64,000 nucleotides of DNA from an uncultured Acidobacteriota bacterium (lineage in GTDB: Bacteria > Acidobacteriota > Thermoanaerobaculia > Multivoradales > JBCCEF01): the NCBI GenBank assembly GCA_963843275.1, contig CAWJJM010000012.1, positions 221,756-285,755 of the forward strand. Reading direction: 5' to 3'. Shown here in pieces: positions 1 to 64,000 of this stretch (position 1 is its first letter; each line of letters begins with the position of its first letter). The position numbers and the translations under genes are program-made. The notes under the pieces are model-generated. The model was not told where the DNA came from and searched no databases. It was given only the letters and a program-made list of their open reading frames with translations.

Positions 1-802
1 CGGAGCGCAGGTCCGCCACCAGCCGCTCGGCGCTCGGGACGCGCCGCTCGCGGTCCTTGGCCAGGCAGGACGCGACGACGTCGACGAGGTCGACGGGGAC
101 CTGGGGCCGGAGGTCGGTGAGCGCCGGCGGCGCGGCGGTGAGGATGGCCTCCAGGGTGCCGCTCTCACCGCTGCCGGAGAACGCCGGTCGGCCCGACAGG
201 CACTCGTAGACCACCGCGCCCAGCGACCACAGGTCGGTGCGCGCGTCGACCTCGTCGCCGCGCACCTGCTCGGGGGACATGTAGCGCAGGGTCCCGGCGA
301 CCTTGCCCCCCGGGGTGATGCGGTCGGAACCGGCCCACAGCGCCACCCCGAAGTCGACCAGCTTGGCGCCCGCGTCGCCGGCGAGCAGGATGTTGGCGGG
401 CTTGACGTCGCGGTGGACGATGCCGTGCCGGTGCGCCTCGGCCAGCGCCTCGCTGACCTGCAGCGCCAGCAGCACCGCCTCGTCCACCCCCAGCACGCCG
501 CGGGCGATGCGGGCGGCGAGCGACTCCCCGGGGTAGTAGGCCATCGCGATGAACAGCTCGCCGTCGTCGGTCTCGTCGACCTCGTAGACGGGGCAGATGT
601 GGGGGTGGTCGAGCTGCGCGGCGGCCTTCGCCTCGAGCAGGAAGCGGCGCTTGCGCTCGGGGTCCTCGGTGAGTCCGGGGGCGAGGAACTTCAGCGCCAC
701 GGTGCGGTCGAGCCGCAGGTCCTGGGCCTTGAAGACCGCACCCATCCCCCCAGCTCCGATGCGCTCCAGGATCCGATAGTGCGAGATGGTGCGTCCCAGC
801 AT
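1..802 (-). CDS. Ser/Thr protein kinase, N-terminal kinase domain (gene continues beyond window start)
   Basis: Minus-strand translation gives MLGRTISHYRILERIGAGGMGAVFKA...HRDVKPANILL...KLVDFG...GTLRYMSPE; Gly-loop, VAIK-like Lys, HRD and DFG motifs all present; ATG at 800-802 (rc); no stop before position 1. Confidence 0.85.
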   Translation of the reverse strand, partial: MLGRTISHYRILERIGAGGMGAVFKAQDLRLDRTVALKFLAPGLTEDPERKRRFLLEAKAAAQLDHPHICPVYEVDETDDGELFIAMAYYPGESLAARIARGVLGVDEAVLLALQVSEALAEAHRHGIVHRDVKPANILLAGDAGAKLVDFGVALWAGSDRITPGGKVAGTLRYMSPEQVRGDEVDARTDLWSLGAVVYECLSGRPAFSGSGESGTLEAILTAAPPALTDLRPQVPVDLVDVVASCLAKDRERRVPSAERLVADLRS

Positions 803-967
803 GGCGGCGCTGTCTCCCCGAGTGACCCCTCCATCCTACAGGTCCGAGCCCCCCCGATGGATGGGGCGGCCGGCGGCGGGTTTCGTCACCGTGCCGGCGG
901 CGGCGCGCCGGGCCTTTACTGCCGCACTGCGGCATGCCAGAATCGGAGGCCGACCCTCCCCCGCGAT

Positions 968-2085
968 CCGATGGCGCCGACCTCCCTCCCTCCCGTCGAG
1001 CCGATCCCCTTCTTCCTGCCGGGGCCCGCCTACGTCCCCGAGGACGCGCGGCAGGCGATGACCCGGCCGGTGGCCGGCCACCGCTCGCCGAGCTTCCGCG
1101 CCGTCTACGAGCGGGTGGCGACGCACCTGCCGCCGGTCTTCCGTACGCGGGGGGAGTGCTTCCTCGCCACGGCGAGCTCGACCTTCGTGATGGAGGCGGC
1201 GATCGTCTCGACGGTCGAGCGCGACGTGCTCAACCTGGTCAACGGCGCCTTTTCCGAGCGCTGGAACGAGATCTGCCGCACCCTGGGCCGCGCCGCCGAC
1301 CGCTTGGAGGTCCCCTGGGGCGCGCCGTCGACCCGGACCTCGTCCGCGCGGCCCTGCGGCGCAAGCGCTACGAGGCCGTGACCGTGGTCCACAACGAGAC
1401 CTCGACCGGCGTGCTCAGCCCGCTCGCGGAGGTGGCGCGGGCGGTCCGCGAGGAGAGCGACGCGCTGCTGCTCGTCGACGCCGTCTCGGCCCTGGGCGGT
1501 GCCGCGGTCGAGACCGACGCCTGGGGCCTCGACCTGGTGCTGGCGGGCAGCCAGAAGGCCCTCGCGGCGCCGCCCGGGCTGGCGGTCTTCACCTTCTCCG
1601 AGCGCGTCGCCGGCCGCGCCGCCGAGCGTCCCTGCCGCGGCTGGTACACCGACCTGTTGCGCTACCGGGCCCGGCACCGGGAGGGGGGGCCGATCAGCAC
1701 CCCGGCGGTGCCGGTGGTGTACGCCCTCGACCACCAGCTCGCGCGGGTCGCCGAGGAGGGGATCGAGGCCCGCTGGGCGCGCCACCTGCGCTGCCGCGAC
1801 GCCACCGTGCGCTGGGCCGGGGCGGCGGGTTCGGGAGCTGCCGGTCGGCGCCGCCGACCGCTCGCCCACCGTCACCTGCCTGGCACCGCCGGCCGGCGGC
1901 TCGCCGCCGCCGACGTGGTCCGCCGCCTCGCCGGCCGCGGCCTGACGGTGGCCGGAGGCTACGGCAGATGGAAGACGACCACCTTCCGCATCGGCCACAT
2001 GGGCGAGGTGCGGGAGGAGCGACCTCGAGGCGGCTGTTCGCCGCCTGCGACGAAATCCTGGAGGAGCCATGGTACCGCATCCTGA
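968..2085 (+). CDS. Class-V (SerC/AGXT-like) aminotransferase, interrupted by frameshifts (~1320 and near 3' end)
   Basis: N-terminus MAPTSLPPVEPIPFFLPGPAYVPEDARQAM... in frame 2, continues in frame 1 as ...YEAVTVVHNETSTGVLSPL...LLVDAVSALGG...DLVLAGSQKAL...TFRIGHMGEV; class-V aminotransferase signature; sits directly upstream of serA. Confidence 0.7.
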
Positions 2086-3646
2086 TCGCCGATCCGATCG
2101 ACGCCGTCGGCCTCGAGATCCTCGAGTGCGTCCGGTGCCGAGGTCCACGTGCTCACCGACGAGGAACGGCCGCGGCTGGCCGAGCTGGTCGGCGGCTTCG
2201 ACGCGCTGGTGGTGCGCGCGGCCACCAAGGTCACCGCGACGATGCTGGCCGAGCCGGGGGCGCTGCGGGTGATCGGCCGGGCCGGCATCGGCGTCGACAA
2301 CGTCGACGTCGCGGCGGCCACCGAGCACGGCATCCTGGTGGTCAACGCCCCGACCGCCAACGTGGTCTCGGCGACCGAGCACACCTTCGCCCTGCTCCTG
2401 GCGCTGGCCCGCCGGGTGCCGGCGGCCGACGCGTCGATGGAGGCGGGCGGGTGGGACCGCAAGAGCTTCGTCGGCACCGAGCTGCACGGCAAGACCCTCG
2501 GGGTCGTCGGCTTCGGCCGCATCGGGCAGCGCGTGGCGGCGCGCGCCCGCGCCTTCGAGATGCACGTGGCGGCCTCCGACCCGTTCCTCGACCCGGCGGT
2601 CGCCCGGCGCGCTCGACGTCGAGCTGCTGCCGCTCGACGAGCTGCTCGCCGCGCGCCGACGTGGTGACGCTGCACACCCCGCTCACCGAGGAGACCCGCA
2701 ACCTGCTCGACGCCCGAGCGGCTGAAGAAGATGAAGCCGGGCGCGCTGCTGGTCAACTGCGGCCGCGGCGGCGTGGTCGACGAGGCGGCGTTGCTGGCGG
2801 CGCTCGAGGCCGGTGAGCTCGGCCGGCGCGGCGCTCGACGTCTACGCCGAGGAGCCGCCGAAGGACTACGCCCTGATGCGCCACCCGCGGGTGGTCGCCA
2901 CGCCGCACATCGGCGCCCAGACCCGCGAGGCCCAGGAGCGCATCGCCACCGAGACGGCGCGCATGGTGCTGGCGGCGCTCGAGGGCTCGCTGGCGGTGAC
3001 CGCGGTCAACCTGCCGTTCGCCTCCACCGGCACCCGCGGCGAGCCGTACCTGGCGCTCGGCGAGCAGGTGGGGCGGCTGGCGGGCTCGCTGCTCGACGGC
3101 GGCCTGCGCAGCGTCGAGGTCGACCTGTGGGGGATCGACGAGGGGCTGCGCCGGCCGCTGTCGGTGGCGGTCCTCAAGGGGGTGCTGACCCCCTTCCTCG
3201 GCGACGCGGTCAACTACGTCAACGCCGAGCGCCTGGCCGAGGCGCGGGGCGTCGAGATGGTGTCCTCGACCCACAGCCGCTCGGCCGACTACCCCCACCT
3301 GGTGGCGGTCCGGGTGACGGCGGAGGAGCGCGTCGAGGTCGCCGGGGCGCTGTTCGGCGAGCGCGACCCGCGGATCGTCCGCTTCGGCGACTTCCGGCTC
3401 GAGTTCCGCCCGCTCGGCTGCCTGCTGGTCCTGCGCAACCGCGACGTCCCCGGGGTGGTGGGGCGGCTGGGGACCCTGCTCGGAGAGGCCGGCGTCAACA
3501 TCGCCGACATCCACCTGTCGCGCCGCGACCAGGAGGCCGAGGCCCTCGCCGTCCTGCGCCTCGACCAACGGCCGCCGGCGGCGACCCTCGAGCGCCTGCG
3601 CGAGCTCCCCGAAGTGCGCTCGGTGCGGGTGCTCGAGCTCGGCTGA
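2069..3646 (+). CDS. serA: D-3-phosphoglycerate dehydrogenase with C-terminal ACT domain; at least 4 frameshifts as assembled
   Basis: (M)YRILIADPIDAVGLEIL...VEVHVLTDEERPRL...GRAGIGVDNVDV...NAPTANVVSATEH...LHGKTLGVVGFGRIGQ... in frames 0/1/1/2; indels at atgg (2069), ~2140, gccc (2703), ~2810; ACT domain ...GVVGRLGTLLGEAGVNIADIHL; stop at 3646. Confidence 0.8.
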
Positions 3647-3694
3647 GCGGCGGGCGCGACCGCCCGGGCGCCGGCCGCCCCGTTGCTATGATGC

Positions 3695-3715
3695 CGCCTC
3701 CCGCGGTCCCGGCCG
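3695..3715. terminator. GC hairpin (cccgcgg-tcccgg-ccgcggg) downstream of serA; possible intrinsic terminator without U-tract
   Basis: 7-bp perfect inverted repeat with 6-nt loop read directly from sequence; followed by AGGAG RBS and ATG of next gene at 3761. Confidence 0.3.
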
Positions 3716-3760
3716 CGGGCCGTTCCGCCCCAGGATCCCGACCGCATCCAGAGGAGTCGG

Positions 3761-4594
3761 ATGACCGAGAGTGTCTTCACGAGCAAGGTGGGGGTGTTCG
3801 TCGATTCGGCGAACATCTCGATGAACGGCGGCCGCGGCATGCGCTTCGACGTGCTGCGCGACTTCGCCGGCCGCGACGGCGGCGAGATCGTGCGGCTCAA
3901 CGTGTACGTGGCCTACGACAGCCGCCGCGCCGACGAGGACCCCGAGTACAAGCGGGGGCAGTTCCAGTTCCACTCCATCCTGCGCGACTTCGGCTACAAG
4001 GTGGTCCAGAAGCCGGTGCGCCACTTCCGCGACGAGAGCGGCGAGACGGTCTCGAAGGCCAACGTCGACCTCGAGATGGCGGTCGATCTGCTGCTGCAGT
4101 CCGAGAAGCTCGACCGCATCGTTCTGGCGACCGGCGACGGCGACTTCCTGCAGGTGGTGCGGGCGCTGCAGAACCACGGCTGCCGGGTGGAGGTGGTGGC
4201 CTTCGACAACGTCTCCGTCGACCTGCGGGCGGAGGCCGACATGTTCGTCTCCGGCTACCTCATCCCCAATCTGCTGGCGGTCGCCGACAACGACGCCACC
4301 TGGGGCGAGGTCGGCTCGCGGGTGCGGGGCTTCTGCTACTACCACTCCGGCAAGGGCTACGGCTTCCTGCGCTTCATCAAGCACCTCGGCCCGGGCCTGT
4401 GGATCGTCGACACCCGGCGCGACGACTCGCCGTACGAGAGCGTCTTCTTCCACGACTCGAAGCTGCCCGACAACGTCAGCTACCAGTCGCTGCCGAGCCG
4501 CAACCTGATCTTCGAGTTCACCCTCGCCGCCCCCGAGCCGGGCGGCAAGAGCAGCTTCCAGGCCGAGGACATCCGGGTGATCGCCCGCTTGTGA
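3761..4594 (+). CDS. NYN (LabA-like) nuclease-domain protein fused to a C-terminal cold-shock (CSD) domain
   Basis: N-terminus VGVFVDSANISMNGG...RLNVYVAYD...IVLATGDGDFLQVVRALQNHGCRVEVVAF is NYN/LabA-like; C-terminus RGFCYYHSGKGYGFLRF...ESVFFHDSKL...FEFTL...AEDIRVI is a CspA-like OB fold; intact 277-aa ORF with AGGAG RBS. Confidence 0.75.
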   Translation: MTESVFTSKVGVFVDSANISMNGGRGMRFDVLRDFAGRDGGEIVRLNVYVAYDSRRADEDPEYKRGQFQFHSILRDFGYKVVQKPVRHFRDESGETVSKANVDLEMAVDLLLQSEKLDRIVLATGDGDFLQVVRALQNHGCRVEVVAFDNVSVDLRAEADMFVSGYLIPNLLAVADNDATWGEVGSRVRGFCYYHSGKGYGFLRFIKHLGPGLWIVDTRRDDSPYESVFFHDSKLPDNVSYQSLPSRNLIFEFTLAAPEPGGKSSFQAEDIRVIARL

Positions 4595-4601
4595 GGCGAC
4601 G

Positions 4602-5408
4602 GTGAACGGCGGCGACGAGGGGCCCTGGGCCGCCTTCGCCGGCGAGGAGGCGCGCGACGCCCGGCGCCTGCGCCGGGCCGCCGTCGCCGCCGTCGGGCTC
4701 CACCTCGTGCTGCTCGCCCTGCCGCGTCCGGTCGCCCACCCGCGGCCGGGGGCGCCCCCCGCCGGAGCCGCCGCCTTCGCCCTGCACAGCTTCCGGCTGG
4801 CGCCCCCGGCGCCCCCTCCCGAGCCGGCGCTGCCGGCGCCCGAGCCACCGCCCGCCGCTCCGCCGGCCGCCGCCGCCGGCGCCCCGCCCGCCGCCGCGCC
4901 CCGCGCGGCGAGCGTCGAGATCCTGTTCGCCGAGGGCGAGGACTCGCGCCTGGTGCCGCCGCGGCCGCTGGCGACGCCCGCGCCGCGGCGCCCCGCCCGG
5001 GCGCCGGCCGGGCGCCCCGACGCCGTCCGGCTGCTGCTGCGGCTCGACGCCGCCGGCAGCGTCCTCGACGTGCGGGTGGAGGCGGGGGAGGAGCCGTTCG
5101 CGTCCGCCGCGGTGGCCGCCGCCCGCGGTTGGCTGTTCCTCCCCGCCACCCTCGATGGCGCGCCCCTGCCGGTGGTCTTCGAGGTGGTGGTCCGCTTCCC
5201 GCCGGAGGAGGGGGCCGGCCCGCCGCCGGCGCCGCCGGTGGACGGGGGTGGCGGCGCTCAGCCGCCGTCCGCCCCGGCGGACGGCCGGGCCCGGTCCGCC
5301 CCCACCGCGGCGGCGAGGTCGGGGAGCCCGTCGCGGTCGAGCCGGCGCAGCAACCCGCGGTGGATGTCGCGCGGCAGGAAGGGGCCGGCGAAGACGAGGG
5401 CGGTGTAG
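4602..5408 (+). CDS. TonB C-terminal-domain protein with Pro/Ala-rich linker; 3' end uncertain (overlaps pyrD, probably shorter)
   Basis: TM-like LHLVLLALP, then PAPPPEPALPAPEPPPAAPPAAAAGAPPAAAP, then TonB_C-like ...VRLLLRLDAAGSVLDVRVEAGEEPFASAAVAAARGWLFLPATLDGAPLPVVFEVVVRF; tail after VVVRF is low-complexity read-through. Confidence 0.55.
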   Translation: MNGGDEGPWAAFAGEEARDARRLRRAAVAAVGLHLVLLALPRPVAHPRPGAPPAGAAAFALHSFRLAPPAPPPEPALPAPEPPPAAPPAAAAGAPPAAAPRAASVEILFAEGEDSRLVPPRPLATPAPRRPARAPAGRPDAVRLLLRLDAAGSVLDVRVEAGEEPFASAAVAAARGWLFLPATLDGAPLPVVFEVVVRFPPEEGAGPPPAPPVDGGGGAQPPSAPADGRARSAPTAAARSGSPSRSSRRSNPRWMSRGRKGPAKTRAV

Positions 5409-6352
5409 AGCTGCACCAGGTGGGCGCCGGCGCGGATCCGCCGGTAGGCCTCGTCCGCCGAGCCGATGCCGCCGGCGCTCACCAGCAGGCAGCGCCCGCC
5501 GAGCTCGCCGGCGAGCGCCGCCAGCATGCGGCGGCTCTTCTCCCGGAGAACGGCGCCGGACAGCCCGCCCGCACCCCGCGCCCGCGGCAGCAGCGACAGG
5601 TCGGTGGTGGTGTTGGTGGCGACGATGCCGGCGGCGCCGGCGTCGACGGCGGCGGCGGCGAGCGCCACCGCCCGCGGCAGCTCCAGGTCGGGCGACAGCT
5701 TCACCAGCACCGGCCGGTCGGTGGCGGCGCGGGCCGCCGCGAGGACGGCGCCGAGGAAGGCCTCGTTCTGCAGGTCGCGCAGTCCCGGGGTGTTGGGGGA
5801 GGAGACGTTGATCACCAGGTAGTCGGCGAGCCGCCCCAGGCGCTCGGCCAGGCGGCGGTAGTCGTCGAGCGCCGCGGCGTCCGGCGTCGCCTTGTTCTTC
5901 CCCAGGTTGATGCCCAGCGGGAAGCGCTGCCGCAGGCCGGCCGGCAGCCGCTCCAGGCGGCCCGCCAGCGCCTCCATGCCGCGGTTGTTGAAACCCAGCC
6001 GGTTGAGCACGCTCTCCGCCTCCGGGAAGCGGAACAGGCGCGGGCGCGGGTTGCCGGGCTGGGCGAGCGGGGTGACCGTGCCGAGCTCGGCGAAGGCGAA
6101 GCCCAGGGCCGGCAGCGCCGCCACCATCTCGGCGTCCTTGTCGAAGCCGGCGGCGAGTCCCAGCGGACCGGGGAAGGTGCGCCCCAGCAGCCGCTGGGCC
6201 AGCCGCGGGTCGGAGGGCGCGTTGCGCGCCGCCAGGCCGCGCGCCAGCGGCCGCGTCGCGCCGAGGGCGCGCAGGGCGAGCTTGCCGGCGCGGTGGGCGT
6301 GCTCGGCGTCGATGCGGAAGAGCAGGGGGCGGAGCAGGCGGTAGACGGACAC
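5258..6352 (-). CDS. pyrD: Dihydroorotate dehydrogenase (quinone), class 2
   Basis: 364-aa intact ORF; MSVYRLLRPLLFRIDAEHAHR...FPGPLGLAAGFDKD...GFNNRG...VINVSSPNTPGLRDLQ...LVKLSPDL...ATNTT...GLSG... is the canonical PyrD signature. Confidence 0.9.
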   Translation of the reverse strand: MSVYRLLRPLLFRIDAEHAHRAGKLALRALGATRPLARGLAARNAPSDPRLAQRLLGRTFPGPLGLAAGFDKDAEMVAALPALGFAFAELGTVTPLAQPGNPRPRLFRFPEAESVLNRLGFNNRGMEALAGRLERLPAGLRQRFPLGINLGKNKATPDAAALDDYRRLAERLGRLADYLVINVSSPNTPGLRDLQNEAFLGAVLAAARAATDRPVLVKLSPDLELPRAVALAAAAVDAGAAGIVATNTTTDLSLLPRARGAGGLSGAVLREKSRRMLAALAGELGGRCLLVSAGGIGSADEAYRRIRAGAHLVQLYTALVFAGPFLPRDIHRGLLRRLDRDGLPDLAAAVGADRARPSAGADGG

Positions 6353-6371
6353 GGGAGGTGCGGGGCCGGTC

Positions 6372-7403
6372 TCAGACGGTCCGGCGCCGGCCGGCGCCGA
6401 GCGGCACGCGGCCGGCGAGCAGCTCGGCGGCGGGGCGGGTGATGTCGAAGCGGGCCAGCACGATGCGCAGCACGGCGGTGATCGGCGCCGCCAGGAACAT
6501 CCCGGGCACGCCCCACAGGATCCCCCAGACGCCGAGCGCGAGCAGGATGGTCACCGGGTGGAGGTCGAGCCCCTCGCCCATGAACACCGGCTCGATGACG
6601 TTGCCCACCACCAGGTGCACCAGACCCGGCAGCACCACCACGGCGACGATCTTCCACAGCGAGTCGAACTGCGCCACCGCCAGCGGCACCGGCAGCAGGG
6701 TGGCGACGACGGCCCCGATGTTGGGGATGAAGTTGAGCAGGAAGGTCAGCACTCCGAACACCACCGCCAGCTCCAGCCCCAGGGCGGCGAGGATCAGCCC
6801 GACGACGATCCCCGCCACCGCCGAGACCAGGAACTTGGTCACCACGTAGCGGCGGACGGCGTGGTCGATCTCCCCGAAGATGCCGCGGCGCGCCCGCTCC
6901 GGGTTGCGCCCGGCGAGCAGGAAGAGGACGAAGATCACCACCAGCACCAGGGTCGAGCTCAGGCCGAGGGCGGCGCCCGCCGCGACGCCGGCGATCTCCA
7001 TCACCGGGAGCCGGCGGATGGCCTCCAGCATCGGCGCCCGCCCCGCCTCGAAGCCGAGGAAGCCGTAGACGTCGCGGGCGAGCTCGCGCAGGCTCTCGCG
7101 GTACTGGTCGGCGGCGTCGAGGATCTGGCTCACCGCGCCGGCGATCAGCCAGCCGATCGCCGAGGTCAGCGCCACCACCGCCAGGAAGCCCACCGCCACC
7201 GCCAGCCAACGCGGGAAGCGCAGGCGCTGCTCGAGGACGTCGAGCAACGGCGCCACCAGGTAGCTGATGAAGATCGCCAGCACGAACGGCATGGTCAGGG
7301 CGCGCGTGTAGACCAGCGCCACGCCCGTCGCCACCGCCGCGATCACCAGCAGCGATCCGGTGACCAGCCACACCTGCTCCTCGCGCAGCCGCTCGAGCGT
7401 CAT
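6372..7403 (-). CDS. AI-2E family transporter (PerM/YhhT-like, UPF0118)
   Basis: Start MTLERLREEQVWLVTG...; about 8 TM helices; conserved ...LTFLLNFIPNIGAVVATLLPVPLAVAQF...LDLHPVTILLALGVWGILWGVPGMFLAAPITAVL; the longer ORF to 8024 is an antisense extension. Confidence 0.8.
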   Translation of the reverse strand: MTLERLREEQVWLVTGSLLVIAAVATGVALVYTRALTMPFVLAIFISYLVAPLLDVLEQRLRFPRWLAVAVGFLAVVALTSAIGWLIAGAVSQILDAADQYRESLRELARDVYGFLGFEAGRAPMLEAIRRLPVMEIAGVAAGAALGLSSTLVLVVIFVLFLLAGRNPERARRGIFGEIDHAVRRYVVTKFLVSAVAGIVVGLILAALGLELAVVFGVLTFLLNFIPNIGAVVATLLPVPLAVAQFDSLWKIVAVVVLPGLVHLVVGNVIEPVFMGEGLDLHPVTILLALGVWGILWGVPGMFLAAPITAVLRIVLARFDITRPAAELLAGRVPLGAGRRRTV

Positions 7404-7491
7404 CGCCGCGGAGCTTACCGCGGGCCCGACCCTCCGCCGCGGGTCTGCCGCGGGTAAGCTCGGCCCCACACCGACCTGCAAGGAGACCTCC

Positions 7492-8232
7492 ATGGCGAGC
7501 CCCCGTGTCCCCCGCCCGGTCCGACGACGCGGCACCCTCCGGCGCCGGGCGTCGCAGGCCCTGGTCGCGCTGCTCCTCTCCCCGGCCCTGCCGGCGCTGG
7601 CGGCGCCGGCGCCCGGCGTCCGCACGATGGTCCTGGTGCGCCACGGCGAGTACGACCACGCCGACCCGCGCCCCGAGGACGTCGGCAAGGGGCTGCTGCC
7701 GATCGGGGTGGCGCAGGCGCGGCTGCTCGGCGCCCGCCTGCGCGCCCTCGGCGTCGTCTTCGACCGCTTCGACGCGAGCCCGCTCACCCGCGCCCGGCAG
7801 ACCGCCGCGGTGCTGCGCGACGAGCTGCCGGGAACGACCGTGCGCATCGTCCCCGAGCTGGCGGAGTGCACGCCGCCGACGCGCCGTACCGAGGTGACCC
7901 GCGACGAGGATCCCGAGGAGATGGAGGCGTGCAGACGACGGCTCGACCGGCTCTTCGCCGAGCGCTTCGTCCCCTCCCCGGCGGGGGACCGCCACGAGCT
8001 GCTGGTCGCCCACGGCAACGTCATCCGCTACCTGGTCACCCGTGCGCTCGGGGTGGACACCCGCGCCTGGCTCGAGATGTCGGTGCACAACGCCAGCCTG
8101 ACGGTGATCGACGTCGAGCCGGACGGACGATTCAAGGTCCTCGCGGTCGGCGACAGCGGCCATCTGCCGCCGTCGTTGACCACCGGCGCGACCGGCGACC
8201 CGCCGCGCAGCCTGGCCCTGCCCGGCGGATGA
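7492..8232 (+). CDS. Histidine phosphatase family protein (SixA/PGAM-like) with Tat-type signal peptide
   Basis: MASPRVPRPVRRRGTLRRRASQALVALLLSPALPALAAP then MVLVRHGEY (RHG catalytic motif)...LTRARQTAAVL...LLVAHGNVIRYL. Confidence 0.75.
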   Translation: MASPRVPRPVRRRGTLRRRASQALVALLLSPALPALAAPAPGVRTMVLVRHGEYDHADPRPEDVGKGLLPIGVAQARLLGARLRALGVVFDRFDASPLTRARQTAAVLRDELPGTTVRIVPELAECTPPTRRTEVTRDEDPEEMEACRRRLDRLFAERFVPSPAGDRHELLVAHGNVIRYLVTRALGVDTRAWLEMSVHNASLTVIDVEPDGRFKVLAVGDSGHLPPSLTTGATGDPPRSLALPGG

Positions 8233-8266
8233 AGGGACGGGGCGGCGGCGCGCGAGCGCCGTCCGC

Positions 8267-11200
8267 TCAGCCTTCGCCGGCCAACCGGCCGAGCTCGTCG
8301 AGCTCGACGCGGCGCAGGTCCTGCTCGACGGCGGTGGCGTCCTCCGCCGCGGGGTGGGGGCAGACCTTCCAGAAGCGCTTGAGCAGGAAGCCCCAGCGAT
8401 CGAGCACCCAGCTGGCGCGCAGCGAGCCGGTGCGCACCAGGTGGCGCTCGACGAGGCGGCGCAGCAGCATGGCGTCGACGTCGGACGCCACCCGGTCGAC
8501 GCGCACCATCGCCGGGTTGACGCGGTCGGGGAAACCGCCCTCGAGGTCGAGGACGAAGGCGAGGCCGCCGCTCATCCCGGCGCCGAAGTTGCGCCCGGTC
8601 GAGCCCAGGACCACCAGCACGCCGCCGGTCATGTACTCGCAGGCGTGGTCGCCGCAGCCCTCCACCACGGCGCGGGCGCCCGAGTTGCGCACCCCCAGGC
8701 GCTCGCCGGTGCGGCCGGCGGCGTAGAGGCTGCCGCCGGTGGCGCCGTAGAGCACGGTGTTGCCGAGGATCACGTTCTCGTGGCTGGCGAAGCGGGCCTC
8801 GGCCGGCGGCTTGACGATGATCTGCCCGCCGGACATGCCCTTGCCGACGTAGTCCTGCGCCTCGCCCTCGAGGATGAGCTTCATGCCGCGGGTGCAGAAG
8901 GCGCCGAAGCTCTGCCCGGCGGCGCCGCGCAGCTCGAGCTGGAGCAGCCCCTCCGGCAGCCCCGCCTCGCTCCGCGTCTCGGCGATGGCGCCGGCCAGCC
9001 GGGCCCCCACCGAGCGCTCCCGGTTGGTGATCGCGTAGACCTTGCGGAAGGGCCGCGGTCCGCGCACCGACGGCTCGCAGTCGTCGGCCAGGAGCTGGCC
9101 CAGCGGCGGTCCCTCCTCGGGGCGGTCGTTGCGCCGCTGCAGGCGGCGGCGCGGCCGGCGCCGCGCCGGGTCGGGGTCCCACAGCAGTGGCGCCAGCGAC
9201 GGCGGCGCCGCCAGCTGCGCCAGGGCGGCGGGGTCGGGGGCGAGCAGGTCCACGCGCCCGACCACGTCCTCGAAGCGGCTGAAGCCGAGCTCGGCGAGGT
9301 GGTGGCGGACCTCCTCGGCGACGAACAGCATGAAGGCGATCACGTGGTCGGGCTCCCCGGGGAAGCGGGCGCGCAGCTCCGGCTTCTGGCTGGCGATCCC
9401 CACCGGGCAGGTGTTGAGGTGGCACTGCCGGGCCAGGATGCACCCCGCCGCCACCAGGGCCGCGGTGCCGAACCCGACCTCGTCGGCGCCGAGCAGCGCC
9501 GCCACCACCACGTCGCGCCCCGTCTTCAGCCCCCCGTCGACCCGCAGGGTGACCCGGCCGCGCAGGTCGCGTCCCACCAGCACCTGCTGCGCCTCGGCGA
9601 GCCCGAGCTCCCACGGCAGCCCGGCGTGCTTGAGCGACGACAGCGGCGAGGCGCCCGTGCCACCGTCGTGGCCGGCGATCATCACCACGTCGGCGAACCC
9701 CTTGGCGACCCCGGCGGCCACCACCCCGACCCCTGCCTGGGCCACCAGCTTCACCCCCACCCGCGCCGCCGGGTTGACGCTCTTGAGGTCGTAGACGAGC
9801 TGCGCCAGGTCCTCGATCGAGTAGATGTCGTGGTGCGGCGGCGGCGAGATCAGCGAGACGCCGGGCACCGCGTGGCGGATGGCGGCGATCTCGCGGCTCA
9901 CCTTGTGCCCGGGGATCTGGCCGCCCTCGCCGGGCTTGGCGCCCTGCGCCATCTTGATCTCCAGCTCGCGCGCCGCGACCAGGTACTCGGCGGTGACCCC
10001 GAAGCGGGCCGAGGCGACCTGCTTGACGGCGCTGTTGCCCCAGTCGCCGGCCTGCGGCCGCCAGGGGGCGAACCACTCGCGCGGGCCCTCCTCGCCGTAG
10101 GGCGCGAAGCGCTCCCGCGCCTCGCCGCCCTCGCCGGAGTTGCTGCGCGCGCCGAGGCGGTTCATCGCCACGGCCAGGGTCTCGTGGGCCTCGCGCGACA
10201 GGGCGCCGTGGCTCATCGCCTGGGTGCAGAAGCGGCGCGCGATCGCCTCCGCCGGCTCGACCTCTTCGAGCGGCGATCGGCTGGGCGTCGCGGTGCCAGC
10301 GCAGCAGGTCGCGCAGGTTGGCCAGCGGCCGGTCGTCGATGGCGCGCCGGTAGGCTTCCCAGTCGGCGGGCAGGCGGCTGCGCACCGCCCGGTGCAGGGC
10401 CTTGACGGGGGCGGGGCCGAAGGCGTGGAACTCGCCCTGGCGCCGGAAACGGTAGAAGCCGCGGTCGGGGAGGCCCTCGGCGGCGTCCCCGGCGGCGGCG
10501 GCGCGGGCGGCGGCGGCACGGTCGGCGAGCTGCCGGCCGAGGTCGGCGAGGCCCACCGCGCCGAGCCGGTGCTCGGTGCCGTGGAAGTAGCGCTCGACGA
10601 GCTCTGGGGCGAGGCCGAGGGCCTCGAACATCTGCGCCCCCTGGTAGCTGGTCACCGGACCGACGCCCATCCGCGCCATGATCTTGAGCAGGCCGCTCTC
10701 GACCGCCTCGGCGTAGCGGGCCAGCGCCTCGCCCACCGGCTCGGTCCCCGGCGGCGGCGAGCGCGGCGACGGTCCGGTAGGCCAGCCAGGGGTGGACCAG
10801 GGTGGCGCCGAAGCCGATCAGGCAGGCGAAGTCGTGGTCCTCGCACGGCTCGCCGCTGTCGACCACCAGCGACACGCCCATGCGGTGCCCGGTGACGATG
10901 AGGTGCTGGTGCACCGCCGAGGTGGCCAGCAGCATCGGGATCGGCGGGTGGTCGGCGTCGGCGGCGCGGTCGCTCAGCACCAGCAGGGTGGCGCCGTCGC
11001 GGGCCGCCGCCTCGGCGGCCGCGGTCAGCCGGTCGACGGCGCCGGCGAGGTCCGCCGGGTCGGGCGCCAGGGCCGGCAGCTCGGCGCAGCGGAAGGCGGC
11101 GTCGGGGAGCTCGCGCAGCCAGGCGAGCTGGCTGCCGGTGTAGCAGCGGCGAGGCGAAGTGGACCAGGTGGGCGCAGCTCCTCGCTCTCGTCGAGCAGCG

Positions 11201-12857
11201 AGCCCCAGCGGCCGACCATGACACGCAGCGACATCACCGCCCGCTCGCGCAGCGAGTCGATCGGCGGGTTGGTGACCTGGGCGAAGCGCTGCGCGAAGAA
11301 GCGGTAGAGGCCCTGGGGGTGGGGCGACAGCATGGCGAGCGGCGTGTCGTCGCCCATCGAGCCCACCGGGTCTTCCCCTCCAGCGCCATCGGCGCCAGCA
11401 TGCGGTCGACGCTCTCGCGATGGTGGCCGAAGAGCGAGCTGCGCCGCCAGCAGCTCGGGCGCCGCCGGCCGGGGGGCGAAGGACTCGGCGTCGAAGCGCG
11501 CCGGCGGCGGCTCGACGAGCTGCCGCGCCGAGCCAGTCGCGGTAGGGGCGCCGCGCCGCCAACCGCCGCTTGATCGCGTCGCTGGCGCAGGATCTCGCCG
11601 CTCGCGGTGTCGACGCAGAGGATCTCCCCCGGCCCCAGCCGGCCCTTGCTCCAGCACCCGCTCGGGCGGCACGCGCACCAGGCCGGCCTCCGAGGCCAGC
11701 GATCACCCGGCCGTCCTCGACGATCCAGTAGCGCAGCGGGCGCAGGCCGTTGCGGTCGAGCGCGGCGGCGGCGAGCCGGCCGTCGGAGAAGACCAGCGCG
11801 GCCGGGCCGTCCCAGGGCTCGAGCAGGTCGAGTGGTAGTCGTAGAAGGCGGTCACCTCCGGCGCCATGTCGCGCGCCCCCTCGAACGCCTCGGGCACCAG
11901 CATCAGGGCGGCGTGGAGCGGGTCGCGGCCCGAGCGCACCAGCAGCTCGAAGAGGTTGTCGAGCATCCCCGAGTCGCTGGAGGCGTCGTCGAGCACCGGC
12001 AGGAGCTCGGCGAGCTCCTCGCCCCACACCTGCGAGGTGAGGTCGCGCTCGCGGGCCCGCATCCAGTGGCGGTTGCCGAGCAGGGTGTTGATCTCGCCGT
12101 TGTGGGCGAGCAGGCGGAAGGGCTGCGCCAGCTCCCAGGCGGGGGCGGTGTTGGTGCTGTAGCGCTGGTGGAAGACGGCGATCGCGGTCTCGTAGCGGGG
12201 ATCGGCCAGGTCGGCGTAGAAGCGGTCGAGCTGCGCCGCGATCATCATCCCCTTGTAGACCACGGTGCGGTGCGACAGCGAGGCGACGTGGAGGCGCACG
12301 CCCTCCACCCCCCGCAGCGCCGCCTCCATGCGGCGGCGGGCGAGGAACAGGCGACGCTCGAAGTGCTCGTCGCTCCACGCCGGGTCGCGCGCCAGCAGCA
12401 GGTGGAGCACCTCGGGGCGGCCCGCCGCCGCCACCTCGCCGAGCGCCTCGACGTCGACCGGCACCGGGCGCCATCCGAACACCCGCAGGCCGGTGCGCTC
12501 GGCCTGGCCGACCAGCGCCTCGAGGGCCGCCTCGCGCGCCCCGGCGTCCTCGCTCCACAGGAAGAGGGCGCCGAGCGCTAGGTCGCCGTCGGGCGAGGGC
12601 GTCGACGCCGCGAGCGGCCAGCTCGTCGCGCAGCAGCGGCGTAGGGGATCTGGGTGAGGCACGCCGGCGCCGTCGCCGCTCAGCCGGTCGGCGCTGACCG
12701 CGCCGCGGTGGCTGAGGTGGGAGAGCGCGCGCAGCGCCAGGCGCAGCGTCTCCGCACTGCGCCGGCCGCGGGCGTCGGCGACGAAGCCGATGCCGCAGCC
12801 GTCCCGCTCGTGGGCGGGTCGGTGGAGGCCCGGCGGCCTCCTGCTGGAGCTCTCCAT
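8267..12857 (-). CDS. gltB: Glutamate synthase large subunit (NADPH-GOGAT alpha); at least 3 frameshifts as assembled
   Basis: N-terminal amidotransferase ...[15 protein letters not shown]...; central ...[39 protein letters not shown]...; FMN/Fe-S ...[15 protein letters not shown]...[18 protein letters not shown]...[13 protein letters not shown]; GXGXG domain ...[11 protein letters not shown]...; pieces in ORFs 11703-12857, 10213-12939 and 8267-10519 (different frames). Confidence 0.85.
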
Positions 12858-12975
12858 CGGGGTCCGACCGCCACCGCGGCGGGGTCGGGAAGGACGTCGC
12901 GGGGCGTGCGACGGATCCTACCATGCCGCAGCGCGGCACGAGCGGAGCGGTCGCCGCCCGCCGCGGCGCGCGGGG

Positions 12976-13386
12976 TCACTCCGCGGGGGGGCGGGACAGC
13001 GACCGGACGAAGGTCGCGACGTCCTCGATCTCGGCGGGGGAGAGGCGGTCCGCGAAGGCCGTCATCACCGGCGACAGGCCGACCGCGGCGCCGCCGTCGC
13101 GCACCGTGAGGAGGATCTGGCGGTCGCTCCGCTGGTCCATCCGCTCGCGGTCGGTGAGGTCGCGCGGCGGGGTCCGCAGGTGGGGCGCCAGCATGCCGTC
13201 GCCGTGGCCGCCGGCGCCGTGGCAGACGGCGCAGTGCTTGGCGAACAGCTTGGCGCCGTGCGCGGCGTCGCCGTGCAGGACCAGGTCGGCGGGCGGGTCC
13301 TCGGCGGCGGCGGCGGGCGGCGGCCCGACCGTGGCGGCGAGCAGGGCGAGGGCGGCGAAGGCGCCGGCTGCGGCGGAACGTGGCAT
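12976..13386 (-). CDS. Class I c-type cytochrome (monohaem) with signal peptide
   Basis: MPRSAAAGAFAALALLAATVG signal; single CAVCHG haem-binding motif (CXXCH); 136 aa. Confidence 0.8.
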   Translation of the reverse strand: MPRSAAAGAFAALALLAATVGPPPAAAAEDPPADLVLHGDAAHGAKLFAKHCAVCHGAGGHGDGMLAPHLRTPPRDLTDRERMDQRSDRQILLTVRDGGAAVGLSPVMTAFADRLSPAEIEDVATFVRSLSRPPAE

Positions 13387-13517
13387 CCGACCATTGTAGT
13401 GCGCTCGTGCGACCCTCCGGGTATTGCGCGGCGTCCGGACCTGCTGTATAACCCGCCGATCCGAGCAGCCGTCGCGAGCCGGGAAGGCGGGGTGCTGCCG
13501 TTGACCTTCTGAGGGAG

Positions 13518-16500
13518 GTGCGGTCGGTGGTTCGATCCTGGCGAGCGGCCCCGTGCGGCCTGTACGTGGCTCTCTTCGCGGTCGTCGTCTGCGGCGCCGC
13601 GTCGCCCGCCCACGCCGTCCAGAACCAGGTCCGCATCCTCGTCGACGCGGACGCCGAGCCGGCGACCGGCTGCACCGTGCCGACGCCGGAAGGCCCGTTC
13701 GACGGGGTCGAGTGGATCCTCACCACCACGATCGAGACCGTCGCGGTGCCGTCGCCGTCGGCCACCGTCACCGAGGTGACGAAGCAGGCCTGCGTCGACG
13801 CTTCCAGCGACACCTTCGGCCCGCCGGTGGTCGTCGACCCGGGCGACTGGCCGGTCGGGGTCGACCTCGGGCTCGACGCCTTCGACGTCGTCGAGACCTA
13901 CCTGCCGCTCTCCGACCTGCCCGCGAACGGGCTGCGGATCCGCGTCGCCGTGGTGAGCGACGACGGACAGGTTTCGCGGGCGCTGCTCGAGACCTCGCCG
14001 CGGAGCGGCCAGGACATCTTCGTCGCCATCCGCTCGATCCTGGAGATTCCTGCGCTGGGCGGTCCCGGGCTGGTGGCGTTGGCGGCGTTGCTGGCGCTGG
14101 CCGCCGCGGCGCGGTTGCGCCGCCGACCGCGGGCGGCGCTGCTGGTGGTCGCGGCGCTGCTCGGCGCCACCGGGGTGGCGTGGGCGGCCTGCGTCCTCGA
14201 CGGCGATCCGGGCGACTGGGCGCCGGGTCAGGAGATCGCCGACAACCCGCCGGCGAGCTGCCCGGGCGGCGGCGCCGAGATCCGCGCCGTCTTCGCCCAG
14301 ACGGACCCGGGGCACGTGTGCTTCCGGGTGGACACCTGCCTGCGCTTCAACACCCCGCCGGTGGCCGACCCACAGAGCGTCTCGACGCCGGAGGACACCC
14401 CCCTCGGGATCACGCTCACCGGCTCGGACGCCGACAGCGACCCGCTGACCTTCTCGATCGTCCCGGCGACCGGCCCGTCCCACGGCGGCCTCACCGGCAC
14501 GCCGCCCGACGTCACCTACACCCCGGCGGCGAACTACCACGGTCCGGACGGGTTCGACTTCCGGGTGGACGACGGCCACGGCGGCACCGGCACGGCGACC
14601 GTGTCGATCACGGTGACGCCGGTCAACGACCCGCCGGTGGCCGACGCGGACGGCTACACGGTGGACGAGGGAGCGACGCTCAACGTCACGGCCCCGGGCG
14701 TGCTCGGCGGCGACGACGACGTCGACGGCGACCCGTTGACCGCCGTGCTGGTCGCCGGCCCGTCCCACGCCGCGTCGTTCACCCTCCACGCCGACGGTTC
14801 GTTCGACTACACCCACGACGGCTCGGAGACGACGAGCGACACGTTCACCTACGAGGCGAACGACGGCGCGCTGGACTCGAACGTGGCGACGGTGACGATC
14901 ACGGTGAACGCGGTCAACGACGCCCCGGTGGCGGTCGACGACACCTACGCGGTGGACGAAGGCGGGGTGCTGAACGTCTCGGCGCCCGGGCGTGCTCGCC
15001 AACGACACCGACGCCGAGGGCGCCAGCCTGACCGCGGCCCTGGTCAGCGGCCCGGCGCACGCGTCGTCGTTCACGCTCAACGCCGACGGCTCGTTCAGCT
15101 ACACGCACGACGGCTCGGAGACACGTCGCGACACCTTCACCTACAAGGCGAACGACGGCGCCCTCGACTCGAACGTCGCCACCGTGTCGATCACGATCAA
15201 CCCGATCAACGACCCGCCGGTGGCGGACGACGACGCCTACACCGTCGACGAGGGCGGGACGGTGAGCGACGTGGCGCCGGGGCGTGCTGGCCGGCGACAC
15301 CGACGCCGAGGGCCAGCCGCTGCAGGCCCTGCTGTTCACCGGTCCGTCGCACGCGGCGGCCTTCACCCTCAACACCGACGGCTCGTTCAGCTACACCCAC
15401 GACGGCAGCGAGACGCCGCTCAGCGACTCGTTCAGCTACCGGGCGAACGACGGTGCGCTCGATTCGAACGTGGCGACGGTGACGATCACCGTCACGCCGG
15501 TCGACGACCCGCCGGTGCTCGACCTCGACGCCGACGACTCCGGCGGTACCGGCGGAGCCGACTACGCCGTCACCTTCACCGAGGGCGACGCGCGGACGCT
15601 GCTCGAGGACGCCGCCGACGCCACGATCTCCGACGCCGACTCGGCGACGCTCGCCACGCTGACGGTGACGCTGACCAACCTGCTCGACGCCGGTTCCGAG
15701 GTGCTCGACGTCGACCTCACCGGGGCCGACGCGGCCTTCTCGAAGGACTACGACACGACGACCGACCCCGCGAAGGGCGTGCTGACGGTCACGGCGTCGC
15801 CGGCGCGGCCGCTGGCCGAGTGGGTGGCCCTGCTGCGCAAGGTGACCTACGTCGACTCCGACCAGGATCCCGACGCCACGGCGCGGGTGGTCACCTTCGT
15901 GGCGAACGACGGCTCGGAGGACGGCAACACGGCGACGTCGACGGTGACGGTGGTGCCGGTCGACGACGCCCCGGTGGCCGACGCCGACGCCTACACGGTG
16001 GACGAGGGGGGCACCCTGAACGTCTCGGCGCCGGGCGTGCTCGACGGCGACACCGACGCCGAGGGCGGCAGCCTGACCGCGGCTCTGGTGAGCGGCCCGT
16101 CGCACGCCTAGTCGTTCACGCTCAACGCCGACGGCTCGTTCAGCTACACCCACGACGGCTCGGAGACGACTTCGGACTCGTTCACCTACAAGGCGAACGA
16201 CGGCTCGCTGGACTCGAACACGGCGACGGTGTCGATCACGGTGAACGCGGTCAACGACGCCCCGGTGGCGGTCGACGACACCTACGCGGTGGACGAGGGT
16301 GGGGTGCTGAACGTCTCGGCGCCCGGGCTGCTCGGCAACGACACCGACGCGGAGGGCGGCAGCCTGACCGCGGCTCTGGTGAGCGGCCCGTCGCACGCGT
16401 CGTCGTTCACGCTCAACGCCGACGGCTCGTTCAGCTACACCCACGACGGCTCGGAGACGACCGCGGACGCGTTCACCTACAAGGCCAACGACGGCTCGCT

Positions 16501-19500
16501 CGACTCGAACACGGCGACGGTCTCGATCACCGTCAACCCGGTCGACGACCCGCCGGTCGCGGTGGCCGACACGGCACAGATCTTCGAGGACCCGGGCTCG
16601 CCGACGGCGCTCGACGTGCTGGCCAACGACAGCGACGTCGACGGCGGGCCGAAGCAGGTCGTCTCCGCCACCGATCCGGCGAACGGCACGGTGGCGCTGA
16701 CCCCGGCCGGCCCCGGCCCCTACAGCGGGCTGACCTACCTGCCGGACGCCAACTACTGCAACAGCCCGGCCGGTCCGTCGGCGACCCCGGACACCTTCAG
16801 CTACACCCTGAACGGCGGTTCGTCGGCGCTGGTCAGCGTCACCGTGATCTGCGTCAACGACCCGCCGGTCGCCGGCACCGACGCCTTCGACTTCGTCGGC
16901 AACACCGAGCTGCGCGTCGATCTCGCCGCGGCGGCGACGCCTGCCGCCCTGGAGACGACCGGTTCGGGCAGCGGCGTCCTCGACAACGACAGCGACCCGG
17001 TGGAGGGCGACCCGCTGTCGATCGTCGGCCTCCACGTCGGTGCCTGCATCGACAACAGCGCGCCCTTCGACTGCACCGACGCCGCGGTGGGCCGGGTGCA
17101 GCTCGGCAGCGACGGCAGCTTCAGCTTCCTGCCGGCCGCGGGCGACGGCGACGCCAGCGAGAGCTTCCAGTACACGCTCTCCGACGGCACCGACACGACG
17201 ACGGGAACGGTGAACCTGACCCGTGTGGCCCGCGTCTGGTACGTCAAGAACGACGCCGCGGGCGGCGGCACCGGCACCTCGGCCTCGCCGTTCGACACCA
17301 TCACCGCGGCGAACCTGTCAGATGACGACGGCGACGGCGACCTCACCGACGACCTCGACTCGGCCGGCGACTGGATCTTCGTCTACTACGGCGACGGCAC
17401 CTCGAACGGTCAGTCCACCGGCCTCGTGCTCGAGGGCGGCCAGCACCTGATCGGCGAGCACGTCGGCCTGTCGCTGCCGGTGAACCTCAACGGCAACGGC
17501 TCGCCGACCGTTCTGGTGGCGGCCGCCCCGGGCAACCGGCCGCGGCTCGACGACACGGTGGCCGACGGCTTCGACGGGGTCGAGGCGCACGACGTCGTGC
17601 CGGCCGAGGTCGCCGGCATGAACCTGGCCGGCAACATCAACGGGCTCGACTGGACGACCACCGCCGCCTTCGCCGGCGCCGGCACCTTCGCCGTCCACGA
17701 CAACGTGGTGCGCTCGGCCGGCGTCGAGGGCGTCGACGTCAACCTGGCGGGGAGCGGCAACACCGTCCTCTCGTTCCACGACAACGCCCTGACCGCGACC
17801 GGCACCGCCCTCGACGTCCAGGAGACCGGCAGCGGGGCCCTGACGATCAGCGCCTTCGACGACAACACGGTCGGCGGCAACACCGGCGGCTCGGGCCTGG
17901 TCGTCAACGGCGCCACGTTCGACGCGGTCCCCGGCGGCGGCATCGACACGGTCCTCGGCGGCACGACGGCGATCGGCGCCTCCGGCAACGGCGTCGGCCA
18001 GGCCGGCCTGATGCTCTCCAACGTCCAGGGCGACCTGCACTTCGCCAACCTGTCGGTCTACGCCGACTCGGGCGCGGGCCTCGGCGTCACCGGGACCGGC
18101 GCCGGCATGACCTTCCGGGTCAACTCCGGCGGCGGCGCGACCGGCGTCGTCCAGGCGATCAACGGGCCGGCGGTGTCGGCGAGCGCCGTGGCGTTCGACC
18201 TGCGGCTGTCCGACATGGACAGCACCAACAGCACGAGCCAGGGCGTGTCGCTGACCAACGTCACCGGCACCTTCTCGGCCGAGTCCGGCAGCGCGATCAC
18301 CAACGCCACCGGGACCGACTTCCTGATCAGCGGCGGCACCGCCAACGTCACCTACAAGGGCGCGATCACCGACGACGTCGGCCAGCTCGTCGCGGTCTCC
18401 GGCGCCACCGCCGGTACCAAGAGCTTCGAGGGGGCCATCACCGACGGCGACGACGGCGACGGCAGCGGCGTGTCGTTGTCCAGCAACACGGGCGCGACGG
18501 TGCGCTTCTCGGGCGGCCTGGTGCTGTCGACGGGTGCCAACCCGGCCTTCGCGGCGACCGGCGGCGGCACGGTGGAGATCTGCGACGAGACCCCCTGCAA
18601 CCCCGCCGCGACGGGCCTCGCCGTCAACAAGATCACCACCACGACCGGGACGGCGCTGAACGTGGCGAACACCAACATCGGCGCCAACAACCTCGAGCTG
18701 CGCAGCGTCTCGGCGGGCACGGCGGGGAGTGGGCCCACCAACGGCATCGTGCTCAACACCACCGGGTCGGGGGGCGGCCTGAAGGTCAAGGGCAACGGCT
18801 CGGCGGGCTCGGGCGGCACGATCCAGAAGACGACCAGCGACGCGATCGCGCTGACCAGCACGCAGCACGTCGCCCTGTCGTCGATGAACGTGCAGAACAG
18901 CGCCGAGAGCGGCATCCTCGGCTCCTCGGTCACGGATCTCGACCTCACCGGCTGTAGCTTCACCAACAACGGAGACGACTCGGCGGACGTCGGCGTCAAG
19001 GTCACGAACCTCGCCGGCTCGGCGACGTTCAGCGGCACCTCGATCACCGGCTCGGCGCTGGCCAACGTGTTCATCGACAACACCGCGGCGGCCTTGAGCT
19101 CGTTCACCATCTCGGGCGGCAGCTACGGCAGCCTGGGAACGGCGTTCGGCGGCAACTCGATCCTGCTCAACATCCGCGGCACGTCGACTCTGACCACCGG
19201 CAGTGTCAGCGGCATCACGGTGGCGAACAACAAGCCGGCCCGCGGCATCACCGTGCAGGCGCAGGACACGGCCACCATCTCCGACTTCACGGTGCAGACC
19301 AGCACCTTCACCAACAACGGCCTGCAGGCGAGCTTTGAGCAGTCGGGGTCGGCCAACCTGTCCTTCAAGCTGCTCAACAACCCGACGATGACGATGACGT
19401 TGCCGGCGGCGGGCACCAGCCATGCGGTCAACGTGTCGAGCTCGTCGACCTCGACGGGGGGCACCATCCAGGGCCGCATCCAGGGCAATACCATCGGCAA

Positions 19501-20011
19501 CGCCGCGGTGGCGAGCTCCGGCTCGCCGATCGGCAACGGCATCCGTGTCCTGGTCCAGGGCCGCACCACCGCCACGCTGCTCATCGACGGCAACACCATC
19601 CGCCAGGTGCCGCAGGCGCGCGGCATCGACGTCCAGTTCCTCGGGCCGCTCTCCTCGGGGCAGCCGCTGTCGCAGAGCGACGTCACGGTCACCGGCAACG
19701 ACGTCAACCCGCAGGATTCGACGGGCTTCCCGACCGCCGCCATCTACCTGGCGGCGGACAGCCAGGGCGGCTCACCGGTTCGCATGCGCTCCGACGTGCG
19801 CAGCAACACCGTGCCGGCCGGCGCCGCCTTCGACGCGCTACCGACGTACCTGATCGTCGACGAGGTCGCGGCGGCGGCGGAGGCGCAGCTCGTCGACACC
19901 GCGCCGGCGAGCGCGAGCTGCACCGCGCAACTGACCAGCACCAACACCGGCAGCGCCTCGGCGGCGGCCGGCTGCGCCCTGATCGCGGGCCCGATCAACA
20001 CGCCCCCCTAG
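13518..20011 (+). CDS. Giant (~2160 aa) secreted repeat protein/adhesin: at least 9 tandem ~95-aa cadherin/Ig-like (VCBS, tandem-95 type) repeats plus ~900-aa Gly/Thr/Ser/Asn-rich beta-helix-like C-terminal region; 2 frameshifts and 1 in-frame TAG as assembled
   Basis: Repeats of form VNDAPVAVDDTYAVDEGGVLNVSAPG..DTDAEGGSLTAALVSGPSHASSFTLNADGSFSYTHDGSETT.DTFTYKANDGSLDSNTATVSITV; frame 0 to ~14990, frame 1 to ~15285, frame 2 to 20011; TAG at 16109-16111; first ~200 aa may be a separate fused ORF (see findings). Confidence 0.75.
14340..16860 (+). repeat. Intragenic tandem repeat array (~285-bp period, several copies about 90% identical at DNA level) inside giant adhesin gene
   Basis: e.g. 14893-15185 and 16232-16525 are near-identical (gtgaacgcggtcaacgacgccccggtggcggtcgacgacacctacgcggtggacga...). 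Confidence 0.8.
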
Positions 20012-20059
20012 GAGCGCGGGGGGGGGCGCCCGGAACCGTCCGGGCGGGGAGGCGGGTGG

Positions 20060-20563
20060 ATGGCGGAACCTTTCCTCAGTGAGATCCGACTGATGGGCTT
20101 CGGCTTCCCACCGAAGGGCTGGGCGCTGTGCGACGGGCAGCTTCTCCCGATCAACCAGAACCAGGCGTTGTTCTCGCTGCTGGGGACGACCTTCGGCGGC
20201 GACGGGCGGGTCAACTTCGCGCTCCCCGACCTGCGCGCCCGGGTCCCGATCCACGTCGGCGGTGGGCACACCCTGGGCGAGCGCGGTGGCGAGCAGGGGC
20301 ACACCCTGAGCCTCGCGGAGATGCCCACCCACACCCACGTGCTCCAGGCGACGTCGAGCGACGGCACCCAGGTGATCGCCGCGGGAGCCCTGCTGGCGCG
20401 CGCGGCGCCTGCCAACCCCTATTCGGCCCCGACGAACCTGGCGGCGATGCAGGCCGCCTCGGTCGCCAACAACGGCGGCAGCCAGGCGCACCTCAACCTG
20501 CAGCCGCTCCTGACCCTCAGCTTCTGCATCGCCCTGCAGGGCATTTTCCCGAGCCCGACCTGA
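20060..20563 (+). CDS. Phage tail-collar domain protein (MdpB/COG4675-like), paralogue 1 of 3
   Basis: MAEPFLSEIRLMGFGFPPKGWALCDGQLLPINQNQALFSLLGTTFGGDGRVNFALPDLRARVP...HTHVL = Collar (PF07484-like) signature; C-terminus ...LNLQPLLTLSFCIALQGIFPSPT; GGAGG RBS. Confidence 0.85.
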   Translation: MAEPFLSEIRLMGFGFPPKGWALCDGQLLPINQNQALFSLLGTTFGGDGRVNFALPDLRARVPIHVGGGHTLGERGGEQGHTLSLAEMPTHTHVLQATSSDGTQVIAAGALLARAAPANPYSAPTNLAAMQAASVANNGGSQAHLNLQPLLTLSFCIALQGIFPSPT

Positions 20564-20572
20564 GGAACGACG

Positions 20573-21073
20573 ATGGCCCAACCCTACGTCGGGGAGATTC
20601 GCATCTTCGGCGGTAACTTCGCGCCCGCGGGGTGGATGTTCTGCGAAGGGCAGCTGTTGCCGATCTCGGAGAACGAGACGTTGTTCCAGCTCATCGGAAC
20701 GACCTACGGCGGAGACGGACAGGACACCTTCGGGCTCCCGGATCTGCGGGGCCGATTGCCGGTCCACCAGGGCAACGGCTTCGTTCTCGCGCAGGCCGAC
20801 GGCGCGGAGGAGGTCACCCTGACCGTGAGCCAGATCCCGTCCCACGCACACCCCCTGCTCGCGGCCAACGCCGTCGGGAACGATCCCAACCCCCAGGGCA
20901 ATCTGCTCGCCGAGAGCTCCGCGGTGTCGATGTACCAGAGCGGTGCGGCGAACGCCGCGATGGCGACGTCGATCGCCGCGGTGGGCGGCAGCCAGCCGCA
21001 CACCAACTTCCAGCCCTATCTCTGCCTGAACTTCATCATCTCTTTGTTCGGCATCTTCCCCAGCCCGACCTAG
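20573..21073 (+). CDS. Phage tail-collar domain protein, paralogue 2 of 3
   Basis: MAQPYVGEIRIFGGNFAPAGWMFCEGQLLPISENETLFQLIGTTYGGDG...LPDLRGRLP...PSHAHPL; C-terminus ...NFQPYLCLNFIISLFGIFPSPT; 9-bp spacer from paralogue 1. Confidence 0.85.
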   Translation: MAQPYVGEIRIFGGNFAPAGWMFCEGQLLPISENETLFQLIGTTYGGDGQDTFGLPDLRGRLPVHQGNGFVLAQADGAEEVTLTVSQIPSHAHPLLAANAVGNDPNPQGNLLAESSAVSMYQSGAANAAMATSIAAVGGSQPHTNFQPYLCLNFIISLFGIFPSPT

Positions 21074-21080
21074 GAGCGAC

Positions 21081-21608
21081 ATGGCCGACCCCTTCGTCGC
21101 CGAGATCCGCATCTTCCCCTTCAACTTCGCACCCAAGGGCTGGGCCTTCTGCGACGGCCAGCTCCTGCCGCTGTCGCAGAACACCGCGCTGTTCTCGCTG
21201 CTCGGGACCACGTACGGTGGCAACGGCAAGTCGAACTTCGCGCTGCCGGATCTTCAGGGCCGGGCGCCGATGCACCCTGGCCAGGGCCCGGGTCTCTCGC
21301 TGCACGACCTCGGCGAGACCGGCGGGTCGGAGACGGTGACCCTTCTCGAGTCCGAGACGCCCGCTCACGGGCACACGCTGCAGTCCAACGGCGCGCCCGC
21401 GAACCGGACCACTCCGGTGGGCAACTCCATCGCCCGGGTCTCCGGTGCGACGCCCTACTCCGACGGCGCCGCGAACCCGCCGAGGGTGCCGATGTCCGAC
21501 CAGGCCCTCGCCCCCGCGGGCGGCGACCAGCCGCACAACAACATGATGCCCTTCCTGACCCTCAACTTCTGTATCGCCCTGCAGGGCGTCTTTCCGCCGC
21601 GCACCTGA
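21081..21608 (+). CDS. Phage tail-collar domain protein, paralogue 3 of 3
   Basis: MADPFVAEIRIFPFNFAPKGWAFCDGQLLPLSQNTALFSLLGTTYGGNGKSNFALPDLQGRAP...PAHGHTL; C-terminus ...NMMPFLTLNFCIALQGVFPPRT; 7-bp spacer from paralogue 2. Confidence 0.85.
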   Translation: MADPFVAEIRIFPFNFAPKGWAFCDGQLLPLSQNTALFSLLGTTYGGNGKSNFALPDLQGRAPMHPGQGPGLSLHDLGETGGSETVTLLESETPAHGHTLQSNGAPANRTTPVGNSIARVSGATPYSDGAANPPRVPMSDQALAPAGGDQPHNNMMPFLTLNFCIALQGVFPPRT

Positions 21609-21618
21609 GGAGCGCCCG

Positions 21619-22478
21619 ATGAGCCGACGCTGGTCGTTCCGGGAGGCGGAGGAAGGGTGGTCGCGGCGCCGTTTCCTCCGGGTCGGCGCGGCGGCCGCCG
21701 CCGCGGGATGGTGGGCCCGCTTCGACCTCGGGCAGCCGCCGCCGGCGGCCGCCGAGCCGCCGGTCTCGGTGGGCTACGTGGTCGGCAGCGAGGAGCTTCC
21801 CGACGTCGCCCGGCCGCCGTGGTGGGCGGCGTTCCGCGCCGCCTCGGAGGCCCGCGCCGCGCGGCGGCCGGTGGCGGAGTCTTCCGGCGCCGCGCCGGTC
21901 GACGTGGTACCGGCGGCCTACCTGCCGGGGGACCCGCGGTTGGCCACCGTGCCGGTGCGGATCGCCGTGCTGGGACTGTACCCGGGCCTCGGCGACCTGC
22001 CCGGGGTGACCTACGACCTGCTGCTCACCGCCCACTTCCTCACCGGGGACCCGGCGGCCCCCGACCTGCCGTTCCACTGTTGGGGCTGGCGCGACGATCC
22101 GGCGCCGACCTCGGGGTCCCCGCTGCGCTTCACGGTGCCGGTGGAGCGCGAGACCGGGTTGCGCCTCACCCTCGACGCCCACCAGCTGGTCGCCCCGCGT
22201 TCCCCGGACCGGGCCCGGCTGTCCGGGCGGGGCGGCGCGGCGGGCGGCGGAGGGGCCGCCGTGCGCGGCGCCGCCCCGACCGCCGAGCGCTTCGTCTCCC
22301 GCCGCGACGTCCGCCTGTCGCTGGGCCTCGAGTCCGGGGCGCCGAGGCTGCAGCGCGGCGTCTACCTGCTGGCGCTCGAGCCGGGCACCTGGGACTCCCC
22401 GCGCCAGCTCCCCCCGGCGCGCTGCCCTGGGAGACCGCGTCGTCGGTGGTGCTGGCGGTGGAGGCGGCGGAGGGCTGA
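21619..22478 (+). CDS. Tat-signal secreted hypothetical protein (frameshift at C-run ~22420)
   Basis: [33 protein letters not shown] = twin-arginine signal; 10 bp after collar paralogue 3; frame 1 to ~22420 then frame 0 ...ALPWETASSVVLAVEAAEG* (stop 22478); longer ORF to 23265 is read-through/antisense. Confidence 0.55.
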
Positions 22479-22510
22479 GCCGCCGGCCCGGGGGAGCGTC
22501 GCGCCGTCCC

Positions 22511-22640
22511 CTACCAGCCGCCTCCTCCGCCGCCGCCGGACGACCCGCCGCCCCCGCCGCCGCCGCCGCCGGACGAGCCGCCGGAGGAGCTCGAGGCGGC
22601 GGAGACGCCCGCCGCCATGCCGCCGATCGCCGCGGTCCAC
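22511..22640 (-). repeat. GC-rich simple-sequence tract (ccgccgccg / ggacga... repeats) encoding the Gly/Ser tail of the DUF2207 protein
   Basis: ccagccgcctcctccgccgccgccggacgacccgccgcccccgccgccgccgccgccggacgagccgccggaggagc... read directly. Confidence 0.7.
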
Positions 22641-24505
22641 GATCCCGAGGCTCCGCCGCCGCCGAACGCCCCGCCGCCGCCGGTCCAGCCGCTGCTCCCG
22701 GAGGTCAGCGCCCCGCCGCCGGTCGTGGCCTCGGCCAGGCCGCCGCCGGCCGCCGCGACGCCCCAGCGGCGCGACCAGCGCGCCACCCTGCCGCCGAGGC
22801 CGAAGGCGAGCAGATAGGGAAGCCAGGCGTCGTCGAGCGCGGGGCGCTCGCGCCCGAGCTCGGCGCGCAGCCAACGGCGCGCCAGGTGGAGGCGACCGCG
22901 CAGGCGCAGCATCTCCGCCGTCTCGCGGCTCGCGGCGTGGTGCAGGAAGCTCGACAGGACGACCAGCGGCGCGAGCAGGCAGGCCGCGATCCCGAACGGT
23001 CCGAGGTGCGGATAGCCGTCCCCCGGCCACCAGTGGTCGTGCCCGGCGACGGCGACCGCGGCGGCGGCCAGCGCCGCCCAGGGCAGGAGGAAGCCGAGCG
23101 CCGCCGGCCCGAGGTGGCGCATCCGGTGACGCCAGCGGGCCGCGCTCCCGGCGCCGAGCAGGAGGCTCAGCAGGAATCCGGCGACGAGGAGCAGGGCGAG
23201 GACGATCGCCTGGCCGGCGCCCCGCGTGGCCCCCTCGCCGACCAGGCAGGCCAGACAGGCCGTGAAGAGGAGCAACGTCCGCCGCGCCCGTGGCTTCGCG
23301 GTCTCGGCGGCGAGCCCGCGGCGGCCCCCGAGGCGCTTCTCGATGCCCTTGCGGACGATGTCGACCGGGGAGAAGCCGCGGGAGCGGTAGTGGCGGCGGA
23401 CGGCGGCGGTGTCGGTCACCCGCCGGTCACCGAAGAAGAGCTTGTCGATCAGGGTGCGCTCGTAGCCGGTGAGCTCGCCCCGCGGCACCTCGAGCTCGAG
23501 CTCGAGCTCGGGGGAGCCGAACCACCAGCGCGGCGGCTTGACGGTGCTCGCCAGCTTGCCCTCGGCGACCAGCCGGGCGAGCAGCGCCGCCACCTCGGCG
23601 GAGCCGACCTCGCGGTCCCACAGGGCCCCGAGCTGCTCGGCCGGCAGCGCCAGCACGGTGCTCTCGATCCAGGCGCGGTCGGGGTGGGAGGGCAGCTCGG
23701 GGTCGCGGCGGAAGCGGCCGAGCGCCGCCTCGCGGCGGACGAAATCGGCGGCCAGCAGCGCGGCGGCGGCTGCGGCGGCGGCGAGCAGCGCGAAGAGCAC
23801 GCTGCGGCGGACGGCGCGCAGGGTGGCGCCGGGAACGCCGTCGCCGACGTGGTCGAGGTCGACGGTCACCACCTCGGTGGCGCCGGGGGGCAGCGGGCCG
23901 CCCTCGCGGTGCAGGTGGCCCGCGCCGTCGAACAGTGGATTGCGCGGCGGCGGTCGCCAGGCGGGATCGAGGTCGAGGTCGAGGACGAAGCGCTCGATGG
24001 CGCCGTCGCGGTCGGGGAAGGCGAAGTCGTGGTCGAGGCGGTAGAGACCCGGCCGCCCCGCGTGCTGGGTGAGCACCCCGGTGAGCCGGTAGGCCAGCAG
24101 GTAGGTGATCTCGGTCCCGTCGAAGGGCGGGTCGTCGGGCGCCCGGCTGCGCCAGCGCAGGGTGGTCGAATCGCTCCAGTCGTAGTGGTCGACGCTGTCG
24201 AGATCGCCCGCCACCAGCGGCAGCTCGGCGCCCGTCGCCGCGTCGAGGCGCGCCACCCGGTCGAGCGCGAGATGCTGGCCCATGGCGACGCGGAAGCGGC
24301 GCTCGCCGCCGTTCCAGTCGCCGGTGAACACGATCGCCTGGCGCTCCTCCACGTGCAGAGCGCCGTCGGCGTCGAGGCGGGCGTGCACCGCGAGCTCGCG
24401 CCAGTGGAGCTCCCGCTCCTGGGCGGCGGACGGCGGGGCGAGGGCGAGCGCCGCGAGCGCCAGGAGCCCGGCACCGCCGAGGAACCGGTTCGGCTTCGTT
24501 GCCAT
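22511..24505 (-). CDS. DUF2207-family membrane protein with N-terminal signal peptide and Gly/Ser-rich C-terminal tail ending in Trp
   Basis: Start MATKPNRFLGGAGLLALAALALAPPSAAQ; extracellular domain; several TM helices (LLLFTACLACLVGEG..., IVLALLLVAGFLLSLLLGAG...); tail ...GGGGASGSWTAAIGG...SSGGGGGGGGGSSGGGGGGGW typical of DUF2207. Confidence 0.7.
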   Translation of the reverse strand: MATKPNRFLGGAGLLALAALALAPPSAAQERELHWRELAVHARLDADGALHVEERQAIVFTGDWNGGERRFRVAMGQHLALDRVARLDAATGAELPLVAGDLDSVDHYDWSDSTTLRWRSRAPDDPPFDGTEITYLLAYRLTGVLTQHAGRPGLYRLDHDFAFPDRDGAIERFVLDLDLDPAWRPPPRNPLFDGAGHLHREGGPLPPGATEVVTVDLDHVGDGVPGATLRAVRRSVLFALLAAAAAAAALLAADFVRREAALGRFRRDPELPSHPDRAWIESTVLALPAEQLGALWDREVGSAEVAALLARLVAEGKLASTVKPPRWWFGSPELELELEVPRGELTGYERTLIDKLFFGDRRVTDTAAVRRHYRSRGFSPVDIVRKGIEKRLGGRRGLAAETAKPRARRTLLLFTACLACLVGEGATRGAGQAIVLALLLVAGFLLSLLLGAGSAARWRHRMRHLGPAALGFLLPWAALAAAAVAVAGHDHWWPGDGYPHLGPFGIAACLLAPLVVLSSFLHHAASRETAEMLRLRGRLHLARRWLRAELGRERPALDDAWLPYLLAFGLGGRVARWSRRWGVAAAGGGLAEATTGGGALTSGSSGWTGGGGAFGGGGASGSWTAAIGGMAAGVSAASSSSGGSSGGGGGGGGGSSGGGGGGGW

Positions 24506-24605
24506 CGATCTCCTTCCGCGTCGGGGAGGGGAGACTCTACACCCTGCGGCCGTCTGCGATCGGACGGCGCGCCGGGGGGCGCCGACCGCGTCGGCGGGGA
24601 GCTCC

Positions 24606-24899
24606 CTAGGTGAAGACCGCCTCGTAGGTCGTGCCGTCGTCGTCGCGGGCGACCGGGACCAGGAAGAGGTCCAGGACCCCCATCTCGGTGTTCTCCAGGC
24701 GGTAGATCCGCTGCGGGAGCAGCGGCTCGCGCGGGCCGTGGAAGTGGAGCGAGAACTGCTCGCGCGCCGCGCGGCCCTGCAGCCCGGTGCTGCGGACGTC
24801 CGCCAGCTCGAGGTCGATCTCACCCGACGCCGCGCCGGCGAGGCGGAAGGCCTCGCCCCGCCGCGGCAGGAACGAGTCCTTGGTCAGCTTGTCCAGCAT
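24606..24899 (-). CDS. Hypothetical protein (97 aa)
   Basis: MLDKLTKDSFLPRRGEAFRLAGAASGEIDLELADVRSTGLQGRAAREQFSLHFHGPREPLLPQRIYRLENTEMGVLDLFLVPVARDDDGTTYEAVFT; GC3-rich codon usage; no recognisable domain. Confidence 0.4.
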   Translation of the reverse strand: MLDKLTKDSFLPRRGEAFRLAGAASGEIDLELADVRSTGLQGRAAREQFSLHFHGPREPLLPQRIYRLENTEMGVLDLFLVPVARDDDGTTYEAVFT

Positions 24900-24947
24900 C
24901 GGTCCCCCCGGTAGAGTCCCCGGAGTATATAGAGCAGGGAGGTAGGG

Positions 24948-25530
24948 ATGTCGAAACGTCGAGCAGCCCCCGGCCGCCACCGGACCGGTCACCGCGTCCC
25001 CGGCCGGCCTGCGCCTGCGCCCCGCGGTGGACGACGACCTGCCGTTCCTGGCGGAGCTCTACGCCTCCACCCGGCGGGCCGAGGTCGACCCCCTGCCCTG
25101 GACCGCGGAGGAGAAGGAGGGCTTCCTGCGCTGGCAGTTCGAGAGCCAGCACCGCCACTACCTGGAGTACTACCCGGGGTGCGAGCGGCTGGTGGTCGAG
25201 CGGCCCATCGGGGGGGCGACGAGCGCCGCGACGGCGCCGGTCGGCCGCCTCTACGTCGACCGCTGGCCGGACCAGATCCGGCTGGTCGACATCGCGCTGC
25301 TGCCCGAGCACCGCGGCCGGGGGCTCGGCTCCGCCCTGCTGGAGACGATCCTCGCCGAGGGCCGGCGGCGGTCGCTGCCGGTCACCATCCACGTGGAGGC
25401 GAACAACCCCGCGCTGCGCCTCTACCGCCGCCTCGGCTTCCGCCACGTCGACGACAACGGCGTCTATCAGCTCCTCGAGTGGCGGCCGGAGGGGGCGCCG
25501 CCGGCGGCGGCGGCCGCCGCGTCCCCCTGA
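24948..25530 (+). CDS. GNAT family N-acetyltransferase (frameshift at A-run ~24955)
   Basis: ATG 24948 then shift: M S (K/N) V E Q P P A A T G P V T A S P A G L R L R P A V D D D L P F L A E L Y... ; acetyl-CoA-binding motif ...LLPEHRGRGLGSALLETIL... Confidence 0.75.
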
Positions 25531-26888
25531 GGTGCCGGTCCGGCGGGGAGCAGGCGACCGCAGGGGGCGATGGCGAGGGCGGGGGAGGAGACGGCGCCCC
25601 AGGGCGCGCCGCCGGCCGCGAAGACGACCGGGGCCTCACCCACCGCGACGAGGTGGCTGAAGACCTCCCGCAGGTCGGCCTCCCACAGCAGGTCGCCCAC
25701 CGGCGCGCCCGGGCCGTCGGCGGCGAGCCGCCGGACGTTGCGGGCGATCCCGCGGAAGCGCCCCGGCACCAGGTCGTGGGGGTGCAGGCCACGGAGCTCG
25801 CCGATCCACAGCCCGCCCGCCACCGCCTCGGCGAGAGCCTCGTCGGAGGCGCCGCCGGGGGCGACGAACAGGTGGGCGGCCCGCGTCTCGTCGCCCCCGA
25901 CGTCGTGCGGTGTCGCCGCCAGGCCGAGCGACGCGGCCAGCGCCGCGTCCACCGCGGGGGTCAGCAGGCGGCCCGCCCGCACCATCTCGACCCGCCGCTT
26001 CGCATGGCCCGAGAGGTCGAAGGGCAGCGGCAGGCCGGCGGCGTCGCCGCCGTCGTCGACGAGCCCGAAGAGCGGCGAGAAGACGTCGCGCCCCACGGCG
26101 CCGGCGAGGTACGAGGAGCCGTCGGCGAAGGGGCGGGCGGCGAGCGCCGTGCGGTTGAGCAGCGCCACGAGCGCCGCCGCCGCCTCCGGCGACAGCAGCA
26201 GGGCGGCCGTCGCCGGCGGGGCGGCCGCCGGGCTGCCGTCCGCGGCGCGGGCCCGGGCGCGCTCGAGGACACGGGGGGCCGCGAGCGCCGCCAGGCTGCG
26301 CGCCGAGGCGGCGGCCCACCCGGCGCCGGGCCCGTCGCCGTGGCGGGCGGCGAGGGTGAGGGCGGTGGCCTCGGTCGACGCCACCAGTCCCTGGCTGTTG
26401 GCCACCACCAGGCGCAGCGCGCTCCAGTCGAGGCCGAGGCGCTCGCCGGCGCCCTCGCCGGCGGCGAGAAGCTCCCTCGCGCTCCCGGGAGTGAGCTCGG
26501 CGACGGCGGCGTCGTGCAGCGGCACCTCGGGCGCGCGCGCCGCCTCCTCCGGCCCCGGCAGGTCGAGCGACGCTCCCGGGGCGGCGAGGCGCGACTGGCC
26601 GAGGGCGAGGCGCACGGCGCTGGCGAGGGCGGCGGGATCGCCGGCCTCGCCGCGGTGGAACCCGAGGCGGCCGGCCGCCTCGACCCGCACCTGCACCAGG
26701 CGTCGCCAGCGCGGCGGCGGGTCGTCGGGCTCCGCGGTGGCGGCGCGCCCCCGGAGAACCTCCAGCCACACCGCCTCGGTGGCGTCGGCGACCGATCCCG
26801 CCACGGCGTCGCGCAGGCGGGAGACCACCTCGGTCAACGGCGGGGCCGTGGCGGGGGGGGCGAGGGACTGGGCTCGGACCGGAGGCAT
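25467..26888 (-). CDS. TldD/PmbA-like (peptidase U62 family) protein, divergent
   Basis: 473-aa ORF starting MPPVRAQSLAPP; C-terminal region GGLWIGELRGLHPHDLVPGRFRGIARNVRRLAADG...VGDLLWEADLREVF...GGAPWGAV resembles TldD/PmbA core (GL..EL.G.H....G.F.G.A.N); size fits the family. Confidence 0.5.
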   Translation of the reverse strand: MPPVRAQSLAPPATAPPLTEVVSRLRDAVAGSVADATEAVWLEVLRGRAATAEPDDPPPRWRRLVQVRVEAAGRLGFHRGEAGDPAALASAVRLALGQSRLAAPGASLDLPGPEEAARAPEVPLHDAAVAELTPGSARELLAAGEGAGERLGLDWSALRLVVANSQGLVASTEATALTLAARHGDGPGAGWAAASARSLAALAAPRVLERARARAADGSPAAAPPATAALLLSPEAAAALVALLNRTALAARPFADGSSYLAGAVGRDVFSPLFGLVDDGGDAAGLPLPFDLSGHAKRRVEMVRAGRLLTPAVDAALAASLGLAATPHDVGGDETRAAHLFVAPGGASDEALAEAVAGGLWIGELRGLHPHDLVPGRFRGIARNVRRLAADGPGAPVGDLLWEADLREVFSHLVAVGEAPVVFAAGGAPWGAVSSPALAIAPCGRLLPAGPAPQGDAAAAAAGGAPSGRHSRS

Positions 26889-26990
26889 GCCGGGGGAGGG
26901 CGGGCAGCCGCAGTCTACCGTGGCTTGTCCTTTGCAGCCTCCGGCTGCGAGAATGGGCGCTCTTCGAACGCCTGGACTCGAGAGAGCGCG

Positions 26991-28694
26991 ATGCTTTTGC
27001 GGAGCCTGCGAACCCTTGTGATGCTGGCCGCGATGCTGGGGGTCTCCGGAGCGACCTTTGCGGAGGACGCCGCCGACCTCCTGCTGACGCACGGCGTCTT
27101 CTACCCCGTGGTGCCGCCGGGGTCGGTGCAGGGCAGCCTGGCGGTCCGGGGCGGGCGCATCGTCTACCTCGGACCCGACGCGGGAGCCGCGGCCTACCGC
27201 GGCCCGGCGACCGAGGTGATCGACCTGCGCGGGCGCGCCGTCACGCCGGGGCTGATCGACGCCCACTCCCACCTGACCGGCCTCGGCCAGGCGCTCGCCC
27301 AGGTCGACCTGGTGGGGACCGGCAGCTATGCCGAGGTGGTGTCGCGGGTCGCCGCCGCGGCGGCCGACGCCCCCGCCGGCGCCTGGGTCCGCGGCCGCGG
27401 CTGGGACCAGAACGACTGGGCCGACGAGGCCTTCCCGACCCACGGGGCGTTGAGCCGGGCGGTGCGCGACCACCCGGTGTGGCTCACCCGCATCGACGGG
27501 CACGCGGCGCTGCTCAACGCGGCCGCCATGGAAGCGCTGGGGATCGGGCCGGACACCCCCGACCCGCCCGGCGGCCGCCTGCTGCGCGACGCGGCCGGGC
27601 GGCCCACCGGCGTGCTGGTCGACAACGCGATGGACGTCGCCGTCGGCCGCATTCCCGAGCCCACCCTGGCCGAGCGCGAGAAGGCCCTGCGCCGCGCCGC
27701 CGAGCACTGCCTGGCGCGCGGCCTGACGACGGTGACCGACATGGGGGTGGGCGCCGACGACCTGGCCGCCTACCAGGCGCTGCGCGCGGCGGGGGAGCTG
27801 CCGCTGCGGGCGGCGGTGTTCCTCGCCGACGACGCCGACCTGCTGGCGGATTGGCTGCCGCGCGGGCCGCGCCTCGATCCCGAGGGCCGGCTCACCATCC
27901 GCGGCGTCAAGCTGTACGCCGACGGCGCCCTGGGCAGCCGCGGCGCGGCCCTCCTCGAGCCCTACGACGACGACCCGGGCAACCTCGGGCTGCTCGTGTC
28001 GAGCGGCGACCACCTGCGCGACGTCGCCACGCGGTCGCTGGCGGCGGGCTTCCAGGTCGGCATCCACGCCATCGGCGACCGCGGCAACCTGGTGGCGCTC
28101 GACGCCCTCGAGGCGGCGCTGGCGACCCTGCCGGAGGGCGCCGCGGACCCGCGGGTGCGGATCGAGCACGCCCAGGTCATGCGGCCGCAGGACATCGTGC
28201 GCATGGCGCGGCTCGGGGTGATCGCCTCGATGCAGCCCACCCACGCCACCTCGGACATGCCGTGGGCCGCCGACCGGGTGGGGGCGCTGCGGCTCGCCGG
28301 CGCCTACGCCTGGCGGAAGGTCCTCGACGCCGGCGGGCGGCTGGCGCTGGGCAGCGACTTCCCGGTCGAGCGGGTCGATCCGCTGCTCGGCATCTACGCC
28401 GCGGTGACCCGCCAGGACCTCGACGGACGGCCGCCGGGCGGCTGGCTTCCCGACCAGCGGCTGAGTCGCGCCGAGGCGCTGCGCGGCTTCACCCTCGACG
28501 CCGCCTGGTCGCTGTTCCTCGACCCGCTGGTGGGCTCGCTCGAGCCGGGCAAGCGCGCCGACCTGGTGGTGTTCGACCGCGATCCGATGCAGGTGCCGGC
28601 GATCGAGATCCCGCGGGTGGCGGTGGACCTGACCGTGGTCGACGGCCGCGTCGCCTACCGGCGGGCGCAGCCGGCGGCGGAGGGGGCGCGATGA
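26991..28694 (+). CDS. Secreted amidohydrolase (Amidohydro_3 / YtcJ-like metal-dependent hydrolase)
   Basis: MLLRSLRTLVMLAAMLGVSGATFA signal; ...VTPGLIDAHSHL...WLTRIDGHAALLN...VGIHAIGDRGN...LALGSDFPVE...; 568 aa intact. Confidence 0.85.
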   Translation: MLLRSLRTLVMLAAMLGVSGATFAEDAADLLLTHGVFYPVVPPGSVQGSLAVRGGRIVYLGPDAGAAAYRGPATEVIDLRGRAVTPGLIDAHSHLTGLGQALAQVDLVGTGSYAEVVSRVAAAAADAPAGAWVRGRGWDQNDWADEAFPTHGALSRAVRDHPVWLTRIDGHAALLNAAAMEALGIGPDTPDPPGGRLLRDAAGRPTGVLVDNAMDVAVGRIPEPTLAEREKALRRAAEHCLARGLTTVTDMGVGADDLAAYQALRAAGELPLRAAVFLADDADLLADWLPRGPRLDPEGRLTIRGVKLYADGALGSRGAALLEPYDDDPGNLGLLVSSGDHLRDVATRSLAAGFQVGIHAIGDRGNLVALDALEAALATLPEGAADPRVRIEHAQVMRPQDIVRMARLGVIASMQPTHATSDMPWAADRVGALRLAGAYAWRKVLDAGGRLALGSDFPVERVDPLLGIYAAVTRQDLDGRPPGGWLPDQRLSRAEALRGFTLDAAWSLFLDPLVGSLEPGKRADLVVFDRDPMQVPAIEIPRVAVDLTVVDGRVAYRRAQPAAEGAR

Positions 28695-29416
28695 GGCGGG
28701 TCCGCCGGGCGGCGGCCGCCCTGCTCGCCGCGTCGCTCGCCGGCGCCGGCGCCGCGCCGCTGGCGGCCGCCCCGGCCGACCCGTACCGGGAGCAGCGCCA
28801 GGAGATGGTCGAGCAACAGGTCCGGGGGCGGGGGATCGACGACCCGGCCGTCCTGGCGGCGATGGCCGAGGTGCCACGGCACCTCTTCGTCGCCGAGGCC
28901 GACGTCGCCACCGCCTACGCCGACCGCGCCGTCGCCATCGGCTACGGCCAGACCGTCTCGCAGCCCTACGTGGTGGCGCTGATGACCTCGCTGCTCGGCC
29001 TCGACCACGACGACCGGGTGCTGGAGATCGGCACCGGTTCGGGCTACCACACGGCGGTGCTGTCGCGGGTCGCCGGCCGCGTCTACTCGATGGAGATCAT
29101 CGAGCCGATGGCCCGCCAGGCGCAGCGGCGGCTCGCCTCGCTGGGCTACGACAACGTCGAGATCCGGGTCGGCGACGGCTACAAGGGCTGGCCCGAGGAG
29201 GCGCCGTTCGACGCCATCATCCTCACCGCCGCGCCGCCGCGGATCCCCCAGCCGCTGATCGACCAGCTCAAGGTGGGCGGGCGCATGGTGGTGCCGGTCG
29301 GCGGCTACATCCAGGATCTGCAGGTGATCGACAAGACGGCGGACGGACTGCAGAAGCGCACCGTCATCCCGGTGCGGCTGCAGCCGATGACCGGGCAGGT
29401 GCGGGAGGGCGGATGA
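28691..29416 (+). CDS. pcm: Protein-L-isoaspartate O-methyltransferase with N-terminal signal peptide (copy 1)
   Basis: MRRVRRAAAALLAASLAGAGAAPLAAAPA then ...AMAEVPRHLFV...AIGYGQTVSQPYVVALMT...VLEIGTGSGYHTAVLS...GDGYKGWPEEAPFDAIILTAA; ATG overlaps upstream stop (ATGA). Confidence 0.9.
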   Translation: MRRVRRAAAALLAASLAGAGAAPLAAAPADPYREQRQEMVEQQVRGRGIDDPAVLAAMAEVPRHLFVAEADVATAYADRAVAIGYGQTVSQPYVVALMTSLLGLDHDDRVLEIGTGSGYHTAVLSRVAGRVYSMEIIEPMARQAQRRLASLGYDNVEIRVGDGYKGWPEEAPFDAIILTAAPPRIPQPLIDQLKVGGRMVVPVGGYIQDLQVIDKTADGLQKRTVIPVRLQPMTGQVREGG

Positions 29417-30213
29417 GGCTGCCGGCCGCCGGAGCGCTGGCGGTCGTCGCGCTGGCCGTTCCGCTGGCCGCCTGCCCCGGCCGCTCGCCGGCCGCGCCGC
29501 CGGGCCCCGGCGCCGGCTTCGCCGACCAGCGTCAGGCCATGGTCGACGTGCTGCGCTCGGCCGCGATCCGCGACCCGCGGGTGCTGGAGGCGATGGCCGA
29601 GGTCCCCCGCCACCGCTTCGTGCCGCCGCCGTGGCAGGGCGCCGCGTACCGCGACGAGCCGCTGCCCATCGGCCACGGCCAGACGATCTCCCAGCCCTAC
29701 GTGGTCGCCCTGATGTCGTCGCTGGCCGACCTCCACGGCGGCGACAAGGTGCTGGAGATCGGCACCGGCTCGGGCTACCACGCCGCGGTGCTGTCGCGCC
29801 TCGCCGGCCGCGTCTACTCGATCGAGATCGTGCCAGCGCTCGCCGACCGGGCGCGCCGCACCCTCGCCGAGCTGGGCTACCGCAACGTCGAGGTGCGCCG
29901 CGGCGACGGCTACAGGGGGTGGCCGGAGGCGGCGCCGTTCGACGCCATCGTGCTGACCGCGGCGCCGCGACACATCCCGCCGCCGCTGCTCGCCCAGCTC
30001 GCCGTGGGCGGACGGCTGGTCGCCCCCGTGGGCGGCCGCGAGCAGGAGCTCACGCTGATCACCCGCACCCCGGCGGGCTACCGGCGCGAGTCGATCACCC
30101 CCGTGCGCTTCGTCCCCATGACGGGGGAGGCGGACCGGGAGCCCGGGTCGGAGCCCGGCCCCGGCTCCGACCCCGGCCGAGCCGCCGATCCTGGCGGCCG
30201 TGCACCCGGTTGA
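29413..30213 (+). CDS. pcm: Protein-L-isoaspartate O-methyltransferase with lipoprotein-like signal peptide (copy 2)
   Basis: MRLPAAGALAVVALAVPLAAC...; ...AMAEVPRHRFVP...PIGHGQTISQPYVVALMS...VLEIGTGSGYHAAVLS...GDGYRGWPEAAPFDAIVLTAA; start overlaps pcm-1 stop (ATGA). Confidence 0.9.
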   Translation: MRLPAAGALAVVALAVPLAACPGRSPAAPPGPGAGFADQRQAMVDVLRSAAIRDPRVLEAMAEVPRHRFVPPPWQGAAYRDEPLPIGHGQTISQPYVVALMSSLADLHGGDKVLEIGTGSGYHAAVLSRLAGRVYSIEIVPALADRARRTLAELGYRNVEVRRGDGYRGWPEAAPFDAIVLTAAPRHIPPPLLAQLAVGGRLVAPVGGREQELTLITRTPAGYRRESITPVRFVPMTGEADREPGSEPGPGSDPGRAADPGGRAPG

Positions 30214-30248
30214 GCGGCCGGCCGCGCGCCCGACCGCGAGGAGCCGCG

Positions 30249-31985
30249 ATGAGCCACGAGGCGCTGTGCCCCGCCGTCCCCCTGATCGCCGGCCTGTTGC
30301 TCGTCGCCGGCCTGCCGCCCGCCGCCGCGCAGGAGCCGCCGCCGCTCTTCGTCGAGCGCGTCGACGTCAACGTCGTCAACGTCGAGGTCTTCGTCACCGA
30401 CGCGCGGGGGCGCCAGGTCGCCGGCCTCGGCCGCGAGGACTTCGAGGTGCTCCAGGACGGCGAGCCGGTCGAGGTCACGAACTTCTTCTCCATCTCGCGG
30501 CAGGACCGGGTGGCGGAGGCGCTGAGCGCCTCGCCGGCGGAGCTCGCCGCCGGCGCGGCCCGCGGCGGCGCCGTCGACCTGCCCCCCGAGCAGCAGCTCA
30601 ACCTGCTGGTCTACGTCGACCACTTCAACCTCCATCCGTCGACGCGTAGCCGGGTGCTCGACGACCTGCGCGGCTTCCTCGAGGACCGCATGTTCGAGGG
30701 GGACCGGGTGATGGTGATGGGCTACGACGGTCAGCTCGACCTGGTGCAGCCGTTCACGCGCGATCCCGTCGCCGTCGACGCGGCGCTGGCCGGCATGAAG
30801 AAGGTCAAGACGGGCCGGCAGCAGTTCGACGCCCGGCGCAACCGCGTCATGGCGGGCATCCGCATCGCGTTCCGCGACGGCGAGCCGGTGGTGGCGAACG
30901 AGCTGGTGCGCGGCTACATCCAGGAGCAGCAGCTCGAGCTGCGGCGCTCGGCGAAAGCCCTGTCGACCGTGGTGCGCTCGCTGGCCGGGCTGCCCGGCCG
31001 CAAGGCGCTGGTGTACGTCAGCGAGGGTCTGCCGCAGCGGCCCGGCGAGGACCTCTACCAGTACATGGCGGAGATCTTCTCGCAGACGGAGATCCCCGGC
31101 GGGTCCGGCTTCTCCGCCGACAACGTCGACACCTCGATCGAGGCGCTCAAGGCCGACGAGTCGGCGGTGTTCGACGACATCACCCGGCACGCCAACGCCC
31201 ACCAGGTGACGCTGTATCCCGTCGACGCCCGCGGCGCCGCCGGCGACTCCACCCTCGGCGCCGACAACCCGGGCCTGATGATCGCCAACCGCACCGGGCT
31301 CGACGCCCTGCGCACGGTGATGCAGCAGGAGCCGCTGATCGAGATGGCGGTGGCGACGGGCGGCCGGGCGGTCCTCGGCACCAGCAACTTCGCCGACGCG
31401 ATGCGGACCGACGCGGGCGACTTCGACAACTTCTATTCCCTCGGCTACGCCTCGCCGGCGGCGGGCGACGGGCGGTACCATGTCATCGAGGTGCGGGTGA
31501 AGCGGCCGGGGCTCCGGGTGCGTCACCGCCAGGGCTACGTCGACAAGCCGCAGGCGGAGATCGTCGCCGACCGCACCCTGTCGTCGCTGGTCTACGGGCT
31601 GGAGTCCAACCCCCTGGGGGTGTCGATCGACTTCGGGACGCCCGAGCGCAGCGGCCGGCGCGCCGTCGTGGTCCCGGTGATGGTGCGGATCCCCTTCCGC
31701 GACGTGACGCTGCTCCCCAACGGTGCGCTGGAGGAGGGGCGGCTGCACATCTTCCTGGCGGTGCAGGACGACCGGGGCGGCGTCTCCGACCTCCACCGCC
31801 AGGACTACCCGCTGAGCATCCCCCACGAGCAGCTCGGCGCGGCCCGCGGCAAGGAGATCGGCTACCTGGTGCGCCTGCAGGTGACGCCGGGGACGCCGAC
31901 GGTGGCGGTCGGTGTCTGGGACGAGCTCTCCGGCACCGAGTCGTTCGTCCACAAGCAGCTGCGGGTCGCCCGGCCGCGCTCCTGA
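30249..31985 (+). CDS. VWFA-related domain protein (TIGR03436 'Acidobacterial VWA' family), signal peptide
   Basis: ...LFVERVDVNVVNVEVFVTDARGRQVAGLGREDFEVLQDGEPVEVTNF...LLVYVDHFNL...RKALVYVSEGLP...YPVDARG...YSLGY...DGRYHVIEVRVKRPGLRVRHRQGY: family-defining motifs. Confidence 0.8.
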   Translation: MSHEALCPAVPLIAGLLLVAGLPPAAAQEPPPLFVERVDVNVVNVEVFVTDARGRQVAGLGREDFEVLQDGEPVEVTNFFSISRQDRVAEALSASPAELAAGAARGGAVDLPPEQQLNLLVYVDHFNLHPSTRSRVLDDLRGFLEDRMFEGDRVMVMGYDGQLDLVQPFTRDPVAVDAALAGMKKVKTGRQQFDARRNRVMAGIRIAFRDGEPVVANELVRGYIQEQQLELRRSAKALSTVVRSLAGLPGRKALVYVSEGLPQRPGEDLYQYMAEIFSQTEIPGGSGFSADNVDTSIEALKADESAVFDDITRHANAHQVTLYPVDARGAAGDSTLGADNPGLMIANRTGLDALRTVMQQEPLIEMAVATGGRAVLGTSNFADAMRTDAGDFDNFYSLGYASPAAGDGRYHVIEVRVKRPGLRVRHRQGYVDKPQAEIVADRTLSSLVYGLESNPLGVSIDFGTPERSGRRAVVVPVMVRIPFRDVTLLPNGALEEGRLHIFLAVQDDRGGVSDLHRQDYPLSIPHEQLGAARGKEIGYLVRLQVTPGTPTVAVGVWDELSGTESFVHKQLRVARPRS

Positions 31986-32003
31986 GCGCCGGCCGGCGCG
32001 CTC

Positions 32004-33686
32004 TCAGCCGCCGATCCGCACCGGCCGGCGCAGGAAGGAGCTGTCGCCGCCGACCTCGTCGGTGACGCCGACGGCGACCTGGTGCGTCCCCGCCTCCATG
32101 CGCAGCTCGGCGGCGTAGGTGAAGACCTGGCCGCGGGCCGTCTCGAGATCGGCGTCGGGAACGGCGAGAGGGAAGGGCTCCTGGACCGGCGTCGAGGTCT
32201 CGCCGTCGCCGTCCATCACCGCCACCGAGACGCGCAGCCGTCCCCGGTGGCCGTCGGCGGTGGGCACCAGGGTGACGCGGCCGATCGGGATGAGCACCTC
32301 GAGGGGCAGGCGCCAGGTGCCCTTGCCGTCGGACTCCGGGGTGCCGAAGCGCACCTCGACGCCGAGCGGGTTGACGCCGACGCCGTAGAAGAGCGCCGCC
32401 AGGGTGCCGTCGCCGACCTCGCTCTCCAGCGTCTTGTCGCGGTAGCCCAGCCGGTGCCGGACGGTCACCCCGCGCCGCTTCACGCGCACGGAGATGTCGT
32501 GGTAGCGGCCGTCCCCCTGGTGCGCCGGCGTATAGCCCAGCGAGTAGTAGGACGTCAGGTCGGCCTCCATGGCGGCGAGCGCCCCGTCGACGTTGGCGGT
32601 GTTCAGCGAGGCGCGGCCGCCGGTGCCCTCGGCCAGTGCCAGCAGCGGCTCCTGGCGGTTGGCGTCGTGGATGAAGTCGAGGTCGACGGTGGAGCCCGCC
32701 GAGCCGCCGTGCTCGGCGGAGATCGAGTCGCGGGGACCGCCGCCGGCGGCGTCGATCGGGTAGAAGGTGACCCGGTTGGCGTTGGCCTTCGCCACCAGCT
32801 CGTGCAGCTCCGAGCGCAGCAGGTAGCGGTGCGAGGTGAGCATCCCGGTGGTGCTGCGCCCGAAGCGGTCGTCGACGCGGTTGAAGAGGTCCTCGCCGGC
32901 AGCCATCGGCAGCCCCTCGCTGACGTAGACCAGCGCCTTGCGGCCGACCAGCCCGCCGAGCGACGAGATCAGCTCACCCAGCGCGTTGACGCTGTGGCGG
33001 GCGTCGTCGTAGAGACCACGGGCGTAGAAGTCCGCCGCCGAGGCGGCCTCGGAGGCCCCGTTGGCCTTGTCGATCCGGTCGACCACCCGCCGGCGCTCGG
33101 TGGCCGACTCCTCGCCCAGCGCGTGCACCCGCTCGAGGCGGTCGAGCGCGTCCTGCGCCAGGGCCGGGTCGGCGGTGAACGTCTGCTCGATCGACAGCGA
33201 GTGGTCGAAGCTGACCACCATCACGCGGTCGCCGGGCCGCAGCTCCGTCGCCAGGAAGCGCTTGACGCCGCGCAGGGCCTGGTTGCGGCGGAACGGCGAG
33301 AGGAACAGGTTGTCGACGTAGACCACCAGGTGGAGGCGCTCGGCGGCCGCGGCCTCGACCTCGGCGGCGGCGGTCGGGGGTCGAGGCGCGGGGCGGGCGG
33401 GCGCGGTCGGGCGCACCGCCGGGGTGGCCGCTCCGACCTCGGCGAAGTTGGTCAGCGGCACCGGCCTGCCGTCCTCGGAGACCTCGAAGTCGTCGGCGGT
33501 GAGGCCGTGGACCGGGCGGCCGTCGCGCCCGGTCACCACGACGTCGACGTTGACCACGTGGACGGCCAGCGACTCGAAGAACATCTCGTCGGAAGCCGGC
33601 GGGGCCTCGGGGGCCTGCCCGGCGGCCACCCAGGCCAGCGACGCCAGGCAGGGCACGAGCAGCTGACGGCGGATCGCGGCTCTCAT
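32004..33686 (-). CDS. VWFA-related domain protein (TIGR03436 family), paralogue, signal peptide
   Basis: MRAAIRRQLLVPCLASLAWVAAGQAP...ESLAVHVVNVDVVVTGRDGRPVHGLTADDFEVSEDGRPVPLTNF...HLVVYVDNLFL...RKALVYVSEGLP...YPIDAAGG...YSLGY...DGRYHDISVRVKRRGVTVRHRLGY. Confidence 0.8.
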   Translation of the reverse strand: MRAAIRRQLLVPCLASLAWVAAGQAPEAPPASDEMFFESLAVHVVNVDVVVTGRDGRPVHGLTADDFEVSEDGRPVPLTNFAEVGAATPAVRPTAPARPAPRPPTAAAEVEAAAAERLHLVVYVDNLFLSPFRRNQALRGVKRFLATELRPGDRVMVVSFDHSLSIEQTFTADPALAQDALDRLERVHALGEESATERRRVVDRIDKANGASEAASAADFYARGLYDDARHSVNALGELISSLGGLVGRKALVYVSEGLPMAAGEDLFNRVDDRFGRSTTGMLTSHRYLLRSELHELVAKANANRVTFYPIDAAGGGPRDSISAEHGGSAGSTVDLDFIHDANRQEPLLALAEGTGGRASLNTANVDGALAAMEADLTSYYSLGYTPAHQGDGRYHDISVRVKRRGVTVRHRLGYRDKTLESEVGDGTLAALFYGVGVNPLGVEVRFGTPESDGKGTWRLPLEVLIPIGRVTLVPTADGHRGRLRVSVAVMDGDGETSTPVQEPFPLAVPDADLETARGQVFTYAAELRMEAGTHQVAVGVTDEVGGDSSFLRRPVRIGG

Positions 33687-33829
33687 GCTCGGTTCCTCGC
33701 GGGAAGGTCGGAGGACGGCCCCCGGGCGGCGCAGTGTAGCACCCGCGCGGCCGCCGGCAGCCACCGCCGCTGACGTAGACTCGGCCGACGACCGCGGGGC
33801 GCGGCGCGCCGCGCCCGGTGGAGGTCCCG

Positions 33830-35197
33830 ATGCGTTCCCATCCCCTGTTCCGCTCCCTCGCCGCCGCGCTCTCGGCGCTCCTGCTGGCCGCCTGCGCCAC
33901 CACCGACCTGCCCCCGATCCCGGCGGCCGGTCCCGGCTTCCGGCCGCTGCCCGACGAGGTCGAGCTGTGGCAGGAGGCGCGCGCGGAGGAGGCCCGGCTC
34001 CTGGCCGAGGCGCCCGTCTACGACGATGCGGCGTTGACCGCCTACCTGGAGGACGTGGCGGCGCGGCTGACGCCGCCGGCGATGGCCTCCAACCCGCTGC
34101 TGTCGCACCGCGTCACGGTGCTGGCCGACCCGACGTTGAACGCGTTTTCGTATCCCCATGGAAGCCTGTACGTGCACACCGGCCTGTTGGCCCGCCTCGC
34201 CAACGAGGACCAGCTCGCCACCGTCCTCGGCCACGAGATCAGCCACGTCGAGTACCGGCACATGGTGCGCCACCGGCGCGCCGCCGCCAATCGCGCGGTC
34301 GGCGTCGGGATCGCCGCCTTCGCGGCCCTGGTGGTGCTGACCGCCGCGGAGATCGACGCCGCCGACGAGGGCAAGTGGGTGCGCGCCGAGAACCTCCATT
34401 TCTTCGCTGAGCTGGTGGTGGACCTGGGTCTGCAGATCGCCTTCGTCGCGGCGGTCAACGGCTACGGTCGCAAGCTCGAGCTGGAGGCGGACCGGGGAGG
34501 GTTCCGCAAGCTCGCCGCGGCCGGCTACCGGCCGGCCGAGGCGTCCGAGATGTACGAGACGCTGCTCGCCTCCACCGCCGGCGAGGCCGGACGTCTCGAG
34601 ACCTTCTTCTTCGGCTCGCACCCACGGCTGACCGAGCGCATCGACAGCGCCCGCCGCTGGGCCGAGAGCGGTGTTGCGGAGGAGGACGCCGCGGCGGACG
34701 AGGGGCCGGCGCCGGCGGGAGACGCGGAGCGCTTCGCCCGCGTCCTCCAGCCGGTGTTGCGCGACGACGCGCGGATGAACCTCGAGCGGGGGCGGCTCGA
34801 CCTCGCCGCGGCGGACCTCGAGCGGGCGCTCGGCTGGGACGCGGACGACGCCGAGGGCCGCACCCTGCTCGGCGAGCTCCGCCTGCTGCAGGCGGCGGCG
34901 ACGCCCGCCGCGGAGGCGGAGGCGCTGCGCGACGACGCGCGCCGCGCCTTCCACGAGGCGATCCGCCTGGATCCCGACCTGGCGGAGCCGCACCGCGAGC
35001 TGGGGCTGTTGCTGGCGGACGACGGCGACGCCGCCGGGGCCTGCCGCGAGCTCGGCCACTACCTGGAGCTGGCGCCCGACGCCGACGACGCCGCGGAGAT
35101 CGACGACCGGCGGTACGAGCTCGAGGAGGCCGGGGCCTGCGCCCTTCCCGCCGCGCCCCCTCCCGAGGCCGCCGGCGCCGTCTACATCCGCGAGTAG
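33830..35197 (+). CDS. M48-family Zn metallopeptidase lipoprotein with TPR-like C-terminal region
   Basis: MRSHPLFRSLAAALSALLLAAC (lipobox); HEXXH in ...LATVLGHEISHVEYRHM...; C-terminal Ala/Asp/Glu-rich helical repeats. Confidence 0.75.
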   Translation: MRSHPLFRSLAAALSALLLAACATTDLPPIPAAGPGFRPLPDEVELWQEARAEEARLLAEAPVYDDAALTAYLEDVAARLTPPAMASNPLLSHRVTVLADPTLNAFSYPHGSLYVHTGLLARLANEDQLATVLGHEISHVEYRHMVRHRRAAANRAVGVGIAAFAALVVLTAAEIDAADEGKWVRAENLHFFAELVVDLGLQIAFVAAVNGYGRKLELEADRGGFRKLAAAGYRPAEASEMYETLLASTAGEAGRLETFFFGSHPRLTERIDSARRWAESGVAEEDAAADEGPAPAGDAERFARVLQPVLRDDARMNLERGRLDLAAADLERALGWDADDAEGRTLLGELRLLQAAATPAAEAEALRDDARRAFHEAIRLDPDLAEPHRELGLLLADDGDAAGACRELGHYLELAPDADDAAEIDDRRYELEEAGACALPAAPPPEAAGAVYIRE

Positions 35198-36852
35198 TTG
35201 GGGCCGCCGCCGCCCTCGGGCGGGACCCAGTCGATCACCTGGTAGGGGTCCATCACGTCGCAGGTCTTGCAGTGGACGCAGTTGGAGAAGTTGATCTGCA
35301 GCCGTTGCCCGGAGGGGGCCGCCGCGTCGTCGACCATCTCGTAGACCCCGGCCGGGCAGAAGCGCTGGCAGGGGTTGGCGTACTCGCGGCGGCAGCGGTC
35401 GACGCACACGTCGGGATCGGTCACCACCAGGTGGGCCGGCTGGTCCTCCGCGTGCGAGGTGGCGGAGTTGTAGACGTCGGCCAGCTTGTCGAAGGTGAGC
35501 TCGCCGTCGGCGGCGACCGGCGCGGGAGCGGCCGCGGGGTGCCGGTCCAGGCGCGTCATCCGCTCGTGCCCGAACGAGTTGACCAGGCGGTCGCGGAGCC
35601 CGAAGCCGCGGCCCCCCGTCACCATCCCCAGGCCGCTCTGCAGCATTCCGGCGAGGGTGCCGTGCTCGAACGCCTGGTGGAAGTTGCGCACCGCCCACAG
35701 CTCCGTGCGCACCGGGCTGGCCTCCAGCTTGCCCTCCATGCGGGCCAGCCGCTCGGCGGTGACGCCGCCGTCGCGCAGCGCCTCGAAGATCGTGTCCGCG
35801 GCCAGCATCCCCGAGCGGATCGCCAGGTGGACTCCCTTGAGCCGCTGGCTGTTGAGGTAGCCGCCGGAGTCGCCGACGAGCAGGAACCCGTCGCCCCAGC
35901 CGCGCGGCATCGACCACCAGCCCCCCTCGGGGAGGACCTTGGCGCCGTAGAAGGCCATCCGGCCGCCGGCGAGGAGCTCGCGCAGGCGCGGATGGGTCTT
36001 GAAGCGCTGGAACTCCTGGTGCGGGTCGAGCCAGGGGTTGCGGTAGTCGAGGCCGACCACCAGGCCGACCGCGGCCTGGTCGCCCTGCATCCCGTAGACG
36101 AATCCGCCGCCGAAGGTCGACATCCCCAGCGGCCAGCCGAGGGTATGGATCACCTGGCCGGGCCGGATCCGCCCCGGGGGCAGCTCCCAGATCTCCTTGA
36201 CGCCGAGCGAGTAGACCTGCGGGTTGCGGCCGCGCGACAGGCCGAGGCGGCGGTCGAGCTGCTTCGCCAGCGAGCCCCGCGGCCCCTCGCCGAACACCGT
36301 CACCGCGGTACGGATGTCGATCCCCGGCTCGTAGTTGGGCTGTCGCGACCCGTCGTGGGAGATGCCGCGGTCGCCGGTGCGCACCCCGGCCACGCGGTCG
36401 CCGTCGTAGAGCACCTCGGTGCCGGCGAAGCCGGTGAACACGTCGACGCCGGCGGCCTCGGCCTTGCCGGCCATCCACTTGACCAGCTTGCCGAGCGAGG
36501 CGACGTAGTTGCCGTGGTTGTCGAGCGGGGGCGGGACGGGGAGGGGGAGCGCGCGGCCGGCGGTGAGCCACCACATCGCTTCGCCGGAGACGGGGGCTTC
36601 GAACGGGGCGCTCCGCCAGTCGTCGGGGAAGAGCTCGGCGAGCGACCCGGGATCGACCACCGCTCCGGAGAGGGAGTGCGCGCCCACCTCGGCGCCTTTC
36701 TCGAGGACGGCGATCGACACCTCGAGCGGCGTGGCGGCGTCGCGGTTGTGGGCCTCGAGACGGTGCGCCAGGTGGGTGGCGCCGGCCAGGCTGGCCGGTC
36801 CGGCGCCCACGAACAGGACGTCGAGCTCGAGGGTCTCGCGCTCTTCCGGCAT
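35182..36852 (-). CDS. Electron-transfer flavoprotein:ubiquinone oxidoreductase (ETF-QO)
   Basis: MPEERETLELDVLFVGAGPASLAGA (FAD GxGxxG)...; C-terminal 4Fe-4S ...CVDRCRREYANPCQRFCPAGVYEM...NFSNCVHCKTCDVMDPYQVIDWVPPEGGGGPNYSRM typical of ETF-QO; 556 aa intact. Confidence 0.9.
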   Translation of the reverse strand: MPEERETLELDVLFVGAGPASLAGATHLAHRLEAHNRDAATPLEVSIAVLEKGAEVGAHSLSGAVVDPGSLAELFPDDWRSAPFEAPVSGEAMWWLTAGRALPLPVPPPLDNHGNYVASLGKLVKWMAGKAEAAGVDVFTGFAGTEVLYDGDRVAGVRTGDRGISHDGSRQPNYEPGIDIRTAVTVFGEGPRGSLAKQLDRRLGLSRGRNPQVYSLGVKEIWELPPGRIRPGQVIHTLGWPLGMSTFGGGFVYGMQGDQAAVGLVVGLDYRNPWLDPHQEFQRFKTHPRLRELLAGGRMAFYGAKVLPEGGWWSMPRGWGDGFLLVGDSGGYLNSQRLKGVHLAIRSGMLAADTIFEALRDGGVTAERLARMEGKLEASPVRTELWAVRNFHQAFEHGTLAGMLQSGLGMVTGGRGFGLRDRLVNSFGHERMTRLDRHPAAAPAPVAADGELTFDKLADVYNSATSHAEDQPAHLVVTDPDVCVDRCRREYANPCQRFCPAGVYEMVDDAAAPSGQRLQINFSNCVHCKTCDVMDPYQVIDWVPPEGGGGPNYSRM

Positions 36853-36981
36853 CGCGCTGGCTCCCTTCGGCAGTTGGTCGGACGAGAGCGGGACGGACCG
36901 CGGGGGACCGGGACGGTCCCGGCGGATGCTAGCACGCGGCCGGCCGGTCGCCGCCCGGCGAGACGACCCCGCGGCGCCCTG

Positions 36982-37010
36982 TTGCCAGCCCCCGGAGGGG
37001 GGCGTAGAAT
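36982..37010 (+). promoter_or_regulatory. Near-consensus sigma70-type promoter TTGCCA-N17-TAGAAT upstream of CAP-domain gene / pstCA
   Basis: TTGCCA (36982-36987), 17-nt spacer gcccccggaggggggcg, TAGAAT (37005-37010); inside an unusual AT-richer island (tagaatgttgatagtcgaatatgtcact) in a ~73% GC context. Confidence 0.4.
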
Positions 37011-37073
37011 GTTGATAGTCGAATATGTCACTGCGATGCGCGGGCGCTCTCCGGCCCGCCTGCGAGGACCCCG

Positions 37074-37580
37074 ATGCGCAAGCTCTCCCCCGGCGCCGTG
37101 CGGACCCCTGGAGCGACGTTGCTGCTCCTCGCGCTGCTCGGTGCATGCGGCGGCTCGAGCCCGACCGAGCCGCTGGTCTCCCCGTCGCCGGCCTCCGTGG
37201 AGGCGGCCTCCTACGGGTTGCTCAACTCGGCGCGGCACGACGCCGGCGTGGACGACCTCGTCCTCGATCCCCAGATCACCGAGGTGGCCCGCGACTACAG
37301 CCGCAAGATGCGGGACGAGGGGTTCTTCGACCACATCGACCCGGCGGGCAACATGGTCGACACCCGTCTGCGGGTGGCGGGGGTGCGGTTCACGGTGGTG
37401 GGGGAGAACCTGGCCAACGTCAGCCACTCCTCCGATCCGGCCCGGGTGGCGCACCAGCTCCTGATGGGCAACGCGGTGCACCGCAGCAACATCCTCGACC
37501 CGCGCTTCAGCGAGGTCGGGGTGGGCGTGGCGCAGAGCGGCGACGTCTACTGGATCACCCAGATCTTCGTGCGGCCCTGA
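37074..37580 (+). CDS. CAP/SCP/PR-1 (YkwD-like) domain lipoprotein
   Basis: MRKLSPGAVRTPGATLLLLALLGAC (lipobox) ...LLNSARHDAGVDDLVLDPQITEVARDYSRKM...GHFDH...GENLA...HQLLMGNAVHRSNILDPRFSEVGVGV...YWITQIF: CAP-domain motifs. Confidence 0.75.
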   Translation: MRKLSPGAVRTPGATLLLLALLGACGGSSPTEPLVSPSPASVEAASYGLLNSARHDAGVDDLVLDPQITEVARDYSRKMRDEGFFDHIDPAGNMVDTRLRVAGVRFTVVGENLANVSHSSDPARVAHQLLMGNAVHRSNILDPRFSEVGVGVAQSGDVYWITQIFVRP

Positions 37581-37596
37581 GCCCCGGGCCGGGCGC

Positions 37597-37615
37597 CGTC
37601 ACCGCGCTGTCACCT
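37597..37615 (+). promoter_or_regulatory. Putative PHO box: two 11-nt-spaced direct repeats (cGTCACC / tGTCACC) 20-40 bp upstream of pstC
   Basis: ccGTCACCgcgcTGTCACCtcg; GTCAC pentamers start at 37598 and 37609 (11-bp periodicity); resembles PhoB/PhoP direct-repeat units (GTTCACC-type). Confidence 0.4.
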
Positions 37616-37635
37616 CGCGGCGCTAGCATCGCCGC

Positions 37636-38850
37636 ATGAGGTTCCTCGCGCTGTCCGCGGCCCTGTTGCTGCTGGCCGCGGGCGGCTACGCCGTGGGCCG
37701 GAGCAAGGCCGCCCGCCTGGCGACCGGCGGCCGCCGGCTGCACTCCCTGCCGAGCTACCACGGCGCCTACGTCGCCCTGTGGTGCGGCCTGCCGGCGCTG
37801 GCCGTGCTCGCCCTCTGGGTGGCGTTCGGGCCCGCCGTCCGCACCCAGGGATTCGCCGCCCTGGCGCTGACCCTCCTGTTGGCGGCGCTGGGCGGAGCGG
37901 CGTGGGCCTGGCGCCGCGTCGCCGCCGGCTTCCCCGCCATCCACCGGGTCGAGACGGCGGTGCGGCGGGTCCTGCTGGCCGGCTCGCTGGTCGCCATCCT
38001 CACGACGCTGGGCATCGTCCTGTCGCTGCTCTTCGAGGCGCTGCGCTTCTTCCGCCGTGTCCCGGTGACGCAGTTCCTCTTCGGCCTGCACTGGAGCCCG
38101 CAGACGGCGCTGCGGGCGGGACAGGTGGGGTCGTCGGGCACCTTCGGCGCGGTGCCGCTGTTCGCCGGCACGCTGCTGATCAGCGCCATCGCCATGGCGG
38201 TGGCGGTGCCGGTGGGCCTGCTGGCGGCGGTCTACATGTCCGAGTACGCCGCCCCCCGCATGCGCGATCTGCTCAAGCCGGTCCTCGAGGTCCTCGCCGG
38301 CATCCCGACCGTCGTCTACGGGTTCTTCGCCGCGCTGACCGTGGCGCCGGCGCTGCGCTCCTGGGGCGGGGCACTGGGGCTCGACGTCGCCTCGGAGAGC
38401 GCGTTGGCCGCGGGCGCCGTGATGGGGCTGATGATCATCCCCTTCGTCTCCTCGCTGTCCGACGACGCCCTGCGCGCCGTGCCGCGCGGCCTGCGCGAGG
38501 CGTCGGTCGGCCTCGGGGCGACGTCGTCGGAGACCATCCGCCGGGTGGTGCTGCCCGCCGCGCTGCCGGGGATCGTCGGGGGCGTGCTGCTGGCGGTGTC
38601 GCGCGCCATCGGCGAGACGATGATCGTGGTGATGGCGGCCGGGCTCACCGCCAAGCTGACCGCCAACCCGCTGGCGGCGGTGACCACGGTGACGGTGCAG
38701 ATCGTCACCCTGCTGGTCGGTGACCAGGAGTTCGACAGCGCCAAGACGCTCTCCGCCTTCGCCCTGGGCCTGGTGCTGTTCCTCATCACCCTGGTCTTCA
38801 ACGTGGTGGCGCTCCACGTCGTCCGGCGCTACCGGGAGCAGTACGAGTGA
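37636..38850 (+). CDS. pstC: Phosphate ABC transporter permease PstC (long form)
   Basis: 404 aa; ...GTFGAVPLFAGTLLISAIAMAVAVPVGLLAAVYMSEYA...; EAA-like loop ...ALRAVPRGLREASVGLGATSSETIRRVVLPAALPGIVGGVLLAVSRAIGETM. Confidence 0.9.
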   Translation: MRFLALSAALLLLAAGGYAVGRSKAARLATGGRRLHSLPSYHGAYVALWCGLPALAVLALWVAFGPAVRTQGFAALALTLLLAALGGAAWAWRRVAAGFPAIHRVETAVRRVLLAGSLVAILTTLGIVLSLLFEALRFFRRVPVTQFLFGLHWSPQTALRAGQVGSSGTFGAVPLFAGTLLISAIAMAVAVPVGLLAAVYMSEYAAPRMRDLLKPVLEVLAGIPTVVYGFFAALTVAPALRSWGGALGLDVASESALAAGAVMGLMIIPFVSSLSDDALRAVPRGLREASVGLGATSSETIRRVVLPAALPGIVGGVLLAVSRAIGETMIVVMAAGLTAKLTANPLAAVTTVTVQIVTLLVGDQEFDSAKTLSAFALGLVLFLITLVFNVVALHVVRRYREQYE

Positions 38851-40115
38851 GCCACCACCCGGCCCTCTCCGAGCTGGCGGTGCGGCGGCGGCTCACCCGG
38901 CGCTACGCGCGCGAGCGGCGCTTCCGCTGGGCGTGCCGCGCCGCGGTGGCCTTCGCGGTGCTCGCCCTGCTCGCTCTGTTCGGGGACATCGTCGCCCGCG
39001 GCTGGAGCGCCTTCCTGGCGACCCGCGTCCACCTCGAGGTGCGGTTCGACCCCGCCGTGCTGGCACCCGGGGGGGAGGCCGACGCGGCGGCGCTGGCGCG
39101 CGCCGACTACGCCGCCCTGTGGCACCGGGCGCTGCTCGCCCGCTTCCCGGAGGCGGCGCAGGATCGCGTCGCCCGGCGGCAGCTCTTCTCGCTGATCTCC
39201 GACGGCGCCAGCTACCGGCTGCAGCGGATGGTCACGGGCGATCCGTCGCTGATCGGCTCCTCGCGGCGGCTGTGGCTGCTCGCCGACGACGAGGCGGACC
39301 TGTGGCGCAAGGGCCGGCTGCCGCCGGGGGCCCTGTCCGCGGCGCAGCTCGGCTGGCTCGACGCCCTGCGCCGCGACGGCGACGTGCGGCTGTCGTTCCA
39401 CACCCGGTTCTTCACCCAGGGCGACTCCCGCGAGCCCGAGCTCGCCGGCATCCTCGGGGCTGCCGTCGGCTCGCTCTACACCCTGCTGATCACGCTGGCG
39501 CTGTGCTTCCCGCTCGGCGTCGCCACCGCCGTCTACCTCGAGGAGTTCGCGCCGCAGAACCGCTGGACCGACCTGATCGAGGTCAACATCAACAACCTGG
39601 CGGCGGTGCCGTCGATCGTCTTCGGCCTGCTCGGGCTGGCGGTGTTCCTCAACTTCTTCGGCCTGCCGCGGTCGGCGCCGCTGGTCGGCGGCCTGGTGCT
39701 GTCGCTGATGACCCTGCCGACCATCATCATCGCGGCCCGGGTGGCGCTGGGGACCGTACCGCCGTCGATCCGCGAGGCGGCGGTCGGACTGGGTGCCACG
39801 CCACTGCAGGTGATCCAGCACCACGTCCTGCCGCTGGCGCTGCCCGGCATCCTCACCGGCACCATCCTGGGGATGGCCCGCGCGCTCGGCGAGACCGCGC
39901 CGCTGCTGATGATCGGAATGGTCGCCTTCATCGTCGACGTGCCCCACACGCCGCTCGACGCGGCCACCGCCCTGCCGGTGCAGGTCTACCTGTGGGCCGA
40001 CAGCCCCGAGCGCGCCTTCGTGGAGAAGACCTCGGGGGCCATCCTCGTCCTGCTCGCCTTCCTGATCCTGATGAACGGCCTCGCCGTGTGGTTGCGGCGG
40101 CGCTCCGAACGCTAG
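38847..40115 (+). CDS. pstA: Phosphate ABC transporter permease PstA (long form with extended periplasmic loop)
   Basis: 422 aa; ...LGAAVGSLYTLLITLALCFPLGVATAVYLEEFAPQNRWTDLIEVNINNLAAVPSIVFGLLGL...IREAAVGLGATPLQVIQHHVLPLALPGILTGTILGMARALGETAPLL; start overlaps pstC stop (ATGA). Confidence 0.9.
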   Translation: MSHHPALSELAVRRRLTRRYARERRFRWACRAAVAFAVLALLALFGDIVARGWSAFLATRVHLEVRFDPAVLAPGGEADAAALARADYAALWHRALLARFPEAAQDRVARRQLFSLISDGASYRLQRMVTGDPSLIGSSRRLWLLADDEADLWRKGRLPPGALSAAQLGWLDALRRDGDVRLSFHTRFFTQGDSREPELAGILGAAVGSLYTLLITLALCFPLGVATAVYLEEFAPQNRWTDLIEVNINNLAAVPSIVFGLLGLAVFLNFFGLPRSAPLVGGLVLSLMTLPTIIIAARVALGTVPPSIREAAVGLGATPLQVIQHHVLPLALPGILTGTILGMARALGETAPLLMIGMVAFIVDVPHTPLDAATALPVQVYLWADSPERAFVEKTSGAILVLLAFLILMNGLAVWLRRRSER

Positions 40116-41572
40116 CCCGCGGGACGTCCCTCGCCCGCCGCCGCAGGGGGATCGTCCGGTCCGCCGTCCCGCGGCCGCCCGCCGGGCCGCGACAGGGACG
40201 GGGGCGGCGGCTGGTGCGCCAGGAGGTCGTCGCGGTCGACCACCCGGCCGTGGTGGATCACCCGGCGGATGCGCCGCGTGTTGGCGATGTCCTCCAGGGG
40301 CGAGGCGGCGAGCACCAGCAGCGACCCGTCGTCGCCGGGATCGAGGCCCCACCCCTGGCCGAGGAAGTCGCCAGCGGCGGTGGTGGCCGCCGCCAGGGCT
40401 GCCCAGGGGTCGAGGCCCTCGTCCACCAGCAGCTCCAGCTCGCGGTGCAGCGAGAAGCCCTGGAAGGTCCAGGGGTTGCCGGCGTCGGTGCCGGCGAGCA
40501 CCGGGACGCCGGCGGCGACCAGGCGGGCCAGCGATTCCCGGTGGATCCGGCGCGCCTGCTCGAAGCCGGCGACGGTCCGCTCGGTCTTCTCCGGGTGGGC
40601 GGCCAGCGCCCGGTAGGCGTCCAGGAGGTCGGCGCCGGCCACGGCGGTGAGCAGCGGCGCGTCCAGCAGCCCGGGGCGGGTGACGAGGTCGGTGTCGCCG
40701 GTGGTCAGGGTGGGCAGGAGGGTGGTGCCGTGCTCCACCAGGGCGGCGACGACCTCGGGAGGCGCCGGCCGGTCGGCCGGCAGGTGGGTCACCGCGGTGG
40801 CGCCGGCCTCGGCCGCGTCGCGGACGTCCTCCCAGCTCCGGATGTGCACCACCGTACGGAGCCCGAGGTGCCGGGCGGTGGCGATCGCGGCGGCCAGCGT
40901 CGGCCGGTCGATCGAGGGGCGCGGCTTGCGCCACGTCTTCGCCTCTTCCTCCGGCGTGAGGTGCTCGTAGACCAACTTGACGACGTCCGGGTGCCGTCCG
41001 GCGAGCGCGGTGACCTCCCGGCGGGCGTCCTGCGGCGTGTCGATGATCCGGGTGGGGATCGGGTACTCGGTGCAGTGGCCGTCGGTCGCGGTCAGGCACG
41101 GGCCGGCGGCGTAGATGTCGGCCGCCTCCCCGCCTTCGCCGGCGCGCTGTGCGTCGCGCAGCTCGAAGATGTAGTCCTCCAGGTTGAAGAGGTCGAGGAA
41201 GCCGACCACCCCGGCGTAGAGCATGCGCACGGCGGCGGCGCCGGTTCCCAACACCTCGGTCTCGCCGCGCGGACCGACGTTGACCATCGAGTGGACGTGG
41301 AGGTCGCGGAGGCCCGGCAGGACCCACGCGCCGTCGAGGTCGAGGACGGTCCCCGCGAAGCCCTCGGGTGGTGCCGCCGGCCGCCCGGCGATGCGGCCGT
41401 CGAGGATCAGCAGGTTGCCGGTGGCGACGGTGCGGCTGCGCGGGTCGACCAGGTGGCCGCCGCGCAGGAAGAGGTCCTGCGCGCTGGCGCGGCCGGCGCC
41501 GGCGGCGAGGGCGAGGGCGAGGGCGGCACCGGCGGCGCGGCGCAGCGACGGGACGGGTGGGCAGGCGGGCAT
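40112..41572 (-). CDS. Secreted amidohydrolase-family protein (metal-dependent hydrolase)
   Basis: MPACPPVPSLRRAAGAALALALAAGAGRASA signal; ...GLRDLHVHS...TVVHIRSWEDV...VTHLPAD...LAGTDAGNPWTFQGFSLHRELELL... Confidence 0.75.
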   Translation of the reverse strand: MPACPPVPSLRRAAGAALALALAAGAGRASAQDLFLRGGHLVDPRSRTVATGNLLILDGRIAGRPAAPPEGFAGTVLDLDGAWVLPGLRDLHVHSMVNVGPRGETEVLGTGAAAVRMLYAGVVGFLDLFNLEDYIFELRDAQRAGEGGEAADIYAAGPCLTATDGHCTEYPIPTRIIDTPQDARREVTALAGRHPDVVKLVYEHLTPEEEAKTWRKPRPSIDRPTLAAAIATARHLGLRTVVHIRSWEDVRDAAEAGATAVTHLPADRPAPPEVVAALVEHGTTLLPTLTTGDTDLVTRPGLLDAPLLTAVAGADLLDAYRALAAHPEKTERTVAGFEQARRIHRESLARLVAAGVPVLAGTDAGNPWTFQGFSLHRELELLVDEGLDPWAALAAATTAAGDFLGQGWGLDPGDDGSLLVLAASPLEDIANTRRIRRVIHHGRVVDRDDLLAHQPPPPSLSRPGGRPRDGGPDDPPAAAGEGRPAG

Positions 41573-41860
41573 GGGACCTCCTCGGTGGACGGTGCGCCGG
41601 AGACGCCGGCGGCCGGCGCCGGCGGCCTTCGCGGGCTTCGATCCGGCGGCGGCGCGAACGGTTCCCGGGAGCCGGCGCGGAGGAGGCGGCGGCGCCGCGG
41701 CGGGTGGGGCGGGCAAAAAAAGGGGGCGGGGCCATCTCGGGGACCCCGCGCCATGAGGAGGACCGTACCGAGGGAGCCGGTGAGCGTCCCTCGTCCTGGG
41801 GTACGTCGGGGGCGCGCGAAGGTTGCAGCCCGCCCGGCGTGGCGGGCGCCGCGGACGGGG

Positions 41861-42643
41861 TCAGAGCGGCGCGGCGGCGTCCAGGCGGCGGCCCACGACG
41901 AGCTGGAACGACTCGGTCCGCGGCGTCAGCGGGCCGGCCTCGGCGGCGCCCCGGCCCAGCTCGGCGAAGGTCTCCTGCGCCCGCCGGGAGAGGCGCTCGA
42001 ACTCGCCGCTCATCTCGTAACGGACCGCGTCCGCCTCGCGGCGCCAGGTGGTGACCGAGAGGATGTCGCTCGGCTGGCGGGCGGCGCGGGCGAGGAAGCC
42101 GCCGCACCAGCCCGGGCGCCCTTCGAGGGCCGGCAGGATCGAGGCGCGGTAGATGTCGAGGAACTCCTCGTCGCGGTCGGGGCGCAGCCGGATCGCGGCG
42201 AAGCGGACGAACAGCCCCGCCGCCGCCGTGCCCAACGCCGCGGCCGCGTCGCCCGCGGCGAGGGTGTAGCCGTCGGGGGGGATCTCCCGCAGATCCGGGT
42301 CGAGGGTCTCGCTCGGATCGGACGGCTCGTGCACCCGCCATTCGGTCCCGGGGGAGAGGATCGGCTCGAGCTCGCGGAGGAGGCGCTGGTAGACCCCCCG
42401 GTCCTCGTAGGCGGCCGCCGTCCGCGGGTCGTCCCAGAGGGTCAGGGAGGCGTGGCTCTCTGCCGACCAGGGTGCCAGCAGCGCCACCAGGCGGCAACCG
42501 TCGGTGCCGGCGAGCGAGGGGATGACGCGGTCGCGGTAGATCTCGAACAGGGTCTGTTCGCTGCCCTCGCGGATGCGGAAGCGCACCAGCCGCAGGAAGC
42601 CGTGGGGGCGGGGAACGGAGGTCTCGGGCGGGTCCGGTTCCAT
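41861..42643 (-). CDS. Putative tandem ABM/Dabb-like (ferredoxin-fold monooxygenase-like) domain protein
   Basis: Two similar halves: GFLRLVRFRIREGSEQTLFEIYRDRVIPSLAGTDGCRLVALL...LTLWDDPRTAAAYE and LFVRFAAIRLRPDRDEEFLDIYRASILPALEGRPGWCGGFL...VTTWRREADAVRYE; alternative start at 42721. Confidence 0.45.
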   Translation of the reverse strand: MEPDPPETSVPRPHGFLRLVRFRIREGSEQTLFEIYRDRVIPSLAGTDGCRLVALLAPWSAESHASLTLWDDPRTAAAYEDRGVYQRLLRELEPILSPGTEWRVHEPSDPSETLDPDLREIPPDGYTLAAGDAAAALGTAAAGLFVRFAAIRLRPDRDEEFLDIYRASILPALEGRPGWCGGFLARAARQPSDILSVTTWRREADAVRYEMSGEFERLSRRAQETFAELGRGAAEAGPLTPRTESFQLVVGRRLDAAAPL

Positions 42644-42745
42644 CGGCGCAGCGCGACGCACGGGCGTCGCCGTCGGTCGATCACGAGGTCGCAACGGGGA
42701 TCGCGGCGCCGAGTCTAGCACCCGCGCCGGCGGCGCCGGCGTGGC

Positions 42746-43678
42746 TCACCGCGTGCCGGAGCGCAGCTTGCCGGGGGGCGGCGCGGCCTCCGGGTGGAGC
42801 CGTCCCGGGACGGCGTCCACCGCCTGGAAGCCCCCGCGATGGCTGCCGCCGGGCGCGTGGCGCGGCGGCGGGCCGCCCCTGCCGGCGTCGGGCCCGCCGC
42901 CGCCGTCGGCCGGGCCCGGGGCGGGCGCCGGGGGCGGCACCGTCACCGTCCACCAGCCCGGCAGGGCGGTGACGAAACCCCCGGTGACGAAGGGACCGGC
43001 CGCGGTCGGCGCGGTCTCGGCGCGGGCCCGTGCGGCCTCGGCCTCGGCGCGCACCGCGGCCGCCAGGTCGGCGAGCGCCGCGTCCCGCGCGGCGCGGCGC
43101 CGGGTTTCGGCCTCGGCCCGGGCCAGCTCGGCGAGCTGGCGGACCTGTTCGTGCGGCAGCCAGCTCCCGTTCCAGCGCTCGAGCCCGCGCCGCTCGGCGA
43201 GCTCCTCGGGCAGCATCCAGGGCCCGGCGGCGCCGTCGCGGAGGTAGCCGAGCTGCGCCATCAGGGGCGCCAGCCCCGGGGCGTCCGGGTCGAGGACGGC
43301 GGCGGTGCGCGCCGCCTCGCGGAGGCCGCTGTCGAGACCCCGTCCCCGGGCCCACCGCGCCAGCTCCACCCAACCCTCGGCGCCGGCGGCCGGGTCGGCG
43401 CTCAGGGCCTCCTTGCGCGCCAGGTAGGCGGCCAGGGCCGAGTCCTTGCGCTCGATCCGGGCCACCCGGCTGCGCGGCAGGCGGATCGCGCCGCTGGACA
43501 GGCGGATGGTCACCCGGTCGCCCTCGACCCGGGCGAGGACGCCGGTGAAGACGTTGCCGTTGGTGAGGAAGACGTCGTCGGCCGCGGCCGGTGCCGCGGC
43601 GGCGAGCACGGCCGCGAGCACGGCGCCGGCGAGGGCGGCGGGCGCCTTCGGCGGGACGCTGGCGCGGCGGCGGCCCAC
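42746..43678 (-). CDS. Hypothetical secreted protein (GTG start; C-terminal ~70 aa low-complexity, possibly read-through)
   Basis: (M)GRRRASVPPKAPAALAGAVLAAVLAAAAPAAADDVFLTNGNVFTGVLARVEGDRVTIRLSSGAIRLPRSRVARIERKD...; no recognisable domain. Confidence 0.4.
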   Translation of the reverse strand: MGRRRASVPPKAPAALAGAVLAAVLAAAAPAAADDVFLTNGNVFTGVLARVEGDRVTIRLSSGAIRLPRSRVARIERKDSALAAYLARKEALSADPAAGAEGWVELARWARGRGLDSGLREAARTAAVLDPDAPGLAPLMAQLGYLRDGAAGPWMLPEELAERRGLERWNGSWLPHEQVRQLAELARAEAETRRRAARDAALADLAAAVRAEAEAARARAETAPTAAGPFVTGGFVTALPGWWTVTVPPPAPAPGPADGGGGPDAGRGGPPPRHAPGGSHRGGFQAVDAVPGRLHPEAAPPPGKLRSGTR

Positions 43679-43684
43679 GGTCCC

Positions 43685-45451
43685 CTAGGCGGACGCCTCG
43701 ACGACGGCGCGGTCGCGCAGCAGGTCGGCGGCCGGCGACAGCGGCGCGAAGGTGAGGATCTTGTTGATCCGCTCCACGGCTTTGACGTGGTCGCCGATCG
43801 CCTGGTAGAGGACCACCTCCGCGTAGAGCTTGTCGGCGAGGGAGTTGATGCGGTCGCCGACCGCCGACGCGTGAACGCCCTCGGGGTAGCGCTCCAGGTA
43901 CTCGGCACCGTTGTCGATGTCCTGGAAGCTCGACACCTTGGCCTGGAGGCGCTGGGCGGCGAGCGTCGCCAGCTCGGCATCGCGGCCCTGGTCGGCGAGC
44001 TCCTCGAGCGCGGCGAGGTGATCGAGCTGCGGCGCCAGCACCTTCAGGCCACGGTCGGCGCGCTCCGCCTCCGGCGAGCCGGGCGCCCGTTCCACCGCCC
44101 GCAGGTACTCGCGGACCGCCCGCGTCTGGTCGCCCAGCCGGCTGTAGGCGTCGCCGAGCTTCAGCGCCACGCGCGGCACCTCCGGCGCGTCGGGCCAGTT
44201 CGAGAGGTAGCGCTCGAGGAACGACGTCTCGACCACGTCGCCCGACAGCACCTCGCGGGCCTTCGGGTAGAGGTTGGCGAGCTGCGCGTCGAGCGCCTTC
44301 TTCTCCTCGCCGAGCAGGTCGAGGAAGGGCGTGTCGGGGGTGAGCTCGGCGACCTGGTCGATCTGGCGCTGGTAGGCCCGCACCAGCTCGCCGTAGTCGC
44401 GCTCCAGCACCGGGCGCCCGAGCTCGGCGTCGCGCTGCCGGTGGAGCTTCTCGATGCGCAGACCCTCCGCCGCCCGGCCCCGCGGCCAGGCGGCCAGCGC
44501 CTCGTCCTTGACGAAGCGCACGGTGGCGGCGGAGACCTTGCCCACGGCGTCGTCGTAGCGGTCCTCGGCGGTCACCTGGACGCCGCCCGCCCAGGCGAGC
44601 AGCGCCGCCTGGGTCCGTTGGCGAAAGGCGTCCGGGTCCGCCGGGGTGGCGTCGGGCTTGAGCAGCTTGGCGCGCGCCTCCCCGGCGCGCACCCGCTCCT
44701 CGAAGTAGGGGTGGGTGCGCCAGTACCCGTACTTCTTCGACTGCGGGATGCGCGCCTCCATGCGGGCGAACAGGCGGTTGGCGCCCTCCGGATCGAAGCC
44801 TGCGGAGGCGGCCCAGCGCTGCCCCTCGGCGTCCGCCTCGTCCTCGTACTCGCGGCTGAAGCTGCGCAGCAGCAGCTCGGACACGATCAGGCTGGTCGCC
44901 GCCGCCCCCTCGATGCGCTCGGCACCCTGGTTGCGGTAGTTGGGGTCGTAGATGGCTCCGGGGTCGCTGGTGCGATCGGGGCCGGAGTTGTCGGCCCCGA
45001 TGATCACCCCCACCAGCAGCGCCTGGCTGAGCACGTTGAGCAGGGTGTTGCGGCGCTGCATCTTGAGGTGGTGGTTGAGCACCACGTGCGCCACCTCGTG
45101 GCCGAGCAGCGCGGCCAGCATGTCGTCGTCGAGGCCGATGTCGAGCATGCCGCGGGTGACGAAGACCTGCCCGCCGGGCAGCGCGAAGGCGTTCGGCTCC
45201 GCCATGTCGACCAGGTGGAAGGTCAGCGGGAAGGCGGTGTAACCGGCCTCACGGGCGACCCGGTAGCCGATGTCGGCGACGCGCCGGGCCGCGGCGGGGT
45301 CGTCCACCGGACCGTACTGCTCGAGGGCGCGGCGGGCGACCTCCAGGCTCTTCTCGTAGAGCTCGGGATTGTCGACCTTCTGCGCCGCGGCCGGCCACGC
45401 CGCCAGGGCGATCAGGAGGGCGAGGCAGGAGACCAGCGGGCGTCGGATCAT
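43685..45451 (-). CDS. M48-family Zn metallopeptidase with signal peptide and C-terminal TPR-like helical-repeat domain
   Basis: MIRRPLVSCLALLIALAAWPAAAQ signal; ...LLGHEVAHVVLNHH... (HEXXH); 588 aa intact. Confidence 0.8.
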   Translation of the reverse strand: MIRRPLVSCLALLIALAAWPAAAQKVDNPELYEKSLEVARRALEQYGPVDDPAAARRVADIGYRVAREAGYTAFPLTFHLVDMAEPNAFALPGGQVFVTRGMLDIGLDDDMLAALLGHEVAHVVLNHHLKMQRRNTLLNVLSQALLVGVIIGADNSGPDRTSDPGAIYDPNYRNQGAERIEGAAATSLIVSELLLRSFSREYEDEADAEGQRWAASAGFDPEGANRLFARMEARIPQSKKYGYWRTHPYFEERVRAGEARAKLLKPDATPADPDAFRQRTQAALLAWAGGVQVTAEDRYDDAVGKVSAATVRFVKDEALAAWPRGRAAEGLRIEKLHRQRDAELGRPVLERDYGELVRAYQRQIDQVAELTPDTPFLDLLGEEKKALDAQLANLYPKAREVLSGDVVETSFLERYLSNWPDAPEVPRVALKLGDAYSRLGDQTRAVREYLRAVERAPGSPEAERADRGLKVLAPQLDHLAALEELADQGRDAELATLAAQRLQAKVSSFQDIDNGAEYLERYPEGVHASAVGDRINSLADKLYAEVVLYQAIGDHVKAVERINKILTFAPLSPAADLLRDRAVVEASA

Positions 45452-45524
45452 CGGGGGTCCTTTGGTCGGGTCTCTTCCTCCAACCCGCGCCGCCGGTGGA
45501 AAACTCCGCGCCGGCTCCCGGACC

Positions 45525-46298
45525 TCACCGGACGCGCGCCCCTTCCTCGACGGCGGTGTCGTCCGCGCCGCCGGCCTCCTCCGCCGGGCGGGGGAGCACG
45601 GCCGCCGGCCCGACCGGCAGCACGGCCGTCGGCGCCCCGGCCGGGCGCGCCGGGCCGGTCTGCGGCAGCGGCCGCAGGATGCCGCCCGAGATGACCATGC
45701 GGATGCCCTCCTCGACGGTGATCGGCAGGTCGATCGCCTCCTTGCGCGGCACCAGCAGCAGGTAGCCGCTGGTGGGGTTGGGCGTGGTCGGCAGGAAGAC
45801 GAGCAGCAGGTCGTCGAGCCGCGGGTCGACCGCTCCCCAGCGAGCGCCCGAGGTGACGAAGGCGAGGGCGAAGATGTTGGCCTTGGGGTACTCCACCAGG
45901 ACGACGCGCTTGAACGCCTCGGTCTTGTCGTGGGAGACCGCCTCGAGGATGCCCTTGGTGGCGGTGTAGATCGACTTGGCCACCGGCACCCGCCGGATGA
46001 CCCCCTCCATCCACTGCAGCATCCGCCGCCCGGCCACCCGGTTGGACAACCAGCCGAGGAGGAGGATCACCAGGAAGGTCAGCAACAGGCCGAGCCCCGG
46101 GATGTGCACCGGCTGGTAGAAGGCCTGCGCCAGGATGCGGTCGACCAGCGGCGCGAAGATGCCGTCCATCACCTGGAACAGCTGCACCAGGACGAAGACG
46201 GTCAGCGCCACCGGGGCGAGGATGATCAGCCCGGTGAGGATCAGGCGGCGGAACCGAGCCCGCCAGTGCAGCGGGTGACCTTCGGGGCCTGCGGCCAT
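45525..46298 (-). CDS. DUF502-family membrane protein
   Basis: Two N-terminal TM helices; ...RRVPVAKSIYTATKGILEAV...VVLVEYPKANIFALAFVT...LVFLPTTPNPTSGYLLLVPRKEAIDLPITVEEGIRMVISGGI = DUF502 signature. Confidence 0.75.
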   Translation of the reverse strand: MAAGPEGHPLHWRARFRRLILTGLIILAPVALTVFVLVQLFQVMDGIFAPLVDRILAQAFYQPVHIPGLGLLLTFLVILLLGWLSNRVAGRRMLQWMEGVIRRVPVAKSIYTATKGILEAVSHDKTEAFKRVVLVEYPKANIFALAFVTSGARWGAVDPRLDDLLLVFLPTTPNPTSGYLLLVPRKEAIDLPITVEEGIRMVISGGILRPLPQTGPARPAGAPTAVLPVGPAAVLPRPAEEAGGADDTAVEEGARVR

Positions 46299-46402
46299 GC
46301 GTTCAGACTATCAGCCGGTGGTGCGGCCCGGCGTGCTACGTTTCCGCGCCGGGGCCCCGAGCGACGGGCCGCCCTCCGCCGCCCGGCCGGCCGCGCCCGC
46401 CA

Positions 46403-47379
46403 TGTCCTTCCGCCCCCTCCCCGTAGAGCTCCGGCGCCACGCACGGCGCCATCCCGAGCGCCCCCTGCTCTTCTGGCCCGAGGGCCTGGACTGGCGTTGG
46501 GCCCCGGTCGCCGCCGTGGCCGCCGAGGTGGAGCGGCTGGCGGCCGCTCTCGCCGCCACCGGCTGGACCACCGGGGCCGACGTCGCCTACCCCGACGCGG
46601 CGCGGCCGGGACGGATCTGCCTCGACCTGGCGCTGCAGGCGTCCGGCTTCACGGCGGCGCCGCGGCCGGAGGCCGGCGACCCGGCGGCGGGGACGGTGAC
46701 GCTGCGGGTGGGGGACGACGCCGGGGGCCGGGGTCCGGCCACCGCCGGGCGGATCGAGCTGGACGTCGACGGGCCGTGGGCGCGGCGCCGGCGCGGCGCC
46801 GGCCCGACCGCCGCGCCGGCGGCCGCAGCGCCGCCGCGACCGCCGGCCGTCGAGGCCGGCGGGGTGCGCGGCGCCGACGGGCGGCGCTGGACGTCGGCGG
46901 AGGTGGCGGCGGCCGCCGAGCGGCTCGAGCGGGGCATCGCGAGCGGAGGTCCCCGCCGGCCCGGGCGCGAGATCCTGGTCACCGCCGGCCCTCTCGCCGA
47001 CCCTGCGGTGCGGCAGGCGGTGTCCTGGGCCCTGGCGGTCGGCGCCGCCCTGGTGCTCGAGCCGGCACCCGCGCAGCTCGCGGCCACCGCCGCCTGGGCG
47101 CGCCCGACGGTGTTCCTGGGGACCTCCGCCGAGCTCGCCGCGCTCGACGGGGCGGCGGCCGCGGCGGCGGGTCGCTGGCCGACCCTCCGCGCCGCGCTGC
47201 GCCGCGCCCTCGGCCGGCCGCTGCCGCTCCCCTTCGGGCGCCTCCACACGCTGCTGGTCGACCCCCGGCGCGTCGAGCCCGCGGTGCTGGCGCCGTGGCG
47301 GGCGCGCGGGGTGGCCGTGGTGCCGGTGGGGGAGGGGAGCGGGGCCGGGCAGGCCGACGGGTCGCCACGCCCGCGGTGA
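46403..47379 (+). CDS. Hypothetical protein (Ala/Arg/Gly-rich; weak resemblance to acyl-CoA-ligase N-terminal region)
   Basis: [55 protein letters not shown]...; GC3-biased codon usage; no confident domain. Confidence 0.35.
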
Positions 47380-47406
47380 CGCCGCCGCCGTCCCCCGCTG
47401 CCGCTC

Positions 47407-49312
47407 TCAGCCGGAGGGCTCGTCCGCCGCCGGGGCCGGCAGGGACGACAGCAGGGCGTGGAGCTGCTCGATGCCGGCGGGCTTGACCAGGTGGTGGTCG
47501 AACCCGGCCTCGCGGGTCCGCTGGCGGTCCGCGTCCTGTCCCCAGCCGGTGAGCGCCACCAGCGTCAGCCGCCCGCCGCCGGGCTGCCGGCGCAGGCGCC
47601 GGGCGGTCGCGTAGCCGTCCGGCGCGGGCATGCCGAGGTCGAGCAGGACCACCTCGGGCGCCAGGTCGCGCGCCGCGCGGAGGGCCTGCTCGCCGTCGTA
47701 GACGGCCACGACCCGGTGGCCGCAGCCCGCCAGCAGGGTGCGCAGCGAGTCGGCGGCGTCGCGGTTGTCGTCCACCACCAGGATGCGGCGCGGCACCACT
47801 TCCGGGACGGAGGGTCCCGGGCCGTCCGGCTCGCCCTCCGAGCGCGCCGCCGCCGTCGGCAGGCGGAGGATGAAGCGGCTGCCGCGGCCGGGTCCCTCGC
47901 TCTCGGCGCGCACCGTTCCTCCGTGGAGGGCGACCAGCGAGCGGACGACCGTCAGACCCAGCCCCAGGCCGCCGTGGACGCCGCCGCCGGGCGGCCGCTC
48001 CTGCACGAAGACGTCGAAGATCTCCCGTTGCAGGGCGGGTGGGATGCCGCGCCCGGTGTCGGAGACGGTGACCGTGACCGCCCCGTCTCCGGTCTCGGCG
48101 GTGATGCCGATGTGCCCCGGCTGCTCGGTGAACTTGGCGGCGTTGTTGAGCAGGTTGGCGAGCACCTGGGAGAGCCGGGAGGGATCGGCGTGCAGCCACA
48201 CCGGTTCCGCGGGCAGGTGCACCTCCAGTCGGTGCCCGCCGCGCTCGATCTCCGCGCTGGCTCGCCTCGACCGCGTTGCGCACCACCTCGGCCAGCTCCA
48301 CGTCCCGGCGACGCAGCTCGATCTTGCCGCGGGTGAAGCGGGAGACGTCGAGCAGGTCGTCGACCAGGCGGACCAGCAGCTCGGTCTGGCGGTCGAGGGT
48401 GCCGAGGACCCGCTCGGCGAGCGCGGCGTCGGAGCCCGCCTGCCGCAGCAGCTCGACGCCGGTGCGGATCGGCGCCAGCGGGTTGCGCAGCTCGTGGGCC
48501 AGGGTGGCCAGGAACTCGTCCTTGCGCTCGTCCGCGCGCCGCAGCGCGTCCTCCATCTCCATGCGCTCGGTGATGTCGGTGTTGGTGCCGAACCAGCGCA
48601 GCACCTCGCCGCGTTCGTTGCGGATCGGGATGGCGCGGGAGAGGAACCAGCGGTAGGTCCCGTCGGCGCCGCGCAGGGGAAAGGTGTCCTCCCACTCCTC
48701 GCCGCGCGCGACCGAGCGCCGGAAGTGCTCGGTGACCCGCTCGACGTGGTCGGGGTGGTGGACCTTGCGCCAGCCCCAGCCGCGCATCTCCTCGAGGGTG
48801 GTGCCGGTGTAGTCGAACCACCGCTTGTTGTACCAGAAGATCCAGCCGTCGCCGTCAGCCATCCAGGCGAACTGGGCGATGTTGTCGGCGAGGGTGCGGA
48901 AGCGTTCCTCGCTCTCGCGGAGCGCCTCCTCGGCCTCCCGGCGGGCGGTGATGTCGCGCGCCACCTTCGACGCCCCGACGATGCGGCCCGCCTCGTCGCG
49001 CACGGGCGAGATGGTCAGCGAGACGATGAGCCGGCGGCCGTCCCGTGCCACCCGCTCGGTCTCGAAGTGCTCGATCCGCTCGCCCCGCACCAGCCGGGCG
49101 AGGATCTCGTCCTCCTCGGGATGACGCTCCGGGGGGATGATCAGGCGGATGTGCTGGCCGATCGCCTCCTCGGCGCTGTACCCGAACATGCGCTCCGCGC
49201 CGCGGTTCCAGGAGCGGATGATCCCCTTGGTGGTCTTGCCCACGATGGCGTCGTGCGAGGACTCGACCAGGGCGGCGAGGAACGCCTGATGGGCGGGGTC
49301 GAGCGGCGGCAT
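47407..49312 (-). CDS. Hybrid sensor histidine kinase (PAS-PAS-HisKA-HATPase_c-REC), one frameshift ~48240 as assembled
   Basis: PAS: ...[32 protein letters not shown]...; second PAS ...[29 protein letters not shown]; His[18 protein letters not shown]; other frame (47407-48222) HATPase ...[16 protein letters not shown]...[10 protein letters not shown]...GGLGLGL... and REC ...[15 protein letters not shown]...VLLDLGMP...LVALTGWGQ. Confidence 0.85.
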
Positions 49313-49401
49313 CGAGCAAGCATATCGCCCCCGGCGGGGGCTGCGGCCGGTGGTGTATGGTCGCCCCAGGAGTTCCGACCCACCCCCAGGAGAGCCCAGC
49401 G

Positions 49402-50862
49402 ATGACCGAGCCGTCCGCGTCCCCCGCCGCCGAGCGCAGCCTCCCGCCGGCGCCGCTGCCGTCCGCCAACACCGCCAGTGCCGTCGAGGAGGTGACCGAG
49501 CGCGCCGACACCGTGTGGACCCATCCGCCGGGCACCGCCCCGGCGCTGCCGCCGATGGAACGCCAGGAGCTGACCGGGCCGCACGGCCGTGTCGCCCTGG
49601 TGGCGGGTTGCCGCACCCCCTTCACCAAGGCCGGGACCCACTACCGCTCGATGGACGTGGTCGACCTGGCGGGCGCCGCCGCCTCGGCGCTGCTCGCCCG
49701 CACCGGGATCGACCCCCACGAGGTCGACCTGTCGGTGTTCGGGGTGGTGGTGCCGGCGCTGCAGGCCCCCAACCTGGGCCGCGAGGTGGTCTTCCGGGTG
49801 TCGCTGCCGGAGACCACCGTCGGGACCACGGTCAACCTGGCCTGCGCCTCCTCGAACCGGGCCATCACCTTCGGGGCGGAGGCCATCCTCAAGGGCGAGG
49901 CGAGCGTGGTGCTGGCCGGCGGGGCGGAGTCGCTGTCGAACGTGCCGATCCGCTTCTCCGACGAGGCGGCGCACATCTTCGTGGCGCTGTCGAAGGCCCG
50001 CACGATCCCCGAGCGCGCCAAGCTGCTGGCGCGCCTGCGGCCGCAGGACCTGGCGCCGGTGGCCCCGGCCATCGCCGAGTACACCACCGGGATGACGATG
50101 GGGCAGTCGGCCGAGAAGATGGCCAAGGAGAACGACATCTCGCGGCGGGCCCAGGACGAGGTGGCGCTGTGGTCGCACCACCGGGCCGCCGCGGCGCAGC
50201 GCGAGGGCCGTTTCGCCGACCAGATCGTGGCCACCTACCCGCCGCCGCGCTACGACGACGCGGTGACCGCCGACACCGGCGTCCGCGCCGACACGACCCT
50301 CGACGCGATGGCCGAGCTCAAGCCGGTCTTCGACAAGCGCTACGGCACGCTGACCGCGGCCAACTCGAGCCCGCTGACCGACGGCGGGTCGGCGATGCTG
50401 CTGATGAGCGAGGAGAAGGCGAAGGCGCTCGGCCTCACGCCGCTCGGCTTCGTGCGCTCCTTCGCCTTCACCGGGGTCGACCCGGCGAACCAGCTCCTCC
50501 AGGGCCCCGCCTACGCGGCGCCGGTGGCGCTGGCGCGGGCCGGGGTCGAGCTCGACGACATCGACCTGATCGAGATGCACGAGGCGTTCGCGGCCCAGGT
50601 GCTGTCGAACCTCAAGGCCTTCGCGTCGGAGAAGTTCGCGCGCCAGGAGCTGGGCCGCGACCGGCCGCTGGGCGCCGTCGATTTCGACCGCATCAACGTC
50701 AACGGGGGCTCGATCTCGATCGGCCACCCGTTCGGCGCCACCGGCGCGCGGGTGACGATGCAGCTCCTCCACGAGCTGGGGCGTCGCGGCGGGCAGCTCG
50801 GGCTGATCACCGTCTGCGCCGCCGGCGGCACCGGCTTCGCGATGGTGGTCGAGCGGGAGTAG
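49402..50862 (+). CDS. Acetyl-CoA C-acyltransferase (thiolase)
   Basis: ...[15 protein letters not shown]... ...[18 protein letters not shown]... C-terminal ...[28 protein letters not shown]...[20 protein letters not shown]; 487 aa intact. Confidence 0.9.
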
Positions 50863-50874
50863 GCCGACGGCGGC

Positions 50875-52052
50875 GCCGCTCTCCGACGTCCTGGTCGTCG
50901 ACCTGACCCGTCTCCTCCCGGGGCCGCTCACCGCCAAGCTGCTCGCCGACCTCGGGCGCCCGGGTGGTCAAGGTCGAGGAGCCGCGGATGGGCGACCCGG
51001 TGCGGCTGGCGCCGCCCCTGGTGCGCGGCCGCAGCGCGCTCGCGGCGCTGCTGCTGGCGGGGGTCGAGAGCGTCGCCCTCGACCTCAAGCGCGAGACGGC
51101 GCGGGGCGTGCTCGACGCCCTGCTGGCGCGCGCCGACGTCCTGCTCGAGAGCTTCCGCCCCGGCACCCTCGCCCGGCTGGGCTGGCCCCCGGAGGAGCTC
51201 GCCGCGCGCTTCCCGCGCCTGGTGGTCTGCTCGCTCTCCGGGTACGGTGCCGACGGGCCGCAGGCGGCGCGCGCCGGCCACGACCTCACCTACCAGGCGC
51301 TGGCCGGGACGCTGGCCCCGACCGCGCGCATGCCGGCGGTGCCGCTGGCCGACCACGCCGGCGCCTGGGCGGCGGCGCTGGCGGTGGTCGCGGCCCTGCG
51401 CCGGCGCGACGCCACCGGGCGGGGCGCCCGGATCGACGCGGCGCTCTACGACGCCGCCCTGCACAGCAACCTGGTCGACTGGGCCGAGGAGGCGGCGGCG
51501 CCCCGGCCGGTCGGGCGGCGGCTGCCGCTGTCCGGGGCGCTGCCCTGCTACAACCTGTACCGCACCGCCGACGGCGGCACCCTCGCCGTGGCCTGCCTGG
51601 AGCCGCGGTTCTGGCGCGCCTTCTGCGCCGCGACCGGCCGCGACGACCTGGTCGGCCGGCACCTCGACACCCGGCCCGCGGTCAAGCGGCAGGTCCAGGA
51701 GCTGGTCGCTTCGCGGACGCGCGACGAGTGGGCCGAGCTGGCGGCGCGCCACGACCTGCCGATCGAGCCGGTGCTGGCGGCGGCGGAGGCCGCCGCGCAT
51801 CCCCAGGCGCGGCACCGCCGGCTGGTCACCACCGGCCCCGACGGCCTGCCGCGTCTCGCCTACCCGGCGCTGATCGACGGCGAGCGGCCGGAGGCGCGGG
51901 AGCGGCTGCCGCGGCTGGGCGCCGACACCGGGGCCCTGCTCGCCGAGCTCGGGATCGAAGCGGGCCGGCGGCGGCCGTCCGGGGTGGGTCGCCGGGCGGG
52001 GCTGCGGCGGGCGGTGGCGCGCTGGGTCCTGCGCCGCAAGGGACCGCGGTAG
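50875..52052 (+). CDS. CoA-transferase family III (CaiB/BaiF-like) protein; frameshift near 50955, exact start unresolved
   Basis: ...LSDVLVVDLTRLLPGPLTAKLLADLG(A)-shift-VVKVEEP..GDPVR... ...FRPGTLARLGW...LVVCSLSGYG..GP...AGHDLTYQA...DAALYDAAL... Confidence 0.65.
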
Positions 52053-52086
52053 GCGGAGCGCCGGGGCGGCCCGACGGGAGGGAAGG

Positions 52087-54999
52087 ATGGCGACGAGCAG
52101 CGGCCGAGCGAGGTCCCGCAAGGCGCCGGCGCTGGCCCGCGAGCTGCGGGCGGCGGTGCGTGGCGAGGTGCGCTTCGACCGCGGCACCCGGGCGATGTAC
52201 TCGACCGACGCCTCCAACTACCGGCAGGTGCCGATCGGCGTCGTCCTGCCGCGCGACGCCGCCGACGTCGAGGCGGCGCTGGCGGTGGCGCGGCGCCACG
52301 ACGCGCCGGTGCTGGCGCGCGGCGGCGGCACCTCGCTGGCGGGGCAGTGCTGCAACGTCGCCGTGGTCCTCGACCTGTCGCGCCACCTGCGGCGCATCCT
52401 CGAGGTCGACCCGGTGCGGCGGGTGGCGCGGGTCGAGCCCGGCGTCGTCCTCGACGACCTGCGCGACGCCGCCGAGCGGCACGGCCTGACCTTCGGGCCC
52501 GACCCGGCCACCCACGACCGCTGCACCCTCGGCGGGATGATCGGCAACAACTCCTGCGGCGTGCACTCGCTGCTGGCGGGCAAGACCGACGCCAACGTCG
52601 AGTCGCTCGAGGTCGTCACCTGGGACGGCCTGCGGATGGAGGTGGGGGCGACGTCACCGGAGGAGCGGCGGCGCCTGGTCGCGGCAGGCGGCCGCCGGGG
52701 GGAGATCTACCGGCGGCTGGGCGAGCTGGCCGAGCGCCACGGCGACGAGATCCGCCGCCGCTTCCCGCGCATCCCGCGCAACGTCTCCGGCTACAACCTC
52801 GGGCAGCTCCTGCCGGAGAACGGCTTCCACGTCGCCCGCGCCCTGGTGGGGACGGAGGGGACCTGTGCGCTGGTGCTCGCCGCCACCGTGCGCCTGGTGC
52901 CGTCGCCCCGCAACCGGGTCCTGGTGGTGGCGGGCTTCGCCGACGTCTTCGCCGCCGCCGACGCGGTCCCCGAGATCCTCGCCACGGGGCCGATCGGGCT
53001 GGAGGGGATCGACGACCACCTGGTGCGCGCACTGCGCGCCAAGCGCCTCCACCTCGGGGCGGTGGACCTGCTGCCGCCCGGGCGCGGCTGGCTCCTCGTC
53101 GAGATGGCGGGCGACTCGGCCGACGAGGCGGCGGCGCGGACCGATGCGCTGGTCGCCCGCCTCGGGCGGCTGGCGGGCGGCGCGCCGGCGGTGCGGCGCT
53201 TCGACGACCCGCGGCTGGCGCGGACGGTGTGGAAGACGCGCGAGGCGGCGCTCGGCGCCACCGCCATGGCGCCGGGCCGGCCGCCCGCGTGGGAGGGCTG
53301 GGAGGACGCCGCCGTGCCGCCGGAGCGGCTGGGGAGCTACCTGCGGCGTTTGATGGCCCTGCTCGACGAGTACGGCTACCACACCAACCTCTACGGGCAC
53401 TTCGGCGAGGGGTGCGTCCACACCCGCATCGACTTCGACCTCGAGAGCGCCGCCGGCATCGGGCGCTTTCGCGAGTTCGTCGAGCGCGCCGCCCACCTGG
53501 TGGTCGAGCACGGGGGCTCGCTCTCCGGCGAGCACGGCGACGGGCAGGCGCGTGCCGAGCTGCTGCCGATCCTCTTCGGTGAGCGGCTGACCGGTGCCTT
53601 CCGCGAGTTCAAGGCGATCTGGGACCCGGCGGGGCGGATGAACCCGGGCAAGGTGGTCGATCCCCACCGGCTCGACGAGGACCTGCGGCTGGGTGCGGAC
53701 TACCGGCCCTGGCGGCCGCGCACCGTCTTCGCCTACCCGGAGGACGACGGCGACCTGTCGCGCGCCGCGCTGCGCTGCGTGGGCGTCGGCGCCTGCCGGC
53801 GGGAGAGCGGCGGCACCATGTGCCCGAGCTACCGGGCGACCGGCGAGGAGCTGCACTCCACCCGCGGCCGCGCCCGGCTGCTCTTCGAGATGCTCCGCGG
53901 CGACGTGGTCCGCGACGGTTGGCGCAGCCGGGAGGTGCGCGCCGCGCTGGACCTCTGCCTGGCGTGCAAGGCGTGCCGCGCGGAGTGCCCGGCCCTGGTC
54001 GACATGGCCACCTACAAGGCGGAGTTCCTCCACCACCACTACCGCCGCCGGCTGCGCCCCGCCGCCGCCTACGCCCTCGGCCTGTCGCCCTACTGGCTGC
54101 GGCTCGCCTCGCGGGCGCCGCGCCTGGCCAACGCCCTGCTCGCCGCCCCCGCCCTCGGCGCCGCCGCCCGCGCCGCGGCCGGCATCGCCCCCGGGCGGGC
54201 CCTGCCGCGCCTGGCGCGCCGGCGCTTCCGCCGGCTGTGGCGGCCGGGGGCCGAGGCAGGCGGCGAGCGGGTGCTGCTCTGGCCGGACACCTTCAACGAC
54301 CGCTTCCGCCCGGCGACCGCGCTGGCCGCGGGTCGGGTGCTGGAGCGCAGCGGCTACCGGGTGGAGCTGCCGCCGGACGGGTTGTGCTGCGGCCGCCCCT
54401 TCTACGACTTCGGCTTCCTCGGCGCCGCGCGCCGCCACCTGCGCCGCATCCTCGCCGCCCTGGCCGACGAGATCGCCGCCGGCACCCTCGTGGTCGGCGT
54501 CGAGCCGAGCTGCGTGGCGGTGTTCCGCGACGAGCTGCCGAACCTGTTCCCCGACGACCCGGCGGCACGGGCACTGTCGCGCCAGGTGCTGACCCTGGCC
54601 GAGGCGCTCGCGCGGCCCGGCCACGCGCCGCCGCTGGCACCGTTGGAGGTCGACGCGGTGCTGCAGGGGCACTGCCACCACCAGGCGGTGATGGGGATGG
54701 GGCCCGACCGCGCCCTGCTCGACCGGGCCGGGGTGCGCGTGGTCGCCGACGACCACGGCTGCTGCGGCATGGCCGGCGCCTTCGGCTTCCAGCGCCGGCA
54801 CGCCGAGGTGTCCCGGGCGATCGGCGAGCGGGCGCTGCTGCCGCGGGTGCGGGCGACGGGGCCGGAGGCCCTGGTCATCGCCGACGGCTTCAGTTGCCGC
54901 GAGCAGATCGAGCAGGGCACCGGGCGGCGCCCCCTCCACCTCGCCGAGGTCCTCCTGCGCGCCTGCGGCGGTGCGCCGGCGGACGCCGGCGACCCCTGA
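52087..54999 (+). CDS. FAD-binding oxidase fused to (Fe-S)-binding CCG-domain protein (GlcD-GlcF-type fusion, YdiJ-like 2-hydroxyacid dehydrogenase)
   Basis: 970 aa intact; FAD_binding_4 ...PIGVVLPRDAADVEAALAVARRHDAPVLARGGGTSLAGQ...; C-terminal ...CLACKACRAECP...CCGRPFYDFG...CHHQAVMGMG...DHGCCGMAGAFG... Confidence 0.85.
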   Translation: MATSSGRARSRKAPALARELRAAVRGEVRFDRGTRAMYSTDASNYRQVPIGVVLPRDAADVEAALAVARRHDAPVLARGGGTSLAGQCCNVAVVLDLSRHLRRILEVDPVRRVARVEPGVVLDDLRDAAERHGLTFGPDPATHDRCTLGGMIGNNSCGVHSLLAGKTDANVESLEVVTWDGLRMEVGATSPEERRRLVAAGGRRGEIYRRLGELAERHGDEIRRRFPRIPRNVSGYNLGQLLPENGFHVARALVGTEGTCALVLAATVRLVPSPRNRVLVVAGFADVFAAADAVPEILATGPIGLEGIDDHLVRALRAKRLHLGAVDLLPPGRGWLLVEMAGDSADEAAARTDALVARLGRLAGGAPAVRRFDDPRLARTVWKTREAALGATAMAPGRPPAWEGWEDAAVPPERLGSYLRRLMALLDEYGYHTNLYGHFGEGCVHTRIDFDLESAAGIGRFREFVERAAHLVVEHGGSLSGEHGDGQARAELLPILFGERLTGAFREFKAIWDPAGRMNPGKVVDPHRLDEDLRLGADYRPWRPRTVFAYPEDDGDLSRAALRCVGVGACRRESGGTMCPSYRATGEELHSTRGRARLLFEMLRGDVVRDGWRSREVRAALDLCLACKACRAECPALVDMATYKAEFLHHHYRRRLRPAAAYALGLSPYWLRLASRAPRLANALLAAPALGAAARAAAGIAPGRALPRLARRRFRRLWRPGAEAGGERVLLWPDTFNDRFRPATALAAGRVLERSGYRVELPPDGLCCGRPFYDFGFLGAARRHLRRILAALADEIAAGTLVVGVEPSCVAVFRDELPNLFPDDPAARALSRQVLTLAEALARPGHAPPLAPLEVDAVLQGHCHHQAVMGMGPDRALLDRAGVRVVADDHGCCGMAGAFGFQRRHAEVSRAIGERALLPRVRATGPEALVIADGFSCREQIEQGTGRRPLHLAEVLLRACGGAPADAGDP

Positions 55000-55055
55000 T
55001 CGCGCCGCGCCGCGCGGCGGCTGCATTCGTTCGCTCCCGGGCTGCGTAGTAGGGG

Positions 55056-55643
55056 GTGATGACGGCGATCGGTGCGGCGGTCCTGGCGAACGACGCGGCC
55101 TCCCCGGCCCCCGGTGCGGCCGACGAGGAGCGGCTGTTGGCCCGCGCGACGGCGGGCGACGAGGCCGCCCTGGCCGCGCTGGTGCGGCGCCACCAGGGGC
55201 GGGTGTTCAGCATCGCCTTCCACGTCCTCGGCGATCCGGCCCAGGCCGAAGAGGTGGCGCAGGACGTCTTCCTCCGGCTGTTCCGCCGCCTGGGGCGGAT
55301 CGACGGTCCCGAGCACTTGGTGCGCTGGCTGCGCCAGGTCGCGTCGCGACGGGCGATCGACGCGCTGCGCCGCAACCGGCTGCGGGCCGCGGTGCCGCTC
55401 GACGCGGTGCCCGAGCTCGCCACCACGCCGGCCGATCCCTACCTCGCCCACCGGCTGCGCCGCCTCGTCGCGGCGCTCCCCGGGCACCAGCGGCTCGCCC
55501 TGGCGCTGCGCTACGGCGAGGGGCTGACACCGCAGGAGATGGCGGCGGTGCTCGGGCTGCCGGTCAACACCGTCAAGAGCCGTCTGCAACGCGCTCTGGC
55601 CCGGCTGCGCCGCGGGCTGGAGCCGGGGGAGGAGGAGCGATGA
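55056..55643 (+). CDS. RNA polymerase sigma-70 factor, ECF subfamily
   Basis: region 2 ...AEEVAQDVFLRLFRRL...LVRWLRQVASRRAIDALRR...; region 4 ...LPGHQRLALALRYGEGLTPQEMAAVLGLPVNTVKSRLQRALARLR. Confidence 0.85.
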   Translation: MMTAIGAAVLANDAASPAPGAADEERLLARATAGDEAALAALVRRHQGRVFSIAFHVLGDPAQAEEVAQDVFLRLFRRLGRIDGPEHLVRWLRQVASRRAIDALRRNRLRAAVPLDAVPELATTPADPYLAHRLRRLVAALPGHQRLALALRYGEGLTPQEMAAVLGLPVNTVKSRLQRALARLRRGLEPGEEER

Positions 55644-56011
55644 ACGACCTCGACCGGCTGCTGCGCGAGACCCTCGCGCCCCGCGAGCCCGCGGCGGGCT
55701 TCGCCGCGCGGGTGATGGCGGCGGAGCGCTTGCGGCGGCGCCGGCGCGGTGTCCGGCGGATGGCCTTGGCGGCCGGGCTGGCGGCCCTGCTGCTCGCCGG
55801 CGGCCCGGTGGCGCGGCGCGTCGCCGACGCCCGCCAGCACGCCGCCGCCCGGGAGGCCCGGCACCAGGTGCTCGTCGCCCTCGCCATCACCGGCCGCAAG
55901 GTCGAGATCGCCCGCCGTGCCATCCACCAGACCCTGGACCACCAGACCCCGGACGACGCCGGGGCCGGTCGACGACCGGCGCCCCGGCGCGACGAGAGGA
56001 GCGAACGATGA
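55640..56011 (+). CDS. Putative anti-sigma factor (single TM)
   Basis: ATG overlaps sigma stop (ATGA); MNDLDRLLRETLAPREP...; TM ALAAGLAALLLAGG; position and size typical of ECF anti-sigma. Confidence 0.5.
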   Translation: MNDLDRLLRETLAPREPAAGFAARVMAAERLRRRRRGVRRMALAAGLAALLLAGGPVARRVADARQHAAAREARHQVLVALAITGRKVEIARRAIHQTLDHQTPDDAGAGRRPAPRRDERSER

Positions 56012-56568
56012 GAAGCCGTCCCTGGATCGCGCTGCTACTGCTGACCGCGCTCGCGGCGCCCGCCGCGGGGGCCCGTGCCGCCGCCGCGGCCGGGCTGCAC
56101 CTGCCGGAGCTCGAGGCGCTCGCCGCCAAGGCCGACGAGGTCGTCGAGGTGGACCTCGACGCCGACATGCTGGCGCTCGCCGGCGGGCTGATGGCCGACG
56201 ACGACGATCCCGACCTCGAGCGCCTGGTCCACGGCCTGCGCGCCATCACCGTGCGCAGCTTCACCTTCGCGGCGCCCGGCGCCTACGACCCGGCGCTGGT
56301 CGGCCGGCTGCGCCAGCGGCTCGTGGGGCCGGGCTGGAAGCGCGTCGTCAACGTCCGCACCCGCGACGCCGAGAACGTCGAGATCTACGTGCTGCCCGCG
56401 CCGCCCCGGCTGGCCGGCCTGGTGATCCTCGCCGCCGAGCCCACCGAGCTGACCGTGGTCCACCTCGAGGGCGACGTCGACCTCGCCGACCTCGACCACC
56501 TGCAGGGGCGGATGGGGGTTCCCGACCTGGGGGTGGAGCGGACGCCGGAGCCGGAGGGCGCGCCGTGA
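56008..56568 (+). CDS. Small secreted protein, DUF4252-like (ECF-associated), copy 1
   Basis: MRSRPWIALLLLTALAAPAAGA signal; 186 aa; start overlaps upstream stop; ...LAAKADEVVEVDLDADMLALAGGLMADDDDPD...VRSFTF...VEIYVLPAPPRLAGLVILAAEPTELTVVHLEGDV. Confidence 0.5.
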   Translation: MRSRPWIALLLLTALAAPAAGARAAAAAGLHLPELEALAAKADEVVEVDLDADMLALAGGLMADDDDPDLERLVHGLRAITVRSFTFAAPGAYDPALVGRLRQRLVGPGWKRVVNVRTRDAENVEIYVLPAPPRLAGLVILAAEPTELTVVHLEGDVDLADLDHLQGRMGVPDLGVERTPEPEGAP

Positions 56569-57026
56569 GCCGGCGGCGCGTCGCCGCGGTGGCCGGCCTC
56601 GCCCTGGCCGGATCCCTGCTGGCCGGGGGGGCGCAGGCCGACGGCTTCCGGGCGCTGGCGCACCGGCTGGGCCGTCTGCCGCAGGTGCACCGGGTCCACG
56701 TCCCGTTCCTCTCCCTGGCGGCCCGCCTCGGCGGCGCCGGCGCCGACGGGGTGGCCGAGGTCCGCATGGCTCTCTACGAGGTGGAGGAGGGGGCGCGGCC
56801 GCCGCTCGCGGCGCTGGCGGCGGAGCTCCTGGGCCCGGGGTGGAAGCCCTGCCTGCGGGTGCGGTCCCGCGGCGAGGAGACGGTGATGCTGGCCCGCCGC
56901 GAGGGCGACCGGGTGCGGCTGGTCCTGGTGAGCCGGGACGAGGAGGACCTCGTGCTCCTCGCGGCCACCGTCCGGCCGCGGGTCTTCGTCGCCTCGCTCG
57001 AGGAGCGGCGGCTGGCCGACGGTTGA
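56565..57026 (+). CDS. Small secreted protein, DUF4252-like paralogue, copy 2 (GTG start)
   Basis: (M)SRRRVAAVAGLALAGSLLAGGAQA signal; ...RVHVPFLSLAARLGGAGADGVAEVRMALYEVEE...VMLARREGDRVRLVLVSRDEEDLVLLAATV; 4-nt overlap with upstream gene. Confidence 0.45.
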   Translation: MSRRRVAAVAGLALAGSLLAGGAQADGFRALAHRLGRLPQVHRVHVPFLSLAARLGGAGADGVAEVRMALYEVEEGARPPLAALAAELLGPGWKPCLRVRSRGEETVMLARREGDRVRLVLVSRDEEDLVLLAATVRPRVFVASLEERRLADG

Positions 57027-57034
57027 GCCGGACA

Positions 57035-57065
57035 CCCCCGCCCGCGGTTGGCGGTCGGGCGGGGG
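57035..57065 (+). terminator. Strong GC hairpin: 10-bp perfect stem (cccccgcccg / cgggcggggg) with 11-nt loop
   Basis: Read directly: cccccgcccg-cggttggcggt-cgggcggggg, 9 nt after the stop of DUF4252-like copy 2 and ~20 nt before the M14 peptidase ATG. Confidence 0.45.
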
Positions 57066-57083
57066 AAGCCGTATCCTAGGCGG

Positions 57084-58996
57084 ATGGCCGTACCGCGCCC
57101 CCTCCGTCCGCTCCGCTCTGCCCTCCCCGCCCTCGCTCTCCTGGTCTCCGCCGCCGCTCCCGCCCTCGCCGAGGAGCCGGTGCCGGGGGCGTGGCGCACC
57201 GTGGCGGAGCGCAGCGACTTCCGGGCCACCGGCTCCTACGACGACACGATGGCGCTGCTGCGCCGGCTGGCGGAGCGCTCGTCGGCGATCGAGCTGACCC
57301 GCTTCGGCACCTCGGCCGAGGGCCGCGAGCTGCCGCTCGTCGTGGTCTCCACGGCGGGGGCGTTCACGCCCGCGGCGGCGGCCCGCCTGGCGGCGGAGCG
57401 CGGCACGCCGATCGTGCTGGTGCAGAACGGCATCCACGGCGGCGAGATCGACGGCAAGGACGCCTGCCTGATGCTGCTGCGCGACATCGCCCTGGGGCGC
57501 CGCGCGGAGCTCGCCGCGGCGGCGACGCTGCTGGTGGTGCCGATCTACAACGTGGACGGTGCCGAGAAGGTGTCGCGGTTCAACCGGCCCAACCAGAACG
57601 GGCCGGTCGAGGGGATGGGCTTCCGCACCAGCAGCGACGGCCTCGACCTCAACCGCGACCACCTCAAGGTGGTGAGCCCGGAGGCGCGGGCGATGGTGCG
57701 GCTGTTCGACCTCTGGCGGCCCCACCTGCACGTCGACGACCACGTCACCGACGGCTCGGACCACGGCTGGGTGCTCACCTGGTCGGTCGCCGAGGCGCCC
57801 CAGCTCGCGGCGCCGCTCGACGCCTGGATCGGCCGGCACCTGCCGGCGGCTCTCGCGGCCACCGCCGCCGCCGGGCATCCCAACGGGCCGTACGTCGACC
57901 TGCTCGACCGCGCCGACCCCACCGCGGGGTTCTCGTCGATGGTCGCCCAGCCGCGCTACGCCACCGGGTACTACCCGCTGCGCAACCGGCCGTCGGTGCT
58001 GGTGGAGATGCACGCCACCGCGCCGTACCGCGACCGGGTGCTGGCCAACCGCGACTTCCTCGCCGCGCTGCTCGCCGAGGTGGGCCGCGACGGGCGGGCC
58101 CTGGTCGCGGCGGTGGCCGCCGCCGAGGCGGAGACGGTCGCCCTCGGGCGGGCCGGCGCGCCGCCGTCGACGCTGGCGCTGGACTGGGAGGCGTCGCCGG
58201 CGGGGGACCGCCGGGTGGTCCCGTTCGACGACTGGTCCCTCGAGGACTCGGTGGCGATGGGAGTCCCGATCCTCACCTACCGGCGGGGAGTGCCCCACCC
58301 GGTGGAGGTGCCCTGGCTCCACGCGCCGGTGCCGACGGCTCGCGGTGGCGCGCCCGCGCGGCTACCTGGTGCTGCCGGGCTGGCCGGCGATCGAGCGGCG
58401 CCTGGCCGTCCACGGGTTGCGGGTCGAGCGGCTGACCGCCCCGGCCGAGGTGCGGGCCGAGCGCTTCGAGCTGGGGGAGGCGAGCCTTGGCGGACGGCGT
58501 CTACCAGGGGCTCACCCGGGTGACGGCGCCGGTCGACCGCGTCGCGGCGACCGTGCGGGTGCCCGCCGGGACGCTCTGGGTGCCGGCCGACCAACCGGAC
58601 TTCGCCGTCGCCGCCGCGCTGCTCGAGCCGGACGCCCCGGACTCGCTCTTCGCCTGGGGCCTGCTGTCGACCCTGCTGGAGACCCGCGAGTACATCGAGC
58701 CGCGGGTCCTCGAGCCGCTGGTGCGCGAGATGCTGGCCGCCGAGCCGGAAACCGCCGCGGCGTGGAAGGCGGCGCTCGAGGACCCCGACTTCGCCGCCGA
58801 CCCGCGGGCGCGCTGGGCCTGGTGGTACCGCAGGACCCCGTACTTCGCGGCCCAGGAGCCGGCCTACCCGGTGCTGCGCGCGGTGGTCCGCCCGGTGTTG
58901 GAGACCGTGCCCTGGCCCGCGTTGCCGCCGGGTGCCGGACCTCCGCCCGCGCCCGCGCCCGCGCCGCCGCCGGCCGCGGGAGGGCGCCGTGGCTAG
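57084..58996 (+). CDS. M14-family Zn carboxypeptidase with signal peptide; 2 frameshifts (~58330, ~58490) as assembled
   Basis: MAVPRPLRPLRSALPALALLVSAAAPALA signal; ...VQNGIHGGEIDG... ...PIYNVDGAEK...LNRDH... (M14 Zn-binding/catalytic motifs); C-terminal continuation in ORFs 58345-59121 and 58487-58996. Confidence 0.7.
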
Positions 58997-60734
58997 CACC
59001 CATCGGCCCCTGTTCCCGCCCACCTACCGGCTGGTGGGCTACTGCGTCGTCGTCGGCGCCTGCGGGGCGGCGGCGGCGCTGTCGTTCGACTTCCTGGTCG
59101 AGATCGCCCAGCGCTTCCTGATCCACGGCATCGGCGGCTTCAACCCGCCGCCGGCCGGCGTCCTCGACCCGCCGGTGGTGGTGCCGCCCTGGACCTCGCG
59201 CTGGTGGTTCCCGGTGTCGACCACCCTCGGCGGCCTCTTGTCGGGCTGGCTCGTCTTCCGCTTCGCACCCGAGGCCGAGGGCCACGGCACCGACGCCGCG
59301 ATCGCCGCCTACCACGAGGGCGGCAAGCCGATGCCGGCCCGCATCCCGGTGGTCAAGGCGATCGCCTCGGCGATCACCATCGGCTCGGGCGGGGTGGCCG
59401 GGCGCGAGGGGCCGACGGCGCAGATCTCGGTGGGGCTGGGCTCGCTGCTCGCCAAGGGCCTGGGACTGCGCGGCCAGGAGCGCCGCATCCTGCTGCTGGC
59501 GGCGATGTCGGCGGGCCTCGCCGCCGTCTTCCGGGCGCCGCTCGGGATGGCCATCTTCGGCGTCGAGATCCTCTACGGCGGCATGGTGTTCGAGGCCGAG
59601 GCGCTCATCTACACCATCATCGCCGCGGTCACCGCCTACGCCCTGCACGGCTTCTACGCCGGCTGGGAGCCGATCTTCGTCATCCCGCAGGGCCTGTCCT
59701 TCCACCGGCCGGCGGCACTGCTCGGCTACGCGCTGCTCGGCATCCTGGCCGGCCTGCTGGGGACCGTGCTGCCGCCGCTCTTCTACCGCACCCGCGAGCT
59801 CTTTCTGCGCATCCCGACCATCCCCCACATCAAGCCCGCGATCGGCGGCCTGGGGGTGGGCCTGATCGGCATGGTGGCGCCGAGCGTCCTCGGCGCCGGC
59901 TACGGCTGGGTGGAGAAGGCGCTCGCCGGCAGCCTGCCGCTGGCCACCATGCTGCTGATCCTGCTGCTCAAGGGGCCGGCGATGTCGTTGACCATCGGCT
60001 CCGGCGGCTCGGGCGGCGTCTTCGGCCCCACGGTGGTGGTGGGCGCCATGCTCGGGGGCGGCACAGGCCTCGCCCTCCAGCATTTCCTGCCCGGCCTCGA
60101 GGTCAACGTCGCCGCCTTCGTGCTGGTCGGGATGGCGGCGGTCTTCGCCGGCGCCGCGCGCACCCCGATCTCCACCCTGATCATGACCGCGGAGATGACC
60201 GGCGGCTACGGCCTCATCGTGCCGGCGATGCTCGCCAACGTGATCTCCTTCATGATCCAGCGCTCGCTGACCGCCGGCTTCACCTATCCGACCCTGTACC
60301 GCTCGCAGGTCGAGTCGCGCGAGGACTCGCCGGTGCACCGCGGGGTGTTCGTGCGCCGGGCGTTGGAGATGATCGAGGGGGGTGGCGTCGAGCGCGGCCA
60401 GCTCACCCTGCCGCGATTGGTGTCGCTGCTGCGCTACGGCGAGTCGATCCCGGTGGCCGAGGGCGGCGGCATGCTGGTCGCCTTCGAGATCGCCGCGGAC
60501 AGCCCCCTCGACGAGCACACCGTGGCGGAAGGGGTCGGGAGCATCCCCGAGGCCACCGCGGTGGCGGTGCTGCGCGAGGGCAAGATGGTGGTGCCGCGCG
60601 GCCCCACCCGCTTCCGCGCCGGCGACCAGCTCATCGCCGTGGCCACCGAGGAGGGCCGCCGGGCGCTGGCCGCCGCCGCCGGGGCCGACCGCGCTCCCGC
60701 CTCGCCGCCGGCGGGCGAGGGCGACAGCGACTAG
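58989..60734 (+). CDS. ClC-family voltage-gated chloride channel/antiporter with C-terminal TrkA-C (RCK_C) domain
   Basis: GTG start; ...GSGGVAGREGPTAQIS... (GSGIP-like), ...GVEILYGG..., ...GGVFGPTVVVGAMLG... (GxFxP), ...AARTPISTLIMTAEMTGGY...; C-terminal ...GKMVVPRGPTRFRAGDQLIAVATEEG. Confidence 0.85.
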   Translation: MASTHRPLFPPTYRLVGYCVVVGACGAAAALSFDFLVEIAQRFLIHGIGGFNPPPAGVLDPPVVVPPWTSRWWFPVSTTLGGLLSGWLVFRFAPEAEGHGTDAAIAAYHEGGKPMPARIPVVKAIASAITIGSGGVAGREGPTAQISVGLGSLLAKGLGLRGQERRILLLAAMSAGLAAVFRAPLGMAIFGVEILYGGMVFEAEALIYTIIAAVTAYALHGFYAGWEPIFVIPQGLSFHRPAALLGYALLGILAGLLGTVLPPLFYRTRELFLRIPTIPHIKPAIGGLGVGLIGMVAPSVLGAGYGWVEKALAGSLPLATMLLILLLKGPAMSLTIGSGGSGGVFGPTVVVGAMLGGGTGLALQHFLPGLEVNVAAFVLVGMAAVFAGAARTPISTLIMTAEMTGGYGLIVPAMLANVISFMIQRSLTAGFTYPTLYRSQVESREDSPVHRGVFVRRALEMIEGGGVERGQLTLPRLVSLLRYGESIPVAEGGGMLVAFEIAADSPLDEHTVAEGVGSIPEATAVAVLREGKMVVPRGPTRFRAGDQLIAVATEEGRRALAAAAGADRAPASPPAGEGDSD

Positions 60735-60757
60735 CGGTCACCGTCGGCGGCGGACGC

Positions 60758-61069
60758 TCAGGTCTTGCACTTGCAGCTCGCCCTGTCGATCCGCGGGCAC
60801 CTGCAGCAGGCAGTTCCCGCCGCGCACGTCAGCGAGCACGAGTCGAGGATGCTGCAGGTGATGCTGCAGGAGCTGGCGCCGGGGCCTCCGGCGGTGCAGC
60901 TCCCTCCGTCGTCTCTCGGATCTCCCCGGTCGCGGTCGAGATCTTGCGCGGCGATCGTGGCGAGGGTCGCCGCGGGGACCGTCCCGTCATCGAGCGGGAG
61001 CTCGCCGCGCTCCCAGGCCAGTCCGAAGCCCCGGACGACCTGCGAATCACCAAACCGAGGGTCCGTCAA
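60758..61069 (-). CDS. Hypothetical small protein (103 aa) with Cys-rich C-terminal tail (11 Cys in last 45 aa)
   Basis: ...DDGGSCTAGGPGASSCSITCSILDSCSLTCAAGTACCRCPRIDRASCKCKT*; same strand as kup, 53 nt downstream of it; GC3-rich codons; competing + strand ORF 60765-61106 is S/R/P-rich and less protein-like. Confidence 0.35.
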   Translation of the reverse strand: MTDPRFGDSQVVRGFGLAWERGELPLDDGTVPAATLATIAAQDLDRDRGDPRDDGGSCTAGGPGASSCSITCSILDSCSLTCAAGTACCRCPRIDRASCKCKT

Positions 61070-61121
61070 GGGTTGCGGCGTGGGTACGCCGCGGAGTCGA
61101 GGGTGACGGCGGAAGGAGCCG

Positions 61122-63013
61122 TCAGATCTCGACCTGCATCCCGAGCTCGACCACCTGCTGCGGCGGGATGCGGAAGAAGCCGGTCGCCGGGGTGGCGTTA
61201 CGCGACATCAGGGCGAAGAGGCGCTCGCGCCACAGCGCCATGCCGGGCACCCGCTTCGTCGGGAGCAGGGTGACACCCCCCAGGTAGTAGGTGATGTCGT
61301 CGGGATGGAGGTCGACGCCCGCGCCGTGGGCGGCGCGCAGGGCGCCGGGGATGTCGGGCGTCTGCTGGAAGCCGTAGTGGATGACGATCCGGACGAAGCC
61401 CTCGCGGTACTCCTTGATCTCCAGGCGGTCGCGCACCGGCACCCGCGGCACCTCCTCGGTGACCACGGAGACCAGCACCACGCGCTCGTGGAGCACCCGG
61501 TTGTGGCGCAGGTGGTGGATGAGGATCGGCGGCGTGCCGCGGCGGTGGCCGGTGAGGAAGGCGGCGGTGCCGGGCACGCGGACCGGCGGGTCCCGGGAGA
61601 TCCCCAGCAGCAGCTCGTCGAGCGGCTCCAGCCCCTCGTCGACGTGCAACGCGAGCAGCTCGCGGCCGCGGCGCCAGGTCGACATCAAGACGTAGACCCC
61701 GGCCGCGACGAGCAGCGGGAACCAGCCGCCGTCGGGGATCTTCAGCAGGTTGGCGCCGAAGAAGACGCCGTCGACGGCGAGCAGGAAGACGGTGAGCGGG
61801 ATCAGCCAGCGGCGCCGCCAGCCCCAGCGCTCGCGCGCCACCAGGTAGGCGAGCAGCGTGGTGATGACCATGGTGGTGGTGATGGCGACGCCGTAGGCGC
61901 CCGCCAGGTTCGACGACGACCCGAAGCCCAGCACCAGCAGGATCGTCGCCACCATCAGCGCCCAGTTGACGAGCGGGATGTAGATCTGCCCGATCGCCTC
62001 CGACGAGGTCTGGACGATCTTCAGCCGCGGGATCTGGCCGAGCTGGACCGCCTGGCGGGTGAGCGAGAAGGCGCCGGAGATCACCGCCTGCGAGGCGATC
62101 ACCGTGGCGACGGTGGCGAGGATCGAGCAGCGGCCAGCGCAGCGCGTCGGGCGCCAGGCGGTAGAAGGGCTGGCGGACCGCCGCCGGCTCGGCGAGGAGC
62201 AGCGCTCCCTGGCCGAAGTAGTTCAGCAGCAGGGCGGGCAGGACCAGCGAGAACCAGGCCAGGCGGATGGGCCGTTTGCCGAAGTGGCCCATGTCGGCGT
62301 AGAGGGCCTCGCCGCCCGTGACGACGAGGAAGACGCGCCCCCAGCGCCAGCATCCCGGCCCAACGGTGGACGAGGAAGAAGCGCAGCGCCCAGGTCGGGT
62401 CGACGGCCCGCACCACGTCGGGCTCGAGCAGGATGCCGCGCACGCCGAGCGCGGCGAGGGTGCCGAACCAGACCAGCATCACCGGCCCGAAGTAGCGCCC
62501 GATGCCGGCGGTGCCGTGGCGCTGGAAGAGGAACAGCCCGAGCAGGATGGCGACCGACAGGGCGATCACCCAGGGGCCCAGCGACGGCGCCGCCACCTCC
62601 AGACCCTCGACCGCCGACAGCACCGAGATGGCGGGGGTGATGGCGCCGTCGCCGTAGAGCAGGGCGGCGCCGAAGATGCCCATCACCGCGATCAGACGGC
62701 GGCGGCGGCGCATCCGCCCGCGCCACGGGCCGAGCAGGGCGAGCAGCGCCAGGATCCCCCCCTCGCCCTCGTTGTCGGCGCGCAGCACGTAGCCCAGGTA
62801 CTTGATCGAGATGACGATGACCAGCGACCACAGGATCAGCGACAGGATGCCGAGGATGTTGACCGGGTCGGCGGGGAGGAAGCGGCCCTCGCCGCGGAGC
62901 GACTCGCGGAAGGCGTACAGCGGGCTGGTGCCGATGTCGCCGTAGACGATGCCGAGGGCGGTGAGCGAGGAGAGGGCGAGGCGGCCGCCGTGCTCCGTGT
63001 CCGGAGAGCTCAT
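61122..63013 (-). CDS. kup: KUP/HAK/KT-family K+ uptake transporter; 2-3 frameshifts (62100-62340) as assembled
   Basis: N-terminus [38 protein letters not shown]...; middle ...[31 protein letters not shown]...; C-terminus ...[28 protein letters not shown]...[40 protein letters not shown]...; pieces in ORFs 62099-63013, 61198-62292 and 61122-62102. Confidence 0.85.
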
Positions 63014-63843
63014 CGGGGCGCGGTGCTTTCACGATCGACGCCAGCGGCCTCGTCGGAGGGCTCGTCGTGAGCTCCGGAGGGGGGCTCGTCGGCCCCGGCT
63101 TCCTCCCGCGCGGCGACGCTCCGCTGCCGGTCGACGGCCTGCCGGTGGGCCTCCTCTCCGCTGGGGCCCGCGCGGCGGCGGTCGAGCTCGGCCAGTCCGT
63201 CGCTGCTGCCGTAGAGCACCAGCCGGTCGCCGGCGAGGAGCCGGGTCCGCCCTCGGGGCGTCCCCAGGTAGCGCTGGTCGCGCTCGACGCCGAGAACCAG
63301 GATGCCCTCGCGGCTGAGCTCGAGCTCGTCCAGCTTCTGGCCGGCGAGCCAGTCCCCCTCCTCGATCGCCATCTCGACCACGCGGTAGCCGCGGGCCAGG
63401 TGGAGGAGCCCGGCGTAGTCGGCGACGTCGAGCTGCGTCCAGCGGCGCAGCGCCGCCTCGATCAGCCGCGACAGGTGGCGGTCGATCCACCGGCTGGTCG
63501 CCACTCCCCACAGCAGCACCAGCCCGAGCCCCAGCACCACCGCGCGCTCGACGGTCTGTCCGACGCCGGGGGAGCCGACGAACGAGAGGATCAGCGAGGA
63601 GATCACGGTCACGATCCCGGCGTTTCCGAGCAGCATCAGGAGCATGATGATGCGCCGCCGGACCGGATGGCGGACGACGTGCTCGGCCTCGGCGGTGGTG
63701 AAGCCGGAGCCGCTGAACGCCGAGCGCGCCTGGAACCTAGCCGACTCGCGCGACAGCCCTGTGTTGACCAGGGCCACGGTGGCGATGCGGGTGATCAGCA
63801 GAGACACCGCGAGGACGACGAGCAGCGCGAACAGGGCGGTCAT
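63010..63843 (-). CDS. Membrane protein with C-terminal TrkA-C (RCK_C) domain
   Basis: 3 predicted TM helices (MTALFALLVVLAVSLLITRIATVAL..., IIMLLMLLGNAGIVTVISSLILSF..., AVVLGLGLVLLWGVA) then ...RVVEMAIEEGDWLAGQKLDELELSREGILVLGVERDQRYLGTPRGRTRLLAGDRLVLYGSSDGLAEL; stop overlaps kup start. Confidence 0.6.
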   Translation of the reverse strand: MTALFALLVVLAVSLLITRIATVALVNTGLSRESARFQARSAFSGSGFTTAEAEHVVRHPVRRRIIMLLMLLGNAGIVTVISSLILSFVGSPGVGQTVERAVVLGLGLVLLWGVATSRWIDRHLSRLIEAALRRWTQLDVADYAGLLHLARGYRVVEMAIEEGDWLAGQKLDELELSREGILVLGVERDQRYLGTPRGRTRLLAGDRLVLYGSSDGLAELDRRRAGPSGEEAHRQAVDRQRSVAAREEAGADEPPSGAHDEPSDEAAGVDRESTAPR

Positions 63844-64000
63844 CGCGGCCGATCGTATGCGACGCCGCCCCCCGGCTCGGCCAGGGCGAGGTGATGGGAG
63901 GAGGCCGCGGCGGCCGCCCGTGTCTCGTACTCCTCGCCCTCGACCCGCTCGCGCAGCCGGTCGGTGACCGGCAGCACCATCGGCATCGCGGGCAGGGTGA
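63840..64000 (-). CDS. 3' end of an upstream gene of unknown function (partial; probable frameshift at C6 run 63866-63871)
   Basis: Stop TGA (rc 63840-63842) overlaps ATG of next gene (ATGA coupling); most protein-like frame reads ...MPMVLPVTDRLRERVEGEEYETRAAAAASSHHLALAEPGG then must shift to reach that stop. Confidence 0.3.
   Translation of the reverse strand, partial: TLPAMPMVLPVTDRLRERVEGEEYETRAAAAASSHHLALAEPGGGVAYDRPR

Follow-up and report, generated by a model that had tools for sequence, protein, structure and literature searches.

Positions 55022–57065 of the 64-kb stretch of DNA that was analyzed (the window) are best read as a self-contained, autoregulated four-gene ECF signalling cassette, a reading that includes the working proposed below and to which we give a probability of about 55%. 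Four ORFs occupy 55056–57026 on the plus strand and overlap by 4 nt at all three junctions (ATGA, ATGA and GTGA), as the original prediction had described. They encode an ECF (group IV) sigma factor (195 amino acids, 55056–55643), a presumed anti-sigma factor (123 amino acids, 55640–56011), a secreted DUF4252 protein, P3 (186 amino acids, 56008–56568), and a secreted DUF4252-like paralogue, P4 (153 amino acids, 56565–57026). A GGAGG-like ribosome-binding site lies 5′ of every internal start, and the GC3 phase switch coincides with the ORF junctions.

Conservation of this layout was assessed in 80 genome loci encoding P3 relatives, nearly all from Acidobacteriota. The order sigma gene, small ORF, P3 was found in 74 of these, and P4 followed directly 3′ of P3 in about 60–66 of the 80. 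The junction between the sigma gene and the small ORF was 20 nt or less in 74/74 loci and was the identical 4-nt overlap in 49, counts that are approximate because a heuristic was used to place the gene starts in those loci. This strict, translationally coupled adjacency to the anti-sigma gene spans distant acidobacterial classes. Outside the four genes, the most frequent flanking gene family was present in at most 16 of the 80 loci and an M14 peptidase gene in none; the cassette is self-contained.

The first gene product was confirmed as an ECF sigma factor by its domain scores: Pfam Sigma70_r2 (E = 1.9e-16, residues 42–108), Sigma70_r4_2 (E = 9.8e-16, residues 133–184) and Sigma70_ECF (E = 1.5e-8), as well as the NCBIfam sigma70-ECF superfamily model (95.6 bits against a cut-off of 42.9). 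The Pfam scan of the 195-amino acid protein returned no region 3 match, and a protein of ~200 residues limited to sigma-2 and sigma-4 domains, lacking regions 3 and 1.1, belongs to the ECF (group IV) type. Every NCBIfam subfamily cut-off was missed. The nearest solved structures are SigE, SigK, RpoE and SigW (each E ~1e-16), and the CnrH structure (4cxf) also counts among the solved relatives. In the public gene collection the gene is called from ATG 55059, giving 194 amino acids.

ECF sigma factors are autoregulated from a group-specific promoter, typically with CGT in the −10 element. The original prediction had suggested looking for such a promoter in 55000–55055, and a candidate was found at 55022–55048 on the plus strand, consisting of TGCATTC (−35 like), a 16-nt spacer and CGTA (−10 like). 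TGCATTC-N16-CGTA occurs once in the 64-kb window, where 0.02 occurrences would be expected, and a relaxed pattern also matches solely at this site. For comparison with relatives, the upstream regions of 72 related loci and of the window were combined; TG[CA][AG]T[TC]-N16-18-CGTA was present 5′ of the sigma gene in 36 of these 73 regions and in 18 of 1460 control segments (1.2%), an enrichment that is inflated because the upstream regions used to devise the pattern also served for the count. The motif is thus present in the window and conserved 5′ of orthologous sigma genes, and the sigma factor would probably transcribe its own operon from it. Only 7 nt separate the end of the −10 element from GTG 55056, and 10 nt from ATG 55059. 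At such short distances, either the cassette transcript would have little or no leader, or translation would in truth begin further downstream.

The second gene encodes a membrane protein in the anti-sigma position, as had been predicted, with ~40 cytoplasmic residues, one transmembrane helix (residues 41–58) and a periplasmic part of ~65 residues with a conserved helix. Scans against Pfam and NCBIfam gave zero family matches, the best NCBIfam match being "putative anti-sigmaE protein" at E = 0.14. In 74 related loci a small ORF is found at this position; in the family alignment, E..L..AL.R.EP..F..RV.A is conserved near the N-terminus and G..AK.QL..A.RI...KL in the periplasmic part. Based on position and topology, the protein is presumably an anti-sigma factor. 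The class I anti-sigma domain has four helices and about 70–90 cytoplasmic residues; class I types (zf-HC2, RskA, RseA) were ruled out by the ~40 residues before the transmembrane helix and the lack of a Pfam or NCBIfam match, and a His/Cys zinc motif is absent from the protein. RseA, for example, combines a class I domain of roughly 90 cytoplasmic residues with a large periplasmic domain, whereas the window protein has ~40 cytoplasmic residues and one periplasmic helix. A likeness is offered by the Cupriavidus metallidurans CnrH–CnrY–CnrX system, with its minimal, sensorless single-pass anti-sigma factor and very short cytoplasmic sigma-binding segment. CnrY carries a class II anti-sigma domain, and the periplasmic sensor CnrX is encoded separately in the same operon (gene order cnrYXH). 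The window protein may act in the manner of a class II anti-sigma factor such as CnrY. As judged from position, topology and family conservation, its ~40-amino acid cytoplasmic segment would hold the sigma factor at the inner membrane, and it would show the periplasm a single conserved helix and would thus have no sensor domain of its own.

Both P3 and P4 had been expected to carry signal peptides, and their N-termini, read by eye, fit this expectation, with a basic start followed by a hydrophobic segment and an AxA-type cleavage site. The accompanying proposal that both resemble DUF4252 was examined by HMM scan with PF14060, which P3 passed and P4 did not. P3 scored 44.3 bits (E = 2.4e-11, cut-off 23.9) over profile positions 3–124 of 125; it also bears a conserved C-terminal tail motif, LQGRMGVP, and a profile search with it returned 870 relatives, with PF14060 in all among the matches listed. 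P4 reached only 14.2 bits (E = 0.049), below the gathering cut-off of 23.9, yet proved homologous by other routes. An exhaustive search gave 101 full-length P4 homologues, and 16 of 60 match DUF4252; hhalign aligned the P4 family with the P3 family over 142 columns (97% probability, E = 3e-11), and the P4-family HMM matches P3 at E = 4.4e-10. The AlphaFold models of P3 (pLDDT 79, above 88 over residues 30–165) and P4 (pLDDT 89) have their secondary-structure elements in the same order. By these profile comparisons and predicted models, P4 is a divergent DUF4252 paralogue of P3, best termed a sister family of DUF4252.

Foldseek searches with the two models independently pointed to one Mog1/PsbP-like set (EagT6, PA94, DcrB, MTC28, PsbP and TiME): P3 gave weak matches to EagT6, PA94, PsbP and TiME (TM 0.3–0.4, E ~1e-3), and P4 to MTC28, EagT6, DcrB and PsbP. 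Proteins of this kind, which include the EagT6/SciW DUF1795 chaperones, DcrB and mycobacterial MTC28/LpqN/TiME, were the best structural matches of both models; their fold is an alpha/beta sandwich with one antiparallel sheet that binds hydrophobic helices or envelope components. The assignment of P3 and P4 to a Mog1/PsbP-like fold is tentative because the matches are weak (TM 0.3–0.4, E ~1e-3, 14–17% identity), and family membership is not claimed. We know of no such match that is tied to an ECF sigma factor. No His, Cys, Ser or Asp is invariant in either the P3 or the P4 family, on which basis both proteins would act by binding rather than catalysis. RseB/MucB-domain proteins were also considered and rejected for P3 and P4, with no MucB_RseB match in Pfam and LolA appearing in Foldseek at a probability of at most 0.25.

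Our best guess is that P3 and P4 form a periplasmic co-sensor acting on the anti-sigma factor. Coupled translation would make both proteins in step with the second gene product, and they would serve as sensing or co-regulatory partners of its periplasmic helix, probably as a heterodimer; the predicted alpha/beta fold is one that elsewhere in bacteria binds hydrophobic helices or envelope components. An envelope signal would alter binding by P3/P4, the anti-sigma factor would be inactivated and the sigma factor released. The literature searched yielded no experiment on DUF4252 proteins, and the co-sensor role is for this reason purely inferred. It has an analogy in the RpoE–RseA–RseB(–RseC) system of E. 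coli and the AlgU–MucA–MucB system of Pseudomonas, which are likewise autoregulated ECF operons encoding a single-pass anti-sigma factor and then a secreted periplasmic protein. RseB is secreted, binds the periplasmic part of the anti-sigma factor and gates its inactivation; by analogy only, P3 and P4 might act in the same manner. Sequence or fold kinship is absent, RseB being LolA-like whereas P3 and P4 look Mog1/PsbP-like, and the window encodes two paralogous periplasmic proteins where RseB systems have one. CnrX, a membrane-anchored helical metal sensor, is likewise unrelated to DUF4252 proteins, and metal sensing is not indicated for the window cassette because P3 and P4 have no conserved His or Cys.

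P3 and P4 could instead be outputs of the sigma factor, with a protective or chaperone-like role in the periplasm: produced while the sigma factor is active, they would bind envelope components that are hydrophobic or misplaced. Being downstream in an autoregulated operon, they would share the induction of the sigma factor; their predicted fold resembles that of the helix-shielding or envelope-biogenesis proteins EagT6, SciW, DcrB and LpqN, and no other conserved target gene adjoins the cassette. We nevertheless consider this reading unlikely in view of the very strict, translationally coupled adjacency to the anti-sigma gene across distant acidobacterial classes, and of an anti-sigma factor that lacks any sensor domain. 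These two features fit co-regulators of the RseB or CnrX kind better, and the co-sensor is preferred.

At the 3′ end of the cassette, the predicted perfect 10-bp hairpin was found at 57035–57065 (unstranded); it is formed by a G+C stem with an 11-nt loop and starts 8 nt past the P4 stop codon. The further claim that it closes the operon is plausible yet unproven, as no U-tract follows it and relatives as a group show no comparable structure. This hairpin might serve to end the operon, as a terminator lacking a U-tract or as a stabilizer of the 3′ end, rather than being a chance palindrome, a possibility toward which we are somewhat doubtful. Its placement just after the last stop codon, in an intergenic gap of 57 nt, and its very stable stem (−30 kcal/mol for the best 45-nt window) are consistent with a function, as are strong hairpins after P4 in a few G+C-rich relatives (loci L078, L083, L027 and L022). 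Against this, the folding z-score is −0.84, and the window holds six perfect 10-bp hairpins against a mean of 6.3 in 30 first-order Markov simulations, making the structure unremarkable for a sequence of 75% G+C. Structure 3′ of P4 is not enriched among relatives as a group (mean −13.7 kcal/mol, compared with −14.3 kcal/mol for controls), and Rfam gave no match for the hairpin. A Rho-independent terminator was rejected: the stem is present but the tail reads AAGCCGTATCC, with no U-tract, and a terminator scan found no site.

The gene that follows (57084–58996, plus strand) encodes an exported M14 metallocarboxypeptidase (Pfam Peptidase_M14, E = 3.1e-16) of ~635 amino acids if repaired. HGGE (residue 118), HVDDH (216) and LVEMH (306) supply the HxxE, the third His and the catalytic Glu expected of an M14 catalytic domain, and these motifs, together with LNRDH, all lie 5′ of the first frameshift. 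Its homologues, named M14 family metallopeptidase of Thermoanaerobaculia, are 56–70% identical and 600–650 amino acids long. The prediction of an exported M14 Zn-carboxypeptidase was right as to family and export, but 57084–58996 is not a single ORF, since the frame is broken twice. Both frameshifts are +1, at about 58340 (58334–58345, plus strand) and about 58487 (58485–58490, plus strand), and removal of one base restores the frame at each. Three frames were needed in tblastn to cover one homologue, and the protein recorded for this contig (P0004) has 479 amino acids. An intact full-length reading frame is ruled out by the two 1-nt insertions and the 479-amino acid product.

Four 1-nt frameshifts, spread over two genes, and a single nonsense codon were found in the window as a whole, the other broken genes being a split Kup gene and a repeat protein with an in-frame stop. 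Real gene decay would account for such a number of lesions within 64 kb, and recent events would fit a sequence that is otherwise conserved and colinear. We think sequencing or assembly errors the more probable cause: single-base removal gives gapless colinearity with homologues at unchanged identity, codon-position G+C is still coding-like in every shifted segment, and error clusters within single genes would be typical of indel errors in G+C-rich assemblies. The sole independent contig of this organism (L001) stops before the sites.

It had been proposed that the M14 peptidase takes part in the module, whether as a target under its control or as the source of a peptide or peptidoglycan signal. 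The gene starts 57 nt downstream on the same strand, its product is exported and acts on peptides, and read-through into it is possible because the hairpin has no U-tract. Comparative synteny spoke clearly against the proposal, which now appears highly improbable. No M14 gene lies within 5 kb of any of the 80 related cassettes, and the one other close P3 relative examined (L002) has unrelated genes after it. Conversely, an ECF cassette is missing upstream of all three of the closest M14 homologues found on long contigs (64–66% identical, 44–87 kb), and in two of the three a ClC/TrkA_C channel gene lies 3′ of M14, as in the window. No cassette-type promoter precedes the gene, and in this assembly it is frameshifted twice. 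Judged by these arrangements, the M14 gene is an unrelated neighbor of the cassette and groups instead with the ClC channel gene on its 3′ side.

Cassettes of this kind, with an ECF sigma factor and a DUF4252 protein, are already known. In Porphyromonas gingivalis, the genes for the sigma factor PG0214, PG0215, the DUF4252 protein PG0216 and PG0217–PG0218 co-vary in transcriptomes, as do PG0985–PG0987 (PMC10101095, PMC10434189, PMC11018363). These Bacteroidota operons resemble the window in the order ECF sigma factor, small hypothetical protein, DUF4252 protein. Their genes are co-regulated as a block, and PG0214–PG0218 encodes further small hypothetical proteins. In the window the second secreted protein, P4, is demonstrably a DUF4252 paralogue. 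Membership in the corresponding GFO_1088/GFO_1090 pair (Bacteroidota PG0214 type) was rejected, as both equivalog cut-offs were missed: the window sigma factor scored 64 bits against 130 for the GFO_1088 family ECF-type sigma factor (NF058625), and P3 scored 15.1 bits against 150 for the GFO_1090 family protein (NF058626). On these profile scores, the window sigma factor and P3 therefore form a separate, acidobacterial branch. The four-gene operon type, with a sigma factor, a small membrane anti-sigma protein and two related secreted proteins, is ordinary yet common across Acidobacteriota.

Four plus-strand ORFs between positions 55056 and 57026 of the window (75% G+C) form a compact cassette comprising an ECF sigma gene (gene 1, 55056–55643, 195 aa), a gene for a small membrane protein (gene 2, 55640–56011, 123 aa), and genes for two small secreted proteins, P3 (gene 3, 56008–56568, 186 aa) and P4 (gene 4, 56565–57026, 153 aa). 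As the original prediction had stated, start and stop codons overlap by 4 nt at each junction (ATGA, ATGA, and GTGA), and codon-position G+C was found to change phase exactly at these junctions. A GGAGG-like ribosome-binding site precedes every internal start, and the GTG start of gene 4 was backed by homologue alignment. The proposed search for an autoregulated ECF promoter yielded a candidate plus-strand site, TGCATTC-N16-CGTA (55022–55048), whose motif is conserved upstream of related sigma genes and which is the sole match in the 64-kb window (0.02 expected). Among 73 upstream regions, taken from 72 related loci and the window, 36 contained a relaxed form, as compared with 18 of 1460 control segments; this contrast is somewhat inflated because the relaxed pattern was defined after reading the same upstream regions. 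The −10 end lies 7–10 nt from the start codon, implying that the cassette mRNA would be leaderless or nearly so; a sigma-70 promoter scan found no site. The operon is conserved, compact, and probably autoregulated. PADLOC gave no match for the cassette, and a known defence system was rejected on this basis. The gene upstream (52087–54999, plus strand, 970 aa), which by its translation resembles a fusion of an FAD-linked oxidase with Fe-S/CCG-type domains, ends with a stop codon 22 nt before the promoter motif; because neighbours differ among related cassettes, no link between the two is expected.

Gene 1 matched Sigma70_r2 (E = 1.9e-16) and Sigma70_r4_2 (E = 9.8e-16), and its product is a canonical ECF sigma factor, in line with the original prediction of an ECF sigma. 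It passed the general ECF model of NCBIfam and no subfamily model, and is about equally far from the solved SigE, SigK, RpoE, and SigW structures. Gene 2 gave no family match. A small ORF of 93–220 aa is nonetheless found at its position in 74 related loci, with the identical 4-nt sigma overlap in 49 of them, so that gene 2 is no chance ORF. Three features are conserved in the family alignment: a cytoplasmic motif at the N-terminus, a single transmembrane helix (residues 41–58 of the gene 2 product), and a helix in the periplasm. The ∼40 cytoplasmic residues of the product leave too little room for a class I anti-sigma domain, and the zinc motif is absent; we infer that the product acts as an anti-sigma factor, its likeness to the minimal anti-sigma CnrY being one of layout only. 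Longer anti-sigma ORFs of 170–220 aa were observed in 11 loci from Pyrinomonadaceae and related groups (L016, L025, L032, L033, L036, L039, L044, L050, L058, L059, and L079). The Pyrinomonadaceae cassettes have a conserved upstream motif of their own, and in most of the 11 long-ORF cassettes TGCATTC-N16-CGTA is replaced by GTTAACAGTCT ... CCCGTCTTAATC, L016 being an exception.

The two secreted proteins had both been predicted to resemble DUF4252. P3 is clearly assigned to this family by its profile score (44.3 bits; cut-off, 23.9), whereas P4 on its own reached only E = 0.049, and BLASTP of P4 against P3 returned a common GPGWK motif and nothing more. The relationship of P4 emerged at the level of families. 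An exhaustive search gave 101 full-length P4 homologues, and DUF4252 was matched by 16 of 60 homologues; profile-profile comparison of the P3 and P4 families gave 97% probability (E = 3e-11 over 142 columns), and the P4-family HMM matched P3 with E = 4.4e-10. These profile comparisons show P4 as a divergent paralogue of P3. Helices and strands follow one another identically in the AlphaFold models of P3 (pLDDT 79, core >88) and P4 (pLDDT 89), and each model independently matched the same Mog1/PsbP-like set (EagT6, PA94, DcrB, MTC28, PsbP, and TiME), the matches being weak (TM 0.3–0.4, E 1e-3 to 1e-2). Neither the P3 nor the P4 profile had a significant match when searched against PDB sequences. 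Type I signal-peptide features are seen in both proteins; true lipoboxes occur only rarely in the two families, and neither family contains invariant catalytic-type residues. The P3 tail carries a motif, LQGRMGVP, that is conserved and lies in a low-confidence region of the model, which suggests a docking peptide. In some acidobacterial loci, open frames (stop to stop) of ∼415–580 codons with a P4-like domain were seen (L055, 676–2412; L060, 2944–4614; L066, 2558–4276; L070, 3162–4412), as were extra P3 copies beside the cassette, suggesting local duplication and fusion of DUF4252-type genes.

For comparison with other genomes, species-representative genomes were scanned with the P3-family alignment, giving 80 loci, every one of them in a metagenome-assembled genome. 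Nearly all are from Acidobacteriota (Terriglobia, Bryobacterales, Pyrinomonadaceae, Thermoanaerobaculia, and Vicinamibacteraceae), with a few from Steroidobacteraceae; the closest P3 relatives are only ∼37–48% identical, the organism being poorly sampled. By its M14 homologues the organism falls within or close to Thermoanaerobaculia (Acidobacteriota). The order sigma, small ORF, P3, P4 was found in ∼60–66 of the 80 loci, and the first three genes are present in 74, with tight or overlapping junctions. No flanking gene family was common to more than 16 loci. The recurring order, the tight junctions, and the lack of a shared flanking family together argue that the cassette is an autonomous unit. 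A variant order (P3-like, sigma, small ORF, P3-like), lacking a P4-type gene, was observed in L014, L038, L057, and L082, from Steroidobacteraceae and other Gammaproteobacteria.

Downstream of gene 4 the perfect hairpin that had been described (57035–57065, 10-bp G+C stem, 11-nt loop) is indeed present, but is less special than it looks. Such stems number 6 in the window, where simulated sequences matched in composition average 6.3; the region folds with a z-score of −0.84, no U-tract follows, and a terminator scan was empty. In 63 related loci, structure 3′ of the fourth gene was no stronger than in random segments, strong hairpins being seen in a few G+C-rich relatives. Rfam gave nothing relevant across 54500–59500, and no other copies of the hairpin occur in the window.

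The exported M14 metallocarboxypeptidase gene that follows (57084–58996) had been put forward as a possible regulated target or signal generator of the module. The family assignment held: Peptidase_M14 was matched with every catalytic motif present, and homologues 56–70% identical carry the name M14 family metallopeptidase. The reading frame of the gene is broken, however; both codon-phase analysis and tblastn with full-length homologues placed the gene in three frames. Removal of one base at ∼58334–58345 and of another at 58485–58490 (plus strand) restored the frame and gave gapless colinearity with homologues; the catalytic domain lies upstream of the first shift. Association with the cassette was not borne out. 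No M14 gene was found within 5 kb of any of the 80 cassettes, and on long contigs the region upstream of the three closest M14 homologues is occupied by other genes. L002, the only further close P3 relative inspected, is followed by unrelated genes, and no cassette-type promoter precedes the M14 gene, which is an unrelated, disrupted neighbour. Downstream of it lies a gene for a ClC chloride channel bearing a TrkA_C domain (58990–60734, plus strand), a possible GTG start of which (58990) overlaps the M14 stop codon (58994–58996); of the three closest homologous contigs, L004 and L005 keep this adjacency.

Two further genes in the window are disrupted. A Kup-type K+ transporter gene (61122–63013, minus strand) occupies three reading frames, apparently through two 1-nt insertions, near 62335 (GGGGCGCGTC) and near 62125 (CTGCTCGATCC), after each of which the conserved stretch picks up in the next frame. 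A very large gene for a repeat protein with DGSFSYTHDGSE-type repeats (15266–20011, plus strand) has an in-frame stop at 16109–16111, where other repeats have Ala, both halves being in one frame. Frameshifts are reported for hand-checked cases only, as automatic frame-switch detection across the window was too noisy to count. An independent assembly across the M14 shift sites was sought by exact look-up of P0004 (a 479-aa protein on record from the contig) and the C-terminal ORF, and by scanning metagenomes with a gapped DNA pattern; none was found. Indel errors introduced during assembly are a serious candidate cause of such disruptions, and real gene decay is the other. The M14 peptidase should stay out of regulon annotation, and assembly frameshifts will shorten predicted proteins.

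Among the signal-transduction systems of bacteria, ECF sigma factors make up one of the major classes (PMC7826278). Their association with DUF4252 is already visible in paired NCBIfam models (GFO_1088 sigma and GFO_1090 protein), and the Porphyromonas gingivalis genes PG0214–PG0218 and PG0985–PG0987 form co-regulated blocks (PMC10101095, PMC10434189, PMC11018363). The window proteins fall below the curated GFO_1088 and GFO_1090 cut-offs and thus represent a separate acidobacterial branch. EcfO/Reo of Bacteroides was rejected as a relative, since its anti-sigma is a dual-membrane-spanning protein and its targets are NigD rather than DUF4252. The literature searched held no functional or experimental study of DUF4252, and PF14060 appeared there only in Plasmodium gene identifiers. 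Of the original prediction, then, the cassette stands and the M14 link does not. The analysis defines the four-gene acidobacterial cassette and its promoter, identifies P4 as a divergent DUF4252 paralogue, and corrects the status of the M14 neighbour.

Besides an ECF sigma factor, the operon encodes a minimal protein that spans the membrane once and a pair of secreted paralogues of predicted binding-type fold. The gene 2 product, as anti-sigma, would have one conserved helix facing the periplasm; because it exposes only this helix, a sensing or gating function may fall to the DUF4252 pair, acting on it by analogy with RseB on RseA or CnrX on CnrY. In the chief alternative the pair is an output of the sigma factor, for example as envelope-protective binding proteins. 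Against this speaks the adjacency to an anti-sigma that has no sensor, which is strict and translationally coupled; it leaves the output reading distinctly less probable and favours a co-regulator role (probability roughly 55%). A more specific form of the co-regulator model is tentative and, on balance, doubtful: the pair would form a class of periplasmic ECF-sigma co-sensor that has so far gone unrecognised, in which a Mog1/PsbP-like heterodimer docks on the single periplasmic helix of the minimal (class II-like) anti-sigma and lets go of this helix on binding a hydrophobic envelope ligand, perhaps a lipid or lipoprotein out of place.

Acidobacteriota, though highly abundant soil bacteria, are difficult to study by genetics. 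The compact four-gene cassette now defined for this phylum, together with its promoter, a family of minimal anti-sigmas, and a pair of DUF4252-type partners, offers a concrete, testable entry to DUF4252 function. If true, the co-sensor reading would give DUF4252 its first function and would explain the PG0214-type operons of Bacteroidota too.

Follow-up and report, generated by a model that had tools for sequence, protein, structure and literature searches.

What a short, cysteine-rich open reading frame (ORF) between two ion-transport genes encodes, and whether it is a working gene, is the question raised by positions 60735-61121 of the window, the whole 64-kb stretch of DNA analysed here. 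The ORF lies on the minus strand at 60758-61069, runs for 103 codons from a TTG start to a TGA stop, and has a C-terminal end that reads ...SCTAGGPGASSCSITCSILDSCSLTCAAGTACCRCPRIDRASCKCKT. An earlier note on this DNA, which gave the ORF and its C-terminal sequence correctly, offered several functional readings of the cysteine-rich tail, and overlooked its descent from the 3' portion of a longer gene.

Geometry of the Locus

The ORF is enclosed by two convergent genes. A ClC chloride channel with a C-terminal TrkA_C domain (58932-60734, plus strand; Pfam Voltage_CLC, 3.7e-83, and TrkA_C) ends with a TAG stop at 60732-60734, and kup, encoding a K+ uptake transporter (61122-63013, minus strand; Pfam K_trans and K_trans_C), ends with a TGA stop at 61122-61124, which leaves the gap of 387 bp that had been reported. 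From the kup stop to the TTG there are 52 nt (61070-61121), one less than the 53 nt first given, and G+C-rich hairpins lie within this spacer or abut it. Only 23 nt separate the stop of the ORF from the stop of ClC, the two being convergent. The tail contains 10 cysteines, at residues 58, 68, 72, 78, 82, 88, 89, 91, 99, and 101, and not the 11 once counted; their spacing, C-x3-C-x5-C-x3-C followed by CC-x-C and C-x-C, is as originally described.

The length of the ORF carries no evidential weight, because in 80% of shuffles of the gap some frame has a stretch of 103 or more codons uninterrupted by a stop. Its cysteine density, 10 in 47 aa, is the maximum among stop-free 47-aa windows in the six frames of the 64 kb, and lies on a continuum with nine other off-frame sites that hold 8-9 cysteines. 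On the plus strand, an overlapping ORF of 113 aa (60765-61106) is in phase with ClC and has its third codon positions in common with the minus ORF, the usual geometry of a shadow frame. Read-through of ClC into this plus-strand ORF was considered and ruled out, since the frame is the antisense shadow of a homologous coding frame.

Homology to a Putatively Secreted Family

An exhaustive phmmer search of 1.84 billion representative sequences found 16 relatives of the minus ORF, with E-values from 1.5e-8 to 6e-4. Fifteen of these are 174-253 aa long, and residues ~10-102 of the query align to the C-terminal ~90 aa of the relatives. A word-indexed protein search with the same ORF returned no match, which reflects a limit of sensitivity and not absence. 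A family profile made from 15 relatives, with the query excluded, was searched against the window in six frames with all filters off, and it matches a single place, the minus frame at 61207-60761 (E 1.5e-31, 105 bits). There is no second family match in the six frames of the 64-kb window, where the next best E-value is 0.35. By this sequence homology, the minus frame is unquestionably derived from a coding sequence of this Cys-rich, putatively secreted family.

The homology also refutes the simplest alternative, that the minus ORF arose by chance in non-coding high-GC DNA or that the plus-strand ORF is the real gene. The shuffles described above and codon statistics that favour no frame would suit such a reading, but the family profile aligns every cysteine on the minus frame, and the plus-strand ORF matches neither Pfam nor the family HMM and has a codon log-likelihood ratio (LLR) of -28 bits, worse than that of the minus ORF. 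Both forms of this alternative are extremely improbable, and the original assignment of the plus-strand ORF as a shadow of the coding-derived minus strand holds.

The relatives are hypothetical proteins of about 200-250 aa, recorded so far only as gene calls on metagenomes and MAGs. In order, they comprise a hydrophobic leader, an N-domain, an acidic Gly-rich linker, and a 10-Cys C-terminal domain; signal peptides were called by inspection together with the N-terminal helix in AF2 models. Motifs that recur in the N-domain are HAEV..G.V, IA.D, HVFVLQ, and V.GFGLSH..G. The last ~95 residues of this unnamed secreted family (for example P0004, P0005, P0009, P0020, and P0021) are homologous to the window ORF, and the two have in common the GFGL strand, the acidic/Gly linker, the Cys spacing, GG-x-G, and A-C-C. 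Unlike the family, the window copy is without a signal peptide and without profile positions 1-124, carries Thr for Tyr, and is not codon-adapted.

Extent of the Truncation

The window copy covers positions 125-219 of the 222 in the profile, the last ~43%. Positions 1-124, which are missing, comprise the signal peptide and the first six strands of a seven-strand N-terminal beta domain (profile ~25-135); only the last strand is left, marked by the GFGL motif and aligned with the family strand 'VxGFGLSHxxG'. This strand and the linker ('VVRGFGLAWERG') occupy 60902-61054, and the Cys domain (residues 57-103) occupies 60761-60901, both on the minus strand. No hydrophobic N-terminal segment is found in the minus ORF, whereas the full-length relatives all have one plus the N-domain. 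The minus frame is open from just past kup to the normal stop position of the family. The missing N-terminal part, absent from the entire window, would need ~375 nt, and only 52 nt lie between the kup stop and the TTG; there is no space for it because the C-terminal domain of kup is complete to the stop 52 nt upstream.

Structure models agree with this division. The AF2 model of the full-length relative P0020, made from a 19-sequence alignment, has a mean pLDDT of 80. In it the leader forms an N-terminal helix, residues 28-131 fold into a beta domain of seven strands, and a linker helix leads on to a Cys-rich mini-domain of four strands. The GFGL motif is the last strand (E120-131) of the beta domain. 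For the window ORF modelled with its own alignment, residues 1-55 have a pLDDT below 50 and residues 56-103 reach about 90, with four short strands. Because AF2 places the GFGL strand last in a seven-strand domain and residues 1-55 are below 50, the ORF as modelled begins inside a domain, and consists of an orphan strand, a linker predicted to be disordered alone, and an intact Cys domain.

Neighbouring Genes and Quality of the Assembly

The state of the flanking genes bears on whether the truncation belongs to the genome or to the assembly. The K_trans_C domain of kup is matched from 1 to 151 of 151 Pfam positions and is followed by a natural stop. The kup gene itself is broken into three reading frames by two +1 shifts, one near 62,290-62,330 and one near 62,100-62,130, and the gene caller of the source genome entered two proteins for it, of 304 and 326 aa. 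A frameshift fusion of the ORF with a kup fragment was ruled out, as K_trans_C is complete to the last profile position and ends at a natural stop.

Further housekeeping genes that appear frame-broken lie at 2149-3646 (plus), 8267-12857 (minus), 47407-49381 (minus), and 57048-58996 (plus). These are serA, with 2-Hacid_dh_C across two ORFs; the glutamate synthase large subunit gene gltB, with GATase_2, the central part, and Glu_synthase in different frames; a hybrid sensor kinase without its N-terminal part; and an M14 carboxypeptidase. The frame breaks suggest an indel-prone, possibly long-read, consensus rather than mass pseudogenisation.

A full-length gene might accordingly exist here or elsewhere, the contig having lost sequence or been misjoined where kup ends. 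The splitting of kup into three frames and of serA, gltB, the M14 peptidase, and the sensor kinase, a pattern typical of uncorrected long-read consensus, would favour such an artefact. The errors seen, however, are single-base frame shifts and not deletions of several hundred bases, the 3' ends of kup and ClC are complete and sensibly spaced, and about 375 nt would need to vanish from precisely the interval that separates the fragment from the kup stop. Misassembly is unlikely, yet not negligible given the many single-base frame breaks in housekeeping genes.

Several other loci of the window were noted as well. In the region 13518-21608 (plus), a very large cadherin-like/Big_9 repeat protein, from about 13.5 to 20.0 kb, is split into ORFs, and is followed by two proteins with a phage-tail-collar domain at 20060-20563 and 21081-21608, with a similar-sized ORF between them (20573-21073). 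Two M48-peptidase/TPR paralogs lie about 10 kb apart (33818-35197, plus; 43685-45451, minus). A small gene of the CAP (cysteine-rich secretory protein) family, at 37074-37580 (plus), is upstream of a pstC/pstA-like pair of phosphate ABC permease genes.

Codon Usage and Expression Signals

The window has a G+C content of 75%, and GC3 is ~0.97 in its well-scoring genes. The GC3 bias ascribed to the minus ORF by the earlier note is real only in a relative sense: GC3 is 0.85 against 0.97-0.98 in the adjacent genes, and the codon adaptation index (CAI) is 0.48 (0.60 in the Cys tail and 0.39 in the head) against 0.71-0.86 in genes. This CAI is under the 5th percentile (0.66) of 47-codon windows from real genes. 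Codon log-likelihood is about -5.7 per codon for the minus ORF and -4.7 for the 3' end of ClC, and the log-odds total -4 bits for the minus ORF, compared with +0.5 to +1 bit per codon in well-scoring genes. Scanned in 180-nt windows, the gap stays below the coding threshold in every frame. Within the minus ORF, GC3 is higher in the Cys domain (0.93) than in the head (0.79), a difference of marginal significance (p = 0.05); a higher GC3 in the Cys domain was tested as a trait of the family and is not one.

Signals for translation are also poor. The TTG at 61069 is the sole in-frame ATG, GTG, or TTG of the minus ORF, the open frame upstream contains no start codon, and no Shine-Dalgarno-like motif precedes the TTG. 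Consensus scans of the gap found no promoter and no terminator, including none between kup and the ORF, and an Rfam search of the gap found no match. The RNA of 60700-61140 (minus) is predicted to fold more stably than shuffled sequences (z = -3.2), with nested G+C-rich hairpins spanning the kup stop (about 61134-61075) and a further hairpin at the stops of ClC and of the minus ORF (about 60735-60760). These predicted hairpins could be terminators that lack a U-tract, and those across the kup stop would count weakly against efficient read-through. The called proteins of the source genome include both kup fragments and the adjacent TrkA_C protein, all as singletons, and do not include the minus ORF. 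An expressed gene would be marked by host-like codons, a ribosome-binding site ahead of a credible start, and a gene call; the minus ORF has none of these.

These observations bear on the possibility that the ORF is a functional, leaderless mini-protein of 103 aa, made from the TTG or a non-canonical start on a kup read-through transcript, with a cytoplasmic Cys domain of, for example, metal-binding or redox function. The Cys domain is fully kept and confidently modelled, the frame is open and stops at the normal position of the family, no consensus terminator intervenes between kup and the ORF, and stand-alone Cys-domain proteins are known in the family (P0035 and a lipoprotein-like form of 87 aa). 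The stand-alone forms seen, however, all have a leader and respect the domain boundary, whereas this ORF begins within the beta domain, with an orphan strand and ~50 aa of predicted disorder. A lone TTG without a Shine-Dalgarno sequence, the CAI, the hairpins over the kup stop, and the silence of the gene caller also speak against it. Such a mini-protein is unlikely. Slightly more doubtful is the specific version in which the fragment is translated on the kup transcript and a disulfide module that is normally extracellular now serves in the cytoplasm, beside K+/Cl- genes, as a metal- or redox-active mini-protein.

A role tied to the K+/Cl- transport cluster, once proposed as an alternative, finds no echo in other genomes. 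No family member is near kup in any of 80 kup loci, and neither an ortholog nor a similar short form is found downstream of kup there; the neighbours of the family are not conserved. A scan of genome contigs with the C-terminus of this kup gave a best identity of 57%, and no close relative.

The Ten-Cysteine Domain

The Cys domain of the window copy follows the pattern C-x2-GG-x-G-x3-C-S-x2-C-x5-C-S-x2-C-x5-CC-x-C-x7-C-x-C, and that of the family is C-x2-GG-x-G-x3-C-S-x2-C-x3-6-C-S-V-x-C-x2-G-(Y)-Y-A-C-C-x-C-x5-8-C-x-C. All 10 cysteines, GG-x-G, A-C-C, and the invariant Gly and Ala columns are kept, so the conservation of the cysteine pattern in related sequences, put forward earlier as a check, is confirmed. 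Of the 18 columns that reach 70% conservation or more across 34 members, the window copy keeps 15 and intact members keep 13-18. It departs from the family by Ala for Ser, Leu for Val, and, just before A-C-C, Thr in place of the Tyr that 85% of members have there. A C-terminal HMM gives the window domain 91 bits, level with intact members and training members, a comparison that is partly circular since the training set was picked by similarity to the query.

At the DNA level, a 12-nt tandem repeat at 60848-60871 (GATGCTGCAGGT / GATGCTGCAGGA) encodes CSIT / CSIL on the minus strand inside the Cys domain. Palindromes of the CTGCAG type recur across 60768-60900 and are the DNA face of Cys-Ser codon pairs.

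Searches of Pfam, NCBIfam, PADLOC, and PHROGs with the ORF and its relatives gave no meaningful match, and a literature search for the family motifs returned only coincidences with degenerate primers. Foldseek found nothing in the PDB below E = 9 with the window model and nothing below 0.05 with the full-length model, and no significant match among viral models; a sequence profile search of the PDB likewise found no match. The ~45-aa Cys domain is quite likely a domain family that these four collections neither describe nor model and that has no counterpart in the PDB.

Comparison with Known Systems

Three kinds of Cys-rich protein invite comparison with this domain. Bacterial metallothioneins of the SmtA/BmtA type and metal-sensing tails, to which the earlier note likened the segment, likewise have a high Cys density with C-x-C and CC. 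In contrast to these, the segment has no Pfam match at E ≤ 0.1 and no NCBIfam match, every intact relative carries a signal peptide ahead of the domain, and the relatives have no link to metal or ion-transport genes. The signal peptides of the relatives point to disulfides rather than cytoplasmic metal binding, and the metallothionein reading is not supported.

The SCIFF/ranthipeptide precursors (NCBIfam TIGR03973 and relatives) also carry a short Cys-rich C-terminal segment, and the same note had suggested a RiPP core of this kind. In such a reading, SCIFF/ranthipeptide- or lanthipeptide-like, a leader of about 55 aa would precede a Cys/Ser/Thr-rich core, and the maturase would be encoded elsewhere. 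The tail is indeed C-terminal and rich in Cys, Ser, and Thr, but no tool result favours a precursor: there is no Pfam precursor match and no NCBIfam match at E ≤ 1, and the Cys spacing differs from that of SCIFF. The absence of a nearby maturase, remarked on from the start, is borne out, with no Radical_SAM or SPASM domain in the window genes scanned and no radical-SAM, LanB/C/M/KC, or YcaO protein among the ~47 ORFs of the 64 kb scanned against Pfam. As for lanthipeptides of classes I-IV, no LanB/LanC, LanM, LanKC, or LanL domain is encoded in the window or beside family members, and no maturase recurs beside the family genes. The segment is homologous to the folded end domain of signal-peptide proteins of about 200-250 aa and is not a precursor of ~45 aa. 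A RiPP precursor is highly improbable.

Granulin and knottin-type modules are disulfide-rich mini-domains. By concept they offer an analogy, as the domain is a beta-rich module of ~45 residues, is predicted to hold about five disulfides, and closes a secreted protein in the family; it has no significant structural match in the PDB or among viral models.

Distribution and Context of the Family

The family is thinly spread. The 10 members checked in cluster tables are all singleton clusters, each present on one or two contigs, and where a name is given it is 'hypothetical protein'. The G+C content of the host loci ranges from 32% to 74%. A metagenome scan with the Cys-domain alignment found only five distant loci, and a viral scan for the family found no match and no phage association.

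No neighbours are conserved across the family loci examined. Neighbourhoods include type II secretion/type IV pilus genes, pairs of a TonB receptor and MauE, type I-E CRISPR-Cas, toxin-antitoxin modules, an M14 peptidase, and amino-acid biosynthesis genes. An apparent synteny with a locus that has an M14 peptidase beside a family member (L092) was set aside as coincidence, as the homology is limited to the Cys domain. In a Bacteroidota-like locus of 32% G+C (L083, 1-7695), a family member follows two tandem three-gene units, each made of a TonB-dependent receptor, a MauE-family membrane protein, and a 345-aa protein of unknown kind.

Paralogs often lie close together, as in L081 (7896-8690 and 9502-10203), L084 (5335-6153 and 8273-9031), and also L089. 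In L090, a frameshifted, degenerate family copy (~10300-10577) lies about 2.7 kb from an intact paralog. Stand-alone forms of the Cys domain are P0035 and an uncalled 87-aa ORF in L089 (4972-5235), which has a GTG start, a GGGAGG Shine-Dalgarno sequence, and a lipobox-like leader joined directly to the Cys domain; all such forms have their own signal or lipoprotein leader. From their sequences, the family members would be accessory, exported, disulfide-stabilised proteins, perhaps with a binding or antagonistic role. Secretion and disulfide bonding of the intact relatives are both deduced.

Origin of the Fragment

The minus ORF is probably a non-functional, 5'-truncated gene remnant, or pseudogene. 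The ancestral gene would have encoded a secreted two-domain disulfide-rich protein, of which the fragment represents the 3'-terminal ~95 codons. Such a protein, like the intact relatives, would have opened with a Sec-type signal peptide, followed by ~100 aa folded into a seven-strand beta domain; a short helical stretch would then have joined this to a domain of ~45 aa, whose 10 cysteines probably form five disulfides. A deletion or rearrangement would have taken the promoter and start codon together with the signal peptide and all but the last beta strand, so that the remaining piece now abuts the 3' end of kup. It could still be transcribed by kup read-through, with no credible translation start and no export signal, and it is this lack that argues for a remnant. 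The degenerate copy beside an intact paralog in L090 is a precedent for remnants in the family.

Three observations run counter to a simple remnant: the Cys domain is undegraded, the frame is open, and GC3 in the Cys domain exceeds that in the head. Had long neutral decay lowered the GC3, some invariant residues should have been lost. All three are as compatible with a very recent truncation as with continued selection for a shortened protein. In the first case the atypical codons would reflect foreign origin; in the second, the shortened protein would still be under selection. We infer that the fragment is non-functional and that the truncation is recent, the latter because the Cys domain is still intact.

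Significance

The minus ORF is a real, previously uncalled, coding-derived feature, and of an ordinary kind, a 5'-truncated fragment. For the source genome little is at stake beyond the annotation of a remnant between kup and ClC. In a genome of such G+C content, neither the length of an ORF nor its GC3 bias has any value as evidence, and the question was settled only by an exhaustive profile search, the word-indexed search having come back empty. The parent family is rare, phylogenetically scattered, secreted, and often found as tandem paralogs, and its compact 10-Cys domain could merit definition and characterisation on its own.
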